Origin: Alphaproteobacteria bacterium
Lineage (GTDB): Bacteria > Pseudomonadota > Alphaproteobacteria > Micavibrionales > Micavibrionaceae
DNA length: 64,000 nt
Reading direction: 5' to 3'
Assembly (NCBI GenBank): GCA_028277665.1
Contig: JANQFU010000014.1
Coordinates: forward strand, 4,926 to 68,925
Below the pieces are notes generated by a model, which made no database searches, was not told the origin of the DNA, and saw only the letters and a list, made by a program, of their open reading frames with translations. Position 1 is the first letter of the stretch. Every line of letters starts with the position of its first letter. This document shows, one piece after another, positions 1 through 64,000 of this stretch. The translations under genes were made by a program, and so were the position numbers.

Positions 1-735
1 TTGAAATATGAAGGCGTGTTCACGCTTCAGGTTCAGGGGGACGGCGCCGTTCCTTTTCTGGTCGCGGATGTCAGTTCATCGGGAGATTTGCGCGGGTATG
101 CCCGCTTCGATATGACCCGGATTACGGAACTTGAAAAAACGGGCGGCGAGGAAGAAAGCGAGCGGAACGACCGGGCGGAGATGTTTGGCGCGGGATATAT
201 CGCGTTTACAGTCGATCAGCCTGCGGGGCGGGGGGACCGCTATCAAGGCGTCGTGGAAATCAGGGGCGGGTCGCTGATCGATAGTCTGCATCACTATTTT
301 TTACAGTCAGAGCAGATCAGGACCGGGATCCGGATGGCTGTCGGGCTTCGAGACGGGCGCTGGCGGGCCGGCGCCGTTATGCTCCAGACACTGCCGGAAG
401 ACGGCGCGGCCGCCGCTGCCGAGCGCGACAGTGCAGAAGATGAAGACGACTGGCGCCGGAGTATGGTGTTGATGCAATCCGTTCGTAACGATGAATTACT
501 GGATCGGGACCTGTCGCACCAGACGCTTTTGTACCGGCTTTTTCATGAGGAGGGTGTCGTCGTTTTCGATCCGGCCCGGATCCGGGACCGGTGCCGGTGT
601 TCTGAAGAAAAAATTTTGGGCGTTTTACGCAGTATGCCTGAGGAAGCACGTGCAGATCTTGCCGTGGACGGGTGCATTACCGTCAAATGTGAATTTTGCA
701 GCCGGGAATATAAATTCGATCCGGATGTTTTATAA
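1..735 (+). CDS. hslO: Hsp33 redox-regulated chaperone, C-terminal part (5' end outside window)
   Basis: The ORF is open at the window edge. The body is Hsp33-like (GYIAFTVDQ, LHHYFLQSEQI). The C-terminal zinc centre is CRCS...CEFC (C-x-C ... C-x-x-C). Confidence 0.85.
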   Translation: MKYEGVFTLQVQGDGAVPFLVADVSSSGDLRGYARFDMTRITELEKTGGEEESERNDRAEMFGAGYIAFTVDQPAGRGDRYQGVVEIRGGSLIDSLHHYFLQSEQIRTGIRMAVGLRDGRWRAGAVMLQTLPEDGAAAAAERDSAEDEDDWRRSMVLMQSVRNDELLDRDLSHQTLLYRLFHEEGVVVFDPARIRDRCRCSEEKILGVLRSMPEEARADLAVDGCITVKCEFCSREYKFDPDVL

Positions 736-747
736 ACGGGAGCAGAT

Positions 748-1365
748 ATGATGTTCATAAAACAAAAAATATTTCTTTTTTGTGCTGTTGTGTTCGTGTC
801 GGCGTGCAGTTTGTCTTCATGTGTTTTTGTTCCAAAAAATGAAAGCGTCGTTCCGATTATTTCTCTTTCGCATCTTGTGCCGTTACCATTGGACGTCGCG
901 CGGATTATTTATGAAGAAAGTTCGTCGAGCGCGTCTTTTCGTTCTTCTCCCGCGTTTCCGGTCTCTTTGCGCGGATTGTTGTCCGACTATGGCAGGCAAC
1001 GTTTCGGGGCGGCCGGAACGGAAGGGAGTTTCCTTTATGAAATCGAAGATCTTCAGATTGCAAAGCGGCAGGTCGGACCTGCAGACGGCTGGAAAAAGAC
1101 ATTTGGCGTCGGGGTTCGGACGGAATATCTGATTTCCGCCGATATCAAGCTCGCATACATGTCTCCCGATACGTCCAGGACCCGCGGTTCCCGGATCAAG
1201 GTTCGCAGAACGGTCAGTATCCCGGACGGATATTCGATTGCACGGCGTGAAAAAGCGCTGATGTCAGCCTGTGAGACGCTGATCTCCGAGCTGGACCCGG
1301 TCGTTCTGAAAACACTCGACGATCCTTTGCGTCTTACGGTCTTATCGTCTCCAGAAGTCCGGTGA
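748..1365 (+). CDS. hypothetical lipoprotein
   Basis: N-terminal signal peptide with a lipobox-like VSAC/SSC (MMFIKQKIFLFCAVVFVSACSLSSC). I recognise no family motif. The 3' end overlaps the convergent trkH by 24 nt. Confidence 0.5.
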   Translation: MMFIKQKIFLFCAVVFVSACSLSSCVFVPKNESVVPIISLSHLVPLPLDVARIIYEESSSSASFRSSPAFPVSLRGLLSDYGRQRFGAAGTEGSFLYEIEDLQIAKRQVGPADGWKKTFGVGVRTEYLISADIKLAYMSPDTSRTRGSRIKVRRTVSIPDGYSIARREKALMSACETLISELDPVVLKTLDDPLRLTVLSSPEVR

Positions 1366-2784
1366 AAAAAGAATCAGAACCGTGAAAAGTTCGAGTCGTC
1401 CGATGATCATTCCGGTGCACAGGATCCATTTGGCGGCATCGGGCAACGAGGCAAAGGTCGATGCCGGACCGATCACCGGGCCAAGACCGGGGCCGACATT
1501 GGAAACAGCTGTGATGGCTCCGGAGACGGCCGTCAGGAAATCGAGACCGACGGCGGCCAGAGCGATACTCAACAGAACGAAACTCAGCGCGTAGACGAAA
1601 AAGAAACTCATAACGGACAGGATAACTTCCCGGCTCAAAATCGTGCCGCGGTAGTGCGGCAGGAAGACGCCGCTTGGATAAAGCAGGCGTTTGAGCTGGA
1701 TGACGGCGACGGCGTAGAGAATCTGGAAACGGAAAATTTTGATTCCACAGGTCGTCGAACCGGCGCAACCGCCGACAACCATTAAGAACAAAAAAAATGT
1801 TAGCGGGAAGGCGCCCCATGCGCTGTAGTCCGAATTTGCGTATCCCGTTCCCGTTATGGTCGTCGAAACGCTGAATGCGGCGTGTTCAAGTGCAACATTC
1901 CATGGTTCGTCCAGATAAAATATCAGGTAGAGCGTCATCATGACCACGGAAAGGCAGATAATCCCGAGGAACCAGCGAACCTGTGTGTCGCGGAGCAGAT
2001 CGCCCGGGTGTCCGGTTACGGCTCTCAGGTAGAGCACAAACGGCAAACCCCCGCACAGCATGAAGAAAATGGCAAGGATTTCAGCGTGATTCGTGTCGTA
2101 GTGACTGAAAGACGTGTCGAACGTTGAAAATCCGCCGGTCGCGATTGTCGTCATGGCATGGGCGACCGCATCAAATGCGCTCATTCCGGCCCAGTAATAA
2201 CAGATTCCGCAGATTGCCGTCAGTGCAACATAAACCAGAGAGATTGCGCCGGCGATCTGGGCGGCTTTGGGGAAAGCTTTTTCGTTTTCTGAAGACTCCG
2301 TTCGGAACAGTTGCATCCCCCCGACTTTCAGGAAGGGGAGCAGAGAGAGCGCCATGACAATAATTCCGATTCCGCCGAGCCATTGCAGCAATGCGCGCCA
2401 GAGCAGCAGGCCGGGGGGCATGCTTTCAAGATTTGTGATGATTGTTGCGCCTGTTGTCGTTATCCCGGATGTGGTCTCGAATATGGCATCCGCCGGAGAA
2501 AAATGAATATCTGATAACATAAACGGCACAGATGCGAACAGGATAACGACCAGCCAACTGGATGTCGTTAACAAGAAGCCCTGTCGCGTGTTCAATGTGA
2601 ACCGGTCTTGTGCGTTCCCAAGGGCCAGAGTGCCGCCGACAAAGGCGGTAAACAACATCGCGATAAAAAAGCTTTTCCAGTTTGACGAGCCGGCCAGCAG
2701 GTCGACGGCCATCGGAAAAACCATACTGGCTCCGAGGATCGTCAGCAAAAGGCCGAGGACATGGAGAACGGGTTTGAGATCCAT
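1342..2784 (-). CDS. trkH: Trk-type potassium uptake membrane subunit
   Basis: 480-aa polytopic membrane protein with four pore-loop glycine motifs (ITTTGATI, IATGGFST, ITGTGYAN, VSNVGPGLG) typical of TrkH/KtrB. Confidence 0.85.
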   Translation of the reverse strand: MDLKPVLHVLGLLLTILGASMVFPMAVDLLAGSSNWKSFFIAMLFTAFVGGTLALGNAQDRFTLNTRQGFLLTTSSWLVVILFASVPFMLSDIHFSPADAIFETTSGITTTGATIITNLESMPPGLLLWRALLQWLGGIGIIVMALSLLPFLKVGGMQLFRTESSENEKAFPKAAQIAGAISLVYVALTAICGICYYWAGMSAFDAVAHAMTTIATGGFSTFDTSFSHYDTNHAEILAIFFMLCGGLPFVLYLRAVTGHPGDLLRDTQVRWFLGIICLSVVMMTLYLIFYLDEPWNVALEHAAFSVSTTITGTGYANSDYSAWGAFPLTFFLFLMVVGGCAGSTTCGIKIFRFQILYAVAVIQLKRLLYPSGVFLPHYRGTILSREVILSVMSFFFVYALSFVLLSIALAAVGLDFLTAVSGAITAVSNVGPGLGPVIGPASTFASLPDAAKWILCTGMIIGRLELFTVLILFSPDFWRR

Positions 2785-2917
2785 GAGGCATTCTCTCTTT
2801 TCAGAAAAATCAACTCAAGAATAACCCGTTTTTATGGCGCCCGAAAGGGGCAAGGCCGGAGGGGAGGGCTCCGGCCTTGCTGTTCTTTTTTTCTGCTTTT
2901 ATTGGGGCAGGGAAGGT

Positions 2918-3850
2918 TTATTCGAAAGAAATGTTGGCCCGGCGGTTGGCGGGTTCGCGTACGTTATCCGCCGTGTCGACGAGAAGCTCTTCTTCCCCTT
3001 TGCTTTCCACCCGGATGACGTCGGGATCTATGTCGCGTTTGATCAGCTCGTCGCGGATCGTGTTTGCCCGCCGCAGGGAAAGCTTCCGGTTATAGGTTCT
3101 CGGACCGGAGGTGTCGGCATGCCCTGTGACTCTGACAAGATCCGTTCCCCCGCGGGCTCTGATCTCATCCGCGACAGCGTCGAGGACTTCGTTCCCTCCG
3201 GACCCGACCCGGGAAGAGTCCCAGTCGAAGAAGACGAGATACATGGCGTTTTCCTTGGCCATGGGCTGTGAGGCGTCCACACCCATTGGCATGACCGGCG
3301 GTGGCACCATGGTTTCCGGCTCCGGTTCCGGCGCGGGCGGCGGGGCCATCGTTCCAACTTTGGCTTCAAGGGCGTTCATCGCTTCCATAAATGCGGATTT
3401 GCATCCGAGAATTTCGTCGGCCTGCCAGTTTTCTTCCTGCTGTTCGATCCAGCAATCGTATCGGGCCTGGGCGATAGCCGTCTGGACCGGCGCGAATTCC
3501 CGGCTCCCCACGTCAAAAGCGGAAATCAGCCGGTCACGGGCGGAGCCAAGCTCTTCTATATGTTCCGGCAGCAGATTCCAGTCGACCGTCGGCTCCGGCA
3601 TAACCACTTCTCCGGCTGCTGCGGCAAGGCCTTTACGGGCGAAATGCAGTGCATCCGGGTAATCAAACATTTCCTTGAGTTCGCGGTTTGCGAATGTGCG
3701 ATATTCTCCGGCCAGCTGGCGCGTAAAGGGGTTTCCAACCGCCTGCGCTTCGTTTAGAGCCTCTACTTCTGTAAAACTCTCATATCCCGTGCAGCCACCG
3801 AGCAGCGCAACTGTTCCGGCAATGGCAAAAAACCGTGTGAATTTATACAT
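2918..3850 (-). CDS. OmpA/MotB-domain lipoprotein
   Basis: Lipobox LLGGC. A Pro-rich linker (APPPAPEPEPE) is followed by a C-terminal peptidoglycan-binding OmpA domain (VFFDWDSS..., TGHADTSGPRTYNRKLSLRRANTIRDEL). Confidence 0.8.
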   Translation of the reverse strand: MYKFTRFFAIAGTVALLGGCTGYESFTEVEALNEAQAVGNPFTRQLAGEYRTFANRELKEMFDYPDALHFARKGLAAAAGEVVMPEPTVDWNLLPEHIEELGSARDRLISAFDVGSREFAPVQTAIAQARYDCWIEQQEENWQADEILGCKSAFMEAMNALEAKVGTMAPPPAPEPEPETMVPPPVMPMGVDASQPMAKENAMYLVFFDWDSSRVGSGGNEVLDAVADEIRARGGTDLVRVTGHADTSGPRTYNRKLSLRRANTIRDELIKRDIDPDVIRVESKGEEELLVDTADNVREPANRRANISFE

Positions 3851-4086
3851 TTCTACTCCCTAACTTGAACCCTATCGTGTTGGAAATCCTATCCTGTATA
3901 TAGAGATCTCCCTCGAATGTGTAAACAGAGATTATGCTTTTTTCCCTGTTTTATTGCTATTTGGGCGTTCGGTCATAGAATGTTCGGGGGCGGCTTTGCT
4001 CCGGTCTGTTTTCGCGGCTTGCAAAACCGGAACAAAAGGGCTAAATATTCTGCCGTACTCCGGTCCGCCCGGGGGAAAGGACTTTT

Positions 4087-4161
4087 GCGGGTGTAGCTCA
4101 GTGGTAGAGCATTAGCTTCCCAAGCTAAGTGTCGAGGGTTCGATTCCCTTCACCCGCTCCA
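4087..4161 (+). tRNA. tRNA-Gly (anticodon CCC)
   Basis: The cloverleaf was folded by hand. The acceptor stem GCGGGTG pairs with CACCCGC. The D arm is GCTC-AGTGGTA-GAGC. The anticodon stem is TTAGC/GCTAA with loop TTCCCAA. The T arm is GAGGG-TTCGATT-CCCTT. A discriminator T and an encoded CCA follow. Confidence 0.9.
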
Positions 4162-4352
4162 TTTCCCATAAATTATTTTTCTTCAAAACATATCGTAGGA
4201 CTTGCCGCCGGGGTGGATTGTGGATTATCCTTGATAGTATCTTGCGCTGAGTCGCTTCGTCGACTCTTCCTTATATCACATCAAGAAGCTGTACGACATC
4301 CGAGCGTATCCGCTCCTTATAAAAACAAAACTGACGGCAGAAGGGTTTGCCT

Positions 4353-5024
4353 ATGGGCGAATGCATGAAAGCGAGACGGGCGATGGTTCATAGTCAGATT
4401 GAGACGTCGGGCGTGAATGATACGGCGCTTCTGTCTCTTTTCTCTGTCGTTCCCCGGGAAATTTTTGTGCCGGAAGATCGCCGGTTTGCTTGTTACAGGG
4501 ATGTTCCGGTCGATCTTGGAGGCGGGCGCGTTCTTATGCCTGCGAGTATGTGCGCGCGTCTTCTTAATGCTGCGGCGCCGGAGAGAGGCGATGTCGCTCT
4601 CAATCTCGCCTGTGGAACCGGCTATGATGCCGCCATTCTCTCAGGGCTTGTTGAAACTGTGATCGCGCAGGACGAGAATCCTGATTTCTCCGATGCGGCC
4701 GGGCAAATCTGGGAGGATCTCGGCTGCTGTAATATTGTTTCCGTACAGGGGGGCTTGAGAAGCGGCGCGCCGAAGCATGCTCCTTTTTCGTTGATTTTTG
4801 TCGGTGGGGGGGCTGTGCCGCAAGTTCCTGAAATCTGGAAAAAACAACTTTCTATCGGCGGACGGCTTGTCGCTGTCGAGCATAAGACCCCGCAGCATCC
4901 GCTTGGGGAAGCTGTTTTGTATAGAAAAATTGCGGAAAATATCTGTTCGCGCGATGTCCTTTTTGAAGCGGCGTTGCCGGATCTTCCTGAAATGCATTCC
5001 GTTCCGGCTTTTGTTCTGACGTAG
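4353..5024 (+). CDS. pcm: protein-L-isoaspartate O-methyltransferase family protein
   Basis: N-terminal pattern MVHSQIETSGVNDTALLSLFSVVPREIFVP and SAM motif I LNLACGTGYDAAIL. The start is ambiguous (TTG 4347, ATG 4353 after GAAGGG, ATG 4365). Confidence 0.75.
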   Translation: MGECMKARRAMVHSQIETSGVNDTALLSLFSVVPREIFVPEDRRFACYRDVPVDLGGGRVLMPASMCARLLNAAAPERGDVALNLACGTGYDAAILSGLVETVIAQDENPDFSDAAGQIWEDLGCCNIVSVQGGLRSGAPKHAPFSLIFVGGGAVPQVPEIWKKQLSIGGRLVAVEHKTPQHPLGEAVLYRKIAENICSRDVLFEAALPDLPEMHSVPAFVLT

Positions 5025-5055
5025 ATGAAAAGCCGGAGATCTGTCGAGGTTTGAA

Positions 5056-6570
5056 ATGTCGTGTTCTTTTAAATCGAAATCCGGGGTAAGAAAAACCGCG
5101 CTTTTACCGGCGGTCTTGATGTTGCTGTCGCCGGGGACACTTTGTGCGCAGGAGACGACAATCAAAACCGAAAGACTTTCTTCGGGAGAAATTCCGGCCG
5201 CATCATGGACGGGACCATGGGGAGCGCAGGAAGAGAAATCCCGCAAATCAGCGAGTCCAAATGTTTTGTATTATTTGAAAAAGGCCTATGACGAAAATCC
5301 TTCTCTCAGGGCGGCCCGGGCCGAGCTTCTGGCTTCGTATGAAAAATATCCTCAGGCAGCGGCCGGATATTTGCCGACGGTTTCCGTGGACGGCGGCGTA
5401 ACGGGGTCATCTCTGGACGGTGACGGTATTACGGGCGTCAACGATGACGGCGCGACATCTTATGAAATCGAGGCCGGAGTGTCGCAGCCGGTGTTCAGGG
5501 GCGGCCAGACGCTTGCGGCGCTCCGGGCCGCAAAGAGCGCCGTTGAGGCTCAGCGTTTCCTTTTACGTGCGGAAGAACAAAACGTTATCAGGCAGGCCGG
5601 TGTTGCTTACCTAAATCTTGTTCGGGATCAGGCTCTTGTTTCGCTTGCCGAGAACAATCTCAAGCTGATTTCCCGTCAAAGAGACGCAACCCGGGATCGA
5701 TATGAGGTCGGGGAATTGACAAAAACGGACCTTGCGCAAGCAGATGCGAGATATGCGGAGGCGGAAGCTCAGTTGATTACGGCCAAAGGGGACTATCAGG
5801 CGTCGGCCGCAAAATTCCGCCAGGTGACGGGAGCAACTCCGCCGGACCGTCTTCCTGCAATACCTTCACTGGAAATTTCTTTTCCGGAAAATCTGGATCT
5901 GGCTCTTGAGGCCGGTTTTCGGAATAATCCGTCCCTGAATGCGTCCATAGCTTTGAATGCGGCTTCGAAAGAAGACGTCCGCCGGATTTTCGGTGAATTA
6001 TTGCCGCAGGTCAGTCTTGTCGGCTCATGGACGAAAACATGGGATCCGTCTCCCGGGCTTTATGATGACCGGACAACCAAAATTTTGGGCCTGAGTGCCA
6101 GCGTTCCGTTATATCAGGGGGGGGCGACCCGTTCGCGGGTTCGGGAGGCGAGATATACAGAAAATCAAACCTTAATGGAAATCGATGAGACACGACGCTC
6201 CGTTCGTCAGAGCATCGTCGATGCCTGGGAGGGCTGGCAGACGGCGAAGGCTGAAATACTTTCCCGTAAAGCGCAGGCTGAAGCCCAATCCATCGCCAGA
6301 GAAGGCGTTTTACAGGAATCTCGTGTGGGGACCCGGACGGTTCTGGACGCGCTGGATGCCGATCAGGAATATCTTGACGCGCGTGTTGCTCTTGTGACGG
6401 CCCAGACTGACGAATCGACGGCGCGTATGGCTCTGGCCGAGTCGATAGGATGGCTCACACCGGAAATTCTGGGGTTTGAAAGCTATGAATCAGGTTATGA
6501 TGACGCTCTTCAAAGGACAAAAAACAGGTTTTTTAGTCTTGGGCGTGAATTAATTGAGGACAGACGTTAG
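5056..6570 (+). CDS. tolC: TolC-family outer membrane efflux protein
   Basis: Signal peptide followed by two OEP-type repeats. The N-terminal LKKAYDENPSLRAARAELLAS...YLPTVSV pattern is typical of alphaproteobacterial TolC. Confidence 0.85.
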   Translation: MSCSFKSKSGVRKTALLPAVLMLLSPGTLCAQETTIKTERLSSGEIPAASWTGPWGAQEEKSRKSASPNVLYYLKKAYDENPSLRAARAELLASYEKYPQAAAGYLPTVSVDGGVTGSSLDGDGITGVNDDGATSYEIEAGVSQPVFRGGQTLAALRAAKSAVEAQRFLLRAEEQNVIRQAGVAYLNLVRDQALVSLAENNLKLISRQRDATRDRYEVGELTKTDLAQADARYAEAEAQLITAKGDYQASAAKFRQVTGATPPDRLPAIPSLEISFPENLDLALEAGFRNNPSLNASIALNAASKEDVRRIFGELLPQVSLVGSWTKTWDPSPGLYDDRTTKILGLSASVPLYQGGATRSRVREARYTENQTLMEIDETRRSVRQSIVDAWEGWQTAKAEILSRKAQAEAQSIAREGVLQESRVGTRTVLDALDADQEYLDARVALVTAQTDESTARMALAESIGWLTPEILGFESYESGYDDALQRTKNRFFSLGRELIEDRR

Positions 6571-6658
6571 ACGTGCTTTGACAAGAACCTGAATTTATTC
6601 GAGACTTTGTCAGGATACGCGTAGAGTAAGTACATAAACAAAAGACAAAGACAGATTA

Positions 6659-7339
6659 ATGGCAGAACAGGACGCAGAGGAACAGGAACCGTCAATCGAG
6701 GAAATCCTTACCTCTATCCGCCAGATTATTTCGGATGACGATGAGGACGGCGAAACCGAATCGCCCGAGCCCGAATCTGTGCCCGATGCTCCTGAGCCGG
6801 AACCAGAACCTGAGCCAGAGCCAGGACCTGAACCTGAACCTGAACCAGAACCCGAGTCAGAACCTGAGCCAGAACCGGAACCGGAACCTGAACCCGAGCC
6901 GGAACCAGAACCTGAGCCGGAACCAGAACCTGAGCCCGAGCCCGAGCCGCTGCCAGATGATGATATTCTTGAATTGACGGAACGGGTCGAAGATGATGCG
7001 GATGCCGATATCGATGCTATTATGAACGATATTTCGGAAGAGCTTTCTGAGGATTCCGAGCCGGAATCTGTGCCGGAAAGCGATGCTTATGATGAAGAAC
7101 TCGATTCCCTGATTTCCGATACGGCCCGCGAAGCTTCCATGGCCTCTTTGGCGAAACTGACGTCCCGGATGGCGATCAACCGTCTGGATTCGGCCAGCGG
7201 GGTGACGCTGGAAGACATCGTCCGAGACCTTATGCGCCCGATGCTCAAGGACTGGCTTGACGAGAATCTGCCGAAAATGATTGAGCGGCTCGTCCAAAAA
7301 GAGCTTGAAAGGCTTGCACAGCAGGCTCTCGACGATTAA
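6659..7339 (+). CDS. popZ: DUF2497 / PopZ-like pole-organising protein with (Pro-Glu)n linker
   Basis: Conserved N-terminal helix [18 protein letters not shown] and conserved C-terminus [36 protein letters not shown], separated by an acidic Pro-rich linker. Confidence 0.65.
6791..6949. repeat. tandem GARCCN hexanucleotide array (encodes alternating Pro-Glu)
   Basis: 53 codons of near-perfect gaaccn/gagccn repeats. An identical 23-mer, gagccggaaccagaacctgagcc, starts at 6794, 6896 and 6914. Confidence 0.95.
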
Positions 7340-7382
7340 AACCGTCCTCTGTAGATCATCATTATGAATTCAGGAGTTTTAG

Positions 7383-10046
7383 ATGCTGGAGAAAACCTTT
7401 CAGCCGGACGGGATCGAGTCGCGCTTGTTGGATAAATGGGAAGATGAGGGCGTTTTTGCCTGTGACCCGGGCAGTTCCGCCGCGCCGTTCACGATTATGA
7501 TGCCTCCGCCGAACGTGACGGGGAACCTCCATGTCGGCCACGCGCTGACTTATACGCTTCAGGATATTCTGACCCGCTACAAACGGATGAAAGGTTTTGA
7601 TGCGCTCTGGCAGCCGGGCACGGATCACGCTTCGATCGCCGTGCATATGGTCCTTGAAAATCAAATGGCGCAGGAAGGAACGGATCGCCAGACGCTTGGG
7701 CGTGAGGCCTTCATGAAGAGGGCATGGGAATGGAAAGATTTCTCGCACGGCAAAATCACGGGGCAGCTCCGGCGTCTGGGTGTCGGGCCCGACTGGTCGC
7801 GGGAGCGGTTTACGATGGACGAAGGCCTGTCGGCGGCGGTGACGAAGATCTTTATCGATCTTTATAACGATAAACTGATTTATCGCGCCGAGCGGCTTGT
7901 GAACTGGGATCCCGAGCGTCAGAGCGTGATCTCCGATATTGAAGTCGAAATGAAAGAGGTGAAGGGGCATCTCTGGCACATCCAGTATCCGATTGAGGGG
8001 GATGAGGCCCGTACGATCACGGTCGCGACGACACGGCCGGAGACGATGCTGGGGGATACGGCGATTGCCGTGCATCCCGATGATGAGCGGTACAAGGATC
8101 TTGTCGGGAAATTTGCGGTTTTGCCGCTGGTTGGGCGTCTTTTGCCGATTGTTGCCGATGAATACGCCGATCCGGAGCAAGGGAGCGGGGCCGTCAAGAT
8201 TACGCCGGCGCATGACTTTAACGACTTTGAGGTCGGCCGCCGTCATAATCTGGAGGTTATCAACATCTTTGATGAGCGCGCGCATATCAATGAAAATGCG
8301 CCGGATGAGTATCAGGGGCTGGAGCGTTTTGAAGCGCGCAAGCGCATCTTGGCGGAGCTTGAAGCGCAGGATCTTCTTGTTAAAGTTGACGATATCAAGC
8401 ACGCGGTGCCGCTCGGACAGAGGTCGGGGGTTCTGATTGAACCGTATTTGACCCTGCAATGGTTCTGCGATTCGCCGACCTTGGCCAAGGAAGCCGCCAA
8501 GGCTGTGCGTGACGGGCGGACGTCGTTTTATCCCAGGCAATACGAGAACATGTATTTCGACTGGGTCGATAATCAGCTTCCGTGGTGTATCTCGCGCCAG
8601 CTCTGGTGGGGGCATCAGATTCCGGCATGGTACGATCAGGACGGGAATGTCTATGTCGCCGAGAGCGAGGAACAGGCTCTTCAGGATGCCCGCGAGGTGC
8701 ATGGAGATAACGTCAGGCTGACCCGCGATTCGGATGTTCTGGATACCTGGTTTTCTTCGGCATTGTGGCCGTTTTCCACGCTTGGCTGGCCGGAAAGAAC
8801 GCCGGAGCTTGCGCGGTATTACCCGACCGACGTCCTGATTACCGGGTTTGACATTATCACGTTCTGGGTTTCCCGGATGATGATGTTCTCGCTCTATGCC
8901 ATGAAAGAGGTCCCGTTCCGGGATGTCTATATTCATGCTCTGGTCCGGGACGAAAAAGGCCAGAAAATGTCGAAATCCAGGGGGAACGTGATCGACCCGC
9001 TTGAGATGATCGACAGATACGGGGCAGATGCCCTGCGCTTTACCCTGTGTGCGATGGCGGCGCAGGGGCGGGACATTCGTTTGTCGGAAGAGCGGATAGA
9101 AGGCTACCGGAATTTTGCGACGAAGCTCTGGAACGCGGCGCGTTATTGCCAGATGAACGGCTGTACGCCGGATCCCGATTTCGATCCGGCGGCGGCGCAA
9201 TATACGCCGAATAGCTGGATTATCGGCGAAGTCGCGCGGACGGTTCAAAAAATTGATGCCGCTATGGACGCCTACCGTTTCAATGAGGCCGCCGGCCAGA
9301 TTTATCATTTTACGTGGGGGACGTTCTGCGACTGGTATCTGGAGTTTACGAAACCGGTTCTTTCGGATGCGCAGAATGCTTATGCCGATGAGACCCGCAA
9401 AACGACAGGCTGGGTTCTGGATCAAATTCTGGCTCTTTTGTCGCCGTTCATGCCGTTTATTACGGAGGAGCTCTATAACAACATCGCCGCCCGGCCGCCG
9501 GGCGCGGATATCCTGATGGTCCGTCCTCTGCCGGACGCGGCGGCGATCCCGCAGGTCCCGGACTCCGGAAAGGCGATGGACTGGCTGATCCGGACGATCT
9601 CGGAGATCCGGAGCGTGCGTTCGGACATGAATGTTCCGGCGGGCGCGAAAATCGATCTTCTCGTCAAGGGGGCGTCCTGTGCGACGAAAGAGAATTTTGG
9701 CCGGTTTGAGGAAATCATGTGCCGGATGGCCCGTCTGGAGACGATCCGTGTGCTTGAGGATACGGACGATCTTCCGAAAGGGGCTGTGCGGACCGTGGTG
9801 GATGAGGCGACACTGGCCCTGCCGATTGCGGATATTATCGATCTCGACAAGGAACGCGCGCGCCTGCGCAAGGAGATCGACAAGCTTACAAATCAGATTA
9901 ACTCAATCGATCAGAAACTTGAAAACAAGAAGTTTATTGAGAACGCGCCGGACGAGGTTATCGGCGAGCAAAAGCGCCGCCGCGAAGATGCGGAATCAAC
10001 CCGCGAAAAACTGACCCAGGCGCTCGGCCAGCTTGATGCTGCGTGA
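7383..10046 (+). CDS. valS: valyl-tRNA synthetase
   Basis: 887 aa with the class I HIGH motif (PPNVTGNLHVGHA), KMSKS (QKMSKSRGN) and a C-terminal coiled coil. Confidence 0.95.
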   Translation: MLEKTFQPDGIESRLLDKWEDEGVFACDPGSSAAPFTIMMPPPNVTGNLHVGHALTYTLQDILTRYKRMKGFDALWQPGTDHASIAVHMVLENQMAQEGTDRQTLGREAFMKRAWEWKDFSHGKITGQLRRLGVGPDWSRERFTMDEGLSAAVTKIFIDLYNDKLIYRAERLVNWDPERQSVISDIEVEMKEVKGHLWHIQYPIEGDEARTITVATTRPETMLGDTAIAVHPDDERYKDLVGKFAVLPLVGRLLPIVADEYADPEQGSGAVKITPAHDFNDFEVGRRHNLEVINIFDERAHINENAPDEYQGLERFEARKRILAELEAQDLLVKVDDIKHAVPLGQRSGVLIEPYLTLQWFCDSPTLAKEAAKAVRDGRTSFYPRQYENMYFDWVDNQLPWCISRQLWWGHQIPAWYDQDGNVYVAESEEQALQDAREVHGDNVRLTRDSDVLDTWFSSALWPFSTLGWPERTPELARYYPTDVLITGFDIITFWVSRMMMFSLYAMKEVPFRDVYIHALVRDEKGQKMSKSRGNVIDPLEMIDRYGADALRFTLCAMAAQGRDIRLSEERIEGYRNFATKLWNAARYCQMNGCTPDPDFDPAAAQYTPNSWIIGEVARTVQKIDAAMDAYRFNEAAGQIYHFTWGTFCDWYLEFTKPVLSDAQNAYADETRKTTGWVLDQILALLSPFMPFITEELYNNIAARPPGADILMVRPLPDAAAIPQVPDSGKAMDWLIRTISEIRSVRSDMNVPAGAKIDLLVKGASCATKENFGRFEEIMCRMARLETIRVLEDTDDLPKGAVRTVVDEATLALPIADIIDLDKERARLRKEIDKLTNQINSIDQKLENKKFIENAPDEVIGEQKRRREDAESTREKLTQALGQLDAA

Positions 10047-10089
10047 TGTGTACAGGAAGCTCTGCAAAAGCCCTTTTTTGCACAGAAAT

Positions 10090-10117
10090 CGTCATCCCGG
10101 CGTTCGCCGGGATGACG
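10090..10117. repeat. short palindromic element (CGTCATCCCGGCG...CGCCGGGATGACG), member of the dispersed repeat family
   Basis: Perfect 12-bp arms around a 4-nt centre. The same GTCATCCCGGC / GCCGGGATGAC arms recur at 16279-16346 and 42889-42959. Confidence 0.85.
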
Positions 10118-10139
10118 TTGTTTGGGGTAGGGGAATAAG

Positions 10140-10175
10140 GAAAGGGCGTAACGATTTCTCATTACGCCCTTTTTG
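10140..10175. terminator. bidirectional rho-independent terminator between convergent valS and rpmE
   Basis: Stem AGGGCGTAA (10143-10151) pairs with TTACGCCCT (10162-10170). T-runs follow on both strands. Confidence 0.7.
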
Positions 10176-10196
10176 TGTTCCGTTTTTCCGGTCTGA

Positions 10197-10448
10197 TTAC
10201 GCGGATTTGGAATTGCCTTTTCCGTCTTCTTTTGCGCCGCCAAGGAAGTTTCCGAAACGACTGTTGAATTTGTCGAGCTGACCGCGTGACGTAATTTTGA
10301 CGCCGCCGCCTTGCCACACGGGGTGGGACAGGGGGTCGACGTCAAGACGGATCACGTCCTGCTTGCTTGTCGAACGCGTTTTGTACTCGGTTCCGTCCGT
10401 CATGATGACCGTGATTTCACGGTATTCCGGATGAATATCTTTTTTCAT
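10197..10448 (-). CDS. rpmE: 50S ribosomal protein L31
   Basis: MKKDIHPEYREITV... is the L31 N-terminal signature. I chose the internal ATG at 10448 rather than the ORF-track start at 10508. Confidence 0.9.
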   Translation of the reverse strand: MKKDIHPEYREITVIMTDGTEYKTRSTSKQDVIRLDVDPLSHPVWQGGGVKITSRGQLDKFNSRFGNFLGGAKEDGKGNSKSA

Positions 10449-10495
10449 TGTCCCAACTCCTCTATAAAGATCGGGCACTCTTATAGGGGGTTTAA

Positions 10496-11536
10496 ATGCA
10501 AAAAGCAAGCAATTGGTGGAAAAAAGAAGATTACGCGCGCAAGCTTCCGCGGCTGCGTATGCGCCGCCGGATCATGCAGGCTGTTCGCCAGACGTTTGAT
10601 GATATGGGATTTGACGAGGTTGAAACCCCGGTGCTTCAGACCTCTCCCGGTCTGGAGCCCCATTTGCATGCGTTTTCGACGGATCTATACGGCCCGGATC
10701 TTGAAAAAACCGGGACGGCGTGGCTCCACACCAGCCCCGAGTTTGCGATGAAGAAGCTCCTCGTTGCGGGCGTACCGAAAATTTACCAGATAGCAAGGGT
10801 TTTCCGGAACGCGGAAGACTCCTCTCTTCACAGTCCGGAATTCACGATGCTCGAATGGTACCGGGCCGGAGCGGACTACAGAGAGGTCATGGACGATTGC
10901 GTGACCCTGTTCCGGAGTGTCGCCCGGGCGATTGAATGTCAGGCGCTGCGTTACAGGGATCTCACCTGCGATCCGTTCGCTGACTGGGAAATGATCACAC
11001 TCGATCAGGCGTTTGAAACATATGCGGGGTTTGCGCTCGCCCCGTATCTGGAGGACAGGACAGCTTTTGCCGCGCGGATCCGGGAGGAGGAAATCCGCGT
11101 GGCGGAAGACGATAGCTGGAAGGATCTGTTTTTTCGGGTCTTTTTGGAGCGGATCGAGCCGCGGCTCGGGATCGGGCGGCCGACGATCATATATAACTAT
11201 CCTCGATCCATGGCGGCGCTTTCGCGGATCTGTCCGGACGATCCGCGCTATGCGGAGCGGTTCGAGCTTTATGTCTGCGGCATGGAACTCGCCAATGCCT
11301 TCGGCGAACTGACCGATCCGGAGGAGCAATTGCGGCGGTTCGAGGCGGATATGGACCTGAAAGAGCGGCTGTACGGGAAGCGTTATCCGATCGATCCCGA
11401 TTTTATCGATGCGCTCAGGGCGGGCATGCCGGAAGCGAGTGGGTCCGCGCTGGGGATCGACCGGTTCGTTATGCTTTTAACCGGGGCGGATCATATTGAG
11501 GATGTGCTCTGGTCGCCGGTCAGGATATCTCTATGA
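10496..11536 (+). CDS. epmA: EF-P lysine beta-lysyltransferase (GenX/PoxA, truncated LysRS paralog)
   Basis: ~345-aa class II aaRS catalytic core with no anticodon-binding domain. Motifs are FDEVETPVL, FRNAE, EFTMLEWY, ELANAFGELTDPEEQ and GIDRFVMLLTG. Confidence 0.8.
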   Translation: MQKASNWWKKEDYARKLPRLRMRRRIMQAVRQTFDDMGFDEVETPVLQTSPGLEPHLHAFSTDLYGPDLEKTGTAWLHTSPEFAMKKLLVAGVPKIYQIARVFRNAEDSSLHSPEFTMLEWYRAGADYREVMDDCVTLFRSVARAIECQALRYRDLTCDPFADWEMITLDQAFETYAGFALAPYLEDRTAFAARIREEEIRVAEDDSWKDLFFRVFLERIEPRLGIGRPTIIYNYPRSMAALSRICPDDPRYAERFELYVCGMELANAFGELTDPEEQLRRFEADMDLKERLYGKRYPIDPDFIDALRAGMPEASGSALGIDRFVMLLTGADHIEDVLWSPVRISL

Positions 11537-11736
11537 TCCCAGCTACAGAAGTCTATTCTTATCCATAGTTCAGGTTCCTGTAGAGGGATAGAACGCGCTT
11601 GTGTGTCATTTGGCTTTTCCGCGCGCCTGATTTGAGATCGCGCAAGTTTTTCCGGGCCCCCTCTTTTTCTCCTGCTGTTCTGTGATATAAATAACGTCCA
11701 GTAAGCTCTTTCTTTGACCGGACGGGAATCGATCAT

Positions 11737-12108
11737 ATGGCCCCCCCTGACTTCCTGATGGATTATTATCCGATTCTGCTCTTCCTTGTGATCTCGGGAG
11801 GCTTATCCGTCCTGATGGTTGTCGCCTCTTTGATCGCGGCGCGCCAGAAGCCGGACAAGGATAAACTCGCGGCATATGAATGCGGTTTCGATGCATTTTC
11901 GGACGCGCGGCGGCGTTTTGACGTGCGCTTTTATCTCGTGGCGATTTTGTTCATTATTTTCGATCTTGAAGTCGCCTTTTTGTTTCCGTGGGCGATATCG
12001 CTCGGGGCGATCGGAATCTTCGGGTTCTGGTCGATGATGTTGTTTCTTGCCGTCCTGACGGTCGGTTTTATCTATGAATGGCGCAAAGGCGCGCTCGACT
12101 GGGAATAA
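11737..12108 (+). CDS. nuoA: NADH-quinone oxidoreductase subunit A
   Basis: 123-aa protein with three TM segments, YECGF motif and [14 protein letters not shown]. Confidence 0.9.
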
Positions 12109-12124
12109 CAGGAAAGCCAATCAT

Positions 12125-12697
12125 ATGTTTCACGATCGCAAAGTCATGAATGCGCCGAAGATGCCGCCGGGGATCATGGATTTCCCGGCCCCCGAAGAGC
12201 AGGATATCATTCCTGCGGCGATCTCGGAGCATGTGAAAGACAAGGGATATCTCCTCACGCAGGCCGATGCGCTCTTTGACTGGGCGCGGACGGGCTCCAT
12301 GTGGCCGATGACCTTTGGTCTGGCCTGTTGCGCGGTCGAGATGATCCACGCCTATATGAGCCGTTACGATCTTGACCGGTTCGGGATTATTCCGCGTCCG
12401 TCGCCCCGCCAGTCGGATGTGATGATCGTGGCCGGCACGTTATGCAACAAGATGGCCCCGGCATTGCGCCGGGTCTACGACCAGATGCCGGAGCCGCGCT
12501 GGGTCATTTCGATGGGCTCATGCGCGAATGGCGGCGGATATTATCATTACTCATATTCTGTCGTTCGGGGCTGCGACCGTGTGGTCCCGGTCGATATCTA
12601 TGTGCCGGGCTGCCCGCCGACGGCGGAGGCTCTGGTCTACGGATTGCTGCAACTCCAGCGAAAAATCCGCCGGGAAGACACGCGGATTGTGAGATAA
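12125..12697 (+). CDS. nuoB: NADH-quinone oxidoreductase subunit B
   Basis: N2-cluster cysteines in [23 protein letters not shown] and VPGCPP. The start is set at ATG 12125, just after the nuoA stop. Confidence 0.9.
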
Positions 12698-12700
12698 CAC

Positions 12701-13432
12701 ATGCCCCAGACAGAGACCGCAAAGGAACACATCGCCGAAGCCCTTGAGGATATGGCCGAGTTTATCGATGAGGAGCTTGAAGATCTTCTCGGTGCGCCGC
12801 ACGAAACGCGCGGCGGAGAGGTCTGTTTTACGTGCCCGCCGGAGAATTTGCGCGCCGTTCTGACGTTTTTGCGCGATAACCGGGAATGTCAGTTTCAGAT
12901 GCTGATCGACGTGTTCGGGGTCGATCATCCGGATCGCCCGGCGCGGTTTGAAATCATCTATAATCTTTTGTCGATTCGCCAGAACGCGCGTGTACGTGTC
13001 TATGTGAACATACAGGAAGACGTGCCGGTCCCGTCCGTGCATGATATCTTCAGCAGTGCTTTGTGGTATGAGCGCGAAGTCTGGGACATGTTCGGCGCGA
13101 TCTTCTCCGGTAATCCGGATTTACGGCGGATTTTGACGGATTACGGCTTTGACGGCCATCCGCTGCGCAAGGATTTTCCGCTGACGGGCCGGGTCGAGGT
13201 GCGTTACGATCAGGCGCAAAAACGGGTCGTCTACGAACCTGTGCGTCTCGTTCAGGATTTTCGGCGTTTTGATAATCTCAGCCCGTGGGAAGGCATGACG
13301 GATGTTCAGATTCCCGGGGATGAAAAAGCGGTCAGGCAGACCGTGATGCCGTCCGGAGAACGCGGCGATGTTGGAAATCGCGAAGAAGACCGAAGGGATA
13401 AAAACAAGGAAGAGGGAGCGGGAGACGAATGA
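12701..13432 (+). CDS. nuoC: NADH-quinone oxidoreductase subunit C
   Basis: 30-kDa subunit signature [28 protein letters not shown], with a charged C-terminal tail. Confidence 0.9.
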
Positions 13433-14709
13433 GCGTCGACAAGGGAACAGCCGTCAATACCGCACCGGCAGATGACGAACCGGATGAGCCGGTTCTGGCC
13501 GACGCATGCGCCGCCGCGGTCCCGATGGGGGATCAAACGCGGATCCGTCCGTATACGATGAATTTCGGCCCGCAGCATCCCGCCGCGCATGGCGTTCTGC
13601 GCCTTGTTCTGGAGATGGACGGAGAGGTTGTCGAGCGCGCCGACCCGCATATCGGCTTGTTGCACCGCGGCACGGAAAAGCTGATTGAATATAAAACCTA
13701 TATGCAGGCTCTTCCGTATTTCGACCGTCTGGACTACGTCTCTCCGATGAATCAGGAGCATGCCTTTGCGCTGGCCGTTGAGAAACTTCTCGGGATTACG
13801 GTCCCCGAACGCGCGCAATATATCCGGATTTTGTTCAGCGAGCTGACCCGTGTCCTTAACCACCTCCTGAATATCACGACATTCGCGCTTGATGTCGGGG
13901 CGATCACGCCGACACTCTGGGGCTTTGAAGAGCGCGAGATCGGCATGGAGTTCTACGAACGTGTCTGCGGCGCGCGCCTGCATGCCAATTATATCCGGCC
14001 CGGCGGCGTCGCGCAGGATCTTCCCTCCGGCCTCGCCGACGATATCGGAGAGTGGATCGAAGGATCGGCCGGAAAGGTCATCGACGATCTTGATAACCTC
14101 CTGACGGAAAACCGGATCTTTAAACAGCGCACGGTCGATATCGGCGTCGCTTCGCCCGATCAGGCGCAGGACTGGGGATTCACGGGGCCGATGCTCCGCG
14201 CCTCCGGAATTCCGTGGGATCTGCGCAAGGCACAGCCGTATGACCTGTATGAAAAGATGCATTTCGACGTGCCGGTCGGCAAAACGGGAGATTGTTACGC
14301 CCGCTACCTCGTGCGTATGGAGGAAATGCGCCAGTCCCTGCGGATGATGACGCAATGTCTGGGCGAGATGCAGGCCGGACCCGTCAAGGTCGACGATCAC
14401 AAGGTCGTTCCGCCGCGTCGCGCCGAGATGAAACGCTCGATGGAAGCTCTCATTCATCACTTCAAGCTCTTCACGGAAGGGTATCACGTTCCGGCCGGGC
14501 AGACCTATACGGCCGTAGAAGCCCCGAAAGGCGAGTTCGGGGTTTATCTGGTCTCCGACGGCACGAACAGGCCCTATCGTTGCCGGATCAGAGCGCCCGG
14601 TTTCGCGCATCTTCAGGCACTGGAATTTCTCTCAAAAGGCCACATGCTGGCCGATACCGTCGCTGTCATCGGCGCAATGGATGTCGTGTTCGGAGAGATC
14701 GACAGGTAA
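13429..14709 (+). CDS. nuoD: NADH-quinone oxidoreductase subunit D
   Basis: 49-kDa subunit motifs [15 protein letters not shown] and C-terminal DVVFGEIDR. There is a 4-nt overlap with nuoC. Confidence 0.92.
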
Positions 14710-14777
14710 GAGTGAGGGCAACACGGTAATCCCTTGAAAAAAATGTATGAGCTATAACCTGCTGATATAATTAAATT

Positions 14778-14835
14778 CCGTCATCCTCTGCGAAGGCAGA
14801 GGATCCATTTCGAAGTTTTCGCGAGCGGATGACGG
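14778..14835. repeat. palindromic repeat element (CCGTCATCC...GGATGACGG with internal CCTCTGC-GAAG-GCAGAGG hairpin)
   Basis: Outer 9-bp arms plus an inner hairpin. The inner module CCTCTGCGAAGGCAGAGGATCCATTT is identical to modules at 30196-30221 and 30475-30494. Confidence 0.85.
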
Positions 14836-14906
14836 TTTTAGTTGATTGCCGCGGTGAGGGCAATGCTGTCATTGACCCCAATGCTATCATCCTGTATGAT
14901 AGAAAC

Positions 14907-15194
14907 ATGCAATCAAGTGATCTGACATCTTTGAATATTCGCCGGATCGAACGCTCGGTCAAAGAGCGTTTGCGCATCCGCGCGGCCATGCACGGGCATT
15001 CGATGGAAGAAGAAATCCGCCGGATCCTGACGAAAGCCGCAGAAAGCCCGGATGATGATTCTTCGCCGCAAAAGGATAGAACGCTCTACGAAGCCGTGCG
15101 TTCTATTGTTGAGCCATATGGCGGATTTGATCTCGAGCCTCCCCCACGCGAGGACTATCCGGGGGAGCCTGACTGGCTCAAGGACTGGACATGA
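14907..15194 (+). CDS. vapB: ribbon-helix-helix antitoxin (FitA/VapB-like)
   Basis: LNIRRIERSVKERLRIRAAMHGHSMEEEIRRIL is an Arc/MetJ-type RHH N-terminus. There is an ATGA overlap with the downstream PIN gene. I chose the internal ATG at 14907 because the longer ORF begins inside the repeat. Confidence 0.7.
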   Translation: MQSSDLTSLNIRRIERSVKERLRIRAAMHGHSMEEEIRRILTKAAESPDDDSSPQKDRTLYEAVRSIVEPYGGFDLEPPPREDYPGEPDWLKDWT

Positions 15195-15628
15195 TTCCCG
15201 GCGGCCATATCACCATTCTGGATACGAATATCGTCTCGGAATTGCTCCGTCCGGAATTGGATGAAAATGTCGCGTTATGGGCGGACAGGGCGAGCGCCGG
15301 GAATTTTTACACGACCTCTGTGACGATGGCGGAAAGTTTCTACGGCGCGCACCTGATGCCGCAGGGAAAGCGCAAGGCCGATTTGCTGCATGTCCTCGAA
15401 CATTTTTACGGGAAAACACTGTCCGGCCGTATTCTGCCTTTTGATACGTCCGCGGCCCGGACGTATGCTCTTCTGCTTGCCGACCGAAAAAAATCCGGGC
15501 GGTCCATGCCGGTGGCCGACGCCATGATCGCTGCGATCGTACGTGTGCACGGGGGTGTGCTCGCCACACGGAATATTCGGGATTTCGACGGTTGCGGGAT
15601 TGCGCTCATTGATCCTTTTGCGGGATAA
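15191..15628 (+). CDS. vapC: PIN-domain ribonuclease toxin (VapC/FitB-like)
   Basis: ILDTNIVSEL (first acidic residue), MAESFYG, VADAMIAAI and ATRNIRDF match the spacing of the PIN acidic quartet. Confidence 0.8.
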   Translation: MIPGGHITILDTNIVSELLRPELDENVALWADRASAGNFYTTSVTMAESFYGAHLMPQGKRKADLLHVLEHFYGKTLSGRILPFDTSAARTYALLLADRKKSGRSMPVADAMIAAIVRVHGGVLATRNIRDFDGCGIALIDPFAG

Positions 15629-15668
15629 ATGTAAAACTGTCTCTGACGCTCAATAACGCAGACGTATC

Positions 15669-16310
15669 ATGAAAAAAATATTTGAACCCGACGCGGCATA
15701 TCAACCTGACACGTTCGCCTTCAAGGATCCCAAAAAGGTGAAGGATATTCTGGGCCGTTATCCGCAAACGCATCAAGGCCGGCGCAGCGCCGTCATGCCT
15801 CTTCTGGATCTGGCACAACGCCAGACGGCAAAGGAAGGTCTGAAGGCCGATCCGCCACATGGCGGCTGGATTCCGCGCGCGGCAATGGATGAGATCGCGC
15901 GCATGCTCGACCTGCCGCCGGTCAAGGTCTATGAGGTTGCGACGTTTTATTCGATGTTCCAGCTTGCCCCGGTCGGCGTGCATCTTATTCAGGTCTGTAC
16001 GACAACACCGTGCTGGTTGCGCGGATCGGATCGCATCCTCGAAACGTGCCGGGAGAAAGCCGGGATCGACCTCGACGAGACCCGGCCCGATGGAAAATTC
16101 ACACTGGTAGAGGTCGAATGCCTCGGGGCCTGCGTGAATGCGCCGATCGTCCAGATTAACGACGATTATTACGAAGATCTGACGCCGGAACTGATGGAAG
16201 ACATTCTGGACGCTCTGGAAAAAGACAAAAAGCCGAAAACGGCAAAAACGGCCAAAATACCTGGCAAAACACCTGAATCGTCACCCCGGCGAAAGCCGGG
16301 GTCCAGTTGA
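15669..16310 (+). CDS. nuoE: NADH-quinone oxidoreductase subunit E
   Basis: 2Fe-2S cysteines in VCTTTPCWLRGS and VECLGACVNAP. The last ~10 codons (SSPRRKPGSS) lie inside a palindromic repeat. Confidence 0.9.
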   Translation: MKKIFEPDAAYQPDTFAFKDPKKVKDILGRYPQTHQGRRSAVMPLLDLAQRQTAKEGLKADPPHGGWIPRAAMDEIARMLDLPPVKVYEVATFYSMFQLAPVGVHLIQVCTTTPCWLRGSDRILETCREKAGIDLDETRPDGKFTLVEVECLGACVNAPIVQINDDYYEDLTPELMEDILDALEKDKKPKTAKTAKIPGKTPESSPRRKPGSS

Positions 16311-16346
16311 TTTTTTTCTGGATTCCGGCTTTTGCCGGAATGACGG
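16279..16346. repeat. palindromic repeat element spanning the nuoE stop codon
   Basis: CGTCACCCCGGCGAAAGCCGGGGTCCAG ... CTGGATTCCGGCTTTTGCCGGAATGACGG has two hairpin-forming arms that are themselves an inverted repeat. It has the same architecture as 42889-42959. Confidence 0.85.
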
Positions 16347-16358
16347 GCTTTTTGATGT

Positions 16359-17684
16359 TTGACCGACTACGAATATAAGGATCAGGTTGTTGTGTTAAAA
16401 AAAGAAGACCGCATGTTCCCGAATTTGTACGGGACCGAATCTCCGGGGCTGGCCGCGGCGAAAGCGCGCGGGAGCTGGGTTGATACGAAAACGCTTCTGG
16501 AAAAGGGCCGGGACGGGATTATCGCCGAAATGAAGGCCAGCGGATTGCGCGGGCGCGGCGGGGCGGGGTTCCCGACCGGCATGAAATGGTCTTTCATGCC
16601 AAAGGAAATTGGCGACAAACCGCATTTCCTTGTGATCAATGCCGACGAATCGGAGCCCGGAACCTGCAAGGATCGTGACATTCTCCGTCACGAGCCGCAT
16701 AAACTCCTTGAAGGGGCTCTTCTGGCCGCCTTCGCGATGGGCGCACATACGGCATATATCTATATCCGCGGCGAATTCTATCATGAAGCGCAGGCCGTGA
16801 ACAAAGCCATTGATGAGGCCCGAGATGCCGGATTGATCGGCAAAAACGCCTGCGGCAGCGGATGGGACTTCGATATATACGTACACCGCGGCGCCGGGGC
16901 GTATATCTGCGGGGAAGAAACCGCGCTCCTGAATTCGCTCGAAGGCAAAAAAGGCCAGCCGCGCAACAAACCGCCGTTTCCGGCCATGGCCGGGCTGTAC
17001 GCCTGTCCGACGACCGTTAACAACGTCGAGACGATCGCCTCGGCCCCCGATATCCTGCGGCGGGGCGGGGCCTGGTTCGCAGGCCTCGGCCGGGACGAAA
17101 AGAACACGGGAACAAAGCTCTTCTGCCTGTCCGGGCACGTCAATACGCCCTGTAATGTCGAAGAGGAAATGGGCATCCCGCTCAAGGAGTTGATTGAGAA
17201 GCACGCGGGCGGCGTCCGCGGCGGATGGGACAACCTGAAAGCCATCATCCCGGGCGGCTCGTCGACGCCGCTCCTGCCCAAAGACATCTGCGGCGCTGTC
17301 CGGATGGATTACGATTCGCTCCGCGAGGTTCAAAGCGGCCTCGGAACGGCGGCGGTGATCGTCATGGATCAATCGACGGATATCATCTACGCGATTGCCC
17401 GGCTCTCCTATTTCTACATGCATGAGAGCTGCGGCCAGTGTACGCCTTGCCGGGAAGGAACGGGATGGATCTGGCGGATCATGCAGCGCATGGTCAAGGG
17501 AAACGCGACCGTATCCGAAATCGATATGCTTCTGGATGTCACGAAACAGATTGAAGGGCACACGATCTGCGCACACGGAGACGCGAGTGCCTGGCCCATA
17601 CAGGGATTGATTCGCCACTTCCGCGATGAAATGGAAGACCGGATCAGAACCTACCGGAAAACCGCGCCCCGGATAGCCGCGTAA
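16359..17684 (+). CDS. nuoF: NADH-quinone oxidoreductase subunit F
   Basis: [13 protein letters not shown] (FMN/NADH site) and [12 protein letters not shown] (N3 cluster). The start is uncertain: TTG 16359, or GTG 16392 giving [14 protein letters not shown]. Confidence 0.9.
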
Positions 17685-17718
17685 TAGCAGCGTAATAGCA
17701 GCGTAACAGGACACAGCC

Positions 17719-19839
17719 ATGCCGAAACTGACGATTAATGGAACGGAAATTGAAGTCGCCCCGGGAACGAGCATCCTTCAGGCTGCCGAATCTCTGGGCT
17801 ATGAAATTCCGCGCTTTTGCTATCACGACCGTTTGAGCGTACCGGGGAATTGCCGGATGTGTCTGGTCGAGGTCGAAGGCGCGCCGAAGCCTGTGGCATC
17901 GTGCGCAATGGCGGCCGGGGAAGGAATGATCGTCCATACGGACACGGACAGGGTCCGCCGGGCGCGCCAGAATGTCATGGAATTCCTTCTGATCAACCAC
18001 CCGCTGGATTGCCCGATCTGTGATCAGGGCGGGGAATGCGATCTTCAGGATCAGGCCGTCGCATACGGCTATGACCGCTCCCGCTACCGCGAATCGAAAC
18101 GGGCTGTCCCGAACAAGAATATCGGCCCCCTGATCAAGACAATCATGACCCGGTGCATCCAGTGTACGCGATGCGTACGCTTTGGCGAGGAAATCGCCGG
18201 GGTGACGGAACTCGGCCTTCTGCATCGCGGCGAAGACGTTGAAATCGGAACCTTTGTCGAAAAAGCGGTCTCAACAGAGCTTTCAGGAAATATGATCGAT
18301 ATCTGCCCGGTCGGAGCCCTGACCTCCGCACCGTACGCATACAAGGCCCGCCCGTGGGAGTTGCGGAAAACGCAAAGCATCGATATCTCGGATGCGGCCG
18401 GGTCGAACATCCGGATCGACTCGCGCGGCAACGAGGTCCTTCGGATCCTGCCGCGCCTCCACGAAGGGATCAACGAAGAGTGGATCAGCGACAAGGCCCG
18501 TTTTTGCTATGACGGCGTGTCGCGCGGGCGTCTCGATACGCCGTGGTTGCGCGATGAGCCGGGCGCGAAACTCCGGCCCGTAAGCTGGGAAGAGGCCCTG
18601 ACTTTTGTCGCCGGGCGTCTGCGCAAGATCCGGGCCAAAGATATGGCGGCTCTGGCCGGAGATCTCGCGGATCTCGAATCCGTGGTCGCGCTCAAAGACC
18701 TGATGACCCAACTCGGCACGCCGCATCTCGATTGCCGGATGGACGGCGCGCGGTTCGATCCGTCATCCCGGGCGAATTATCTGTTCAACACGACGATTGC
18801 CGGGCTGGAAAGGGCCGACTGCATTTTGCTCGTCGGCACGAATCCCCGATGGGAATCGACAATGATCAACGCCCGGATCCGCAAGGCATGGCGGCAAAAG
18901 AAAGGCGCGCTGCCTGTTGGCTTGATCGGGGAAGAGGCCGATCTGACCTATCCGGTCGAACACATTGGAGAGACGGCTGCGGCCCTGAAAGAGATCATCG
19001 GAGGCAAACATCCTTTTGCGAAAAAGATGAAAGCGGCACAGAATCCCGTTCTGATAGTCGGAAGTGCGGTTTTCGCCCGCGAAGATCACGGCGCGATCGC
19101 CCACTTGCTCGGCGAACTCGCCAGGAAATACGATATTATCCGGGACGGCTGGAACGGCATGAATATGCTTCACGGCGCGGCGGGGCGCACAGGCGCGCTC
19201 GATGTCGGGTTCGTCCCGCAAGCTCCGGATGCGCGCGGTATGGCGGAGATTATCGAAGGCACGCGCAGCGGGGCGGTCAAGGCACTTTATCTCCTTGGCA
19301 CGGATGAATTCAACGCCCGCGCCGATATCGGCTGGCAATGCTTTGTCGTCTATCAAGGACATCACGGCGACCACGCGGCCATGCGGGCCGACGTTATCCT
19401 GCCCGGTGCAGCCTGGACGGAGCAGGACGGGACATATGTGAACGTCGAAGGCCGCCCGCAATTCGCGCGTCAGGCCGTCTCTCCTCCCGGAGAGGCAAAA
19501 GAAAACTGGAAAATCATCCGGGCTCTGGCGGAAAGGCTCAATATTCGCCTGCCATACGATACGTCCGCGCATATCTCGGCCCGGATCGCGGCGGACTGGC
19601 CGCATCTCGCAAAATGGGACGTCCTTCCGGATCATACGGAGATCGGCGCATGGGATCTGAAAGGGGAGAAAGGCGATCTCTCCGGCGGCGTTCTGGCCAG
19701 TCCGGTCAGGAATTATTACATGACGAACCCGCTTTGCCGGGCGTCAGAGATCATGGCACGCTGCCATGCCGCCTTTCCCAAGGGACGTGATGCAGACTCA
19801 GGCTCGGAAGACAAGACGGAACAGGAGGCAGCGGAATGA
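17719..19839 (+). CDS. nuoG: NADH-quinone oxidoreductase subunit G
   Basis: N-terminal 2Fe-2S and 4Fe-4S motifs [19 protein letters not shown] and [18 protein letters not shown], followed by a molybdopterin-like domain. Confidence 0.92.
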
Positions 19840-20873
19840 TGACGGATCTCTGGGACTTCCTGATGATCATCTGGGCGCATCCGGTCACGGCAAAGCTGCT
19901 CCATATCTCGATCCTGAGCGGCGTCGTCCTCGGCGCGGTGGCGTATCTGACCTATGCGGAACGAAAAATTCTGAGTGCCATGCAACGGCGTCAGGGGCCG
20001 ATGACGGTCGGCCCGCTCGGCCTTCTGCAACCGATCGCCGACGGCATTAAACTCCTCTCCAAAGAGACGATTATTCCGACGCAGGCCAACCGGCCGGTCT
20101 TCCTGCTCGCGCCGGTCCTGACCTTCACGCTGGCCCTTCTGGCCTGGGCGGTTATTCCCGTGGATGCGGGGCTTGTTCTGGCCGATATCAATGTCGGGAT
20201 CCTGTACCTGTTCGCCGTGTCCTCAATGGGCGTTTACGGCGTGATCATGGCCGGCTGGGCCTCGAACTCGCGCTATGCGTTTCTCGGCGGTCTGCGCTCG
20301 GCCTCACAGATGGTCTCGTACGAGGTCTCAATGGGGCTGATTATCGTGACGGTCCTGCTTTGCACCGGGACCCTGAACCTCGGAGAGATCGTGCTCGCCG
20401 ACCGGCCGCTCTGGATGCAGGTGCTTTTATTCCCGATGCTGATTGTCTTCCTGATCTCCATTCTGGCCGAGACGAACCGCGCACCGTTCGATCTTCCGGA
20501 AGGCGAATCGGAACTGTCCGGCGGATTTATGGTTGAATATTCCTCAATGTCCTACGCGCTCTTTTTCCTTGGCGAATACGCGAATATGATCCTGATGAGC
20601 GCCATGACGACGATCCTGTTCCTTGGCGGCTGGCTGCCGCCCTTTGGGATAGAGGCTTTGGCCGTTGTGCCGGGCGTCGTCTGGTTTATGCTAAAGGTCT
20701 GTTTGATTCTGTTCGTCTTTATCTGGTCGCGGGCCTCATTCCCGCGCTATCGTTACGATCAGCTTATGCGCCTCGGCTGGAAGGTTTTCCTGCCTCTGAC
20801 GTTACTCTGGGTCGTCCTTGTCGCCGGCGTCCTGATCGGCATGGATGCGCTACCGGTTGAGAGTCGTTTCTAA
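19836..20873 (+). CDS. nuoH: NADH-quinone oxidoreductase subunit H
   Basis: Polytopic membrane protein with [20 protein letters not shown]. There is a 4-nt overlap with nuoG. Confidence 0.92.
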
Positions 20874-20881
20874 CAAGAAAT

Positions 20882-21385
20882 ATGGAGCCTAACAGTATGC
20901 AGGTCGCGCGGTTTATAAATTCGTTTTTGCTTGTCGAGATCGTCAAAGGGATGGCTTTGACGCTGAAATACATGTTTTTTGTGCCGCGCGCGACGCTGAA
21001 CTATCCGCACGAAAAAGGACCGATCTCACCGCGTTTCAGGGGAGAGCACGCTCTGCGCCGCTACCCGAACGGCGAAGAACGCTGCATTGCCTGTAAACTC
21101 TGCGAAGCGATCTGCCCCGCTCTGGCCATCACGATTGAGGCCGAACCCCGGGACGACGGATCCCGCCGGACGACCCGCTATGACATCGACATGACAAAGT
21201 GCATTTATTGCGGCCTGTGTCAGGAAGCCTGCCCCGTTGACGCGATCGTGGAGGGGCCGAACTTCGAATACGCCGTCGAGACCCGGGAAGAGCTGTTCTA
21301 TAACAAGGATAAACTTCTTGAAAACGGAGACCGCTGGGAAGCCCAGATTGCCGCTAACATCGCCGCCGACAGCCGGTATAGATAG
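20882..21385 (+). CDS. nuoI: NADH-quinone oxidoreductase subunit I
   Basis: Two ferredoxin motifs, [12 protein letters not shown] and [12 protein letters not shown]. Confidence 0.9.
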
Positions 21386-21392
21386 ACCCAGA

Positions 21393-21419
21393 AAAGCACC
21401 CGGTGAGGGGTGCTTTTTA
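21393..21419 (+). terminator. rho-independent terminator after nuoI
   Basis: Stem AGCACCC (21395-21401), loop GGTGA, stem GGGTGCT, then a TTTTT run. Confidence 0.7.
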
Positions 21420-21455
21420 AGGAAGGTTGTGTCGTCGGATCGGGAGGCGGATTAA

Positions 21456-21794
21456 TCAGGCTGAGATATCAATCACAGAGCCGCGCGGCTGATTGCCGAA
21501 TCCGGCTTCCTGTGCCAGGGCACTGTCGTTGTTGACTTCGGATGCCCGAAGGGATTTTGCCTGATTATTGTCCGTTTCCGCTTCTGTGACTGACAGTTTT
21601 GCGCCTTCCGGGGTCACAACATTTGATGTTTGTTCCTGCTGCCCCGCTTTTTCAAGCGCCAGGCTTTGCTCGTCCTGATTTTTCTCTTTGGACTGTGTCA
21701 GGGAATCGGCGCGGCGATTGTCCTGCTGCGTGCCGATTTGCTGTGCGTTCGTATAAGAAACTTGGGCTGTTGCGCCTGCTAAAGGTCCCACCAT
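21456..21794 (-). CDS. hypothetical small Gln/Glu/Asn-rich protein
   Basis: A GGGAGA Shine-Dalgarno sits 5 nt before ATG 21794. The low-complexity polar sequence has no motif I recognise. Confidence 0.4.
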   Translation of the reverse strand: MVGPLAGATAQVSYTNAQQIGTQQDNRRADSLTQSKEKNQDEQSLALEKAGQQEQTSNVVTPEGAKLSVTEAETDNNQAKSLRASEVNNDSALAQEAGFGNQPRGSVIDISA

Positions 21795-22054
21795 GACGAT
21801 CTCCCATCCGCTAGATAAAAACTGCAACTCTTATAGCATAGCATAAAATATCTTAAAAAACCCTTGAAATCTACTTTTCATTCATTGGCATGACTCGTTA
21901 ACCGAATAGTAAGGGTTTTGGCGTAATGTATGGCGGAATGTTGGAGACGACGCATATATCCGGAATATCCGAGGCGCATGAGCCGTGATGTCTACAAAAA
22001 ATTAACGATTCATATGGTAATATGAGATGAGCAAGAGAGGCAGGAGCTTGCGTA

Positions 22055-23203
22055 ATGAATAAAGAATATGTCAGTGGGGATTCAGATGGGTTGGCGCCGA
22101 TTCTGGTCAAGCTATACGACCAGCATCGCCTCTATACTCTTGCTCATGAAGCAAAAAATAATTCTCAGACGTCCTGTCAGGAACTGGCAGCGACGGTTGG
22201 TTCATTGGTTGGAGAAGATCTGACACTCCAGCAACAGGAACTCGTGAGCGATGTTCTTATGGGGATATTGCGTCAGGCCGAAAAAGACCTGCGCGAAACG
22301 ATGGCGATCCGGCTGGCGACGACCGAAAATGCGCCGCTGCGTCTTGTTCTGGCGCTGGCCAACGATGAAATCGACGTAGCGCGCCATGTTCTTCAGAACA
22401 GTCCGGTCCTGAGCGACCAGGATTTGATATATATCATTAAATCGCAAACCGGTCCTTATTGGCGGGAAATAGCGCGCCGGGCGTCTCTGGGCGGCGACGT
22501 TATCGCTCTTTTGGCTGAAACCCGGGATGTCCAGACGGCGCGATTACTGATTTACAACGAGATGATTACAATTCCTGATCCGGCAATGGGAACGCTTGCA
22601 GATATTGCGCGGACCGTTGAAGACCTGAGTGTGCCGTTGTTATGCCGCAAAGAGTCGTCCGATGCTCTGATCAGGAAAATCTACAAGTATGCGAGCGCAA
22701 ATATCCGGGCGCAAATCGTTCGGAAGTTCGATCTGAACGAGCAGGAGAGGGCATCTGTCGACGATGCGGCAGCAAGCGCGCGGGCTGAATTGATTGAGCG
22801 ACATGCGCAGGGAAACCGCTATCCATGGGCGCCGTCTGCAAAAACGGTGGAGACTGCGCAAAAGAGGTATTTGTCAGGCGCCGCGACACGGTTTTCAGAT
22901 ATTCTGGATATTCTGAAAAAAGGAAACATTCCTTCTTTTATTGCACATTTATCTCTTTATACCGATATCGACGTTCCGAGGCTCCACGACCTGATGTGTG
23001 CCTCCGAGGGGCGGGGACTTGCTGTTCTGGCGCGGGCGCTCAATCTCTCGAAACCGGATTTCGTGACGATCTTCCTGCTCACGCAGCGCATGCGTTCGAA
23101 CAGCAAGCTGGTCGATCATCAAACGCTTTCGAGTGCGATTACGTCATATAACCGCATTCGAACAACGACCGCCCGAAAACTGATCCGCGGGTCGGTTCAC
23201 TAA
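22055..23203 (+). CDS. DUF2336-like helical-repeat protein
   Basis: An AGGAG RBS precedes the ATG. The segment LRETMAIRLATTENAPLRLVLALANDEIDVARHVLQNSPVLSDQDLIYII resembles the alphaproteobacterial DUF2336 family as I remember it. Confidence 0.5.
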   Translation: MNKEYVSGDSDGLAPILVKLYDQHRLYTLAHEAKNNSQTSCQELAATVGSLVGEDLTLQQQELVSDVLMGILRQAEKDLRETMAIRLATTENAPLRLVLALANDEIDVARHVLQNSPVLSDQDLIYIIKSQTGPYWREIARRASLGGDVIALLAETRDVQTARLLIYNEMITIPDPAMGTLADIARTVEDLSVPLLCRKESSDALIRKIYKYASANIRAQIVRKFDLNEQERASVDDAAASARAELIERHAQGNRYPWAPSAKTVETAQKRYLSGAATRFSDILDILKKGNIPSFIAHLSLYTDIDVPRLHDLMCASEGRGLAVLARALNLSKPDFVTIFLLTQRMRSNSKLVDHQTLSSAITSYNRIRTTTARKLIRGSVH

Positions 23204-23232
23204 ATCCCCACGAAAACGCGAGTCCGTCAGGT

Positions 23233-24438
23233 TCAGGCCGCTTTTCTGGCTTTCGCAAGAGCGATAACGCCCGGGAGCTCTTTGCCTTCCATCCATTCCA
23301 GGAACGCGCCGCCTGCGCTGGAGACATAGGTGAACCCGTCTTTGACGCCGGCATTTTCAAGCGCGGAGACCGTATCGCCGCCGCCGGCCACACTGACGAG
23401 GTGCCCTTCGCGGGTCAACTCGGCAACGGTCTGGGCGAGGGCGTTTGTACCGTTATCGAACGGCTTGACTTCGAAAATCCCCATCGGGCCGTTCCACAGA
23501 ACGGTTTTCGTCCGGCCGAGATGCTCACGGACCTGTTCAATGGTTACCGGGCCGATATCGATCGCTTCCATGTCGTCCGGAATATCGCCGACGCCGACTA
23601 CGTCATGCGCGGCGTTCTCACTGACCTCCCGCACGACGATACGATCCTTTGGAAGCAGGATTTCGCATCCGGCCTCGCGCGCGGCATCCATGATCTTGCG
23701 GGCTTCATCCGCCATGTCTTTCTCGCACAGGGATTTGCCGACCTCGGCGCCTTGTGCGAAGACGAACGTATTCGCCATCCCGCCGCCCAGAACGAGGATA
23801 TCGACTTTCCTGATCAGGTTCAAAAGAACGCTGAGCTTCGTCGAGACCTTTGCCCCGCCGACAATCGCCATGACAGGACGTTGCGGCGCTTCAAGGGCCT
23901 TGGTCAGGGCGTCAAGTTCGGCTTCCATGAGCGTCCCGGCTGCGGCGGGGAGAAGATGGGCGAGCCCTTCTGTCGAGGCATGGGCCCGGTGCGCCGCCGA
24001 AAAGGCATCGTTCACATAGATATCGCCGAGCGCGGCAAGCTGCGCCGTAAATCCGGGATCGTTCTTTTCTTCTTCCTTGTGATAGCGCAGATTTTCAAGA
24101 AGACCGATTTCTCCCTCACCAAGGGACGCGGCAAGCTCTTTCGCCGGGGCGCCGATACAGTCTTCGGCAAAGCGGACCGGCCGCCCCCAGCTTTTTTCAA
24201 GCGCGGGGCAGAGAAATTTCTGGGAAAACTCGGGCAGAGGCTCGCCTTTCGGGCGGCCGAAATGCGAGAGGACAAGGATTTTCGCGCCGTTTTCGACGAG
24301 AAAAGCAACGGTCGGTTTGACGCGGTCGATCCGGGTCGTATCGCTCACAACGCCGTCTTTGGCCGGGACGTTAAGGTCCGCGCGCAGAAGGACGGTTTTC
24401 CCGCGAACATTCATATCCTGTAATCTGTTGAACTCCAT
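23233..24438 (-). CDS. pgk: phosphoglycerate kinase
   Basis: KTVLLRADLNVP N-terminal motif and VAGGGDTVSA C-terminal motif. The start is set at ATG 24438, preceded by GGAGGA. Confidence 0.92.
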   Translation of the reverse strand: MEFNRLQDMNVRGKTVLLRADLNVPAKDGVVSDTTRIDRVKPTVAFLVENGAKILVLSHFGRPKGEPLPEFSQKFLCPALEKSWGRPVRFAEDCIGAPAKELAASLGEGEIGLLENLRYHKEEEKNDPGFTAQLAALGDIYVNDAFSAAHRAHASTEGLAHLLPAAAGTLMEAELDALTKALEAPQRPVMAIVGGAKVSTKLSVLLNLIRKVDILVLGGGMANTFVFAQGAEVGKSLCEKDMADEARKIMDAAREAGCEILLPKDRIVVREVSENAAHDVVGVGDIPDDMEAIDIGPVTIEQVREHLGRTKTVLWNGPMGIFEVKPFDNGTNALAQTVAELTREGHLVSVAGGGDTVSALENAGVKDGFTYVSSAGGAFLEWMEGKELPGVIALAKARKAA

Positions 24439-24818
24439 GGATCCTCCGATGATGTGAATGGGTCTGAATGACAAGACGAATCAATTAATATGTTCCGACA
24501 CTGATAATAACCCCAAACCCGCTGCAGGCAAGGGGGGAGAATCGGAACGGAACCCATTCCTCAAGCAAGGATGTGTATGCCGGAAGAAAAACACGAAAAA
24601 ATCTCCTCTTCCGACACGGCTATGATATGCTCTCGACTATTCGACAAACCAGACGCTTGGGGTCACAGGGGAATCGCTTGAGTATGTAAAGTCATGAAGA
24701 AATAATGCGGAGCATGGCGTCATTGCCCCATCCTGCGCGTTGCCTGATGCTGGCTATTGAGCTTTTTCCCTTGTTTTTATTAATTTCCATGGGGCAGGTA
24801 ACAAAAATGCAAAATTAT

Positions 24819-24833
24819 GTTCCTTTAATGTTC
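24819..24833 (+). promoter_or_regulatory. alphaproteobacterial-type LexA (SOS) box GTTC-N7-GTTC upstream of recA
   Basis: GTTCCTTTAATGTTC lies about 110 nt upstream of the recA ATG. A second imperfect direct-repeat motif, GAACGAAACGTGTAC, is at 24852-24866. Confidence 0.6.
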
Positions 24834-24941
24834 TTTTCTTCTTGCGTATAAGAACGAAACGTGTACTCTGAAGGCCGGCAGTCGGGGCAGCCCGATATTG
24901 CATCCGTACCTAAATTATGCAAGATCAGGAAAGGACACATT

Positions 24942-26078
24942 ATGAGCGTCACTCCCATCAACGCAGGAAAAACCGATATGCAACAACAATCTCCGGACAA
25001 GCAAAAGGCGCTGGACGCCGCGCTTTCCCAGATCGAGCGCGCCTTTGGAAAAGGCTCGGTCATGCGCCTGAACGGCGAGCAGAACCCGATCCAGGTCGAA
25101 TCGGTCTCGACCGGTTCTCTCGGTCTGGATATCGCGCTTGGGATTGGCGGCTTGCCGCGCGGACGGATCACAGAGATTTACGGGCCGGAAAGCTCCGGAA
25201 AAACGACGCTGGCGCTTCATGCGATCGCCGAGGCGCAGAAGCTGGGCGGAACCTGCGCGATCGTCGATGCGGAGCATGCGCTGGATCCCGGCTATGCGCG
25301 CAAGCTTGGTGTTGATGTGGACAATCTCCTGATTTCCCAGCCGGACGCGGGGGAGCAGGCTCTGGAGATCGCCGATACGCTGGTGCGTTCAGGCGCGATT
25401 GACGTGCTTGTCGTCGACTCGGTGGCAGCGCTGGTGCCGCGCGCGGAACTGGAAGGGGAGATGGGTGACTCGCATGTCGGTCTTCAGGCCCGCCTGATGT
25501 CGCAGGCGCTGCGAAAACTGACGGGCTCGATTTCGCGTTCGCGCACGATCGTGATTTTCATCAACCAGATCCGGATGAAAATCGGCGTCATGTTCGGCTC
25601 GCCCGAAACGACGACGGGCGGAAACGCGCTGAAATTTTATGCGTCCGTGCGGCTTGATATTCGCCGGATCGGCGCGATCAAGGACCGCGATACGGTGACC
25701 GGAAACCAGACCCGGGTCAAAGTCGTCAAAAACAAGATGGCGCCGCCTTTCCGTCAGGTCGAGTTTGACATCATGTACGGCGAGGGGATCTCGAAAACCG
25801 GGGAAATTCTGGATCTCGGCATACAGGCGGGCCTCGTCGAAAAATCGGGCGCGTGGTTCTCCGCACTGGGCGAGCGGATCGGTCAGGGCCGGGAAAACGC
25901 CAAGCAATATCTTCTTGAACATCCGGACATGATGCAGCAGATCGAGGCCAAAATCCGGGAAAACGCGGGACTGGTCGCCGAACAAATGCTGGCCGGGCCG
26001 GAGACTTCGGATGGAGAAGACGCGGATATCGACTCGGAAAAAAATGAAAAACCGGCGGCGGATAGAAAGGCCGGATAA
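24942..26078 (+). CDS. recA: recombinase A
   Basis: [22 protein letters not shown], Walker [10 protein letters not shown] and an acidic C-terminal tail. ATG 24942 follows AGGAAAGGA. Confidence 0.95.
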
Positions 26079-26126
26079 AACGGGCGTCCCCTTGCCAGAG
26101 CGCAATCTTTATCCTATGACAGGCAG

Positions 26127-27035
26127 ATGAACACAAAACCGACATGTTTTCAGGATCTGATCCTGATTCTTCAGAATTACTGGGCGCAACAGGGCTGCGC
26201 GGTTTTGCAGCCCTATGACATGGAAGTCGGCGCGGGGACGTTCCACCCCGGGACGACGTTGCGCGCGCTCGGCCCGGACCGTATCTGGAAAGCGGCTTAC
26301 GTCCAGCCGTCCCGCCGTCCGACGGACGGCCGGTATGGCGAAAACCCGAACCGCCTCCAGCATTATTACCAGTTTCAGGTTTTGATCAAACCCTCGCCGC
26401 CGGACAGTCAGACGCTGTATTTAAATTCGTTGAAGGCCATCGGTCTGAACCCGCTCGACCATGATATCCGTTTCGTCGAGGATGACTGGGAAAGCCCGAC
26501 CCTCGGCGCGTGGGGTTTGGGATGGGAAGTCTGGTGCGACGGGATGGAAGTCTCCCAATACACCTATTTCCAGCAGGTCGGCGGGCTGGATTGTCATCCG
26601 GTCTCTCTGGAACTGACCTACGGGCTGGAGCGGCTGGCGATGTATGTGCTGGACGTCGATAACGTCTACGACATGCCGTTCAACCCGCCCGGCACGGACG
26701 ATTCCCTGACCTATGGCGATGTTTTCCTGCGCGCGGAGCGGGAATTCTCGGCCTATAATTTCGAGCACGCGAATACGGATCAGCTTTTCGCCCGGTTTAA
26801 GGACTGCGAGGACGAATGCGCGGCGCTCGTCGCCAAAGGGCTGGCGCTTCCGGCCTATGACCAGTGTCTGAAGGCGAGCCACACGTTCAACCTTCTGGAC
26901 GCGCGCGGCGTGATCTCGGTGGTCGAGCGTCAGGCCTATATCGGCCGCGTCCGGGCTCTGGCGAAGGCCTGCTGTGAAACCTGGGTCGGCGACGGGAACG
27001 ACCATAAAAAAGAACAAGAGATCAGGGCGGTATAA
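26127..27035 (+). CDS. glyQ: glycyl-tRNA synthetase alpha subunit
   Basis: [17 protein letters not shown]... is the conserved GlyQ N-terminus. The length is 302 aa. Confidence 0.93.
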
Positions 27036-29134
27036 TGGCAGAACTCCTCGTAGAACTGTTTTCGGAGGAAATTCCGGCGCGGATGCAGCGCCCGGCGGCG
27101 AAAAGCTTTCTGGCGTCCGTTCTGGGGCGTCTGGAGGCGCTCGGCCTGACATGGGACAATGTCCGCACATACACAACCCCGCGCCGGATCGCGATTTGCA
27201 TCGACAAATTGCCCCATGATATCCCGGAACGCACGGAGGAAAAGCGCGGCCCGCGGGTCGATGCGCCGGAAAAGGCGATTGAGGGGTTCCTGCGCAGTGC
27301 CGGGCTGGAAACGCTGGATGACTGCGAACGGCGGGAGACGCCCAAGGGCGCCTTTCTTTACGCTGTGACGACAACACCGGGCGGCCCGCTGCGCGACGTC
27401 CTGCCGGAGGTCGTTCTGGACTCGGTGCGCGAACTGGTCTGGCCGAAATCCATGCGGTGGGGAGAGGGGACGTTCCGCTGGGTCCGCCCGCTCCACAGCG
27501 TTCTGGCTCTGTTTGACGGCGCGCCGCTTGAGGGCGAACTGGATCTCGGCGACCGGACGATCCCGTTCGGCGACCGGACCGAAGGCCACCGCTTTCTCTC
27601 TCCGGGCCGTTTCGAGGTCGCGGATTTCAAATCCTATGAGACCGGCCTGCGCGAGGCGCATGTCGTCCTTGATGCGGCGGAGCGGGAGGCCCTGATCCAC
27701 GAGCAGGCCACGGCGCTTGCGCGCAAGGCGAAACTGGCGTTAAAAGACGATCCGGCCCTTCTGGCCGAAGTCGCGGGGCTGGTCGAGTGGCCGGTTGTCC
27801 TGATCGGCACGTTCGAGCCGGAATTTCTTGAGGTTCCGCAGGAAGTCCTGATCGAGACGATGCGCGGCAACCAGAAATATTTCGCGCTGATGGATCCGGA
27901 CGGCAAGCTCTCGAACCGGTTTGTCATCGTCGCGAACATGCCGGACGACCGCGATCACATTGTCTCCGGGAACGAGCGGGTTCTGCGCGCGCGCCTGTCC
28001 GATGCGCGGTTTTTCTGGCAGCAGGATTTGAAACTGACGCTGGATGCGCGCCTGCCGCGCCTGAAAGAGATCACTTTTCATGAGAAGCTTGGTCCTGTCG
28101 CGGACCGGGCCGCCCGCCTGAAAAATCTGGCGGAAAACATCGCCGGGACAATCGGCGCGAACCCGGTGCAGGCCTGCCGCGCGGCGGAACTGTGCAAGGC
28201 GGATCTGGTCAGCGATATGGTCTTCGAATTCCCGGAAGTGCAGGGGATTATGGGCCGGTATTATGCTCTGGCTCAAGGCGAGCCGGACGAGGTCGCGCAG
28301 GCCGTCGCGGCGCATTACGCCCCGGCAGGGCCGTCCGATGCGTGTCCGTCCGCGCCGGTTTCCGTTGCTCTGGCGCTGGCCGAAAAACTGGATACGCTCG
28401 CGGGGTTCTTCGCGGTCGATTTGAAACCGACCGGCTCGAAAGATCCGTACGCGCTGCGCCGCGCCGCGCTCGGCGTGATCCGGCTTATTCTTGAAAACGA
28501 TCTGCGCGTCGATCTCGGCGCCCTGTTCGACGACGCGATTGCCGAATATGTGGGGCAGAATTGCGCGGCAGTTCCGGCGGGCGGGACCGCGCGGGCGAAA
28601 ATCCGGGCCGATCTTCTGGCTTTTTTCGACGATCGCCTGCGCGTTATGCTCCGGGATCAGGGCGACCGGCACGACCATGTGTCCGCCGTCCTGTCGGTCG
28701 ATACGGGCGGGGATCTCGTGCGCAAGATCGCGCGCCTGAAGGCCCTGACGGCGTTTCTGGACGGCAGCGATCAGGCGGAGAGCCTTCTGACGGCCTATAG
28801 CCGCGCGGCGAACATTCTCAAAGCCGAGGAGAAAAAAGACGGCAAGCGCTATGATGGCGCCGTCACGCCGACCGCGCTGAGCGCTCCGGACGAAAAGGCC
28901 CTCTATCAGGCGCTGCAGGATGCCGATGCGGTCATCGGCCCGTTTCTGGACAAGGAAGACGACGCGGCGGCACTCGCCGCGATGGCGGGTCTGCGTGCGC
29001 CGCTGGATGCGTTTTTCGATAACGTTACGGTCAACGCGGACGACGCGGCCGTCCGCACCAATCGCCTCACCCTCCTCGCCATGATCCGCCGGACCATGGA
29101 CCGCATCGCCGACTTCTCAAAAATCGAGGGGTAG
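27035..29134 (+). CDS. glyS: glycyl-tRNA synthetase beta subunit
   Basis: [19 protein letters not shown]-terminus. The length is 699 aa. The start overlaps the glyQ stop. Confidence 0.92.
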   Translation: MAELLVELFSEEIPARMQRPAAKSFLASVLGRLEALGLTWDNVRTYTTPRRIAICIDKLPHDIPERTEEKRGPRVDAPEKAIEGFLRSAGLETLDDCERRETPKGAFLYAVTTTPGGPLRDVLPEVVLDSVRELVWPKSMRWGEGTFRWVRPLHSVLALFDGAPLEGELDLGDRTIPFGDRTEGHRFLSPGRFEVADFKSYETGLREAHVVLDAAEREALIHEQATALARKAKLALKDDPALLAEVAGLVEWPVVLIGTFEPEFLEVPQEVLIETMRGNQKYFALMDPDGKLSNRFVIVANMPDDRDHIVSGNERVLRARLSDARFFWQQDLKLTLDARLPRLKEITFHEKLGPVADRAARLKNLAENIAGTIGANPVQACRAAELCKADLVSDMVFEFPEVQGIMGRYYALAQGEPDEVAQAVAAHYAPAGPSDACPSAPVSVALALAEKLDTLAGFFAVDLKPTGSKDPYALRRAALGVIRLILENDLRVDLGALFDDAIAEYVGQNCAAVPAGGTARAKIRADLLAFFDDRLRVMLRDQGDRHDHVSAVLSVDTGGDLVRKIARLKALTAFLDGSDQAESLLTAYSRAANILKAEEKKDGKRYDGAVTPTALSAPDEKALYQALQDADAVIGPFLDKEDDAAALAAMAGLRAPLDAFFDNVTVNADDAAVRTNRLTLLAMIRRTMDRIADFSKIEG

Positions 29135-29150
29135 GAATGTTTTATCCATG

Positions 29151-29456
29151 TTATTTTAGGGTAGGTGGATTCGTAATTTCTCCATTGGCAAGAGCTTCGA
29201 GATAAGCTGCCATCTTTTCCTGTTTGGTTCTTGGTCCCCCTGGAGGTAAAGTATTGGCTGTTTGTCGATGATTCCCGGCGGCGAGTTCAAGTAGAGATGT
29301 GTATGCTTGTTGTGCCAGATCTCTTCGTGGACAGCCTGCGCTAAAAATATTTGCAGCGTTCCAAGCCGCCTTAATATCCTCGGCGACTATTTCTTGTGAC
29401 TGTCTGTCCAGACTTAAAGATCTTTTTTGTTGGGTTTTTGGTGCTGCTTTCCCCAT
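29151..29456 (-). CDS. hypothetical protein (low-GC islet)
   Basis: ORF only, with a likely start at MGKAAPK. No motifs recognised. G+C is 51/110 in a hand-counted sample at 29161-29270, against 72/110 in glyS at 28981-29090. Confidence 0.35.
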   Translation of the reverse strand: MGKAAPKTQQKRSLSLDRQSQEIVAEDIKAAWNAANIFSAGCPRRDLAQQAYTSLLELAAGNHRQTANTLPPGGPRTKQEKMAAYLEALANGEITNPPTLK

Positions 29457-29539
29457 GTTGTACTCCCTGTTACGCAATTTTGTTTGGTGTTCAAAAAACC
29501 TGATACATATCAAAATCTGAAGGTTCGGTCTATATGAAT

Positions 29540-29914
29540 TTATCCGATTCCGGGCGAATGAATGCGCCGTCCACAGAGATTATGCCGAAGTTCCTGTACT
29601 TTGTGACGTAGAGCCTGAGCAACAGAGCGATCCAGGTCCTGATCGCCGGTTTGTGCTGCAGCCCTGATATGATGTGAGAAGGCTTTTTCTGTAAGCAAAC
29701 GGATCTGAATTTGTCGTACAGTCTCCAACTCGGATGAATCGGCTAAAGGGAGTGTTTTTCCTGCCTCGTCAACCGCATCCCGAAACGTTGTATTTACATA
29801 GCAATTAATAAAGTCTTCCACTGTACGTGACATGGGCATAGGGGGCGCAGTTGAAACACTGGGCCAGGCATTGGTTGCTCCACCATCCATTTTACGCACT
29901 CCTCTGTTACGCAT
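29540..29914 (-). CDS. hypothetical protein (low-GC islet)
   Basis: ORF only, with several candidate starts. No motifs recognised. Confidence 0.35.
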   Translation of the reverse strand: MRNRGVRKMDGGATNAWPSVSTAPPMPMSRTVEDFINCYVNTTFRDAVDEAGKTLPLADSSELETVRQIQIRLLTEKAFSHHIRAAAQTGDQDLDRSVAQALRHKVQELRHNLCGRRIHSPGIG

Positions 29915-30053
29915 TGTCTTTTGTGCCCGTCTTGTTTTTGTTGTTTGAATGCAGGCTTGATGAGTCTTTTTAATTTACATAACAAAAAATGTCAAGGACA
30001 TTTTTGAAAAAAAGAGATAATCTCCATTGGCATGACGAAATCAAGCAAAAAAT

Positions 30054-30580
30054 GCAGACGGGCGACCGCACGTGGTGTGACGAGTGAGGGGGATGAAAAA
30101 AATAGATGAATCGCGAAGACGCGAAGGCGCGAAGGGATTTGCGAAAACTTTGCGTCTTCGCGCCTTCGCGATTCAAAGAAACGGTTTATCCATATCCTCT
30201 GCGAAGGCAGAGGATCCATTTTGAAGCCTTCACGAGCGGACGAATGGATCCTCCGGACTCAAGCAAACTTGGCCGGAGGATGACGAAATTGAATTATATC
30301 AAAAGGTTAGTGTAATCGAATTTTTTCAAGCGATTACCCTGTGCAGACGGGCGACCGCACGTGGTGTGACGGGTGAGGGGGATGAAAAAATAGAGGAATC
30401 GCGAAGACGCGAAGGGATTTGCGAAAACTTCGCGTCTTCGCGCCTTCGCGATTCAAAGAAACGGTTTATCCATATCCTCTGCGAAGGCAGAGGATCTATT
30501 TTGAAGCCTTCACGAGCGGACGAATGGATCCTCTGGACTCAAGCAAACTTGGCCGGAGGATGACGGGATTTGATTATATC
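30054..30580. repeat. two tandem copies (~240 bp each, period 289 bp) of a composite palindromic element
   Basis: Copy 1 spans 30054-30300 and copy 2 spans 30343-30580. They are near-identical apart from an 8-nt insertion in copy 1 and a few substitutions. Each contains three hairpin modules: CGCGAAGACGCGAAG...CTTCGCGTCTTCGCG, CCTCTGC-GAAG-GCAGAGG and CCTCCGG...CCGGAGG. Confidence 0.9.
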
Positions 30581-30954
30581 GGTAGATTATGAAAACATAT
30601 GCAAAAGCCCCCATTAACACAAAAATCGTCATTCCCGCGATGACGGTTCTATTTTTACTCTTTCTCTGCGTCCTTTGCGCCTCACGGGCTTTGTCTGCCG
30701 CGCCTCCAACCCATCTCTCTTGCCCACGGGGTGCGACAGAAATGCTCATCTTCGTCTGTGATCGGCGGTTGAAAGGAATCGCGGGAAGGGGTTTACTATA
30801 CTAGAGTCGGAGCTACTTTCTGCGCCGCGCGCATGGGACGTTATACGGGACGTTAAAGGATTATTAACGCATTCATGGCATTGTGCGGCATCTGGAATTT
30901 CACACAGGACATCTCACATCTCATAAAGATCTTACACCGGAGGGAGCGCATATC

Positions 30955-33618
30955 ATGACAAAATGGGTTTACAGCTTTGGGGGCGAACGCACGGACGGCC
31001 GCGCGGACATGAAAAACCTGCTGGGCGGGAAAGGGGCGAACCTTGCCGAAATGGCCTCGCTCGGACTGCCGGTGCCGCCCGGTTTCACGATTACGACCGA
31101 AGTCTGTACCTATTACTATGACAACGAAAGCTCTTATCCCGGAGAATTGGGCGATCAGGTTAATGAGGCTCTGGCGATCCTTGAACGCGCAATGGATGCG
31201 AAATTCGGCGACCCGGAAAACCCGCTTCTGCTCTCGGTGCGCTCCGGCGCGCGGATCTCGATGCCGGGGATGATGGACACGGTTTTGAACCTCGGTCTGA
31301 ACGAGAAGACCATTCAGGGCCTGATCAACCGCACGAACAACCCGCGTTTTGCGTGGGACAGTTACCGCCGCTTCGTCCAGATGTACGGCGACGTTGTGCT
31401 GGGCGTCCCGCACCATGATTTTGAAGATATTATCGACACTTACAAACGCGAGCATGGAATCTCCCTCGACACCGAAGTCCCGGCGGAAGCCTGGCAGCAA
31501 ATGGTCGGCGAGTTCAAGGAGCTCGTCGAAAAAGCGACCGGCAAGCCGTTCCCGGACGATCCAATGGAACAACTCTGGGGCGGGATCGGCGCCGTGTTCG
31601 GGTCCTGGATGATCCCGCGCGCCGTGACGTATCGCCGGATCAACGAGATCCCGGGCAACTGGGGGACGGCTGTGAACGTCCAGTCGATGGTTTTCGGCAA
31701 TATGGGACAGGACAGTGCGACCGGTGTGGCCTTCACCCGCGACCCGGCCACGGGCGAGAATTATTTCTACGGCGAATATCTGGTCGACGCGCAGGGCGAG
31801 GACGTCGTCGCCGGGATCCGCACGCCGCAATCCCTGACGAAATACGCCCGCGAGAAAGAGGGCGGCGACCTCCCCTCGATGGAAGAAGTGATGCCGGAAG
31901 TTTTTGGAGAGCTGGACGGCGTGCGTCATACGCTTGAGAACCACTTCCGCGACGTACAGGACCTCGAGTTCACGGTTCAGGATAAAAAACTCTACATCCT
32001 GCAGACCCGGACCGGGAAACGCACGACGCAAGCGGCACTCAAAATCGCGGTCGACATGGAAAAAGAAGGCCTGATCACGAAGGAGGAGGCTCTTTTGCGC
32101 GTCGATCCGAAAGGACTCGACCAGCTTTTGCACCCGACGCTTGACCCGGATGCGCATAAAACCATTCTGGCCAAAGGCTTGCCGGCGTCTCCGGGGGCCG
32201 CAAACGGCCGCGTGACGTTCACGGCGGACGACGCCGAGGCTCAGGCCGCAAACGGCCCGGTCATTCTGTGCCGTCAGGAAACCTCGCCGGAAGACATTCA
32301 CGGGATGCACGCCGCGAAGGGGATTCTGACCTCCCGGGGCGGGATGACGTCTCACGCCGCCGTCGTGGCGCGGGGGATGGGCACGCCTTGCGTCGCCGGG
32401 GCCGGGGATCTCTTTATCGACACAAAGAGCAAGGTTATGCGGGTCGGCGAATACGAAATTCACGAAGGCGACTCGATCACGATCGACGGCTCGACCGGGG
32501 AGGTTATCTTCGGCGAAGTCCCGACAATCCAGCCGGTGCTCTCGGGCGATTTCGAAACGCTGATGGCCTGGGCCGACGAGGTTCGCCGGATGAAAGTCCG
32601 CGCCAATGCGGAAACGCCGACGGACGCGCAGACCGCCCGCGATTTCGGCGCACAGGGGATCGGCCTGTGCCGGACGGAACATATGTTCTTCGATCCGGAC
32701 CGGATCCAGCGTGTGCGCGAAATGATTTTCGCCAGTGAAGAAACGGCACGCCGCGCGGCTCTTGCGCATCTCCTCCCTGAACAGCGCAAGGATTTCAAAG
32801 AGCTGTTTACGATCATGCAGGGCTTGCCGGTCACGATTCGTCTTCTGGATCCGCCGTTGCACGAATTCCTGCCGCATGAAGAGGCGGACGTCGAGGAGTT
32901 TGCCAAAACGGCCGGGATCGAGCCCGCGCATGTCCACCGCCGCCTTGGTGAGCTGCATGAGTTTAACCCGATGCTGGGTCACAGGGGCTGCCGCCTCGGG
33001 ATCACCTATCCGGAAATCTATGAAATGCAGGCCGAGGCCATTTTCGAAGCGGCGGTTGACGTTGCCGAGGAAAGCGGCGAAAGCGTCATCCCGGAAGTCA
33101 TGATTCCGCTGATTGCGACGCGCAAGGAACTTTCGATCCTGCGCAAGCTCGTGGAAAAAACGGCAGAGCGCGTCTTCGAAAACCGCGGCCGGAAGCTGGA
33201 CTACATGATCGGGACGATGATCGAATTGCCGCGTGCCGCGCTGTGTGCGGATGATGTGGCCAACGACGCCGATTTCTACAGCTTCGGGACGAACGACCTG
33301 ACACAGACAACCCTCGGGATGAGCCGGGACGATGCCGGAATGTTTCTAAAAGCCTATGTGGAACAGGGGATTTTCGAAACGGATCCGTTTGCCGCGCTTG
33401 ATCAAACAGGGGTCGGCCAGCTCATTGAAATCGCTTTCCGGAAAGGCCGCTCGGTCAAACCGGATCTGAAGCTCGGCATTTGCGGGGAACATGGCGGGGA
33501 TCCGTCCTCGATCGGGTTCTGTGAACGCACGGGACTGGATTACGTCTCCTGCTCGCCTTACCGCGTGCCGATTGCCCGTCTGGCGTCGGCGCAGGCCGTT
33601 GTCCGATTAAAAGATTGA
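30955..33618 (+). CDS. ppdK: pyruvate, phosphate dikinase
   Basis: MTKWVYSFG... N-terminus, phosphohistidine loop GGMTSHAAVVARGMG, RTEHMFF and GICGEHGGDP. ATG 30955 follows GGAGGGA. Confidence 0.93.
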   Translation: MTKWVYSFGGERTDGRADMKNLLGGKGANLAEMASLGLPVPPGFTITTEVCTYYYDNESSYPGELGDQVNEALAILERAMDAKFGDPENPLLLSVRSGARISMPGMMDTVLNLGLNEKTIQGLINRTNNPRFAWDSYRRFVQMYGDVVLGVPHHDFEDIIDTYKREHGISLDTEVPAEAWQQMVGEFKELVEKATGKPFPDDPMEQLWGGIGAVFGSWMIPRAVTYRRINEIPGNWGTAVNVQSMVFGNMGQDSATGVAFTRDPATGENYFYGEYLVDAQGEDVVAGIRTPQSLTKYAREKEGGDLPSMEEVMPEVFGELDGVRHTLENHFRDVQDLEFTVQDKKLYILQTRTGKRTTQAALKIAVDMEKEGLITKEEALLRVDPKGLDQLLHPTLDPDAHKTILAKGLPASPGAANGRVTFTADDAEAQAANGPVILCRQETSPEDIHGMHAAKGILTSRGGMTSHAAVVARGMGTPCVAGAGDLFIDTKSKVMRVGEYEIHEGDSITIDGSTGEVIFGEVPTIQPVLSGDFETLMAWADEVRRMKVRANAETPTDAQTARDFGAQGIGLCRTEHMFFDPDRIQRVREMIFASEETARRAALAHLLPEQRKDFKELFTIMQGLPVTIRLLDPPLHEFLPHEEADVEEFAKTAGIEPAHVHRRLGELHEFNPMLGHRGCRLGITYPEIYEMQAEAIFEAAVDVAEESGESVIPEVMIPLIATRKELSILRKLVEKTAERVFENRGRKLDYMIGTMIELPRAALCADDVANDADFYSFGTNDLTQTTLGMSRDDAGMFLKAYVEQGIFETDPFAALDQTGVGQLIEIAFRKGRSVKPDLKLGICGEHGGDPSSIGFCERTGLDYVSCSPYRVPIARLASAQAVVRLKD

Positions 33619-33650
33619 TTATAAAAAAAACAAGATTTAAATTAACATAA

Positions 33651-33676
33651 ACACGCGCTTCACGGCGCGTGTTTTT
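33651..33676 (+). terminator. rho-independent terminator after ppdK
   Basis: ACACGCGC (33651-33658) pairs with GCGCGTGT (33665-33672), followed by TTTT. Confidence 0.75.
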
Positions 33677-33773
33677 CTAGCAAGAAAATTACAGGATTAA
33701 TGTTTTTTTTATTAAAAAGCGCTAGAATTAAATTGGGAAGGTTTTAATAAGAAAAAACAGAGGCGGGAAAAAA

Positions 33774-34541
33774 ATGAACATATTCTTCGGAAGCACAGAA
33801 GCATGCTTTGTTCGCCGATGTTTGCAGTGTGGTGTGGTTTTGCTCGCCGTATTTGTTTTTGTCTTGTTTGCGGGGGCAGGAAACGGGTATGCCGCGAGCG
33901 AAGATCCTGTCCGCAGCTATAACAAACAATCAAAAATAACGACATATAACCGCCCCGGTGCTGAAAACGGGATCTGGCGGAAAGGCCATAGTGCGCGGTT
34001 TTATGCGAGATGTATGAATAGCGGTTCCTGGAAAGCCTATGCTGACGGGATTTGCTATCCTGCGGGACGCGACAGCTGTTCCTGTAATTCAGGCTGTGAC
34101 ACGGATTGGTGTTATAAAAGCTGGGGAACGCGATACGCAAGATCCGGAGATTTGGGGATCAGCCGGATCAACAAATGTTCCGGAAATATATGCCTTTCCG
34201 AAAATACGGACTCTCCCGGGAGTGGGGCCTCCCCCGAAATTACGGACGATACCGGGGATCCGATGCTCGCGATTATGCCGCGTGGGGATGGATATATAGA
34301 GTTTATCAAAGGCCTGGACGGGGTAAAAGTGAACGGGATTTACTGGCTTAACCTCCGGGGCGGAAACAAATATCTGATGATTCCGACGAAAGGGGACGAT
34401 TTCGGACGCTTTGTCTCGGAGAATCCGCCTGCCGTTAAGATGCAGAAAGCGTGTATGCCGGCAAGGTTCAGCCCGGGCTGTCCGTCCGCACCGAGTTGTT
34501 CCTGCCATTGTTCTCCCTGTCCGGATCCGGATCTGAAATGA
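33774..34541 (+). CDS. Cys-rich secreted hypothetical protein
   Basis: Hydrophobic signal segment (VVLLAVFVFVLFAGAGNGYAAS) followed by many Cys in short spacings (CSCNSGCDTDWC, CPSAPSCSCHCSPCP). It is on the same strand as the large pilin gene and 115 nt upstream of it. Confidence 0.5.
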   Translation: MNIFFGSTEACFVRRCLQCGVVLLAVFVFVLFAGAGNGYAASEDPVRSYNKQSKITTYNRPGAENGIWRKGHSARFYARCMNSGSWKAYADGICYPAGRDSCSCNSGCDTDWCYKSWGTRYARSGDLGISRINKCSGNICLSENTDSPGSGASPEITDDTGDPMLAIMPRGDGYIEFIKGLDGVKVNGIYWLNLRGGNKYLMIPTKGDDFGRFVSENPPAVKMQKACMPARFSPGCPSAPSCSCHCSPCPDPDLK

Positions 34542-34656
34542 CGGGAGAGGCGTGTAACGGATAGACCGAAGGTGAATACGGATTTGTATGGAAATAAAAT
34601 TTTGTGAGTGTTGGAACAGACGTTAAAGAATTCAGAGGAAAGAAAAGGGGCTGGCT

Positions 34657-36558
34657 ATGAAACATGATCTACACGGGAAATGCAGAAATATTTCTGGCGG
34701 AAAGCAGGGGTTCACGCTGATTGAGCTTTCGATCGTCCTGTTGATTATCGGGATCCTGACGGCCAGCTTGCTCGGCTTTGCTCAGGTGATGATGAAAAAG
34801 CGTCTCCTTGAGCAAACAGACGAGAAAATGAAACAGATTACGCTCGCTCTGGCGAAATACATTGCGGACGATCCGGAAGTGGATATTTCCGAAGATCCGG
34901 TCAGCTACCCTTGTCCTGCGCCTCTGACGGCAATTTCAGGGGAGGCGAATTTCGGACGTCCCCTGTGTCCGTCGAATTTCTCAAACACAACGCCGCGGGA
35001 CCTCGGGGGTGTGTTCGTCGTTCGCGGCTCGGGAGGCCGTGCAGTCCTCGTCGGGGCGGTACCCTCCAGCGAGTTGATGATCGAAGGGAAATATATGCTT
35101 GATCCTTACGGAAACAGGTTCACATACGCCGTGACGATGGATCTGGCGAAGCCTGCGTCTCTTCTTGAAGTTCCGCCGCCCGAAGGAGCGATCGGAATTC
35201 AGGATGAGTCAGGGACCGTAACATCTTCCGCACCGTTTGCCCTCGTCTCTCATGGAAGAAACGGCGTCGGCGCTTATGCGAACGGCGGTCTGCCGGTTTC
35301 GGATTGTCCGTCTCATCTCAAGGGGGACGCGATGAACTGCCAATGGAAAACGTCTCAGACAGCCGTTTTCAGGACGTCAAATGCGTTCACCAAAACATAC
35401 GATCAAAACTATTTCGACGATAAAACGGTTTATTCTTTCTATCTGACGGAAGATGAAGACGGATGGTGGAAAGCGACGGATGACAGCGGCGTGCATATCG
35501 TTCATAAAAACCCCGGGAATGTTGGGGTTGGAACGGACAATCCGGTTGCAAAATTTGAGGTGCACGGGGAAACGGATGACAGTAGTGCTGCCGCTGTGAA
35601 TATCAGGAGCGGAGATAAAGACAATACGATCATCCTGAACGTTCGCAATGACGGACGCGTCGGGGTTGGGACGGATGACCCGAAACGGAAACTCCACGTA
35701 AAATTCTCGAACAACAATCTGGATGATAAAGATGCTGTAGGACGATGGGCCGGTGCGGTGATCGAGAGTACGCGCGGACCGGCGCATCTGATGCTCCGGA
35801 CATCAAAACCGGATGCGCATTCCGCGATTCAGTTTTCATACGGAAAGGCTTCTGATTCGATTCTCGATTTTGATGACAGCCTTGTAAGAGGAGCTTTTGC
35901 ATTCGATTATACAACAGGAGGCTTTGCGTGGAGATCGGGCACGGGCGCGAATTTCAATGGTATCGCAAGCCTGGATAGAACGGGAAGCCTGTGGCTGAAT
36001 AGCGGTGCATGGGCCGGTGATAGTATTTATTCCGCGAATTTGCTTGTTGCAGGAAAAGGCGTTCGAGCCGATACGGGGAATATCATTGCGTCAAGCGGGA
36101 ATGTTATGGCTTCCGGTAATGTCGCCGCGAGCGTCAACGTCGAAGCTTTGAACAATGTCAGCGCCGGGAACAGCGCCTACGCCAAGCATTTCTATTATAG
36201 CGACGTGCCGGGAGGGACGTGCACGGGGACATGCGAGAGTGATGGCGACAGTGACCTGACGGCAATGTGTGCGGCAGGAGAGGTCCTGAGGGGAATTCAA
36301 AAAGGCCAGCCTGTCTGTATGACTTTAACGTTCCACTGTTCTTCCGGTCAGGCGCTTAGGGGAATTGTCAATGGACAGCCCCTTTGTGTCAGTATTTCAG
36401 GAAGTGGTGGTGATGGCTCATGCGGCTCTCATGGAAATGGAGATATCTGGCATGAGACAAACGGGAGCGGTCGTGAATGTTGTACATATACATATCAGTG
36501 TCTGAATGGGGAGGAAAAAAGGATTGATGATTCATGTTATGTATGTAACGACCCATAA
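34657..36558 (+). CDS. modular type IV pilin-like protein (633 aa) with fibre-like C-terminal module
   Basis: Class III (prepilin) signal GGKQG/FTLIELSIVLLIIGILTASLLG with Glu at +5. The downstream region has two GxVGVGTDxPxxKxxV repeats (35509-35568, 35647-35700) and two C-x-x-G-x-x-LRGI-x-x-GQP-x-C repeats (36269-36319, 36337-36387). Confidence 0.7.
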   Translation: MKHDLHGKCRNISGGKQGFTLIELSIVLLIIGILTASLLGFAQVMMKKRLLEQTDEKMKQITLALAKYIADDPEVDISEDPVSYPCPAPLTAISGEANFGRPLCPSNFSNTTPRDLGGVFVVRGSGGRAVLVGAVPSSELMIEGKYMLDPYGNRFTYAVTMDLAKPASLLEVPPPEGAIGIQDESGTVTSSAPFALVSHGRNGVGAYANGGLPVSDCPSHLKGDAMNCQWKTSQTAVFRTSNAFTKTYDQNYFDDKTVYSFYLTEDEDGWWKATDDSGVHIVHKNPGNVGVGTDNPVAKFEVHGETDDSSAAAVNIRSGDKDNTIILNVRNDGRVGVGTDDPKRKLHVKFSNNNLDDKDAVGRWAGAVIESTRGPAHLMLRTSKPDAHSAIQFSYGKASDSILDFDDSLVRGAFAFDYTTGGFAWRSGTGANFNGIASLDRTGSLWLNSGAWAGDSIYSANLLVAGKGVRADTGNIIASSGNVMASGNVAASVNVEALNNVSAGNSAYAKHFYYSDVPGGTCTGTCESDGDSDLTAMCAAGEVLRGIQKGQPVCMTLTFHCSSGQALRGIVNGQPLCVSISGSGGDGSCGSHGNGDIWHETNGSGRECCTYTYQCLNGEEKRIDDSCYVCNDP

Positions 36559-36582
36559 TGCTGCAATAAAGAGCTATTCAAA

Positions 36583-36613
36583 AGCGCGGACGTTTTATCG
36601 TCCGCGCTCTTTT
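36583..36613 (+). terminator. rho-independent terminator after the large pilin gene
   Basis: AGCGCGGACG (36583-36592) pairs with CGTCCGCGCT (36599-36608), then CTTTTG. Confidence 0.7.
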
Positions 36614-36743
36614 GCGAAGAAATGGCAAAAGTGAAACTCCACGGACCCTGGCCCGTGGAGTTTCACTCAATGCATTACAGGAACCTCTGCAAAAATCTCT
36701 TTAGGTCCTGACCCTGCATCTGTAAACGGAGTTTCAAATTCTG

Positions 36744-37721
36744 ATGAAAATTCTCTTTAACGCCGGAACACGCCTGACGGATACCGTTTTGTCAACCGGT
36801 GTACTGGCACGCCTTCGGGAGGAATACCCGCAGGCGGGCTTCACCGTTGTCTGCGGCGCGGCCGCCGCCCCGCTCTTTTACGGTCTGCCGGGCCTCGAGG
36901 GCACGATCGAGATTCCGGAAGGCGGGAAAGGCACAGCTTTTCGTTTGCGCCGGACGATCCGGCGGCAAAGCCCCTGGGATTTGATCGTCGATATCGCTGG
37001 GGATCTCCCCGTCCGGGCCGCGCATAAGGGCAGGAAGCGCCACGATCCCGACACGCACAAGGTCGAACGCGCCGCAAGAATTATGAACGCTATGGACGCA
37101 AAGAACGAAGGAAAAGCCGTTCCGGCCCCGCAACTCTGGATCTCGGAAAAAGACTGGGGGCCCGGATCCGCACGGGTTCCGAAAGGACCGGACGAATTGC
37201 CGGTTCTGGCGCTCGCGCCGATGACCGGGGAAATGGCGAAAATCTGGCCGCCGGGATGTTATCTGGATCTGATCGCGGATGTGTTCCGGCCCAAAGGCGT
37301 CTTCGCGGGATGGAAAATCGCGGTGATTTGCGCACCGGGAGAAGAATACGGCGCGAACCAGATTTACGAGATGCTCCCGCCCGAACGGCGGATCGACCTG
37401 ATGAACAAGGGCAATATCGCGCAGGCCGCGGCCTCTATCGCGCAATGCGGGTATTTTATCGGGAGTGAATCGGGGCTGGTGCACTGCGCGTCCGCTGTCG
37501 GGACGCCCTGTATGGCGCTCTTCGGGCCCGGCCGTCCGGCGCAGGATCGCCCGTGGGGCGCATGTGCGGCCTATGTCAGCACACCGGAGACGATAGAAGA
37601 ATTGACGGATTATAAGGACTACGACCCGGAATGGGCGCCATGCCTGATGGGTACGCTCAACCCGATAGACGTTCGCCAAGCCATTGAAAGCCATTGGCGG
37701 GGTCTGAACATCGCCGCATAG
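36744..37721 (+). CDS. glycosyltransferase family 9 (heptosyltransferase-like)
   Basis: C-terminal GT9 signature FIGSESGLVHCASAVGTPCMALFGPGRP. The length is 325 aa. Confidence 0.75.
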   Translation: MKILFNAGTRLTDTVLSTGVLARLREEYPQAGFTVVCGAAAAPLFYGLPGLEGTIEIPEGGKGTAFRLRRTIRRQSPWDLIVDIAGDLPVRAAHKGRKRHDPDTHKVERAARIMNAMDAKNEGKAVPAPQLWISEKDWGPGSARVPKGPDELPVLALAPMTGEMAKIWPPGCYLDLIADVFRPKGVFAGWKIAVICAPGEEYGANQIYEMLPPERRIDLMNKGNIAQAAASIAQCGYFIGSESGLVHCASAVGTPCMALFGPGRPAQDRPWGACAAYVSTPETIEELTDYKDYDPEWAPCLMGTLNPIDVRQAIESHWRGLNIAA

Positions 37722-37743
37722 TTTTGACACAAATTCTTTTAGA

Positions 37744-38334
37744 TCAAGGATTATACTGCGCGTTCGGGCCGGTATCGTACAGGACGGTTGGCTCCGGCGC
37801 GCGTTCCCCGACGTCGGAACGGTAATGGCGGCCGGTAATCACAGAAACATAGTCGTCCCGTGACTCGGCGGAAACGTCATAAGGCACGTATCTGACCCGC
37901 TCCCAGCCTTTGGAATACATGCAGGTCTCGAAATCGTGATAATCAAGCATTTCCCGGTACAGCGCCCCGTCACGCTCCGGTGTGTCGTAGCGGTCGAGTT
38001 TTGTCTCGCTTTTATTTGCAGGATTCTCATCTGCCGGAATAACCTCGGGCAGAGCCCCCAGCCGCTCAAGCTCGTTAACCTCACGGACACAGCGGGCAAT
38101 ATCCTGATTGAGCATTTGCTGCGCCTTTGGACCCCGCGTGTAAATCGCGTCCGAACTGGTAATCCGTTGCCAGTACTGACCGTAATCGTCAGCGCGCCGC
38201 TTGGCCATTTGCTCCGGGTCGACATTCGACGCGCAGCCTGCCGTCATGAGCAGGCCTCCGACCAGAAAAAGAGAGGCCAGAGAAGATGGAATAAGCGCAG
38301 AGGGAATAAATGCAGAAGGAATGAGTTGAGGCAT
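37744..38334 (-). CDS. hypothetical lipoprotein
   Basis: Signal peptide with lipobox LMTAGC. I chose the start at MPQLIPS (38334). No family recognised. Confidence 0.5.
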   Translation of the reverse strand: MPQLIPSAFIPSALIPSSLASLFLVGGLLMTAGCASNVDPEQMAKRRADDYGQYWQRITSSDAIYTRGPKAQQMLNQDIARCVREVNELERLGALPEVIPADENPANKSETKLDRYDTPERDGALYREMLDYHDFETCMYSKGWERVRYVPYDVSAESRDDYVSVITGRHYRSDVGERAPEPTVLYDTGPNAQYNP

Positions 38335-38591
38335 GATATCCGCTGTCCGGTTGATCGAAGAGTCCTTTTGAAAAATACCAACTGGGACCGGAGAGTACAA
38401 TAAAAATAAAACAGAGAAGCGTATTCTATAGTGATTTCCGATAAGAACAGGACATACTCTTATCGGAAATTGCCCAAAAGAGACATGGGCGTCCGTAAGG
38501 ACGGAATCATGCCCCCAAGAGCGTATGGCGTTTGAGGGCTCGCATTTAAAATGCCCTGTTTTAAATGCGAATAATCATAAGTTTTTTTAGA

Positions 38592-38619
38592 TTGACAAAT
38601 TATGAAAAATATGTATCAT
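38592..38619 (+). promoter_or_regulatory. sigma70-like promoter candidate for the aspartate kinase gene
   Basis: TTGACA (38592-38597), a 16-nt spacer, then TATCAT (38614-38619), about 30 nt before ATG 38651. Confidence 0.35.
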
Positions 38620-38650
38620 CTTCATCAAGCGACAATGAGCGAGAGGACAG

Positions 38651-39937
38651 ATGGGCGATTTAATAGTTGTAAAATTTGGAGGAACCTCTGTTAAAGATCC
38701 GGAGAGACTTCGGATTGCCGCACGAAAAGTTCAGGAAGAAGTCTGCCGCGGCAACCGTGTTGTGGTGGTTGTTTCCGCTAAAGCGGGCGTAACAAATGAT
38801 TTGATTCGTCAATTTGCTGAAGTTGCTGGCGATCATCCAAAAAACGATCCGTTTATGGCAGAAAGAGATGCAGTACTGGCAGCCGGTGAACAAATAAATG
38901 CAGCTCTGATGGCCGCCCAGTTACGTGTACTGGGATTGGAATCCCGATCTTTTCAGGCATGGCAGGCAGACATCTTCGCGACAGGTCCTCATGGCGCGGC
39001 GCAGATTGAAGGCGTATATGGTGGTTCCGGCGTCAAACATTATCTTGATAAGTATCTTTCCGGGGTTCCTGTAGTAACCGGTTTTCAGGCACTAACGAAA
39101 GAAAGGCGTATAGCTACATTTGAGAGGGGAGGCTCTGATTTAACGGCTGTTGTTCTTGCCATTCTCCTTCGTGCGAAACGTTGTGATATCTACACTGATG
39201 TAGATGCTGTCAGGACAGCCGATCCCCGGATAACTCCGGAAGCCTGTTCCTATGAACGAATAAGCTACCATGATATGCTTGGAATGGCTCAAGAGGGAGC
39301 AAAAGTCTTGGACAGAGCCTGCGTGGAAAGGGCAAAAAACGCGGGTTTGATAGTACAGGTATTGTCAAGCGCCTCTCACGTCCCGGTCGGGAGCGATCTG
39401 CCAGGTACGATCTTGTCCTCAGAATTGTCACGCTTGAAAGACGGACGTCCCGCAGTTTCCGTCTCGCAAAAGACCGGTTATACAAAAATACAGATTAAGT
39501 GGGCGGCAAACGATAGCAGGCTCAAATTCGCTGGTGCAGCTTTGCAGGGTCTTTCTTCTGAGATAATCACTTTTAGCGGAACTGAAGGAGGCTCCGTAAT
39601 AGAGTTCTCAGTAAAAAGCGAAGACGCTGGAAACGTTCAAGAACAAATTCGAAAAGCAATGTCTGGACAGAATGTCGAAATGACTGTCACAGAAAATCTG
39701 GCCAAAGTTTCCGTGACAGGCGAGATGCTTAAAACCTTGTCACAGGCCAGAATGGATGTGTTAGCGGCTTTAAAAGGTGAGGATATAGATGTCTCTTTAT
39801 TTTCAGCTTCTGACACAGTGATTAGCGTTCTGGTTTCGGAAGACAAGGTTGCGGACACGGTGGACACACTTCATCGGAGGTTCAGGTTTGAAGATCCTGT
39901 TCAGAAAACAGGGCCGGAATTACGAGGAAATTCCTGA
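38651..39937 (+). CDS. lysC: aspartate kinase
   Basis: VVKFGGTSV and VVVVSA kinase motifs with ACT-like repeats in the C-terminal third. G+C is markedly lower than the flanks. Confidence 0.85.
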   Translation: MGDLIVVKFGGTSVKDPERLRIAARKVQEEVCRGNRVVVVVSAKAGVTNDLIRQFAEVAGDHPKNDPFMAERDAVLAAGEQINAALMAAQLRVLGLESRSFQAWQADIFATGPHGAAQIEGVYGGSGVKHYLDKYLSGVPVVTGFQALTKERRIATFERGGSDLTAVVLAILLRAKRCDIYTDVDAVRTADPRITPEACSYERISYHDMLGMAQEGAKVLDRACVERAKNAGLIVQVLSSASHVPVGSDLPGTILSSELSRLKDGRPAVSVSQKTGYTKIQIKWAANDSRLKFAGAALQGLSSEIITFSGTEGGSVIEFSVKSEDAGNVQEQIRKAMSGQNVEMTVTENLAKVSVTGEMLKTLSQARMDVLAALKGEDIDVSLFSASDTVISVLVSEDKVADTVDTLHRRFRFEDPVQKTGPELRGNS

Positions 39938-39951
39938 TCTTTTCACGTTTT

Positions 39952-42810
39952 TTATGACGTTTTGTCAAAGAAGCTCCGAATTGTCGCCGCGGCATCGGAG
40001 AGCGCGCATTTCTCGATCGACACGCCCGGCGGGAAAGCTCCGTAGAGCTTGGAAGGGAGCATCGGGTCGAGCATGACGAACACGCCCCGGTCATCCGCGC
40101 GCCGGACGAGCCGTCCGAACGCCTGTTTGAGCTTGAGCCGGGTCAGCATTTCATCATAAGTGCGCCCGCCGAACGCTGTGCGCCGGGCCTTATGGACGAT
40201 TGAAGGCCGCGGCCAGGGCACACGGTCGAAAACGAGCAGGCGCAACGCCGCGCCCGGCACATCCACACCGTCGCGAATCGCATCCGTGCCGAGCAGGCAG
40301 GCATGCACATCGGCGCGGAAAACGTCCACGAGCGTCCCGGGATCCATATCATCGACATGTTGCGCATAGAGATTGATCCCCTTGCGGTCGAGCGGCGCGG
40401 CGATCCGCGCCCGCACGTCCTTCAGTCTCTGGATGGCGGTAAAAAGACCGAGGGCCCCGCCGCCGGACGCGAGGAACAAGGTCTCATAGGCAGCGGCAAT
40501 CTGGGCGGGATCGTCCCGCCGCACATCCGAGATAACGAAAACGCGGGTCTGATCGGCATAATGAAAGGGGGAGGGGAAATCCTCAACCCGGTCCGGCGCA
40601 CCGAGATAGACGCTTCCGGTCCGCTCTGCGGCGCGTTGCCAGTCGGCTTCATCTTCGCCGCTATCGTCGCGCAGGGAGGCGGATGTCATGACAAGCCCGT
40701 GCGTATTGCGCTTGAGTTCAACCGAAAAGGGCTGCATCGGATCGACCCAGTGCCGGTAATAGCCGAGATCGACGGGGTTTCCGTCCACTTTCTCAAGCGC
40801 GAACCAGTCTGCATATTCGGCAGGTTCGTGCCCGTCCAGCAAGTGGGAGAGCATATCGGCCCATGCGGCGATCATATGCCGCCCCCGCCGCTCGAGACTT
40901 TGCGAGATCGAATCCATGCGCCGCCGCGTATCGCCGGACAGCGTATCGCTGTGCTCCTGAATATGCTTTTGCATCAGGGAGGCCAGAGAGAGCATGGGTT
41001 TGTAGAGATGGGTCAACGCCGCGCGTAACTCCTTCGCGGCGGACAAAACCTCGGCCGCGGCCGGGTGACAGGGCGTCTCAAGGGAATAGGGCGTATCCGG
41101 TCCGCTCTTGCGGCTTATAATCTGGGCGTAAACGCAGGCCAGAAAAGTCTCGGCCGGTCCGGCCGGGGCCGGTGAGGCAACCGTGATTCGCTTGCTCCAT
41201 CCCTCGGCGGGCAGAGCCCGTGCCGCGTGCACGATTCGGTGGAGGCAGGATTCCATCTCGCCGTTTCCCTCAAGAAGATCCTCGATCCGGCGGCGCAGTC
41301 CCCGCGCGCGGGATTTACGGGCTCCCGCGCTGCCGCTCCCGCCACTGTCCAGCCCGAGAATCCACCGGCGCATATCATAGTTCTCCCGGCCGGTCAGATG
41401 CGCGGCAAAGGCCGAATCGGCGGCATCGAAAAGGTGATGGGCCTCATCAAAAACAATGCGTGTCGGGGGATGTTCATCCGCGCGCCCGGTCGCCAGAAGA
41501 TGCATCAAAAGCGCATGATTGGCGACAACGATATCCGCATGCGGCGTGCGCCGTGCGGCTTTTTCGATATAGCATTTATGATAATGCGGGCAGGCGGCAT
41601 AGACGCATTCTCCGCGCCGGTCGGCCAGACCCATCGTCAGAGTCCGCCCGAGCAGTCCGGAAAGCCAGCCCGGGAAATCGGCCCCGGTCAGGTCGCCGTC
41701 ATGACAGGCCGCCGCCCAGCGGACCATCAAGCCCGCCGCGACGGCCTGCATCGGATTGCGGGCAAGCGGCGCGGCCTTGGAGAGGTCTTCAAGGTTCAGA
41801 AGACAGAGATAATTCTCGCGGCCCTTGCGGACGGTCGCGTGATTGTCCCGCACGGCGGGATCGGGATACAGCCGGGCCAGTTCGCCGCCAATCTGACGCT
41901 GGAGGTTTTTGGTATAAGTTGAAAGCCAGACGGGGGCTTCATTCTTTTCGGCCCACAGGCTCGCCGGGGCAAGATAGCCGAGCGTTTTTCCGATGCCGGT
42001 CCCGGCCTGCGCGAGGACGACCCGCGGTTTGCCGGAGAGCTCCGGCGGGGCAAAAGCGGCGGTCAGGGCCGTGGCATAATCCTGTTGTCCTGCGCGGGTC
42101 TCTCCGGGCGTATCGGCGTTGCCGCCGTGCCCGCCGCGCTGCGCCAGAAGTTCGGCCAGCCGCGCGCGGGCCTCTTCACCGGTCACGGGATGATGATGTC
42201 CGGGCGGCGGCGGCGCATCTTCGGACCATTCGGGCAGGTGGTTCCAGACCTTGAACGCCCGCGCCGGATCCGGAGGCTTTGCCGGATCGTATTGCGCCCC
42301 GAGCGCGGCGAACACAAACGGTGTCCATCTCCATCCGCGCCCCTGCTGGCCCATCACATCCGCAATCTCAAGCGCGGGCGCGGTCTCGGACCAGATATCC
42401 CGGGAAAGATCACGCAAAAGAGCGAGCGTGGCCTCCATCATGACCATCGGTGCGTCTTCCGGGCTCTCCGGTTCAGGCAGGCCCAGAACCTGCGCAAGAC
42501 CGGCCGGCGTCGGTACACAAAAATGTCCGGGATGGACGAACGCAAACAACTCCAGAAGGTCGAAGGTCTCAAGAGAATCAATCCCCAGACGCTGTCGGGT
42601 CAGCGGCGCATGACAGACAATCGCCGGCCGCTGGCGCAAGATCATTGCGGCCTGTTCACGGGACAGGGCGCGGATCTCGCCGTCCTCGGCATCCATCACC
42701 CAGGCCTGCGAAGGGCTCGTATACAAAAACGGCGCATTCGGCAACACAGGGGCTGCTGAAGGGGATTGGGTCGTCTGCGGATGATCCGTATGCGATGAGG
42801 TCAATTGCAT
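39952..42810 (-). CDS. dinG: DinG/Rad3-family ATP-dependent DNA helicase (952 aa)
   Basis: Walker A AQAGTGIGKT, DEAH box FDEAHHL, an Fe-S type Cys cluster (YLCLLN ... CVYAACPHYHKC) and a C-terminal helicase domain (GVDVPGAALRLLVFDRVPW). Confidence 0.8.
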   Translation of the reverse strand: MQLTSSHTDHPQTTQSPSAAPVLPNAPFLYTSPSQAWVMDAEDGEIRALSREQAAMILRQRPAIVCHAPLTRQRLGIDSLETFDLLELFAFVHPGHFCVPTPAGLAQVLGLPEPESPEDAPMVMMEATLALLRDLSRDIWSETAPALEIADVMGQQGRGWRWTPFVFAALGAQYDPAKPPDPARAFKVWNHLPEWSEDAPPPPGHHHPVTGEEARARLAELLAQRGGHGGNADTPGETRAGQQDYATALTAAFAPPELSGKPRVVLAQAGTGIGKTLGYLAPASLWAEKNEAPVWLSTYTKNLQRQIGGELARLYPDPAVRDNHATVRKGRENYLCLLNLEDLSKAAPLARNPMQAVAAGLMVRWAAACHDGDLTGADFPGWLSGLLGRTLTMGLADRRGECVYAACPHYHKCYIEKAARRTPHADIVVANHALLMHLLATGRADEHPPTRIVFDEAHHLFDAADSAFAAHLTGRENYDMRRWILGLDSGGSGSAGARKSRARGLRRRIEDLLEGNGEMESCLHRIVHAARALPAEGWSKRITVASPAPAGPAETFLACVYAQIISRKSGPDTPYSLETPCHPAAAEVLSAAKELRAALTHLYKPMLSLASLMQKHIQEHSDTLSGDTRRRMDSISQSLERRGRHMIAAWADMLSHLLDGHEPAEYADWFALEKVDGNPVDLGYYRHWVDPMQPFSVELKRNTHGLVMTSASLRDDSGEDEADWQRAAERTGSVYLGAPDRVEDFPSPFHYADQTRVFVISDVRRDDPAQIAAAYETLFLASGGGALGLFTAIQRLKDVRARIAAPLDRKGINLYAQHVDDMDPGTLVDVFRADVHACLLGTDAIRDGVDVPGAALRLLVFDRVPWPRPSIVHKARRTAFGGRTYDEMLTRLKLKQAFGRLVRRADDRGVFVMLDPMLPSKLYGAFPPGVSIEKCALSDAAATIRSFFDKTS

Positions 42811-42847
42811 CCCTTTAGTTATCTAACGAATTGAAATAATAGTTTTT

Positions 42848-42999
42848 GAACCGCAGAGACGCAGAGAATAGGGAACAAACTAACAGCACCCGTCATCCCG
42901 GCGAAAGCCGGGATCCAGTTTGGATTTTTCTGGATCCCGGCTTTCGCCGGGATGACGGGAATTTTAACTTTCTTTATATCCTCTGCGTCTCTGCGGTTC
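42848..42999. repeat. 152-bp nested palindrome (composite MITE-like element)
   Basis: Outer arms are GAACCGCAGAGACGCAGAG (42848-) and CTCTGCGTCTCTGCGGTTC (-42999). The inner element (42889-42959) is CCCGTCATCCCGGCGAAAGCCGGGATCCAG...CTGGATCCCGGCTTTCGCCGGGATGACGGG. Confidence 0.95.
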
Positions 43000-43070
43000 A
43001 AAAAAATTATAAATCTCAACGGGTTATATCCCTTTTTGAGATGTGTTTAGGGGCATTGTGCACCACCCCA

Positions 43071-44297
43071 TCAGCTTTTTTTGTTTGTTTCCGGCGGCAT
43101 AAAAATCTCCGGGCCGGTTTCCGGCCAGTGCTCGACATAAAGAGACTGGCTCGGGAAGGCAAAGGACGCTCCGGCGCGGTTCTCGACAATATCCTTGACC
43201 TCGAACGCGAGGGCTTCCTTAATCTCCAGCCATTCTCCCCAGACCGTGCTTTTTGTAAAGCAATAAACCATAATATCGATAGAGGACGCATTAAAACTAT
43301 CGACGCGGACGAATGTCGAGACCTGATCCGGCGATGCAAAAGCAGGCGTCTCACGGATATAGTCCATGATTCCATCGCGGATGATCTTGAGTTGTGCGGT
43401 TGTCGTGCCGTAGGTCACGCCGATCGCCCAGTAAATCCGGCGGTGCGTCATGCGGGAGAAATTGGTCACAGCCGCGTCCGAAAGCTGGGCATTCGGGACA
43501 TGAACGGGGGCTTTGTCAAACCGGCGCACAAGCGTGGAGCGAAACCCGATATCCTCGACAACGCCTTCGACGACGCCGTCCACCCGGATCCAGTTCCCCG
43601 GCTCGAAACGCTTTTCGGCAAGGATCGTCAACCCGCCGATCAGGTTTTTAAAGAGGTCCTGCGCGCCGAGAGCGATCGCCGCACCGAACAGCCCCAGCCC
43701 GGCGAGGAGCGGCCCGACGGCAATCCCCCAGATCTCCAGAATAACCGCGCCGCCGATAAAGACGACCAGCACGCGCATGACCTTGAACAGCCACTGAACC
43801 ATCATCGGGGTCAGCATGCTCTGAAGGCCGCGCATGACATGGCTGAGCGGCTCGAACGCCCGGTAGACGGCCCAGAAAATCGTGAAAGCGATGAGGGAGC
43901 GCATCAGACGGGAGAAGAAGAGACCCAGCGTCTCATCAACCCCGCTATATTGCGCGGCAAAGAAAATCCCGACAATCACCGGGATGAACCTGATCGGCGG
44001 GATCAGGGCATCGACCACGCGGTCGTCGACATCCGTCGCCGTCTTGGCCGTCCAGTTATGCAGGCGCGTGAGAACATATTTCCCGAAAATATCCCGGAGC
44101 AAAAGCGCGGCAAAGAAAATCAGCAGGGCAATCAGAATATTCCCGATATCAATCCCGAACAGCCCGTTATGCCAGACCGAGGTCACTTCCCCCCAGAGCT
44201 TTTCCCAGTCTCCGGTAAGGATTTGTTCGGTGTCTGCCCCTCCGGTTTGCGCCCCGGAGTCTGGTGCCAAAATGTTTTGCATTTCAATCAAACTCAA
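43071..44297 (-). CDS. MscS-family mechanosensitive channel
   Basis: N-terminal TM helices, then the MscS core LIGGLTILAEKRFEPGNWIRVDGVVEGVVEDIGFRSTLVRRFDKAPVHVPNAQL. Confidence 0.85.
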   Translation of the reverse strand: MSLIEMQNILAPDSGAQTGGADTEQILTGDWEKLWGEVTSVWHNGLFGIDIGNILIALLIFFAALLLRDIFGKYVLTRLHNWTAKTATDVDDRVVDALIPPIRFIPVIVGIFFAAQYSGVDETLGLFFSRLMRSLIAFTIFWAVYRAFEPLSHVMRGLQSMLTPMMVQWLFKVMRVLVVFIGGAVILEIWGIAVGPLLAGLGLFGAAIALGAQDLFKNLIGGLTILAEKRFEPGNWIRVDGVVEGVVEDIGFRSTLVRRFDKAPVHVPNAQLSDAAVTNFSRMTHRRIYWAIGVTYGTTTAQLKIIRDGIMDYIRETPAFASPDQVSTFVRVDSFNASSIDIMVYCFTKSTVWGEWLEIKEALAFEVKDIVENRAGASFAFPSQSLYVEHWPETGPEIFMPPETNKKS

Positions 44298-44512
44298 ATC
44301 TCAAAAAAACGGAAAATCCACCCTTCATATCAGGTTTGTATTAGAAGATGTAGCGCAATTTAATAACCGCATATATTGGTTGACATAATATTGTGGTTCG
44401 TGTATCATGCTGATAGTGACCGAAAACAAATCCTGGCCAATGCCGTGGTCTTGAATTGAATTTTGTACAAAATTTAAGGGATTACTCCAATTATAAAAAG
44501 GAATACAAAAAA

Positions 44513-45157
44513 ATGGGAACGCCACGAAGAAATTTTTTATTCGCTGTCGCTGCTGTTGCCGCTGCCGCTGCCGCTGCCTATGGCGTCTCTAGGATTTCAG
44601 GACTGCAAATTTACGACGAGGATCAGATGCGGGACACGATCCGTCTTATGGCTGAAGACATTGTTTCCGGGTTTGAGAAGGCGTCTCCTGTTCTTTCTTC
44701 TCATCCTTATTTCATCCAATCCTATGGACTCGCTGCCGGTTTGGCAAAGCAAGGTGGCCTATTGAATGGTGATGAGTACGGAATAGACATAGCCCCGAAT
44801 GCACTGAACGCCGGGATTGCGCAATATTTACGGAGGTTGCCGCAGAGATTGCAGGATGCAAGATGCAACGCAGAATCTATCGGTTTCTCTCAACAACAGG
44901 CAGAATCAATCCATAAATTTGTTGATGATCGGATCGTCGGTGATTTCGCGGAGTACATAAAGCGGGCGGCAGAAATTGTGGAGTCCTGGCCATCAGAGCT
45001 TTCACGGGAAGATCTTTCCATAATTGTTCGAAAAGTTCAGTATGAGATGGAGATAGATTTCAGAAGAAACGCGCGGGAAGCTTATGTAGCACGCGAGCGG
45101 GGAGAGGCCCCCCCGGAAACAACTTGGGAGAAATCGCCATCATGTCCTTCACCGTAA
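44513..45157 (+). CDS. hypothetical protein with twin-arginine-like signal
   Basis: MGTPRRNFLFAVAAVAAAAAAAYG matches the Tat-type RRxFL motif plus an Ala-rich h-region. The rest is unrecognised. The gene is lower in GC. Confidence 0.45.
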   Translation: MGTPRRNFLFAVAAVAAAAAAAYGVSRISGLQIYDEDQMRDTIRLMAEDIVSGFEKASPVLSSHPYFIQSYGLAAGLAKQGGLLNGDEYGIDIAPNALNAGIAQYLRRLPQRLQDARCNAESIGFSQQQAESIHKFVDDRIVGDFAEYIKRAAEIVESWPSELSREDLSIIVRKVQYEMEIDFRRNAREAYVARERGEAPPETTWEKSPSCPSP

Positions 45158-45168
45158 AGCTGTAAGGG

Positions 45169-45909
45169 CTATCTCTCAAACAGGGTCTGGTAAAAGACGT
45201 AAGCACCGTCCCATGACCCGCCGGTGATCTTATAGCATCCGGCACTGGCGCGTTCCAGAGCTGTGCCGTCCGCGTTATCCCCGACAAGGACCGTATGCGT
45301 GCTCGAGATTGTCCCGATCCACGGCGTCAGGCCGATGCTCTCGACGGGAAGGTTGTCGCCGGCCGGAAGATCGAGCATCCGGTTGATCTGGGTGCAAATG
45401 CCTTTGCGGATCCCGGGCAGGGCAATCAGGATATCGACATTCCCCGTCCCGCAGGACGAGGTTCCGGAGCCGACCCCGGCGATGCAGTTATCATGCGTAA
45501 AAACCCACTCCCCATAACCGGAGACGCTGCTAAAACCTTTATCGAGCCAGAGCGGTTTGGGTGTGGAATAGGTCAGGCCGCCGCCCGCCTTGTCGTAAAC
45601 CTTGCATCCGCTATTGTCGCAATTCGGGTTCGTGTAACCGGACAAGGCCGAGGTATCAAAGCTAATTTGCGACTCGCCAAGTCCTCGGATCTGCATCTGC
45701 CGGACGGTTTGTTCAATTCCCTTTGCTGTGCGCATCATATCGCTGGCGGCGATTCGCTCCCGCTCGACATCGCCGCTCTGGTTGACGCTGGAGCCCGATC
45801 GGGAAATGACGATTGTCAGCGCGGCCAGCAGGACGATCGCCATCAGGATAAACCAGAGCGCATTCCCGCTCTCTTGTCTGGAGGCATGGGTATGGGCATG
45901 GTCGGGCAT
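45169..45909 (-). CDS. non-canonical pilin-like protein
   Basis: A short polar leader ends in SG, followed by the hydrophobic helix NALWFILMAIVLLAALTIVISRS, then a Cys-containing globular part. It lacks the canonical Phe+1/Glu+5. It is the last gene of the flhF-flhG operon. The start at 45909 follows GGGGAAGAG. Confidence 0.4.
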   Translation of the reverse strand: MPDHAHTHASRQESGNALWFILMAIVLLAALTIVISRSGSSVNQSGDVERERIAASDMMRTAKGIEQTVRQMQIRGLGESQISFDTSALSGYTNPNCDNSGCKVYDKAGGGLTYSTPKPLWLDKGFSSVSGYGEWVFTHDNCIAGVGSGTSSCGTGNVDILIALPGIRKGICTQINRMLDLPAGDNLPVESIGLTPWIGTISSTHTVLVGDNADGTALERASAGCYKITGGSWDGAYVFYQTLFER

Positions 45910-45991
45910 CTTTTTCTCTTCCCCTGTGTACGAATTGTGCACGAATAATGAATTTCGCAAAGTATGCCAAAGATGCAGGCCGCACACCAGA

Positions 45992-48100
45992 TCAAACCAG
46001 AGAATTCTGACCGTGGACGAGGTCTTTCAGTGTCGGAGCGGCAAGATCCGCGGTGTCAATCATCTGGTCGTCGCCATGATAAAAATACAAAGCTCCGGAG
46101 ATCCGGCACGATTCGAGGGCTGCGGCATAACGGCGGACCATCGTCTCCCGCATATCGGGCCCGACGGGCAGGCGGGTGCGCAAGGCAATATCGAGGATAT
46201 CGTTTTGAAAAAGCCCGTCGACCTGAACCGCCCCCATGCGGGAAAGGGAGAGGTCGAACACAAAACGGGCCCGGTTGCTTTTTTTGCCGCAGGCCTGTTC
46301 GTTCTCCTGTTCGCTGCCGCCCTGCTGATAATAAAGGGTGATATGGCGGATTTCGTTTTCCGTATACATGGGAAGAGGCAGAGCTCGCCATTCCCCGGTT
46401 CCCGGGGCGGGCGTGCGGGCTTGCGCAGAAAGATTTTGCCACTCGCCGGCAAGCCGCTGGAGCAGGCCGTCTTTCCCGGCCCGGCGCAAGGTCTCAATCG
46501 ACCGCTCGCCGAGCCATGCGGACAGATCCCCGTTTTTGAGAGTATGAATAAACAGGAGAAGGGCTGCGCCGAGTTGGGCGGGCGGCGCGGCCGCATTGGG
46601 CAGGGTCGCGGCGAATTGTGTAACGGAAGGGGAAAGAAGCGCCGCCGATGCGGTCCGGTGTTGGGGTGAAGAGGTCGAAACCTCCGGAAGGCCCTGAAGA
46701 ATAAAACCGGCTTCCTGTAAAGATCCCCAGAGCCCCGGAGAGGAAAACAGGGAAATATTATCGGCTTTAGGGGGGGATGTGCCCGGCGGGACGGGGGCGG
46801 AAGATTTTTCTGTAGAAACAGGGATTTCAGATGGAATCGGCGCAAACAAAACCGGACTTCCGGGCGGCGTCAGATTATCCGGGAGCGTCACACTTGCAAA
46901 GGAAGGTGGCGCGGCGGGGCCTTTCCAGAGTTTCAGGACGGCCTGATGCTGCGGAGACTGGCCGGTGGCCGGAGGAGACGGCGGAAGGTAAAACGAAAGC
47001 TCTCCGGTCTGCTGTACGGGCAAGGACTGCACGGACAGAGGAAAAAACGGGGAGAGCGGCTCCCGGATGTTTTGCGGCCCTGCCGGAATCGCGGTGCCAG
47101 TCCCGTCCGCAGGCAGGGATAAAACGGCCTTTTGAGGCGGCGCGGTAAAAAGAGGCTCCGGCGGCGGGGGGGTCGAAGAAGGCAGGGGGCTTACGCTCAA
47201 AGATGAAGCGCCGACATTGCCGTGCGTAGCGGAAAGAACGGCAACGGCGGCCGCAGGAGATGGAAAGGGGCGCAGCCATGTTGTGGTTTCCGGCTCTGTA
47301 ATCGCGGAATCTGGCGGCGGGACAAAGGCAAGAAGGAGCGCCGGCCCGGGGGCGGGAGAAGACGGAACGGGAACGCTGAGGGCCGGATTCGGATCGACGG
47401 CAGGCGGCAGGGAGGCGGCAGGGATAACGGCATCCGGAAGAGGCGCAGGCGGCGGCGCAGGCAAAATACTTGCCGCGGCCGGAAGAGGGACCGGCTCCAC
47501 AAGCGTATGAGTGGCAAGATTTTGGAAAATCTGAAGATTTTGCGCCTGTTCCGGGGAGATCGGACGGAGTTCGGCGATGACCTGCCGATAGAGCGAGGTC
47601 TGCTCAAAAACGCCGGATTTTGAGAATTCTGTAATCTGAACAGGCGTAGGGCGGCTGTATTGCTCGGGCCGCTCGGGACGCACAATCTCTTCCAATGCCG
47701 GATCAACCGGCCTTTCGGCATTATTCGGGCGGGCCGATGATACAGGCACGGGAAGTGGCGTCTCATCGGGAAAGCGGATCTCGACCTGTTCGCCTTTCCG
47801 GGGGAGGTCTTGCGCCGTCTTTGTCTCCGGGACGTTCTTCAAGAGAATGTCGCCTTTATCCGTGCGAATTCGCAGAGTCCCGTCTTCGTCGTTGCGCTCG
47901 ATGACTTTTCCGGAAACGCTCCGGTCTTTCCGGACGGCCTCTTCTACGCGCGCTTCCATGCCCAGGATTTTGAGATTTTCGGAAACGGTGAGGGATTTCG
48001 GCGACGGGGCAAACGTCTTCGCGCGCACGGCCCGGGCGCCGGAGGCGGTAAGTGTCTGGGAGGACAAATTCCCGGAAGAGCCGCTGCTGTCTGTTGTCAT
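45992..48100 (-). CDS. proline-rich protein with FliK-like (hook-length control type) C-terminal domain
   Basis: About 350 central residues are Pro/Ser/Ala-rich. The C-terminus RFVFDLSLSRMGAVQVDGLFQNDILDIALRT...MVRRYAAALESCRISGAL follows the alternating pattern of the FliK C-terminal domain as I recall it. Confidence 0.45.
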   Translation of the reverse strand: MTTDSSGSSGNLSSQTLTASGARAVRAKTFAPSPKSLTVSENLKILGMEARVEEAVRKDRSVSGKVIERNDEDGTLRIRTDKGDILLKNVPETKTAQDLPRKGEQVEIRFPDETPLPVPVSSARPNNAERPVDPALEEIVRPERPEQYSRPTPVQITEFSKSGVFEQTSLYRQVIAELRPISPEQAQNLQIFQNLATHTLVEPVPLPAAASILPAPPPAPLPDAVIPAASLPPAVDPNPALSVPVPSSPAPGPALLLAFVPPPDSAITEPETTTWLRPFPSPAAAVAVLSATHGNVGASSLSVSPLPSSTPPPPEPLFTAPPQKAVLSLPADGTGTAIPAGPQNIREPLSPFFPLSVQSLPVQQTGELSFYLPPSPPATGQSPQHQAVLKLWKGPAAPPSFASVTLPDNLTPPGSPVLFAPIPSEIPVSTEKSSAPVPPGTSPPKADNISLFSSPGLWGSLQEAGFILQGLPEVSTSSPQHRTASAALLSPSVTQFAATLPNAAAPPAQLGAALLLFIHTLKNGDLSAWLGERSIETLRRAGKDGLLQRLAGEWQNLSAQARTPAPGTGEWRALPLPMYTENEIRHITLYYQQGGSEQENEQACGKKSNRARFVFDLSLSRMGAVQVDGLFQNDILDIALRTRLPVGPDMRETMVRRYAAALESCRISGALYFYHGDDQMIDTADLAAPTLKDLVHGQNSLV

Positions 48101-48150
48101 GAGACGATATTAGCGGATTCAAAGAGAGACGTCACGCGGCAGGACGGGGG

Positions 48151-48981
48151 TCAACCGGCATTTTTTTGTTTGCGGGCGTCGGCAATATAGCTGACGACCG
48201 TGCGGGCGATATCCTCGATATCTTCGGCCGCGTCACAATTCGGAGAACGGGTCAGGAGCGGGGTCTGGCGGCGGATCGCATCCTTGACTTTCGAATCGAG
48301 GCGCACCATTCCGGCCAGAGGCGGCGTGATCCGCAGGAAATTTTCGCAGGCTTTTAAAAGCGTTTTGTAGGTTCGCTCCGCTTCGGAAAGGCTTGACGCC
48401 ATATTGACGACGATGCTTACGTTTTTGGACATGCCTGCGGCATTGCCGAGTTTGATAAAGGCATACGCATCCGTGAGAGAGGTCGGCTCGTCCGTGGAAA
48501 TCAGAAGGATCCGGGTCGCACTCGCGGAGAGCATGCGGACTGTCCGGTCCACGCCCGCCCCGAGATCGACGATAACGACATCGTAATCCTCGGCGACTTC
48601 CAGAAGCTGATCCCGCAAAAGCGCCAGACGCTGGCTCGGCAGGGCGGACAGGGACGCCTGCCCGGAGCGGCCCGCGATAATGTCGAACCCGCCGTCTTCA
48701 TAGGTCTGGACGACTTTATCGAGGCCGAGCCGTCCGCGAATCACGTCATTCAGATCGCGCTTGGGCATGAGGCCAAGCTGGACGTCCACATTGGCAAGTC
48801 CGAGATCGCCGTCAAACAGGAGAACGCGCTTGCCGTCGCGCGCCAGAGCATGGGCCATGGAGATGGAGAACCACGTTTTCCCGACGCCGCCTTTACCGCT
48901 GGCCACGGCGATAATGTTGTGCCCCCGGCGGAAAGAGCCGGTCTGGGTGTCGTCTCTGTTGTGTGTATCGCTCGCGGTCAT
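48151..48981 (-). CDS. flhG: MinD/ParA-family ATPase FlhG (FleN/MotR-like)
   Basis: Deviant Walker A IAVASGKGGVGKT, DGDLGLANVDV and VIVDLGAG. There is a 4-nt overlap with flhF. Confidence 0.8.
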   Translation of the reverse strand: MTASDTHNRDDTQTGSFRRGHNIIAVASGKGGVGKTWFSISMAHALARDGKRVLLFDGDLGLANVDVQLGLMPKRDLNDVIRGRLGLDKVVQTYEDGGFDIIAGRSGQASLSALPSQRLALLRDQLLEVAEDYDVVIVDLGAGVDRTVRMLSASATRILLISTDEPTSLTDAYAFIKLGNAAGMSKNVSIVVNMASSLSEAERTYKTLLKACENFLRITPPLAGMVRLDSKVKDAIRRQTPLLTRSPNCDAAEDIEDIARTVVSYIADARKQKNAG

Positions 48982-49997
48982 CGCGTTGTCCGTCCTGTTC
49001 CCTGATCGTCCTGTCTTTTGCGTCTTTGAGACGGCATTAAATAATCACAAATAACTTTCGGGCTGGGCGTTTGCAACCCGTCGGCAACCTGCGGATTTGC
49101 GGAAAGCTCTGCAAAACTCAGGCCACCTTGATGCGCGGCTTCGAGAAGCCCGCCGATCCGCCGCGCGACATCAAGGCGCGTACACAGCATACGCTGGACG
49201 CCGATCGATGCGAATACGCGGGCGATTTCGCCGGATTCCGTCGCATCGGCCCCGGCCGGCATAACGAGGACAGGCTCGATCCTCCCGGTTTCGATCATCC
49301 GGGCCAGCGTCCGAACCTCGTCCGGTGCGAACGGGTTGATCCCGGGGGTATCAATGAAAACCTGTTCGGCCTGAGCGTCGGCGGCGCGCGCAAGCGCATC
49401 CTCCAGATCACTCCGGTTCGCGGCTTTGCTCAGGTTGACTTTCATGATCCGTAAAAAGGCCTGGAGTTGCTCCATCCCGCCCGCGCGCTGTGTGTCCGTC
49501 GAAACGACGGCCGCATTCATATCCTGAAAAATGGCGCGGGCCGTGAGTTTTGCGGTCGCAAGCGTTTTCCCGGCTCCGGGCGGACCGACGAGCATGAACG
49601 CCTTGCGGGAAGGACCGGAAGGCAAAGGCTGAAAGCCGAACAAATGCTCGACCGCGGCGATCAGGGCAACGCGCGGCTGCTCAAGCCCCATAACGGTTGC
49701 GCAAGAGAGAATCTGATCCGTCACGTCTTCCGGCACGGAATGTTTGAGCATCGCTTCCGTCAGTTCCTCGTTGACGGCAGCCTCAAGATCTTCCTCGTCA
49801 TATTGCAGCCAGCCGCCGTCATCGGCGGTGTCGGCCAGTTCAAAAGCAGGGGCGTCTTCAAGGGCGGCCGTCACCCTTACAGCGCGCCCGCCGTTCTCCT
49901 CGCGTGTTGCGACGATAATGGCATCTTCACCGAGAGCTTCACGAACCATCTGCATCGCCTCTGTCATGGTTTTTGCATAAAAGGACTTCAGCCGCAT
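48978..49997 (-). CDS. flhF: SRP-type GTPase FlhF
   Basis: N-terminus MRLKSFYAKTMTEAMQMVREALGEDAIIV, G1 GPPGAGKT, G3 DTPG, and G4 reading TRLD instead of the usual TKLD. Confidence 0.8.
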   Translation of the reverse strand: MRLKSFYAKTMTEAMQMVREALGEDAIIVATREENGGRAVRVTAALEDAPAFELADTADDGGWLQYDEEDLEAAVNEELTEAMLKHSVPEDVTDQILSCATVMGLEQPRVALIAAVEHLFGFQPLPSGPSRKAFMLVGPPGAGKTLATAKLTARAIFQDMNAAVVSTDTQRAGGMEQLQAFLRIMKVNLSKAANRSDLEDALARAADAQAEQVFIDTPGINPFAPDEVRTLARMIETGRIEPVLVMPAGADATESGEIARVFASIGVQRMLCTRLDVARRIGGLLEAAHQGGLSFAELSANPQVADGLQTPSPKVICDYLMPSQRRKRQDDQGTGRTTR

Positions 49998-50168
49998 GGC
50001 AGGATATCGGACCGAATCAATTGATTATAAGACGTTTCACCACTTTGTACCAGAGAGTATACGTAATTGTCAGAAAAGGGAATCCCCCGGGAAGGGCTTT
50101 TTGCACATTTTTTCCCGGGTTGACTGTGGATAAATCGGCCCGTAGCAGGATATTCATGCTGAAGCCGT

Positions 50169-50606
50169 TCAGGAGTCATCGAGTTTTAAGGCTGCAGACG
50201 ACTCTTTGGTCGCGCTGTCCAGCATGATATCAAGGGCGATATTAAGTTCGGTCGTCCCGAGATCTTTTTCTCCGGCGCTCGGGATAATGATGCCTTCCGC
50301 AAGGCAAAAATCAATCAGCATCGCCGTAATGACGTCTGCGCGGAGATGGTAATCGAGATGTTCAAACGTGTCTTCGTTGAAGAAGGTGATTGTAACGGAT
50401 TTTTTGTTTTTCCGGATGTGATATTTTTCCTGCATGGTGACCGGAATGCGTTCCGGCCCCGGGTCGTAGGAATCGTTTTCGCTCGCAATTTTCGTTTTGA
50501 TAATCCGGCCTTTGGGAAGTTTCAGGTTCCGCCCGGCATTATATGCGTTCAGAGCTTTGGCCGTTTCGGCGTTTGTGAAGACGATTCGTCGGATTTCATG
50601 CGGCAT
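50169..50606 (-). CDS. hypothetical protein (first gene of the flhF operon)
   Basis: 145-aa ORF, 171 nt upstream of flhF on the same strand. No recognisable motif. Confidence 0.45.
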   Translation of the reverse strand: MPHEIRRIVFTNAETAKALNAYNAGRNLKLPKGRIIKTKIASENDSYDPGPERIPVTMQEKYHIRKNKKSVTITFFNEDTFEHLDYHLRADVITAMLIDFCLAEGIIIPSAGEKDLGTTELNIALDIMLDSATKESSAALKLDDS

Positions 50607-50894
50607 TGAATCTGTTCCTGGGTGAAGAGAATGAAAACGAAAAAGAATAAAGTCTGTTGTTTCTTGGGCGCATATCCGGGTAAGATCCGCAAGGGGCGTC
50701 CCGTTATGCGTCCCTGCTGTGTCGCATTATGGACCCGCATTTTTCAAAAATCCATCCTGAAGCGTTTTTTCTTTCTGTTTTTTCCGCTTTTTATCAATTT
50801 TTTAATGACTGTGCGTTCATTATGGGGAAAGCCGGAAAAGGATGGCTCAGGTGTTTGGATATCAATTTGAATATAAGCACGTATACAGGATCTT

Positions 50895-52853
50895 ATGAGC
50901 GAAGACAGAGAGTTCGAGATTGATTTTGAATTGGAAGATGAGGATGGGCTCACCGGAGAGGATCTGCGTCCGGCGAGTGCCGGACATCATCCGTCCGGGG
51001 TGTCTTTGTCCGGGGACGAAACCGGCAAAAAAGAAGAGCGGATAACAAGCGAAACGCCGTCGGCGAACCGCCGCCCGGGTTCGGATCAAGGGGCCGTATC
51101 GGGGGCGAAGGCCGTTGCGCTTCGGGAGAATGCCTCGCAGGAGCTTGATGCGTCTTCCGGTGACGAAAAACGTCCGGGACAGCCCCGCCTTGGGGAGCGT
51201 CTGGTCCAGATGGGGTTGATTACCAAGGATCAGCTTAATGTTGCTCTGCACGAAAAAAAGCTGTCCGGGAAAATGCTGGGTGCGGTTTTTGTCGATCTCG
51301 GTTTTATCGACGAAAATACGCTGACGGCCATTTTGGCGGAATCCTCGGGCTTTGAGGTTTTTGATCCGAAAAATACGATTTTTGACGGAGAAGCCGTACG
51401 GCTGGTGGATAAGGAGACGGCCAAAAAATTTCAGTTTCTTCCGATTTCTTTAAGCGAACACGAAGCCCTTGTTGCGATGGTCGATCCGTACGACGTCGTG
51501 GCGCTTGATACGCTAAGAAAATTCATGCCGAAATCGGTTCAGATCAAGCCGATGGTCACAACGTCCTCAATGATCGATGATGCGCTCGATGCGGCATACG
51601 GATATGCCAGCTCCATTTCCGACATTCTTAAAGAACTTGAGAATGAGGATGATGTCGATCTGACCAAGCTTTCAGAGAGTGAAGCGTATTCGCATCCGAT
51701 TGTCAGGCTGGTGAACGCGCTTGTTTTTGATGCTGTTAAAACAGGGGCTTCCGACCTCCATTTCGAGCCGGAAGAGAACTTTGTTCGTCTGCGGTACCGG
51801 AAAGACGGTACGCTCTATACTGCCCAGATTTTGCACAAGCAGCACTGGAACGGCATTTCGCAGCGGATCAAAATTATGTCCCAGATGAACATTGCGGACA
51901 AACTCTCACCGCAGGACGGGCGCTTTGCCCTGAATGTCGGTGGGCGGGTCGCGGATTTCCGGGTTTCGTCTCTGCCCACGGTCTGGGGGGAAAATATTGT
52001 TATGCGGGTGCTCGACAAGAGCGCGAGCATCATGCCGCTTGAGGGGCTTGGGTTCAGCGCCGAAAATCTAAAAAAAATCCGGCGGGCACAGAGCAAACCC
52101 GAAGGAATCATTATTGTGACGGGGCCGACGGGAAGCGGGAAATCGACATCGCTCTATTCGATGTTGAACGAAATCAATTCGGTTGAGGTGAATATTCAGA
52201 CCCTCGAGGATCCGGTTGAATATTCGCTGCCGATGATTCGTCAGACGCCGGTCCGGGAAGGCGTGCTCGAATTTGCGGACGGGATCAAGGCTTTGCTGCG
52301 CCAGGACCCGGATATCATTTTTATCGGAGAAATCAGGGACGCGATTACGGGAGGAATGGCGCTCAAGGCGGCGATGACCGGGCACCAGGTGTATACGACA
52401 TTGCATACGAATGACGCTTTCGGCGCAATTCCGCGTCTTTTGGATCTCGACATGAAGCCGGGGATGCTCGCGGGGGCGATTATCGCCGTCTTTGCGCAGC
52501 GTCTGGTAAAACGGGTGTGTCAGAACTGCCGGATTCCACACGAAGCGACGCCGGAAGAATGCCGCCTGCTGGGAGCCGATCCGAATGTGCCGCCGACGAT
52601 ATACGAGGCGGCCCCGGATGGATGCAAGGTCTGCGAAGGCAAAGGTTACAAGGGGCGGATTGCCGTGGCCGAGATCCTTTTGTTTGATGAGGATATGAAC
52701 GCGCTTCTCGCGGAAGGCGTCTCAAAGGCGGAAATTAAAAAACTCGCTCTTGAAAAAGGCTTCAAAAATATGCGGGACGATGGCATGCTGAAAATTCAGG
52801 AAGGTGTGACGACTTTCGATGCCCTAAGCCGTGTTGTGGATATCAACGGATAA
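50895..52853 (+). CDS. pilB: type IV pilus assembly ATPase (PilB/MshE/GspE family)
   Basis: Walker A GPTGSGKST. Asp/His boxes are also present. The tetracysteine motif is CQNC...CKVCEGKGYKGR. An N-terminal T2SSE_N/MshEN-like domain is preceded by a ~97-aa acidic disordered extension. Confidence 0.88.
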   Translation: MSEDREFEIDFELEDEDGLTGEDLRPASAGHHPSGVSLSGDETGKKEERITSETPSANRRPGSDQGAVSGAKAVALRENASQELDASSGDEKRPGQPRLGERLVQMGLITKDQLNVALHEKKLSGKMLGAVFVDLGFIDENTLTAILAESSGFEVFDPKNTIFDGEAVRLVDKETAKKFQFLPISLSEHEALVAMVDPYDVVALDTLRKFMPKSVQIKPMVTTSSMIDDALDAAYGYASSISDILKELENEDDVDLTKLSESEAYSHPIVRLVNALVFDAVKTGASDLHFEPEENFVRLRYRKDGTLYTAQILHKQHWNGISQRIKIMSQMNIADKLSPQDGRFALNVGGRVADFRVSSLPTVWGENIVMRVLDKSASIMPLEGLGFSAENLKKIRRAQSKPEGIIIVTGPTGSGKSTSLYSMLNEINSVEVNIQTLEDPVEYSLPMIRQTPVREGVLEFADGIKALLRQDPDIIFIGEIRDAITGGMALKAAMTGHQVYTTLHTNDAFGAIPRLLDLDMKPGMLAGAIIAVFAQRLVKRVCQNCRIPHEATPEECRLLGADPNVPPTIYEAAPDGCKVCEGKGYKGRIAVAEILLFDEDMNALLAEGVSKAEIKKLALEKGFKNMRDDGMLKIQEGVTTFDALSRVVDING

Positions 52854-52907
52854 CGCATGACCTGATCATCTGAGGCCGGATCGGCCTTATTGTCTGCCGG
52901 AGGATTT

Positions 52908-54125
52908 ATGGAACGCTTCAAGTACAGGGCGATAAATGCCAAGGGCCGTTCGACCAGAGGGGTGATCTCTGCTGCGAACGAAACGGACCTGTATGAGCAG
53001 CTGAGCGTGGCGGGGCTTGAACTCGTTCAGTGCCAGAAGATTAAATCGAGGAAAAGTTTGTCCCCGGGATTCCTGATCAAGATGCGGGTTAATACCCGTG
53101 ATATGGTCCAGATTTTCTTGAGTCTCGACCAGATGCAGGGGGCGGGTGTCTCGATGCTCGACTCTCTGGCCGATATCCGGGATTCTCTTGATAATGAGAC
53201 GCTTCGCGACATTATGTCCGAGATTTGGCGGGATGTGTCTGAAGGGAGCGCGCTCTCCGAAGCGATGGCGCGACATCCTCTCATTTTTTCGCCGCTGTAT
53301 GTCTCCCTGATTGCGGCAGGGGAGGAAACGGGAAATCTGAATGCGTCCTATCAGCAATTGATCAAGTTTTTAAGCTGGAAAGAAGATCTTGAGCGCAAGG
53401 TGAAAAAAGCCAAGCGCTACCCGATTATTCTCGGGTGCGTGATTATCGGTGTCGTTGGCTTTATGATGACCCTTGTGGTGCCTCAGGTTGTAGGGTTTAT
53501 CGAGAATATCGGTCAGGATTTGCCGTTTTATACAATCTGGTTGATGCACACGTCTGACTTTTTTGTGAACTACTGGTGGCTGGTTCTGCCTGCGCCGTTT
53601 CTCGTCTTCTTCCTGATCAAGGTGTTGAGCAGCATGTCGAGCTCTTTTGCGTATCAGGTTGATCAGTTGTTTTTGTCGATGCCGATCGCGGGACCTCTGG
53701 TCCGGAAAATCAATATTGCCCGTTTCTCCCAGACTTTCGGCGCGCTGTATTCAAGCGGAATCGATGTGCTTAAGGGGCTCAGATCGGCGCAGGAGACGGT
53801 CACAAATCTGGCCTTAAATGCATCTTTGGAAGGTGTATACGAGGATGTCGCCGTCGGCAGTCCGCTTTCCGACGCGTTGAATGCCTCGGGGGAATTTCCC
53901 AGTCTTGTCGTGCGGATGGTGCGGATCGGAGAAGAATCCGGAGATCTTTCGACAGTGCTCGACAAGGTGGCGGATTATTATACAAAAGACGTGGATGATG
54001 CGGTTCAGGGATTGATTACGATGATTGAGCCTTTGCTTACGGCTATACTCGGTGCTATCATCGCCTGGATTGCTATCGCTGTCTTCGGCCCCATCTATAT
54101 GAGCTTTTCTGACATCGGACTCTAA
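52908..54125 (+). CDS. pilC: type IV pilus platform protein (PilC/GspF family)
   Basis: Two T2SSF repeats (LSEAMARHPLIFSPLYVSLIAAGEETGNL and LSDALNASGEFPSLVVRMVRIGEESGDL). ATG 52908 follows GGAGGA. Confidence 0.88.
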   Translation: MERFKYRAINAKGRSTRGVISAANETDLYEQLSVAGLELVQCQKIKSRKSLSPGFLIKMRVNTRDMVQIFLSLDQMQGAGVSMLDSLADIRDSLDNETLRDIMSEIWRDVSEGSALSEAMARHPLIFSPLYVSLIAAGEETGNLNASYQQLIKFLSWKEDLERKVKKAKRYPIILGCVIIGVVGFMMTLVVPQVVGFIENIGQDLPFYTIWLMHTSDFFVNYWWLVLPAPFLVFFLIKVLSSMSSSFAYQVDQLFLSMPIAGPLVRKINIARFSQTFGALYSSGIDVLKGLRSAQETVTNLALNASLEGVYEDVAVGSPLSDALNASGEFPSLVVRMVRIGEESGDLSTVLDKVADYYTKDVDDAVQGLITMIEPLLTAILGAIIAWIAIAVFGPIYMSFSDIGL

Positions 54126-54140
54126 TCGGGATTAAGGATA

Positions 54141-55793
54141 ATGGCAGGTATACCGGGTATAATGTCGTCGCGTACGGTGCTGATCGCCGGAGACGAATCC
54201 CTGCATTTTTATAAAGCCTCCGGGAAAAAGGCGGTTCACGTCATATCTCTGTCGTGGGAAACGGAGGACTTTGAAAAACGGGCGGCCCGCCTTCTGGAAA
54301 AAGAATGCGGCGGACGTCCTGTAACGATTCTTTACGACCTTGTAGAGCAGCATTACAGGAAAGAGCCGGTTCCGAGCGTCAGTGTCCTTGACAAAAAACA
54401 TGTCATCGACCGGAAGCTGATGATGGCGTTCCCGAACTACCCGGCTGTGGCGGCAATGCCGCTGAAAGAGAAACCGGGCATCGGGACTCCGTCCGGTGGA
54501 AAAGCCTCGGGATCCGGTGTGCGGGGCGCGTCCCAATATCTGTTTGCGGCCTTGCCGAATTCGGACATTCTGCGCAAGCTGATCAGGACAGCCAGAAAAA
54601 CGCATCTGAATATTTCCGGCTTTGGGTTGTTGCCGGTCGAATCTTCGGCAATGGCCTCCCAGCTCTCCAGAGCCGTTTCAAAAGGGAAAAAACCCTCCAG
54701 ATGGGTCGTGATGATCGGCCAGCACCGCAACGGCATGCTGCGGCAGATTATCACAAAGAACGGAGAGATCGCTCTGACCCGTCTGACGCCGATTGTCGAC
54801 TCGGATAGCGATGTGTCTTTATGGGCTTCGGATGTTGCCGGGGAATTCAAGGCGACCATGAGTTATCTTAGCCGGTTCGGGTACAACCCGAAAGACGGTC
54901 TGGATGTCATTCTGATTTCAAAACCTGAAGCCGGTCAGGCTGCCGCAGAGAGGATCTCGGAGCCGTGCCGGTTTACGCACATGACCTTGAGAGAGGCCGG
55001 AAAAATTCTGGGGATCTCGCTTCCAAAGGAGAAAGATCTGCGTTATGCGGATGCGCTTCATGCGGCATGGACCGCACGCAGACCGGCGCTTGTCCTGCCT
55101 GTTCGCTGCGCTGAATTATCGGCGATTACGCTGCCGAGAAAAGCGGTGTCTGCGCTTGGGCTTGTCCTGTTTATCGGCGGTGTAGGGCTGGCCGGTTACT
55201 TTTTTCACAGTTTCGAACAATATGCCGGGCGGCAGGCGGCGTTGACCAGAGTTGAGAAGCAATTGGCTGCCGTGCAGGCCGAATACGACGAAGAAGTGCG
55301 CAAAAAGAAAGAAATGGGGGTCGATGTCGAGCTTCTTCAGGGAAGCATTGATGCGTATATCAATCTGGAAAAAAACAACATTCAGCCGCTTTGGACTATA
55401 AAACAGATCGGATCCGCCCTGGGGAACGGCCTCACGCTTGAGAGCATAAATATTCAAAAAATCGAGAGAGATCCGGCGCCGCTTGACGAGAGATCCGGCC
55501 GCCGGGGCAGGCGCGGCGGAGAGGATGCCCGGCCCGCAGGCGGGTATTCCCGGACGGCAATCGAGATCAAATTTCCGCCTGAAACAGATCCGGCAAAAGG
55601 AATTCAGGAAATCAAGCGGTTGCGGGACCGGATTCAGAAAGCGCTCCCGGATTATGACGTTTTCGTCAGCCGCCAGATTGCCGATCTGAGTTGGCGCGCG
55701 GATATTCAGGGCACTGCGGGGGGGGCAGAGGAAAAAAACACCCAGGACTATGTCGCGGAACTTGTAATCAGAGGGCCGAAGAATGCAGATTGA
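54141..55793 (+). CDS. PilM-like cytoplasmic domain fused to TM + PilN-like coiled coil (GspL-like architecture)
   Basis: A ~330-aa cytoplasmic region, a single TM (AVSALGLVLFIGGVGLAGYFF), a coiled coil (RQAALTRVEKQLAAVQAEYDEEVRKKKE) and a periplasmic domain. Its position directly after pilC is supportive. The assignment rests on architecture, not motifs. Confidence 0.5.
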   Translation: MAGIPGIMSSRTVLIAGDESLHFYKASGKKAVHVISLSWETEDFEKRAARLLEKECGGRPVTILYDLVEQHYRKEPVPSVSVLDKKHVIDRKLMMAFPNYPAVAAMPLKEKPGIGTPSGGKASGSGVRGASQYLFAALPNSDILRKLIRTARKTHLNISGFGLLPVESSAMASQLSRAVSKGKKPSRWVVMIGQHRNGMLRQIITKNGEIALTRLTPIVDSDSDVSLWASDVAGEFKATMSYLSRFGYNPKDGLDVILISKPEAGQAAAERISEPCRFTHMTLREAGKILGISLPKEKDLRYADALHAAWTARRPALVLPVRCAELSAITLPRKAVSALGLVLFIGGVGLAGYFFHSFEQYAGRQAALTRVEKQLAAVQAEYDEEVRKKKEMGVDVELLQGSIDAYINLEKNNIQPLWTIKQIGSALGNGLTLESINIQKIERDPAPLDERSGRRGRRGGEDARPAGGYSRTAIEIKFPPETDPAKGIQEIKRLRDRIQKALPDYDVFVSRQIADLSWRADIQGTAGGAEEKNTQDYVAELVIRGPKNAD

Positions 55794-56436
55794 TGTTATG
55801 GCCGCAGGGAAGAGCCGGCTTTTTATTGTGTTCGTTTTGTTCGTCCTGAATGTATTCATGGCCGGGGTTGTCACGCAGTTCTTTATGCCCGAGACGACGC
55901 GCCTGTCGAGGGAAGTTTCCAAAACCGAACGCGACCTCCGGAAAACGAAAGCGGATGTCCGGACGTTCAAGGAAAAATATCAGGAAATCGAAGCTGAAAA
56001 AGAAAAATATAATGCCTTGATAAAAAACGGTTTTTTTGGCGGGCAGGACAGGGCGAGAGTTCGGGATCTGTTTGATTCCCTTCAGGACGTTTCGCATGTT
56101 TTCCGGGCGACATATACCGTCAGTCCCGCCCTTTTCGAAAAAAACGAAAATATCAGAAAAGCGGGGCACGTCATTTTGAACAGCCCGGTAACGGTACGGG
56201 TCGATGCGATTGACGATATTGATATTTACCGGTTTATCCATCTGATTGAAGACAGATTCCCTGGGCATACGGAAATCAGAAACATTCGGATTGTCAAAGA
56301 CAGGGAGGTCACTCAAAGCGTTCTGCGCGCAATCGGAAACAACACGCCTGTCCGGTTGGTCGGCGCCGATATTTCCTTTAACTGGCGGACCGTCATTCCG
56401 GAGGAAGCCGCGGAAGAAGAAGGAGAAGGGCGATGA
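55783..56436 (+). CDS. PilO/GspM-like bitopic assembly protein
   Basis: N-terminal TM (LFIVFVLFVLNVFMAGVV), a coiled coil (REVSKTERDLRKTKADVRTFKEKYQEIEAEKEKYNAL) and a ~110-aa C-terminal domain. It overlaps the upstream gene. Confidence 0.45.
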   Translation: MQIDVMAAGKSRLFIVFVLFVLNVFMAGVVTQFFMPETTRLSREVSKTERDLRKTKADVRTFKEKYQEIEAEKEKYNALIKNGFFGGQDRARVRDLFDSLQDVSHVFRATYTVSPALFEKNENIRKAGHVILNSPVTVRVDAIDDIDIYRFIHLIEDRFPGHTEIRNIRIVKDREVTQSVLRAIGNNTPVRLVGADISFNWRTVIPEEAAEEEGEGR

Positions 56437-57209
56437 ATAACGTCAAACAACCGGGACTCTCCCGCTCTGCCGCCTTTGTTTGTTTCCGGTCCGGCGCATT
56501 GTGTCTGGCGGCGTTTATGCTGTCGGTATGGCTCGGTCTGTTGCCGGTCCCGGCTTTTGCGCAGGACCGCGCAACATCCCCTCTTGTTCCGGGACGAATT
56601 TCACGCGATGCGGCGATCATCGATAATGCTTTGCGGACGATGAACAAACCGGCGGCAAAGGCTCAGGAAGAAGAGACCGGAGACACTCCGGTTTACGAAA
56701 ACCCTTTCATGGATTACGGCATAGATCTGATCGGAGAGGATGAAAAATTTTATACGGCATCGGGTGAAGTTTTGATCCGCAAGATCGATATCGCCGCCGA
56801 CCTGCCATGGCGGCGTCCGTCTGTCAATCCGGATTCCGTGACATCCCTGTTTTTTACGGCATGGACCCGCCAGTTGATCCGGGAGGTTCGGCAAGGCGGG
56901 ATCTTCGCGCTTGAACCGGAACCCTCGGAGCTCAGAAAAGACGCTGCGGTTCCGAAAACATGGCCCAAGCCTCAGGGGATGCTGGCGCTCTCCGGGATAT
57001 CCTACCATTCGAACGATAACTGGACGATCTGGCTGAACGGCAAGCGGATCACGCCCAACGCGTTGCCGAAAGAGGTTCTGGATTTAAAGGTTCGCCGGAA
57101 TTATATCGATGTTAAATGGTTTGATTCGAGATCGAATACCGTTTTCCCTGTCAGGCTCAGGCCGCATCAGAGATTCGATCTCTCGTCCAGAATGTTTCTT
57201 CCGGGATGA
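56433..57209 (+). CDS. periplasmic protein, possibly PilP/MshK-like
   Basis: Signal peptide ending AFAQ. The C-terminal segment LALSGISYHSNDNWTIWLNGKRITPN...IDVKWFD resembles a PilP beta-domain. There is an ATGA overlap with the upstream gene. Confidence 0.35.
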   Translation: MNNVKQPGLSRSAAFVCFRSGALCLAAFMLSVWLGLLPVPAFAQDRATSPLVPGRISRDAAIIDNALRTMNKPAAKAQEEETGDTPVYENPFMDYGIDLIGEDEKFYTASGEVLIRKIDIAADLPWRRPSVNPDSVTSLFFTAWTRQLIREVRQGGIFALEPEPSELRKDAAVPKTWPKPQGMLALSGISYHSNDNWTIWLNGKRITPNALPKEVLDLKVRRNYIDVKWFDSRSNTVFPVRLRPHQRFDLSSRMFLPG

Positions 57210-57210
57210 G

Positions 57211-57966
57211 ATGGAAAAAGGCGCCGAACAAAACGGGCAGGACGTGCTTTCCGTCGAGAGCCTTGATTTTTCCTACGGTACGGACCATGTCCTCAAAGCG
57301 GCCTCGCTGACGGTACGCCGTGGAGAGATTTTCGGTCTGGTCGGTTTGAACGGTGCGGGGAAAACGACTCTGATCAAAACCGTTCTCGGTCTTTCGGATC
57401 CGGATTCCGGTACGATACGTGTGCTGGGCCGTTCCCGGCGTGATCGGTATGCCCGGGAGAATATGTCCTTTCTTCCCGAGCGTTTCGATCCGCCGTGGTT
57501 TCTGACGGGGTATGGTTTTATCCGTTTCTCGCTTTCGTTATATGGTGCGCATACGTGCAAAAAAGACATCCATCAGGCCGCGGATTTTTTATCTCTGGAA
57601 CGGGCTTCTTTAAAACGGAAAGTCCAGAGTTATTCGAAAGGGATGCGTCAGAAACTTGGTCTGATTGCAACGGCTCTGGTTCCGTGTCCTCTTCTGATCC
57701 TCGATGAGCCGATGAGCGGGCTGGATCCCCAGGCGCGGGCGCAGGTGAAAAAGCTGATGTTTTCAGCCCGGGATCGGGGACAAACGGTTTTTTTTAGCTC
57801 CCACATTCTTTCGGATATCGATGAGATCTGCGACAGGATAGGCGTGCTGCATGACGGCCGCGTGATGTATGAAGGGGCCCCCGGCGGTCTGAAGAGCGCC
57901 GCGGGATATGCGGATCTGGAAAAAAGTTTTCTGAAATATGTTGGCGTCCCGCAGGATTCGGCATGA
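57211..57966 (+). CDS. ABC transporter ATP-binding protein (no permease adjacent)
   Basis: Walker A GLNGAGKTT, signature YSKGMRQKL, Walker B LLILDEPMSGLD and H-loop FFSSHIL. The ATG lies 2 nt after the upstream stop. Confidence 0.85.
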   Translation: MEKGAEQNGQDVLSVESLDFSYGTDHVLKAASLTVRRGEIFGLVGLNGAGKTTLIKTVLGLSDPDSGTIRVLGRSRRDRYARENMSFLPERFDPPWFLTGYGFIRFSLSLYGAHTCKKDIHQAADFLSLERASLKRKVQSYSKGMRQKLGLIATALVPCPLLILDEPMSGLDPQARAQVKKLMFSARDRGQTVFFSSHILSDIDEICDRIGVLHDGRVMYEGAPGGLKSAAGYADLEKSFLKYVGVPQDSA

Positions 57967-58073
57967 AGGAAAAGCTTTGGAATCTTCTTTGAATCGTCTA
58001 GAGTGTTAGCCGATGGACGGACGTCTCTAATACGGAACGGCGTGATACAAACCCGAGGATCAGGGGAACGAAG

Positions 58074-59255
58074 ATGAGCATGAAAAAACGAACACAGGCA
58101 ATTGCGCTGACATCCGTTTTGGGAATCGGTTTTGTGGTCGCGATATGTGGGGCGTCCGCAAAAGCAGAGAGTGTTGCCTCAGGTCTTCAGGCTGCGTCGG
58201 CACCGGCGCCGCTTTTTCTTCATCCTGAGATTTCTGTCACGGAAACGGCGCAAATGTTGCCGGATCTTGCAACGGGAACGTCCCGCCGGGTTAATCCCGT
58301 GCAGGCTTTTGATGAGTCCTCTGCGGATGAAGACGCCTTTTACACGCGGAATTTTCAGTTGGCGCAGGTCTTGAACGGGATCGCGCCTTCGGCAGGAGAC
58401 GTTACAGGAGAGGCGTTATCCGGGCTGCCGGAAGATGAAGAGGGAGTCATTCCGGTCGAAGAACGAAACGTTCAGCGTCCGGTCATGCCTTTGGAAGAAA
58501 CCGGTGAGTCTGCATCGAGCGACGTTCCGAAAACCGGTGAAACGAAAGGCCCTGATGTTTACTACGACTCTGCCGCTATGCTGCCGCCGGAAGAGACTTT
58601 GCCGGAGCCGAGAAAAGCCGATCCCCGGACGGAGCCGGCGCAAAAATATGTTATCGTGGATATCGAGTCCGGAACAGACAGTATGGAAGCCGGAATTGCG
58701 GCGGCAAACCGGGCTCTGGCACTGGGCCGTCCTGAGACCGCGCTTTCGATGTTTGAAGATTTGTATAACAGGAACAAGAAAGATCAGCGGGTTTTGATGG
58801 GCCTCGGTGTTGCAAACCAGAAACTCGGACGGATCGGAGATGCGCTTGATGCATATCAGGGGCTTCTCGACCTGAATCCCGGCGCAACGGATGCCCTGAT
58901 CAACATGATGGGGTTGATTGCCAAACACGATCCGGCACAGGCATTGCGTGAACTTTTGGACCTTCGTAAATCTTACCCGAACCATCCCCGGCTTGCGGCA
59001 CAGACAGGATTGACGCATGCGGCGCTCGGCAATCTGATGGAAGCGCGCCGCTATCTCGGGATTGCGATGTCGCTCGATGCGTTCGATCCGCGCAATGCCT
59101 ACAATATGGCGGTGATTTCGGATCGGCTCGGCGACAGGAAAGAGGCGATAAAATACTATGAACAGGCGCTTGATCTGGCGAGATCTTCCGGGGAGTCGGA
59201 AGTTTTGCCGCGGAACCAGATATACGAGCGCCTTTCGCGCCTGAGAAATGGCTGA
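58074..59255 (+). CDS. TPR-repeat periplasmic protein (PilF/PilW/MshN-like position)
   Basis: Signal peptide, an acidic/Pro-rich linker, then C-terminal TPR units (ALSMFEDLYNRN..., ALDAYQGLLDLNP..., AIKYYEQALDL). Confidence 0.7.
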   Translation: MSMKKRTQAIALTSVLGIGFVVAICGASAKAESVASGLQAASAPAPLFLHPEISVTETAQMLPDLATGTSRRVNPVQAFDESSADEDAFYTRNFQLAQVLNGIAPSAGDVTGEALSGLPEDEEGVIPVEERNVQRPVMPLEETGESASSDVPKTGETKGPDVYYDSAAMLPPEETLPEPRKADPRTEPAQKYVIVDIESGTDSMEAGIAAANRALALGRPETALSMFEDLYNRNKKDQRVLMGLGVANQKLGRIGDALDAYQGLLDLNPGATDALINMMGLIAKHDPAQALRELLDLRKSYPNHPRLAAQTGLTHAALGNLMEARRYLGIAMSLDAFDPRNAYNMAVISDRLGDRKEAIKYYEQALDLARSSGESEVLPRNQIYERLSRLRNG

Positions 59256-59275
59256 TATCCGGATTTTGAGCGGAC

Positions 59276-60055
59276 GTGGACGTGATGACCGATGTGTCGT
59301 GGGGGATGTTTCCCGGATCGCAGATTTTCTTTCTTTCCTTTTATGTTCTGATTGGCCTCTGTCTGGGCAGTTTTGCAAGCGTTCTTGCTCACAGGATCCC
59401 GTCCCGTGTGTCGTGGTCGGCGCTTCGGGGATGTAATGCTCGTTCTGCCTGCCCGGTTTGCCGGCATGTGTTGTGCTGGAAAGATTTGATTCCGCTCCTG
59501 TCATGGGCGCGCACCCGGGGGAAATGCGCCTATTGCGGCGCGCCGGTCGGATGGAGTTATCCCGCCCTTGAGGGGCTTTGCGGCATTCTTGCTTTGTTTG
59601 TCGGGATCGGGTACGGAATGACGGTGCCCTCCCTTTTTCTCCTGGCAATGATCCCGGTTCTTTCGGCCATGATTGTCATTGATTTGCGGCATCAGATTCT
59701 TCCGGACGTATTGTCGGGGGCTTTTTTCCTGCTAGGGCTCGCGTTTGTGTGGAGCTCGGGCATGCCGGTTTCCTTGCATTTTCTTGCCTCGCTTTACTAT
59801 GCCGGATTAATTTACGCTCTGGGGTGGTTGACCGGCCGAGCTGTTGGAAAACCGGCTCTCGGAATGGGGGATGTCAAGCTTGTCGCGGGGGCCGGGTTGA
59901 TTTTGGGGGCGCAGGCGTTGCCGTTTTTCATGTGCCTCTCCGGGGCCGGCGGACTGGTCACGGGACTTCTTTTCATGTACGCTCTGAAGAAGACAGGATG
60001 TTTTCCATTCGGTCCGGCTTTAATTTTATCGTTCTGGGTTTTGCTGTTTCTTTAA
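59276..60055 (+). CDS. pilD: prepilin peptidase / N-methyltransferase (A24 family)
   Basis: CLGSFASVLAHRIP, the CPVC...CAYCG zinc motif, and catalytic-Asp contexts IVIDLRHQILPD and GMGDVKLVAGAG. The start is ambiguous (GTG 59276 or ATG 59285). Confidence 0.85.
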   Translation: MDVMTDVSWGMFPGSQIFFLSFYVLIGLCLGSFASVLAHRIPSRVSWSALRGCNARSACPVCRHVLCWKDLIPLLSWARTRGKCAYCGAPVGWSYPALEGLCGILALFVGIGYGMTVPSLFLLAMIPVLSAMIVIDLRHQILPDVLSGAFFLLGLAFVWSSGMPVSLHFLASLYYAGLIYALGWLTGRAVGKPALGMGDVKLVAGAGLILGAQALPFFMCLSGAGGLVTGLLFMYALKKTGCFPFGPALILSFWVLLFL

Positions 60056-60212
60056 GCTGGAGGAATATTTTGTTGCTCTCTTTACATTCTGTTAGTTTTT
60101 TTGATCTATCGTGTCCTCCGGTATCGCTTCTTTTGCTCCGGTTGCGGCAGGGCATCCGCGTTTCACAGATATGATTTTACAGCTATGATCAAATTAGGAT
60201 AGGGAGGCAATC

Positions 60213-61385
60213 TTGGACTTAACCCAGCTTCTGGCTTTTTCGATGCAAAATGAGGCATCCGACCTCCATCTGGCCGCAGGAAACCCTGCGATCATTCGGG
60301 TTCACGGCCAAATCAAGCGCGTGAAAGGGGATCCGCTTTCGAGTGACGATATCCGTGGCATGCTGTATTCCGTCATGACGGATGATCAGCGGGCAGAGTA
60401 TGAGAAGGATCTGGAGCTCGATTTTGCGATCGCGTTTGGTGACAAGGCCCGTTTCCGGGTGAACGCCTATACGTCGAGGAATGGCGTGTGTGCCGTTTTC
60501 CGGACGATTCCGACCGAGGTCCCGACAATGGCGGAACTTGGTTTGCCGCCGATCATGCGGCGTTTTGCCGAACTTGAAAAGGGAATTATCCTGATTACCG
60601 GTCCGACGGGAAGCGGGAAATCTACGACGCTTGCATCAATGGTCAACCATATCAACCAAACCATGGCCAAGCATATCATGACCATTGAAGATCCTGTGGA
60701 ATTCTTCCATGCGTCGCAAAAATCTCTCGTTAATCACAGGGAAGTCGGTGCGGACACGCATTCTTTCAAGAGGGCTCTGAAGAGCGCGTTGCGGGAAGAT
60801 CCGGACGTGATCCTTGTGGGAGAGATGCGGGATTACGAAACGATCTCGCTTGCGCTGACGGCGGCGGAAACGGGGCACCTTGTCTTCGGAACCCTTCATG
60901 CAAGCTCGGCGGCCAAAACAATCGACAGGGTTCTGGACGTGTTCCCGGGCGAGGACAAGGCCATGGCCCGGGCGATGCTCTCGGGATCGCTTCAGGGTGT
61001 GGCCGCCCAAAATCTCCTTCGTAAAGTCAACGGGGGACGGGTCGGGGCATTTGAAATTCTGGTCGGAACGAATGCCGTCCGGAACCTGATCAGAGAAAAT
61101 CAGGTGGCGCAGATTTATTCGATGATTCAGACGGGGGCGCGTTACGGGATGATCACGATGGAAGACGCCGTCAGGGATCTCCTCGAATCCGGAGAGATTT
61201 CCCAGGACGAATCGCGCCGCGTTCTGATTAAAACAACCGACGAAGCGGCTGAAAGCTCTGACGATTCCGGCGAGTATGTTGCGGCATCGCTCGGTGGTGG
61301 GCGCCGTAACCCCCAGCCTGCCGGAGACCGTGGCGAAGATGGACGGGGCGGTGACACCGGGAACGGCGGAGGATATTCGTTTTGA
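60213..61385 (+). CDS. pilT: twitching-motility retraction ATPase PilT
   Basis: MDLTQLLAFSMQNEASDLHL N-terminus (TTG start after GGGAGG), Walker A GPTGSGKST, GHLVFGTLHAS and AVRNLIRENQ. It carries a Gly/Arg/Asp-rich C-terminal tail. Confidence 0.9.
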   Translation: MDLTQLLAFSMQNEASDLHLAAGNPAIIRVHGQIKRVKGDPLSSDDIRGMLYSVMTDDQRAEYEKDLELDFAIAFGDKARFRVNAYTSRNGVCAVFRTIPTEVPTMAELGLPPIMRRFAELEKGIILITGPTGSGKSTTLASMVNHINQTMAKHIMTIEDPVEFFHASQKSLVNHREVGADTHSFKRALKSALREDPDVILVGEMRDYETISLALTAAETGHLVFGTLHASSAAKTIDRVLDVFPGEDKAMARAMLSGSLQGVAAQNLLRKVNGGRVGAFEILVGTNAVRNLIRENQVAQIYSMIQTGARYGMITMEDAVRDLLESGEISQDESRRVLIKTTDEAAESSDDSGEYVAASLGGGRRNPQPAGDRGEDGRGGDTGNGGGYSF

Positions 61386-62515
61386 ACGCAGAGACGGTTT
61401 TTTCGTATCTGAACCGGATGAACGAAACAGGGGCCAGCGATCTCTATATGACCGTCGGTTATCCGCCGGCGTTGCGGATTGAAAACAAGATTGTGCCGAT
61501 TGACGGCGTGCCTTTGGATCCTCCGGCCGTTCACGATATCATGAATGCGGTTCTGACCGGCCGCCAGCTCAGGGAGTTTGAGACGGCGCAGGAACTGAAT
61601 TCGGCGCTTGATATAGGAGAATACGGGCGTTTTCGGGTGAACGTGTTGCGGCAACGGCAGCATGCGGCGCTGGTAATTCGCCGGATTGTCTCAAAAATAC
61701 CGGATTTTGAGACGCTGCGACTCCCCAGGATTCTGAAAGATCTCGTGATGGAGCCCCGGGGATTGGTCCTGATCAGTGGTATGACGGGAAGCGGGAAATC
61801 GACGACTCTTGCGTCGATGATCGACTACAGAAATGAAAACACCACGGGGCATATCATCACGATCGAGGATCCGATCGAATTTTATCACGAGCATCGCGGT
61901 TGTATTGTGACCCAGCGGGAAGTTGGCGTGGATACCGAATCATACGCCGTCGCAATGAAAAATGCACTCCGCCAGCGGCCGGATGTCATTCTGGTGGGAG
62001 AGGCGCGGGACCGGGAAGTTATGGAGCAGGCGCTCACGATTGCGGAAACCGGGCATTTATGTCTTGCCACGCTCCACACGAGCAATGCCTATCAGGCGAT
62101 TGAGAGGATTGTGAATTTGTTTCCTGAAGATATGTATCCGCAGGTTCGGATGAACTTGTCCATGAATCTTCGGGCGATCGTCTCTCAGCGTCTTGTTCGG
62201 TCGGTGGATGGAAAAATGGCGTTGGCGCTCGAAATTATGCTCAATCAGGGGCTGGTTCGGGAGCTTATTGAAAAAGGCGAAGTCGGGAAAATAAAGGACG
62301 TGATGGAGCAGAACATTACATCGGGGATGTGTACGTTCGACCATTCTTTGGCCATGCTCTGGCGGGAAGGGATTATTTCCGAAGGAATGGCTGTGTCTCA
62401 GGCCGATAAATCCGGGGACATGAAGCTGCGGCTGCAACGGATCAAACACGGGACGGATCACGCCCTGTTCGATATGATGGACACCTCTTTATTGTCGATT
62501 TCGGAATCGGAATAA
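61382..62515 (+). CDS. pilU: PilT-paralog ATPase PilU
   Basis: ASDLYMTVGYPPALRIENK, Walker A GMTGSGKST and GHLCLATLHTSNA. The TTG start overlaps the pilT stop (TTGA). Confidence 0.85.
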   Translation: MNAETVFSYLNRMNETGASDLYMTVGYPPALRIENKIVPIDGVPLDPPAVHDIMNAVLTGRQLREFETAQELNSALDIGEYGRFRVNVLRQRQHAALVIRRIVSKIPDFETLRLPRILKDLVMEPRGLVLISGMTGSGKSTTLASMIDYRNENTTGHIITIEDPIEFYHEHRGCIVTQREVGVDTESYAVAMKNALRQRPDVILVGEARDREVMEQALTIAETGHLCLATLHTSNAYQAIERIVNLFPEDMYPQVRMNLSMNLRAIVSQRLVRSVDGKMALALEIMLNQGLVRELIEKGEVGKIKDVMEQNITSGMCTFDHSLAMLWREGIISEGMAVSQADKSGDMKLRLQRIKHGTDHALFDMMDTSLLSISESE

Positions 62516-62677
62516 CCGGGCTTCTTTTTCCTGCCCGGAAAACGCGTCTTCTTTTTGTTCAAAATATCATTGCAAGAGAGCCTTCCGGTCTTTATCCTTT
62601 AAAAGACTATGAATCGCACCATAGCCGGAAAAGGCGGTCAGGTGCCCTTCCTGTGCTTCACAACGGATCAGAAAATC

Positions 62678-64000
62678 ATGCGCGCTTTTTCAAAAGGTCT
62701 TTCCGCCTTGTTATCCATCGGGTTATGCGTAGGGGTTGTTGCGGTGCTTTCGGCCTGCGATCTGGCCCGGAACCAGATGAAAACCGACCGGGCAGCCGAT
62801 CTCGAATTTCAGGATTACAGGGATTCTCTGGCCCCAAGAACGCCGGAACCCGTTCAAACGTCTGATGCCGGTGTGCCGGAGTTTTTGCCGTATGTCGCGG
62901 AGAGAAGCGAGGCCTTGAAGCCTATGCCGCTTGTTTCGATTTCCGTGAACCAGACAGTTCCGCTCAGGGACGTTTTATTCGAGTTGGCCGAGCAGGCCGG
63001 ATATGACCTTGAGCTTGATCCGAGAATTTCCGGGGCTGTTATTTTCAAGGCGCGTCAGAAGCCGTTTGATGTTGTGATCGAAAGACTCACGAAAATTGCC
63101 GGGCTGCGCTACGAGTTCAAGGACGAAATTCTCCATGTTGAGCTCGATAAGCCGTACATAGAAACATACAAGATTGATTATCTGAATATGATTAGAAAAA
63201 CGGAAAGCTCGATCGACAGCAGTGTGTCCGTCGTGTCCGGGGACGGTGCGGATACCGGGTCCAGCTTTTCCAGCGCGATACAAACCCAATCCGATTTCTG
63301 GGGCGATCTTGAGATGAGTATCGCCCAGATTCTCGAGGGAGATACGGATAATCGGGCGATGAGGACCGGGACGACTCCGCGTGTCACTTCCGTCTCGTCC
63401 TCGCCGCGGGCGCCGGTTCAGTCTTCCGGCGGTGCCGGTTCCGACGGCATACAGGTCTCTCCGCCTGAGGCCGTCCTTCGCGTTGATTCTCTTCCGCTGG
63501 ATGAAGAAGACGAAGATAGCGGGCGCGCTTCAGGGCGGCGGGGAGGACTGCAGGGTGTCTCGACATTTTCGTTGAATCGTCAGGCCGGTCTGATCACGGT
63601 TTATGCAACGCAGCAGCAACATAAAGTCGTTGAAAAATTTCTGAAAAAACTGAAAAGGGCCGTGACATCACAGGTTCTGATCGAGGCGAAAGTGCTTGAA
63701 GTCGGTTTGATGGACGAATATTCGGCCGGGATTGACTGGGACACCATCTTGCGCGTGAACAACAGGAATTTTTCGGTCGATTTTCCGTTTGCCGGCGGCG
63801 CGCTTGATCCGGCCGCTGCGGGTGACGCCGTATTTTCCTACCCGATCGGCGACAGCGACATCGGCGCGACGATCAACGCCGTCTCACGTTTCGGAACCGT
63901 GCGCGCGCTCGCGTCTCCGCGTCTGACGGTTCTGAACAACCAGACGGCATCGTTGAATGTGGCGGATAATCAGGTTTATTTTGAAATCGATATCGAAAGC
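62678..64000 (+). CDS. lipoprotein secretin (PilQ/MshL/GspD family), 3' end outside window
   Basis: This ORF is not in the supplied track because it has no stop in the window. I translated it by hand from ATG 62678 and it stays open for 441 codons to 64000. It has lipobox VLSAC, an N0-like domain (ISVNQTVPLRDVLFELAEQAGYDLELD), and the start of the secretin core (VLIEAKVLEVGL...GIDW, RALASPRLTVLNNQTASLNV). Confidence 0.8.
   Translation, partial: MRAFSKGLSALLSIGLCVGVVAVLSACDLARNQMKTDRAADLEFQDYRDSLAPRTPEPVQTSDAGVPEFLPYVAERSEALKPMPLVSISVNQTVPLRDVLFELAEQAGYDLELDPRISGAVIFKARQKPFDVVIERLTKIAGLRYEFKDEILHVELDKPYIETYKIDYLNMIRKTESSIDSSVSVVSGDGADTGSSFSSAIQTQSDFWGDLEMSIAQILEGDTDNRAMRTGTTPRVTSVSSSPRAPVQSSGGAGSDGIQVSPPEAVLRVDSLPLDEEDEDSGRASGRRGGLQGVSTFSLNRQAGLITVYATQQQHKVVEKFLKKLKRAVTSQVLIEAKVLEVGLMDEYSAGIDWDTILRVNNRNFSVDFPFAGGALDPAAAGDAVFSYPIGDSDIGATINAVSRFGTVRALASPRLTVLNNQTASLNVADNQVYFEIDIES

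What the first reader, a model, noticed from the sequence alone, without database searches (positions are those of the whole stretch)
34657..36558. 633-aa modular type IV pilin: canonical prepilin N-terminus fused to a fibre/tail-fibre-like, Cys-knotted C-terminal module
Seen: residues 14-40 read GGKQG/FTLIELSIVLLIIGILTASLLG, a textbook class III signal with Phe+1 and Glu+5. A PilD peptidase gene is present at 59276. The protein is about four times the size of a normal major pilin. Its distal half contains two GxVGVGTDxPxxK(F/L)xV repeats, a short-period G/N/S/A-rich stretch (GNIIASSGNVMASGNVAASVNVEALNNVSAGNS), two C-x-x-G-x-x-LRGI-x-x-GQP-x-C repeats and a final Cys-rich knob (CCTYTYQC...CYVC). 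Established: GNVGIGT-type repeats are common in phage tail-fibre-like and bacterial fibre proteins. Modular pilins that graft an adhesive module onto a pilin domain have been described, for example in Streptococcus sanguinis. Inference: this is a tip-located or low-abundance adhesin pilin that displays a fibre-type receptor-binding module on a type IV filament. I am not aware of this combination having been characterised. The gene sits ~14 kb from the machinery genes, is insulated by strong terminators on both sides, and no ordinary small pilin gene is visible in the window.
Basis: partly seen in the sequence, partly recalled or inferred. Interest (0 to 1): 0.7.

Follow-up and report, generated by a model that had tools for sequence, protein, structure and literature searches.

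The report
Pilin fused to tail-fibre-like adhesin
This gene encodes a type IV pilus subunit whose outer half is related to the three-stranded prey-binding fibres of the predator Bdellovibrio, so it probably acts as a sticky pilus tip in a Micavibrio-like bacterium. It is a new variant of known kinds, not a new kind.

Summary

- **N-terminus:** residues 1-265 form a pilin module. It has a class III signal (G18/F19, E23), a predicted 50-residue alpha-1 helix and a confidently modelled beta-rich head.
- **Fibre region:** residues about 280-510 are homologous to the beta-helical fibre of Bdellovibrio "mosaic adhesive trimer" (MAT) proteins. All five MAT sequences found in the PDB are the top hits (E 1e-20 to 8e-8).
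- **C-terminus:** residues 522-633 hold 12 cysteines. These include a pair of Cys-closed loops found across this pilin family, then a knob seen in no other protein found.

The pilin head defines a family found mainly in Micavibrio-type and alphaproteobacterial MAGs, with head-only forms in Betaproteobacteria. It has several paralogs per genome and swappable tips: Peptidase_S74, lectin, Gly-rich or Cys-rich. In relatives it often sits beside pilB-pilC.

My best reading is a low-abundance pilin that trimerises through its fibre and caps a retractile pilus as an adhesin, as CofB and TcpB do. Trimerisation, tip location and ligand are inferred, not shown.

One correction: the terminators bracket a two-gene unit that includes an upstream 255-aa ORF.

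This is a new variant of known kinds (modular pilins, MAT fibres). Interest 0.6.

The parts
33649..33674 (+). Intrinsic terminator after the pyruvate phosphate dikinase gene. It marks the upstream boundary of the two-gene unit.
   Evidence: 11-bp stem, dG -16.5 kcal/mol, z -4.75, followed by UUUUUCU.
33774..34541 (+). 255-aa Cys-rich ORF with a signal-peptide-like N-terminus (by eye). It is probably co-transcribed with the pilin and is a possible partner protein.
   Evidence: ORF. Called as a gene in two other assemblies. No Pfam or NCBIfam hit. Weak similarity (BLASTP E=3e-7, 23% identity over 149 aa) to a 530-aa signal-peptide-bearing ORF upstream of family pilins in L026.
34657..36558 (+). 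Gene for the 633-aa modular type IV pilin (coordinates include the stop codon).
34657..34710 (+). Leader peptide, residues 1-18, ending in Gly-1 (predicted PilD cleavage between G18 and F19).
   Evidence: Sequence GGKQG/FTLIE. N_methyl and TIGR02532 hits.
34711..34866 (+). Alpha-1 helix of the mature pilin, residues 19-70, with Phe+1, Glu+5 and a hydrophobic alpha-1N.
   Evidence: AF2 helix 21-69/70 with pLDDT 88-96. The family profile hits the alpha-1 of solved pilins such as Geopilin, PilA, PilE and GspG, E 1e-11 to 1e-5.
34867..35451 (+). Beta-rich pilin head, residues 71-265. Family-conserved cysteines are at 86/104 and 217/228, with motifs RYPCPA, GN..TYAVT and VSHG.xG.GAY.
   Evidence: AF2 pLDDT about 90-97. 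Conservation. 33 protein homologs and 52 genome loci. Foldseek found no solved relative.
35452..35514 (+). Acidic hinge and conserved GWW junction, residues 266-286, linking head to fibre.
   Evidence: pLDDT below 50 at residues 263-268. G269, W270 and W271 are invariant in the close subfamily.
35515..35562 (+). Fibre capping-loop motif 1, GNVGVGTDNPVAKFEV, residues 287-302.
   Evidence: Capping-loop motif of MAT fibres described in PMC10769870.
35653..35700 (+). Fibre capping-loop motif 2, GRVGVGTDDPKRKLHV, residues 333-348.
   Evidence: Aligns with GRVGVGTTAPTSALHV of Bd3182, 11 of 16 identical.
35701..36033 (+). Beta-helix-type fibre body, residues 349-459.
   Evidence: About 20 of the top 150 fibre proteins align through this region. 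A profile of residues 276-510 plus 8 homologous segments hits Bd2133, Bd3182 and other MAT structures.
36034..36186 (+). Hexad-repeat stretch (G-N-x-V-x-A type), residues 460-510, ending in YAKHFYYSDVP.
   Evidence: Period 6. Shared with P0135 and P0186 of Micavibrio aeruginosavorus MAGs. Matches beta-helix proteins carrying FapA or MinC_C Pfam domains.
36220..36555 (+). Cys-rich tip, residues 522-633, with 12 Cys. Family-wide Cys loops lie at 36268-36318 and 36337-36387. The knob at 36421-36546 was not found in any other protein.
   Evidence: No PDB relative. Only P0135 aligns, and only up to residue 583.
36583..36608 (+). Intrinsic terminator 25 nt after the stop codon.
   Evidence: 10-bp GC-rich stem, dG -20.4, z -3.8, followed by UCUUUUG.
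50895..54125 (+). PilB-like extension ATPase (with an MshE-type c-di-GMP motif) and the PilC/GspF platform protein.
   Evidence: Homologs at 73% and 59% identity lie directly after three family pilins in L025.
59276..62515 (+). Prepilin peptidase PilD (59276-60055) and two PilT/PilU retraction ATPases (60213-61385 and 61382-62515).
   Evidence: Pfam A24_N_bact and Peptidase_A24. TIGR01420 scores of 467 and 417 bits against a cutoff of 319.

Best explanation
The gene encodes a modular, probably low-abundance type IV pilin.

**Shown**
- It has a class III signal peptide and a pilin alpha-1.
- It has a confidently modelled beta-rich head that defines a family found mainly in Micavibrio-type and alphaproteobacterial MAGs.
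- A flexible hinge is followed by a fibre segment homologous to the beta-helical shaft of Bdellovibrio MAT fibres.
- A hexad-repeat stretch comes next, then a 12-Cys tip.
- A complete retractile pilus machinery, including PilD, lies in the window.

**Inferred**
- PilD cleaves after G18, and the mature protein waits in the inner membrane on its alpha-1N.
- Three copies associate through the fibre module into a trimer. MAT fibres do this, and a paralog's Peptidase_S74 chaperone implies the same.
- A trimeric distal module can only sit at the start of the filament. The trimer would therefore prime or cap the pilus, as CofB and TcpB do in type IVb pili.
- The disulfide-rich knob would bind a surface ligand on another cell, probably prey, and PilT-driven retraction would pull the two cells together.
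- Paralogs with different tips would widen the range of targets.
For: **Pilin identity**
- Curated HMM hits.
- Alpha-1 homology to solved pilins, E 1e-11.
- AF2 helix 21-69 plus head, pLDDT about 90.

**Machinery**
- PilB, PilC, PilD and two PilT in the window.

**Link between family and machinery**
- L025 has three family pilins directly upstream of pilB (73% identical to the window's) and pilC (59%).
- L010 has a pilC-like match (42% identical) ending just upstream of a large pilin.
- Head-only homologs lie in pilB-pilC operons in several Betaproteobacteria.

**Fibre homology**
- The family profile hits Bd2133 at E=2.6e-7.
- The fibre-region profile hits 8ond at 1e-20, 8oml at 1.4e-15, 8on4 at 7.5e-11, 8ol4 at 2.4e-10 and 8ojn at 7.6e-8, with nothing else significant.
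- These structures are trimers (PMC10769870).

**Support for a trimer**
- The subfamily paralog L015 (43% identical in the head) carries N_methyl plus Peptidase_S74, E=1.7e-16.
- The fibre homolog P0118 ends in S74.
- Eleven related loci carry exactly three tandem family pilins.
- CofB is a precedent for a homotrimeric tip and initiator pilin (PMC6048534; PMC8179133).

**Variable tips and paralogs**
- S74, Gly_rich_2, Laminin_G_3 and Cys-rich tips.
- Five copies in MAG OFTM66.
- Tandem copies in L011 share a 1058-nt identical block and then diverge.

**Low abundance**
- In M. aeruginosavorus ARL-13 the large prepilin-type genes are weakly expressed, while a 744-nt one is highly expressed (supplement of PMC3189940). 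Homology of those genes to this family was not tested.

**Export**
- Twelve Cys in the tip fit an oxidising extracytoplasmic location.
Against: - No oligomer could be modelled.
- The query itself has no S74 domain.
- Single-sequence similarity to MAT structures is weak: E=0.015 for Bd2133 and 0.17 for Bd3182. The strong E-values come from profiles dominated by other family or fibre sequences.
- Foldseek finds no solved pilin head resembling this one, with best E about 1.
- The hexad stretch also resembles single-chain beta-helices of the FapA and MinC_C type, so a monomeric fold is possible.
- No major pilin and no secretin were identified in the window.
- The source organism was not identified directly. 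Its Micavibrio-like nature rests on best hits.
- No ligand is known.
Confidence: 0.5

Rival explanations
1. A monomeric modular pilin adhesin. The fibre-like module folds as a single-chain beta-helix with a disulfide-rich knob. One copy sits at the pilus tip, or copies are sparsely interspersed along the shaft on the flexible hinge, as proposed for S. sanguinis PilB and PilC.
For: - The hexad stretch matches single-chain beta-helix proteins (FapA, MinC_C).
- The query has no S74 chaperone.
- There is a flexible hinge at residues 263-268.
- Monomeric modular pilins are well documented (PMC8179133).
Against: - The capping-loop and beta-helix region is homologous to fibres solved only as intertwined trimers.
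- A paralog carries S74.
- AF2 could not fold the module as a monomer, giving pLDDT about 30. That is typical for obligate trimers, although a shallow alignment would also explain it.
Confidence: 0.25
2. Not a filament subunit. The prepilin signal serves only for export and inner-membrane anchoring, or for a short pseudopilus as in type II secretion. The fibre would be displayed on or near the cell surface independently of a long pilus.
For: - NCBI names relatives "type II secretion system protein".
- Distant head-only homologs have GspG-like similarity extending to GspG positions 2-103.
- PilB and PilC score about equally as GspE and GspF.
- No secretin or major pilin was identified in the window.
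Against: - Two PilT/PilU retraction ATPases pass the curated cutoff beside PilD, which fits a retractile pilus rather than a secretion pseudopilus.
- A fibre tethered to the inner membrane could not reach other cells.
- The family has expanded, variable tips, as expected for exposed receptor-binding proteins.
Confidence: 0.12
3. It is the major pilin of this system and builds a thick filament decorated along its length with fibre modules.
For: - It is the only prepilin-motif ORF in the 64-kb window.
- Head-only members of the same family lie inside pilB-pilC operons in Betaproteobacteria and could be major pilins there.
Against: - A 368-residue distal module on every subunit would clash sterically, which is the argument made for PilB in PMC8179133.
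- Relatives occur as several divergent paralogs per genome.
- The large prepilin genes of M. aeruginosavorus are weakly expressed while a 248-aa one is abundant.
- The gene is 14 kb from the machinery, and the window covers only part of the genome.
Confidence: 0.05
4. A decaying or chimeric gene, or an assembly artefact, with no function.
For: - The protein is a singleton at 90% clustering.
- The last 50 residues have no homolog.
Against: - An intact 633-codon ORF is recovered identically in three assemblies.
- All family-invariant residues are retained.
- P0135 shares the full architecture.
- The gene has its own terminator.
Confidence: 0.03

Closest known systems
Bdellovibrio bacteriovorus mosaic adhesive trimer (MAT) fibres: Bd2133, Bd3182, Bd1334, Bd2439, Bd2734, Bd2740 (Caulton et al. 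2024, PMC10769870)
   Same: - Homologous beta-helical fibre shaft with the same capping-loop motif.
- S74 and non-S74 versions both exist.
- Many paralogs per genome with swappable C-terminal tips, including lectin-type tips.
- Found in bacteria that prey on other bacteria.
   Different: - MAT proteins start with a Sec signal peptide and a conserved beta-rich anchor domain of about 130 aa whose partner is unknown. This protein starts with a prepilin signal and a pilin module instead.
- The fibre here is much shorter: about 230 residues, against MAT proteins of about 600 to more than 1000 aa.
- The Cys-loop pair and the 12-Cys knob have no counterpart in the solved MAT tips.
Modular type IV pilins, defined on Streptococcus sanguinis PilB (vWA module) and PilC (lectin module) (Raynaud et al. 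2021, PMC8179133)
   Same: [quoted passage not shown]
- Predicted to be exposed at the tip and adhesive.
   Different: - Those modules are monomeric globular domains in a monoderm. This module is a tail-fibre-type, presumably trimeric shaft in a diderm.
- There is no sequence relationship beyond alpha-1.
CofB (ETEC CFA/III) and TcpB (V. cholerae TCP), homotrimeric minor pilins of type IVb pili (PMC6048534; cited in PMC8179133)
   Same: - A large minor pilin with pilin domain, flexible linker and beta-rich distal domains that homotrimerise.
- The trimer sits at the tip and initiates assembly.
- CofB anchors an operon-encoded secreted protein (CofJ). Here a 255-aa ORF with a signal-peptide-like N-terminus lies just upstream.
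   Different: - No sequence similarity was detected. CofB and TcpB chains were not among the PDB hits.
- The distal domains differ: beta-repeat plus H-type lectin in CofB, against beta-helix fibre plus Cys knob here.
- The machinery here has PilT/PilU, and the pilin gene is not inside the machinery operon.
InterPro architecture IPR012902-IPR030392 (pilin plus Peptidase_S74), catalogued among frequent modular pilins (PMC8179133)
   Same: - A prepilin N-terminus fused to a tail-fibre-type protein.
- Paralog L015 of this very family has exactly this architecture.
   Different: - The query lacks S74.
- The catalogue entry was read only as a "peptidase" and was never characterised or linked to trimeric fibres or predation.
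Phage tail fibres and tailspikes with S74 intramolecular chaperones (K1F endosialidase, T5 L-shaped fibre) and eukaryotic MYRF
   Same: - The same GxVGIGT...P...L capping-loop signature. MYRF 7dc3 appears as a weak hit.
- Fibre homologs ending in S74.
   Different: - This protein is not part of a virion. No relatives were found in viral contigs with the patterns used.
- It is anchored by a pilin instead of a tail-attachment domain.

Membership tests
Type IV pilin / type IV filament subunit | Class III signal peptide: short hydrophilic leader ending in Gly, then Phe/Met +1, Glu +5 and about 21 hydrophobic residues. | tested here: met
   The sequence reads GGKQG/FTLIELSIVLLIIGILTASLLG. Pfam N_methyl scores 24.7 bits against a cutoff of 21.2. 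TIGR02532 scores 28.3 against 16.3.
Type IV pilin / type IV filament subunit | A long N-terminal alpha-1 helix of about 50 residues packed on a beta-sheet head (the lollipop shape). | tested here: inconclusive
   AF2 gives helix 21-69 and a multi-strand head with pLDDT about 90 and pTM 0.78. Alpha-1 is homologous to solved pilins. Foldseek found no solved pilin head similar to it, with best E about 1. Helix-sheet packing could not be inspected.
Type IV pilin / type IV filament subunit | A cognate prepilin peptidase and an assembly ATPase and platform protein encoded in the genome. | tested here: met
   PilD, PilB, PilC and two PilT/PilU lie at 50895-62515. Family pilins lie beside pilB-pilC in L025, L010 and several betaproteobacterial loci.
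Type IV pilin / type IV filament subunit | Processing by the peptidase and incorporation into a filament. | not testable with these tools
   This needs biochemistry: a PilD-dependent size shift, and mass spectrometry or immunogold on sheared pili.
Modular pilin (sensu Raynaud and Pelicic 2021) | A pilin module followed, through a short linker, by an extra module not specific to pilus biology. | tested here: met
   The head ends at about residue 262 and a low-confidence hinge spans 263-268. The C-terminal 368 residues are homologous to non-pilin fibre proteins.
MAT (mosaic adhesive trimer) superfamily of Bdellovibrio | A beta-helical fibre shaft with the capping-loop motif (V-G-G/N-small-x-x-P-x-x-x-L). 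| tested here: met
   Two motifs lie at residues 287-302 and 333-348. Profile hits to 8ond, 8oml, 8on4, 8ol4 and 8ojn range from E 1e-20 to 7.6e-8. The family profile gives E=2.6e-7. Single-sequence E is only 0.015 to 0.17.
MAT (mosaic adhesive trimer) superfamily of Bdellovibrio | A Sec signal peptide followed by the conserved beta-rich N-terminal anchor domain of about 130 aa, present in all 21 HD100 MATs. | tested here: not met
   The N-terminus is a prepilin signal plus a pilin module. The protein is therefore not filed as a MAT member, only as carrying a MAT-type shaft.
MAT (mosaic adhesive trimer) superfamily of Bdellovibrio | An intertwined homotrimer. | not testable with these tools
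Indirect support comes from the S74 domain on paralog L015.
Peptidase_S74 (intramolecular chaperone) tail-fibre proteins | A C-terminal S74 domain with the SDxxxK catalytic motif. | tested here: not met
   The query has no Pfam hit other than N_methyl at E<=1. The domain is present in paralog L015 (E=1.7e-16, SDKRLK by eye) and in fibre homolog P0118.
CofB/TcpB-type trimeric initiator minor pilins (type IVb) | Sequence or fold homology to CofB or TcpB (type IVb pilin domain, beta-repeat domain, H-type lectin domain). | tested here: not met
   No CofB or TcpB chain appears in any PDB sequence search or Foldseek search. The resemblance is functional and architectural only.

The most novel reading that the evidence does not exclude
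Epibiotic, Micavibrio-type predators would mount a phage-tail-fibre-like homotrimeric receptor-binding protein directly on the tip of a retractile type IV pilus, built from three pilin subunits. They would diversify it by swapping tip cassettes among paralogs. Prey range would then be set by a pilin repertoire that parallels, and shares ancestry with, the Bdellovibrio MAT fibres and phage receptor-binding proteins. This would also show one way a MAT-type shaft can be anchored to a cell, a question Caulton et al. left open for Bdellovibrio.
Probability: 0.3. Interest if true: 0.8.

Novelty: new variant of a known kind. Interest (0 to 1): 0.6.

Why it matters
How predatory bacteria recognise prey is largely unknown. 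Type IV pili are required for Bdellovibrio predation. MAT fibres were recently shown to be its prey-binding adhesins, but their cell anchor is unidentified, and the two systems have not been connected.

This protein family joins a MAT-type shaft covalently to a pilin. It occurs in a lineage of unrelated, epibiotic predators, next to a retractile pilus machinery. That gives a concrete hypothesis: the pilus tip is the prey receptor-binding device, and its specificity is encoded in interchangeable tips.

The hypothesis can be tested in the cultivable Micavibrio aeruginosavorus. The family also adds to the short list of pilins expected to form a trimeric tip (CofB, TcpB). And it re-reads the catalogued "pilin-S74 peptidase" architecture as a pilin-borne trimeric fibre.

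Tried and rejected
- **Word-index search with the C-terminal half:** it found only the protein itself. The exhaustive search was needed.
- **Foldseek against the PDB:** nothing significant with the full model or the clean N-terminal model. The head cannot be assigned to a pilin subclass.
- **AF2 of the full protein:** residues 307-633 are unmodelled.
- **Profile of the Cys-loop pair against the PDB:** no relative.
- **Viral-contig scans with the tip and the fibre region, and a metagenome scan with the tip:** no confirmed relatives. The automatically chosen patterns were very specific, so this says little about distant homology.
- **The first genome scan with the 33-sequence alignment:** failed for lack of a conserved stretch. 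It was repeated with 8 close sequences.
- **Upstream 255-aa ORF as a conserved partner:** only one weak match among 58 loci, so it is kept as a lead only.
- **Downstream GT9 gene as a dedicated pilin glycosyltransferase:** rejected for now. It is absent beside all homologs, is separated from the pilin by a terminator, and is closest to LPS heptosyltransferase II.
- **Context of the closest homologs:** the neighbours are unrelated housekeeping genes, so there is no conserved operon for this subfamily.
- **Organism identification:** not achieved directly. The protein clusters are singletons without names, and the genome is not in the species-representative collection.
- **Rfam:** only one tRNA in the window.
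Full report
**1. The observation**

The identical protein, with the same neighbours, is present in two independent Logan assemblies.

The N-terminus passes curated thresholds for the prepilin cleavage and methylation motif:
- Pfam N_methyl: E=1.6e-5, 24.7 bits against a cutoff of 21.2.
- TIGR02532: E=1e-6.

Pfam matches nothing else in the protein at E<=1. The other NCBIfam hits are pilin or pseudopilin models that cover only the N-terminal ~70 residues and fall below their cutoffs.

- Two GxVGVGTDxPxxK(F/L)xV repeats at residues 287-302 and 333-348.
- A short-period stretch at 460-510, with a true period of six.
- Two Cys-closed loops at 538-554 and 561-577.
- Twelve cysteines between residues 522 and 630.

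The machinery is present:
- A PilB-like ATPase at 50895, with an MshE-type c-di-GMP motif.
- PilC/GspF at 52890.
- PilD at 59276.
- Two PilT/PilU ATPases, at 60213 and 61382, both above the curated cutoff.

A six-frame scan finds no other prepilin-motif ORF with a hydrophobic tail in the window.

One claim needs correction. The upstream terminator (33649-33674) lies before a 255-aa ORF (33774-34541), whose N-terminus looks like a signal peptide. The 115-nt gap between that ORF and the pilin contains no terminator. The downstream terminator at 36583-36608 is convincing. The insulated unit is therefore two genes.

**2. The N-terminal half is a pilin module that defines a family**

A search of 5.8 billion proteins returned 33 relatives of 370-830 aa. 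All of them align only with the first 45-53% of the query. Their sources name them "type II secretion system protein" or "prepilin-type ... domain-containing protein", from Micavibrio or Alphaproteobacteria.

A scan of species-representative genomes gave 52 loci:
- Most are MAGs labelled Micavibrio, Pseudobdellovibrionaceae or Bdellovibrionales, which is where NCBI taxonomy places Micavibrio.
- Others are labelled Alphaproteobacteria, Midichloriaceae or Rickettsiales.
- Head-only forms of about 240 aa occur in some Betaproteobacteria.

Family-conserved positions include RYPCPA, GN..TYAVT, VSHG.xG.GAY and two cysteine pairs (86/104 and 217/228).

AlphaFold2 models residues 20-260 with pLDDT about 90. 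The model has a helix at 21-69 followed by a multi-strand beta-rich head, and a low-confidence hinge at 263-268. The family profile matches the alpha-1 of solved pilins and GspG at E 1e-11 to 1e-5.

Foldseek found no solved structure resembling the head. The head fold is therefore unassigned, and the pilin call rests on the signal, alpha-1 and overall shape.

**3. The family is tied to this type of machinery**

The evidence comes from three kinds of locus:
- In L025, three tandem family pilins (426, 784 and 432 aa) lie directly upstream of pilB (73% identical to the window's PilB) and pilC (59%).
- In L010, a pilC-like match (42% identical) ends just upstream of a large pilin.
- In several betaproteobacterial loci, the head-only pilin lies a few kb downstream of pilB-pilC homologs.

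Twenty-eight of 56 loci carry two or more family pilins. Eleven carry exactly three. The L025 triplet (426/784/432 aa) has the same small-big-small sizes as M. aeruginosavorus ARL-13 genes GMV_742/743/744 (1176, 2079 and 1134 nt). In that organism the large prepilin genes are weakly expressed, while a 744-nt one is abundant (supplement of PMC3189940). I could not test whether those genes are homologous to this family.

The query's closest subfamily (40-45% identity) consists of orphan or tandemly duplicated genes among unrelated housekeeping genes.

**4. The distal half is a MAT/tail-fibre-type shaft plus a Cys-rich tip**

An exhaustive phmmer search with residues 266-633 gave 3363 hits at E<=1e-3. 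Almost all are to residues about 280-355, within very large repeat proteins of up to 4800 aa with up to 29 matched stretches. About 20 of the top 150 extend to residue about 500. One such homolog ends in Peptidase_S74.

Against the PDB:
- The family profile hit Bdellovibrio Bd2133 at E=2.6e-7, and also other "cell wall surface anchor" fibre proteins and MYRF.
- A profile of residues 276-510 with eight homologous segments hit all five MAT fibre sequences found in the PDB and nothing else significant: 8ond 1e-20, 8oml 1.4e-15, 8on4 7.5e-11, 8ol4 2.4e-10 and 8ojn 7.6e-8.
- The query alone gives only E=0.015 and 0.17. Even so, its second repeat, GRVGVGTDDPKRKLHV, aligns with GRVGVGTTAPTSALHV of Bd3182.

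Caulton et al. (PMC10769870) identify this motif as the capping loop of an intertwined trimeric beta-helix. They describe 21 paralogous "mosaic adhesive trimers" with S74 or non-S74 tips, displayed on the predator surface and binding prey glycans.

The hexad stretch, the YAKHFYYSDVP element and the Cys loops are shared with P0135 and P0186 from Micavibrio aeruginosavorus MAGs. The Cys-loop pair recurs across the family and has no solved relative. The last 50 or so residues matched nothing in these searches.

**5. Why I infer a trimer at the pilus tip**

This step is inference, not observation. The arguments are:
- The shaft is homologous to proteins solved only as trimers.
- L015, a member of the query's own subfamily (43% identical in the head), carries N_methyl plus Peptidase_S74 (E=1.7e-16). 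That domain is the intramolecular chaperone ensuring productive trimerisation of tail-fibre-type spikes.
- Other members end in Gly_rich_2 or a ConA-like lectin. The head is therefore a carrier for interchangeable tips, as in MATs.
- Three-gene pilin arrays are common.
- A distal trimer is sterically compatible only with the first three subunits of a filament. This is the arrangement established for CofB, and proposed for TcpB, which form a trimeric initiator and tip complex (PMC6048534; PMC8179133).
- Two PilT/PilU ATPases imply retraction.

Against this:
- No multimer could be modelled.
- The query lacks S74.
- The hexad stretch also resembles single-chain beta-helices.
- Neither a major pilin nor a secretin was identified in the window.

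**6. Comparison with what is known**

- It is a modular pilin in the sense of Raynaud et al., and meets that definition.
- It carries a MAT-type shaft but fails the MAT N-terminal anchor criterion. I therefore do not file it as a MAT.
- It would work like CofB and TcpB but is not homologous to them.
- Pilin plus S74 is already catalogued, read only as a "peptidase".
- Caulton's Table S3 lists a 654-aa S74-like MAT-type protein in M. aeruginosavorus without mentioning a pilin N-terminus.
- In the full-text searches I ran, I found no paper that describes or characterises a pilin-borne MAT-type fibre.

**7. Verdict**

The thing is a new variant of known kinds. The source organism is only inferred to be Micavibrio-like. 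Interest 0.6.

Noticed in passing
window 33774-34541 (+); L026:3119-4711: A 255-aa Cys-rich ORF with a signal-peptide-like N-terminus lies between the PPDK terminator and the pilin, and is probably co-transcribed with it. It is weakly similar (BLASTP E=3e-7, 23% over 149 aa) to a 530-aa ORF with a signal-peptide-like N-terminus just upstream of three tandem family pilins in a distant MAG. It could be a tip-binding partner in the manner of CofJ with CofB.
   Followed up: partly
L011:5082-8712: Two tandem family pilins share a block of 1058 nt at 100% identity, from the mature N-terminus onward, and then diverge completely in the tip. Between them, a 153-aa mini-ORF (6668-7129) joins a degenerate pilin-like N-terminus to a spare tip cassette that is 69-73% identical to tips of neighbouring paralogs. 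This looks like tip swapping by recombination, although assembly collapse is not excluded.
   Followed up: partly
L021, L022, L023, L025, L029, L031, L036, L038, L041, L044, L046: Three tandem family pilins are a recurrent operon, and in L025 it lies directly upstream of pilB-pilC. The L025 sizes (426/784/432 aa) match the 1176/2079/1134-nt sizes of M. aeruginosavorus ARL-13 GMV_742-744. A heterotrimeric tip complex is an obvious possibility.
   Followed up: partly
L049-L053, L058, L060: Head-only members of the same pilin family (about 235-280 aa) occur in Pseudoduganella, Azonexus and other Betaproteobacteria, within operons that begin with pilB- and pilC-like genes. In Azonexus a second pilin-like gene follows. 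This appears to be an uncharacterised type IV filament system.
   Followed up: partly
window 54141-57209 (+): Three genes (550, 217 and 258 aa) between pilC and an ABC-type ATPase have no Pfam or NCBIfam match. The 550-aa protein is faintly similar (E=0.004) to the gene after pilC in L058. They are presumably the unrecognised alignment or assembly proteins of this pilus. No secretin was recognised in the window.
   Followed up: partly
window 36630-36667: A perfect 15-bp hairpin (dG -29.8 kcal/mol, z -8) lies just after the pilin terminator. It has no U-tract and its role is unknown.
   Followed up: no
window 36744-37721 (+): A GT9 heptosyltransferase-like gene lies directly downstream of the pilin. 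Its best match is LPS heptosyltransferase II, well below the cutoff. Enzymes of this family glycosylate some beta-helical adhesins, but the gene is absent beside all pilin homologs and is separated from the pilin by a terminator. The adjacency is probably coincidental.
   Followed up: partly
window 50895-52853 (+), residues 98-149: The PilB-like ATPase carries an MshE-related c-di-GMP-binding motif (NF053729, 61.7 bits against a cutoff of 38). Pilus extension may therefore be controlled by c-di-GMP.
   Followed up: no
window 48151-49997 (-): FlhF and a MinD/FlhG-like ATPase lie next to the pilus cluster. The organism is probably flagellated.
   Followed up: no
PMC10769870, Supplementary Table S3: Caulton et al. 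list MICA_2368 of M. aeruginosavorus ARL-13 (654 aa, S74-like tip) as a MAT-type protein and do not comment on its N-terminus. Given L015, it may be a pilin-S74 fusion of this family. I could not check the sequence.
   Followed up: no
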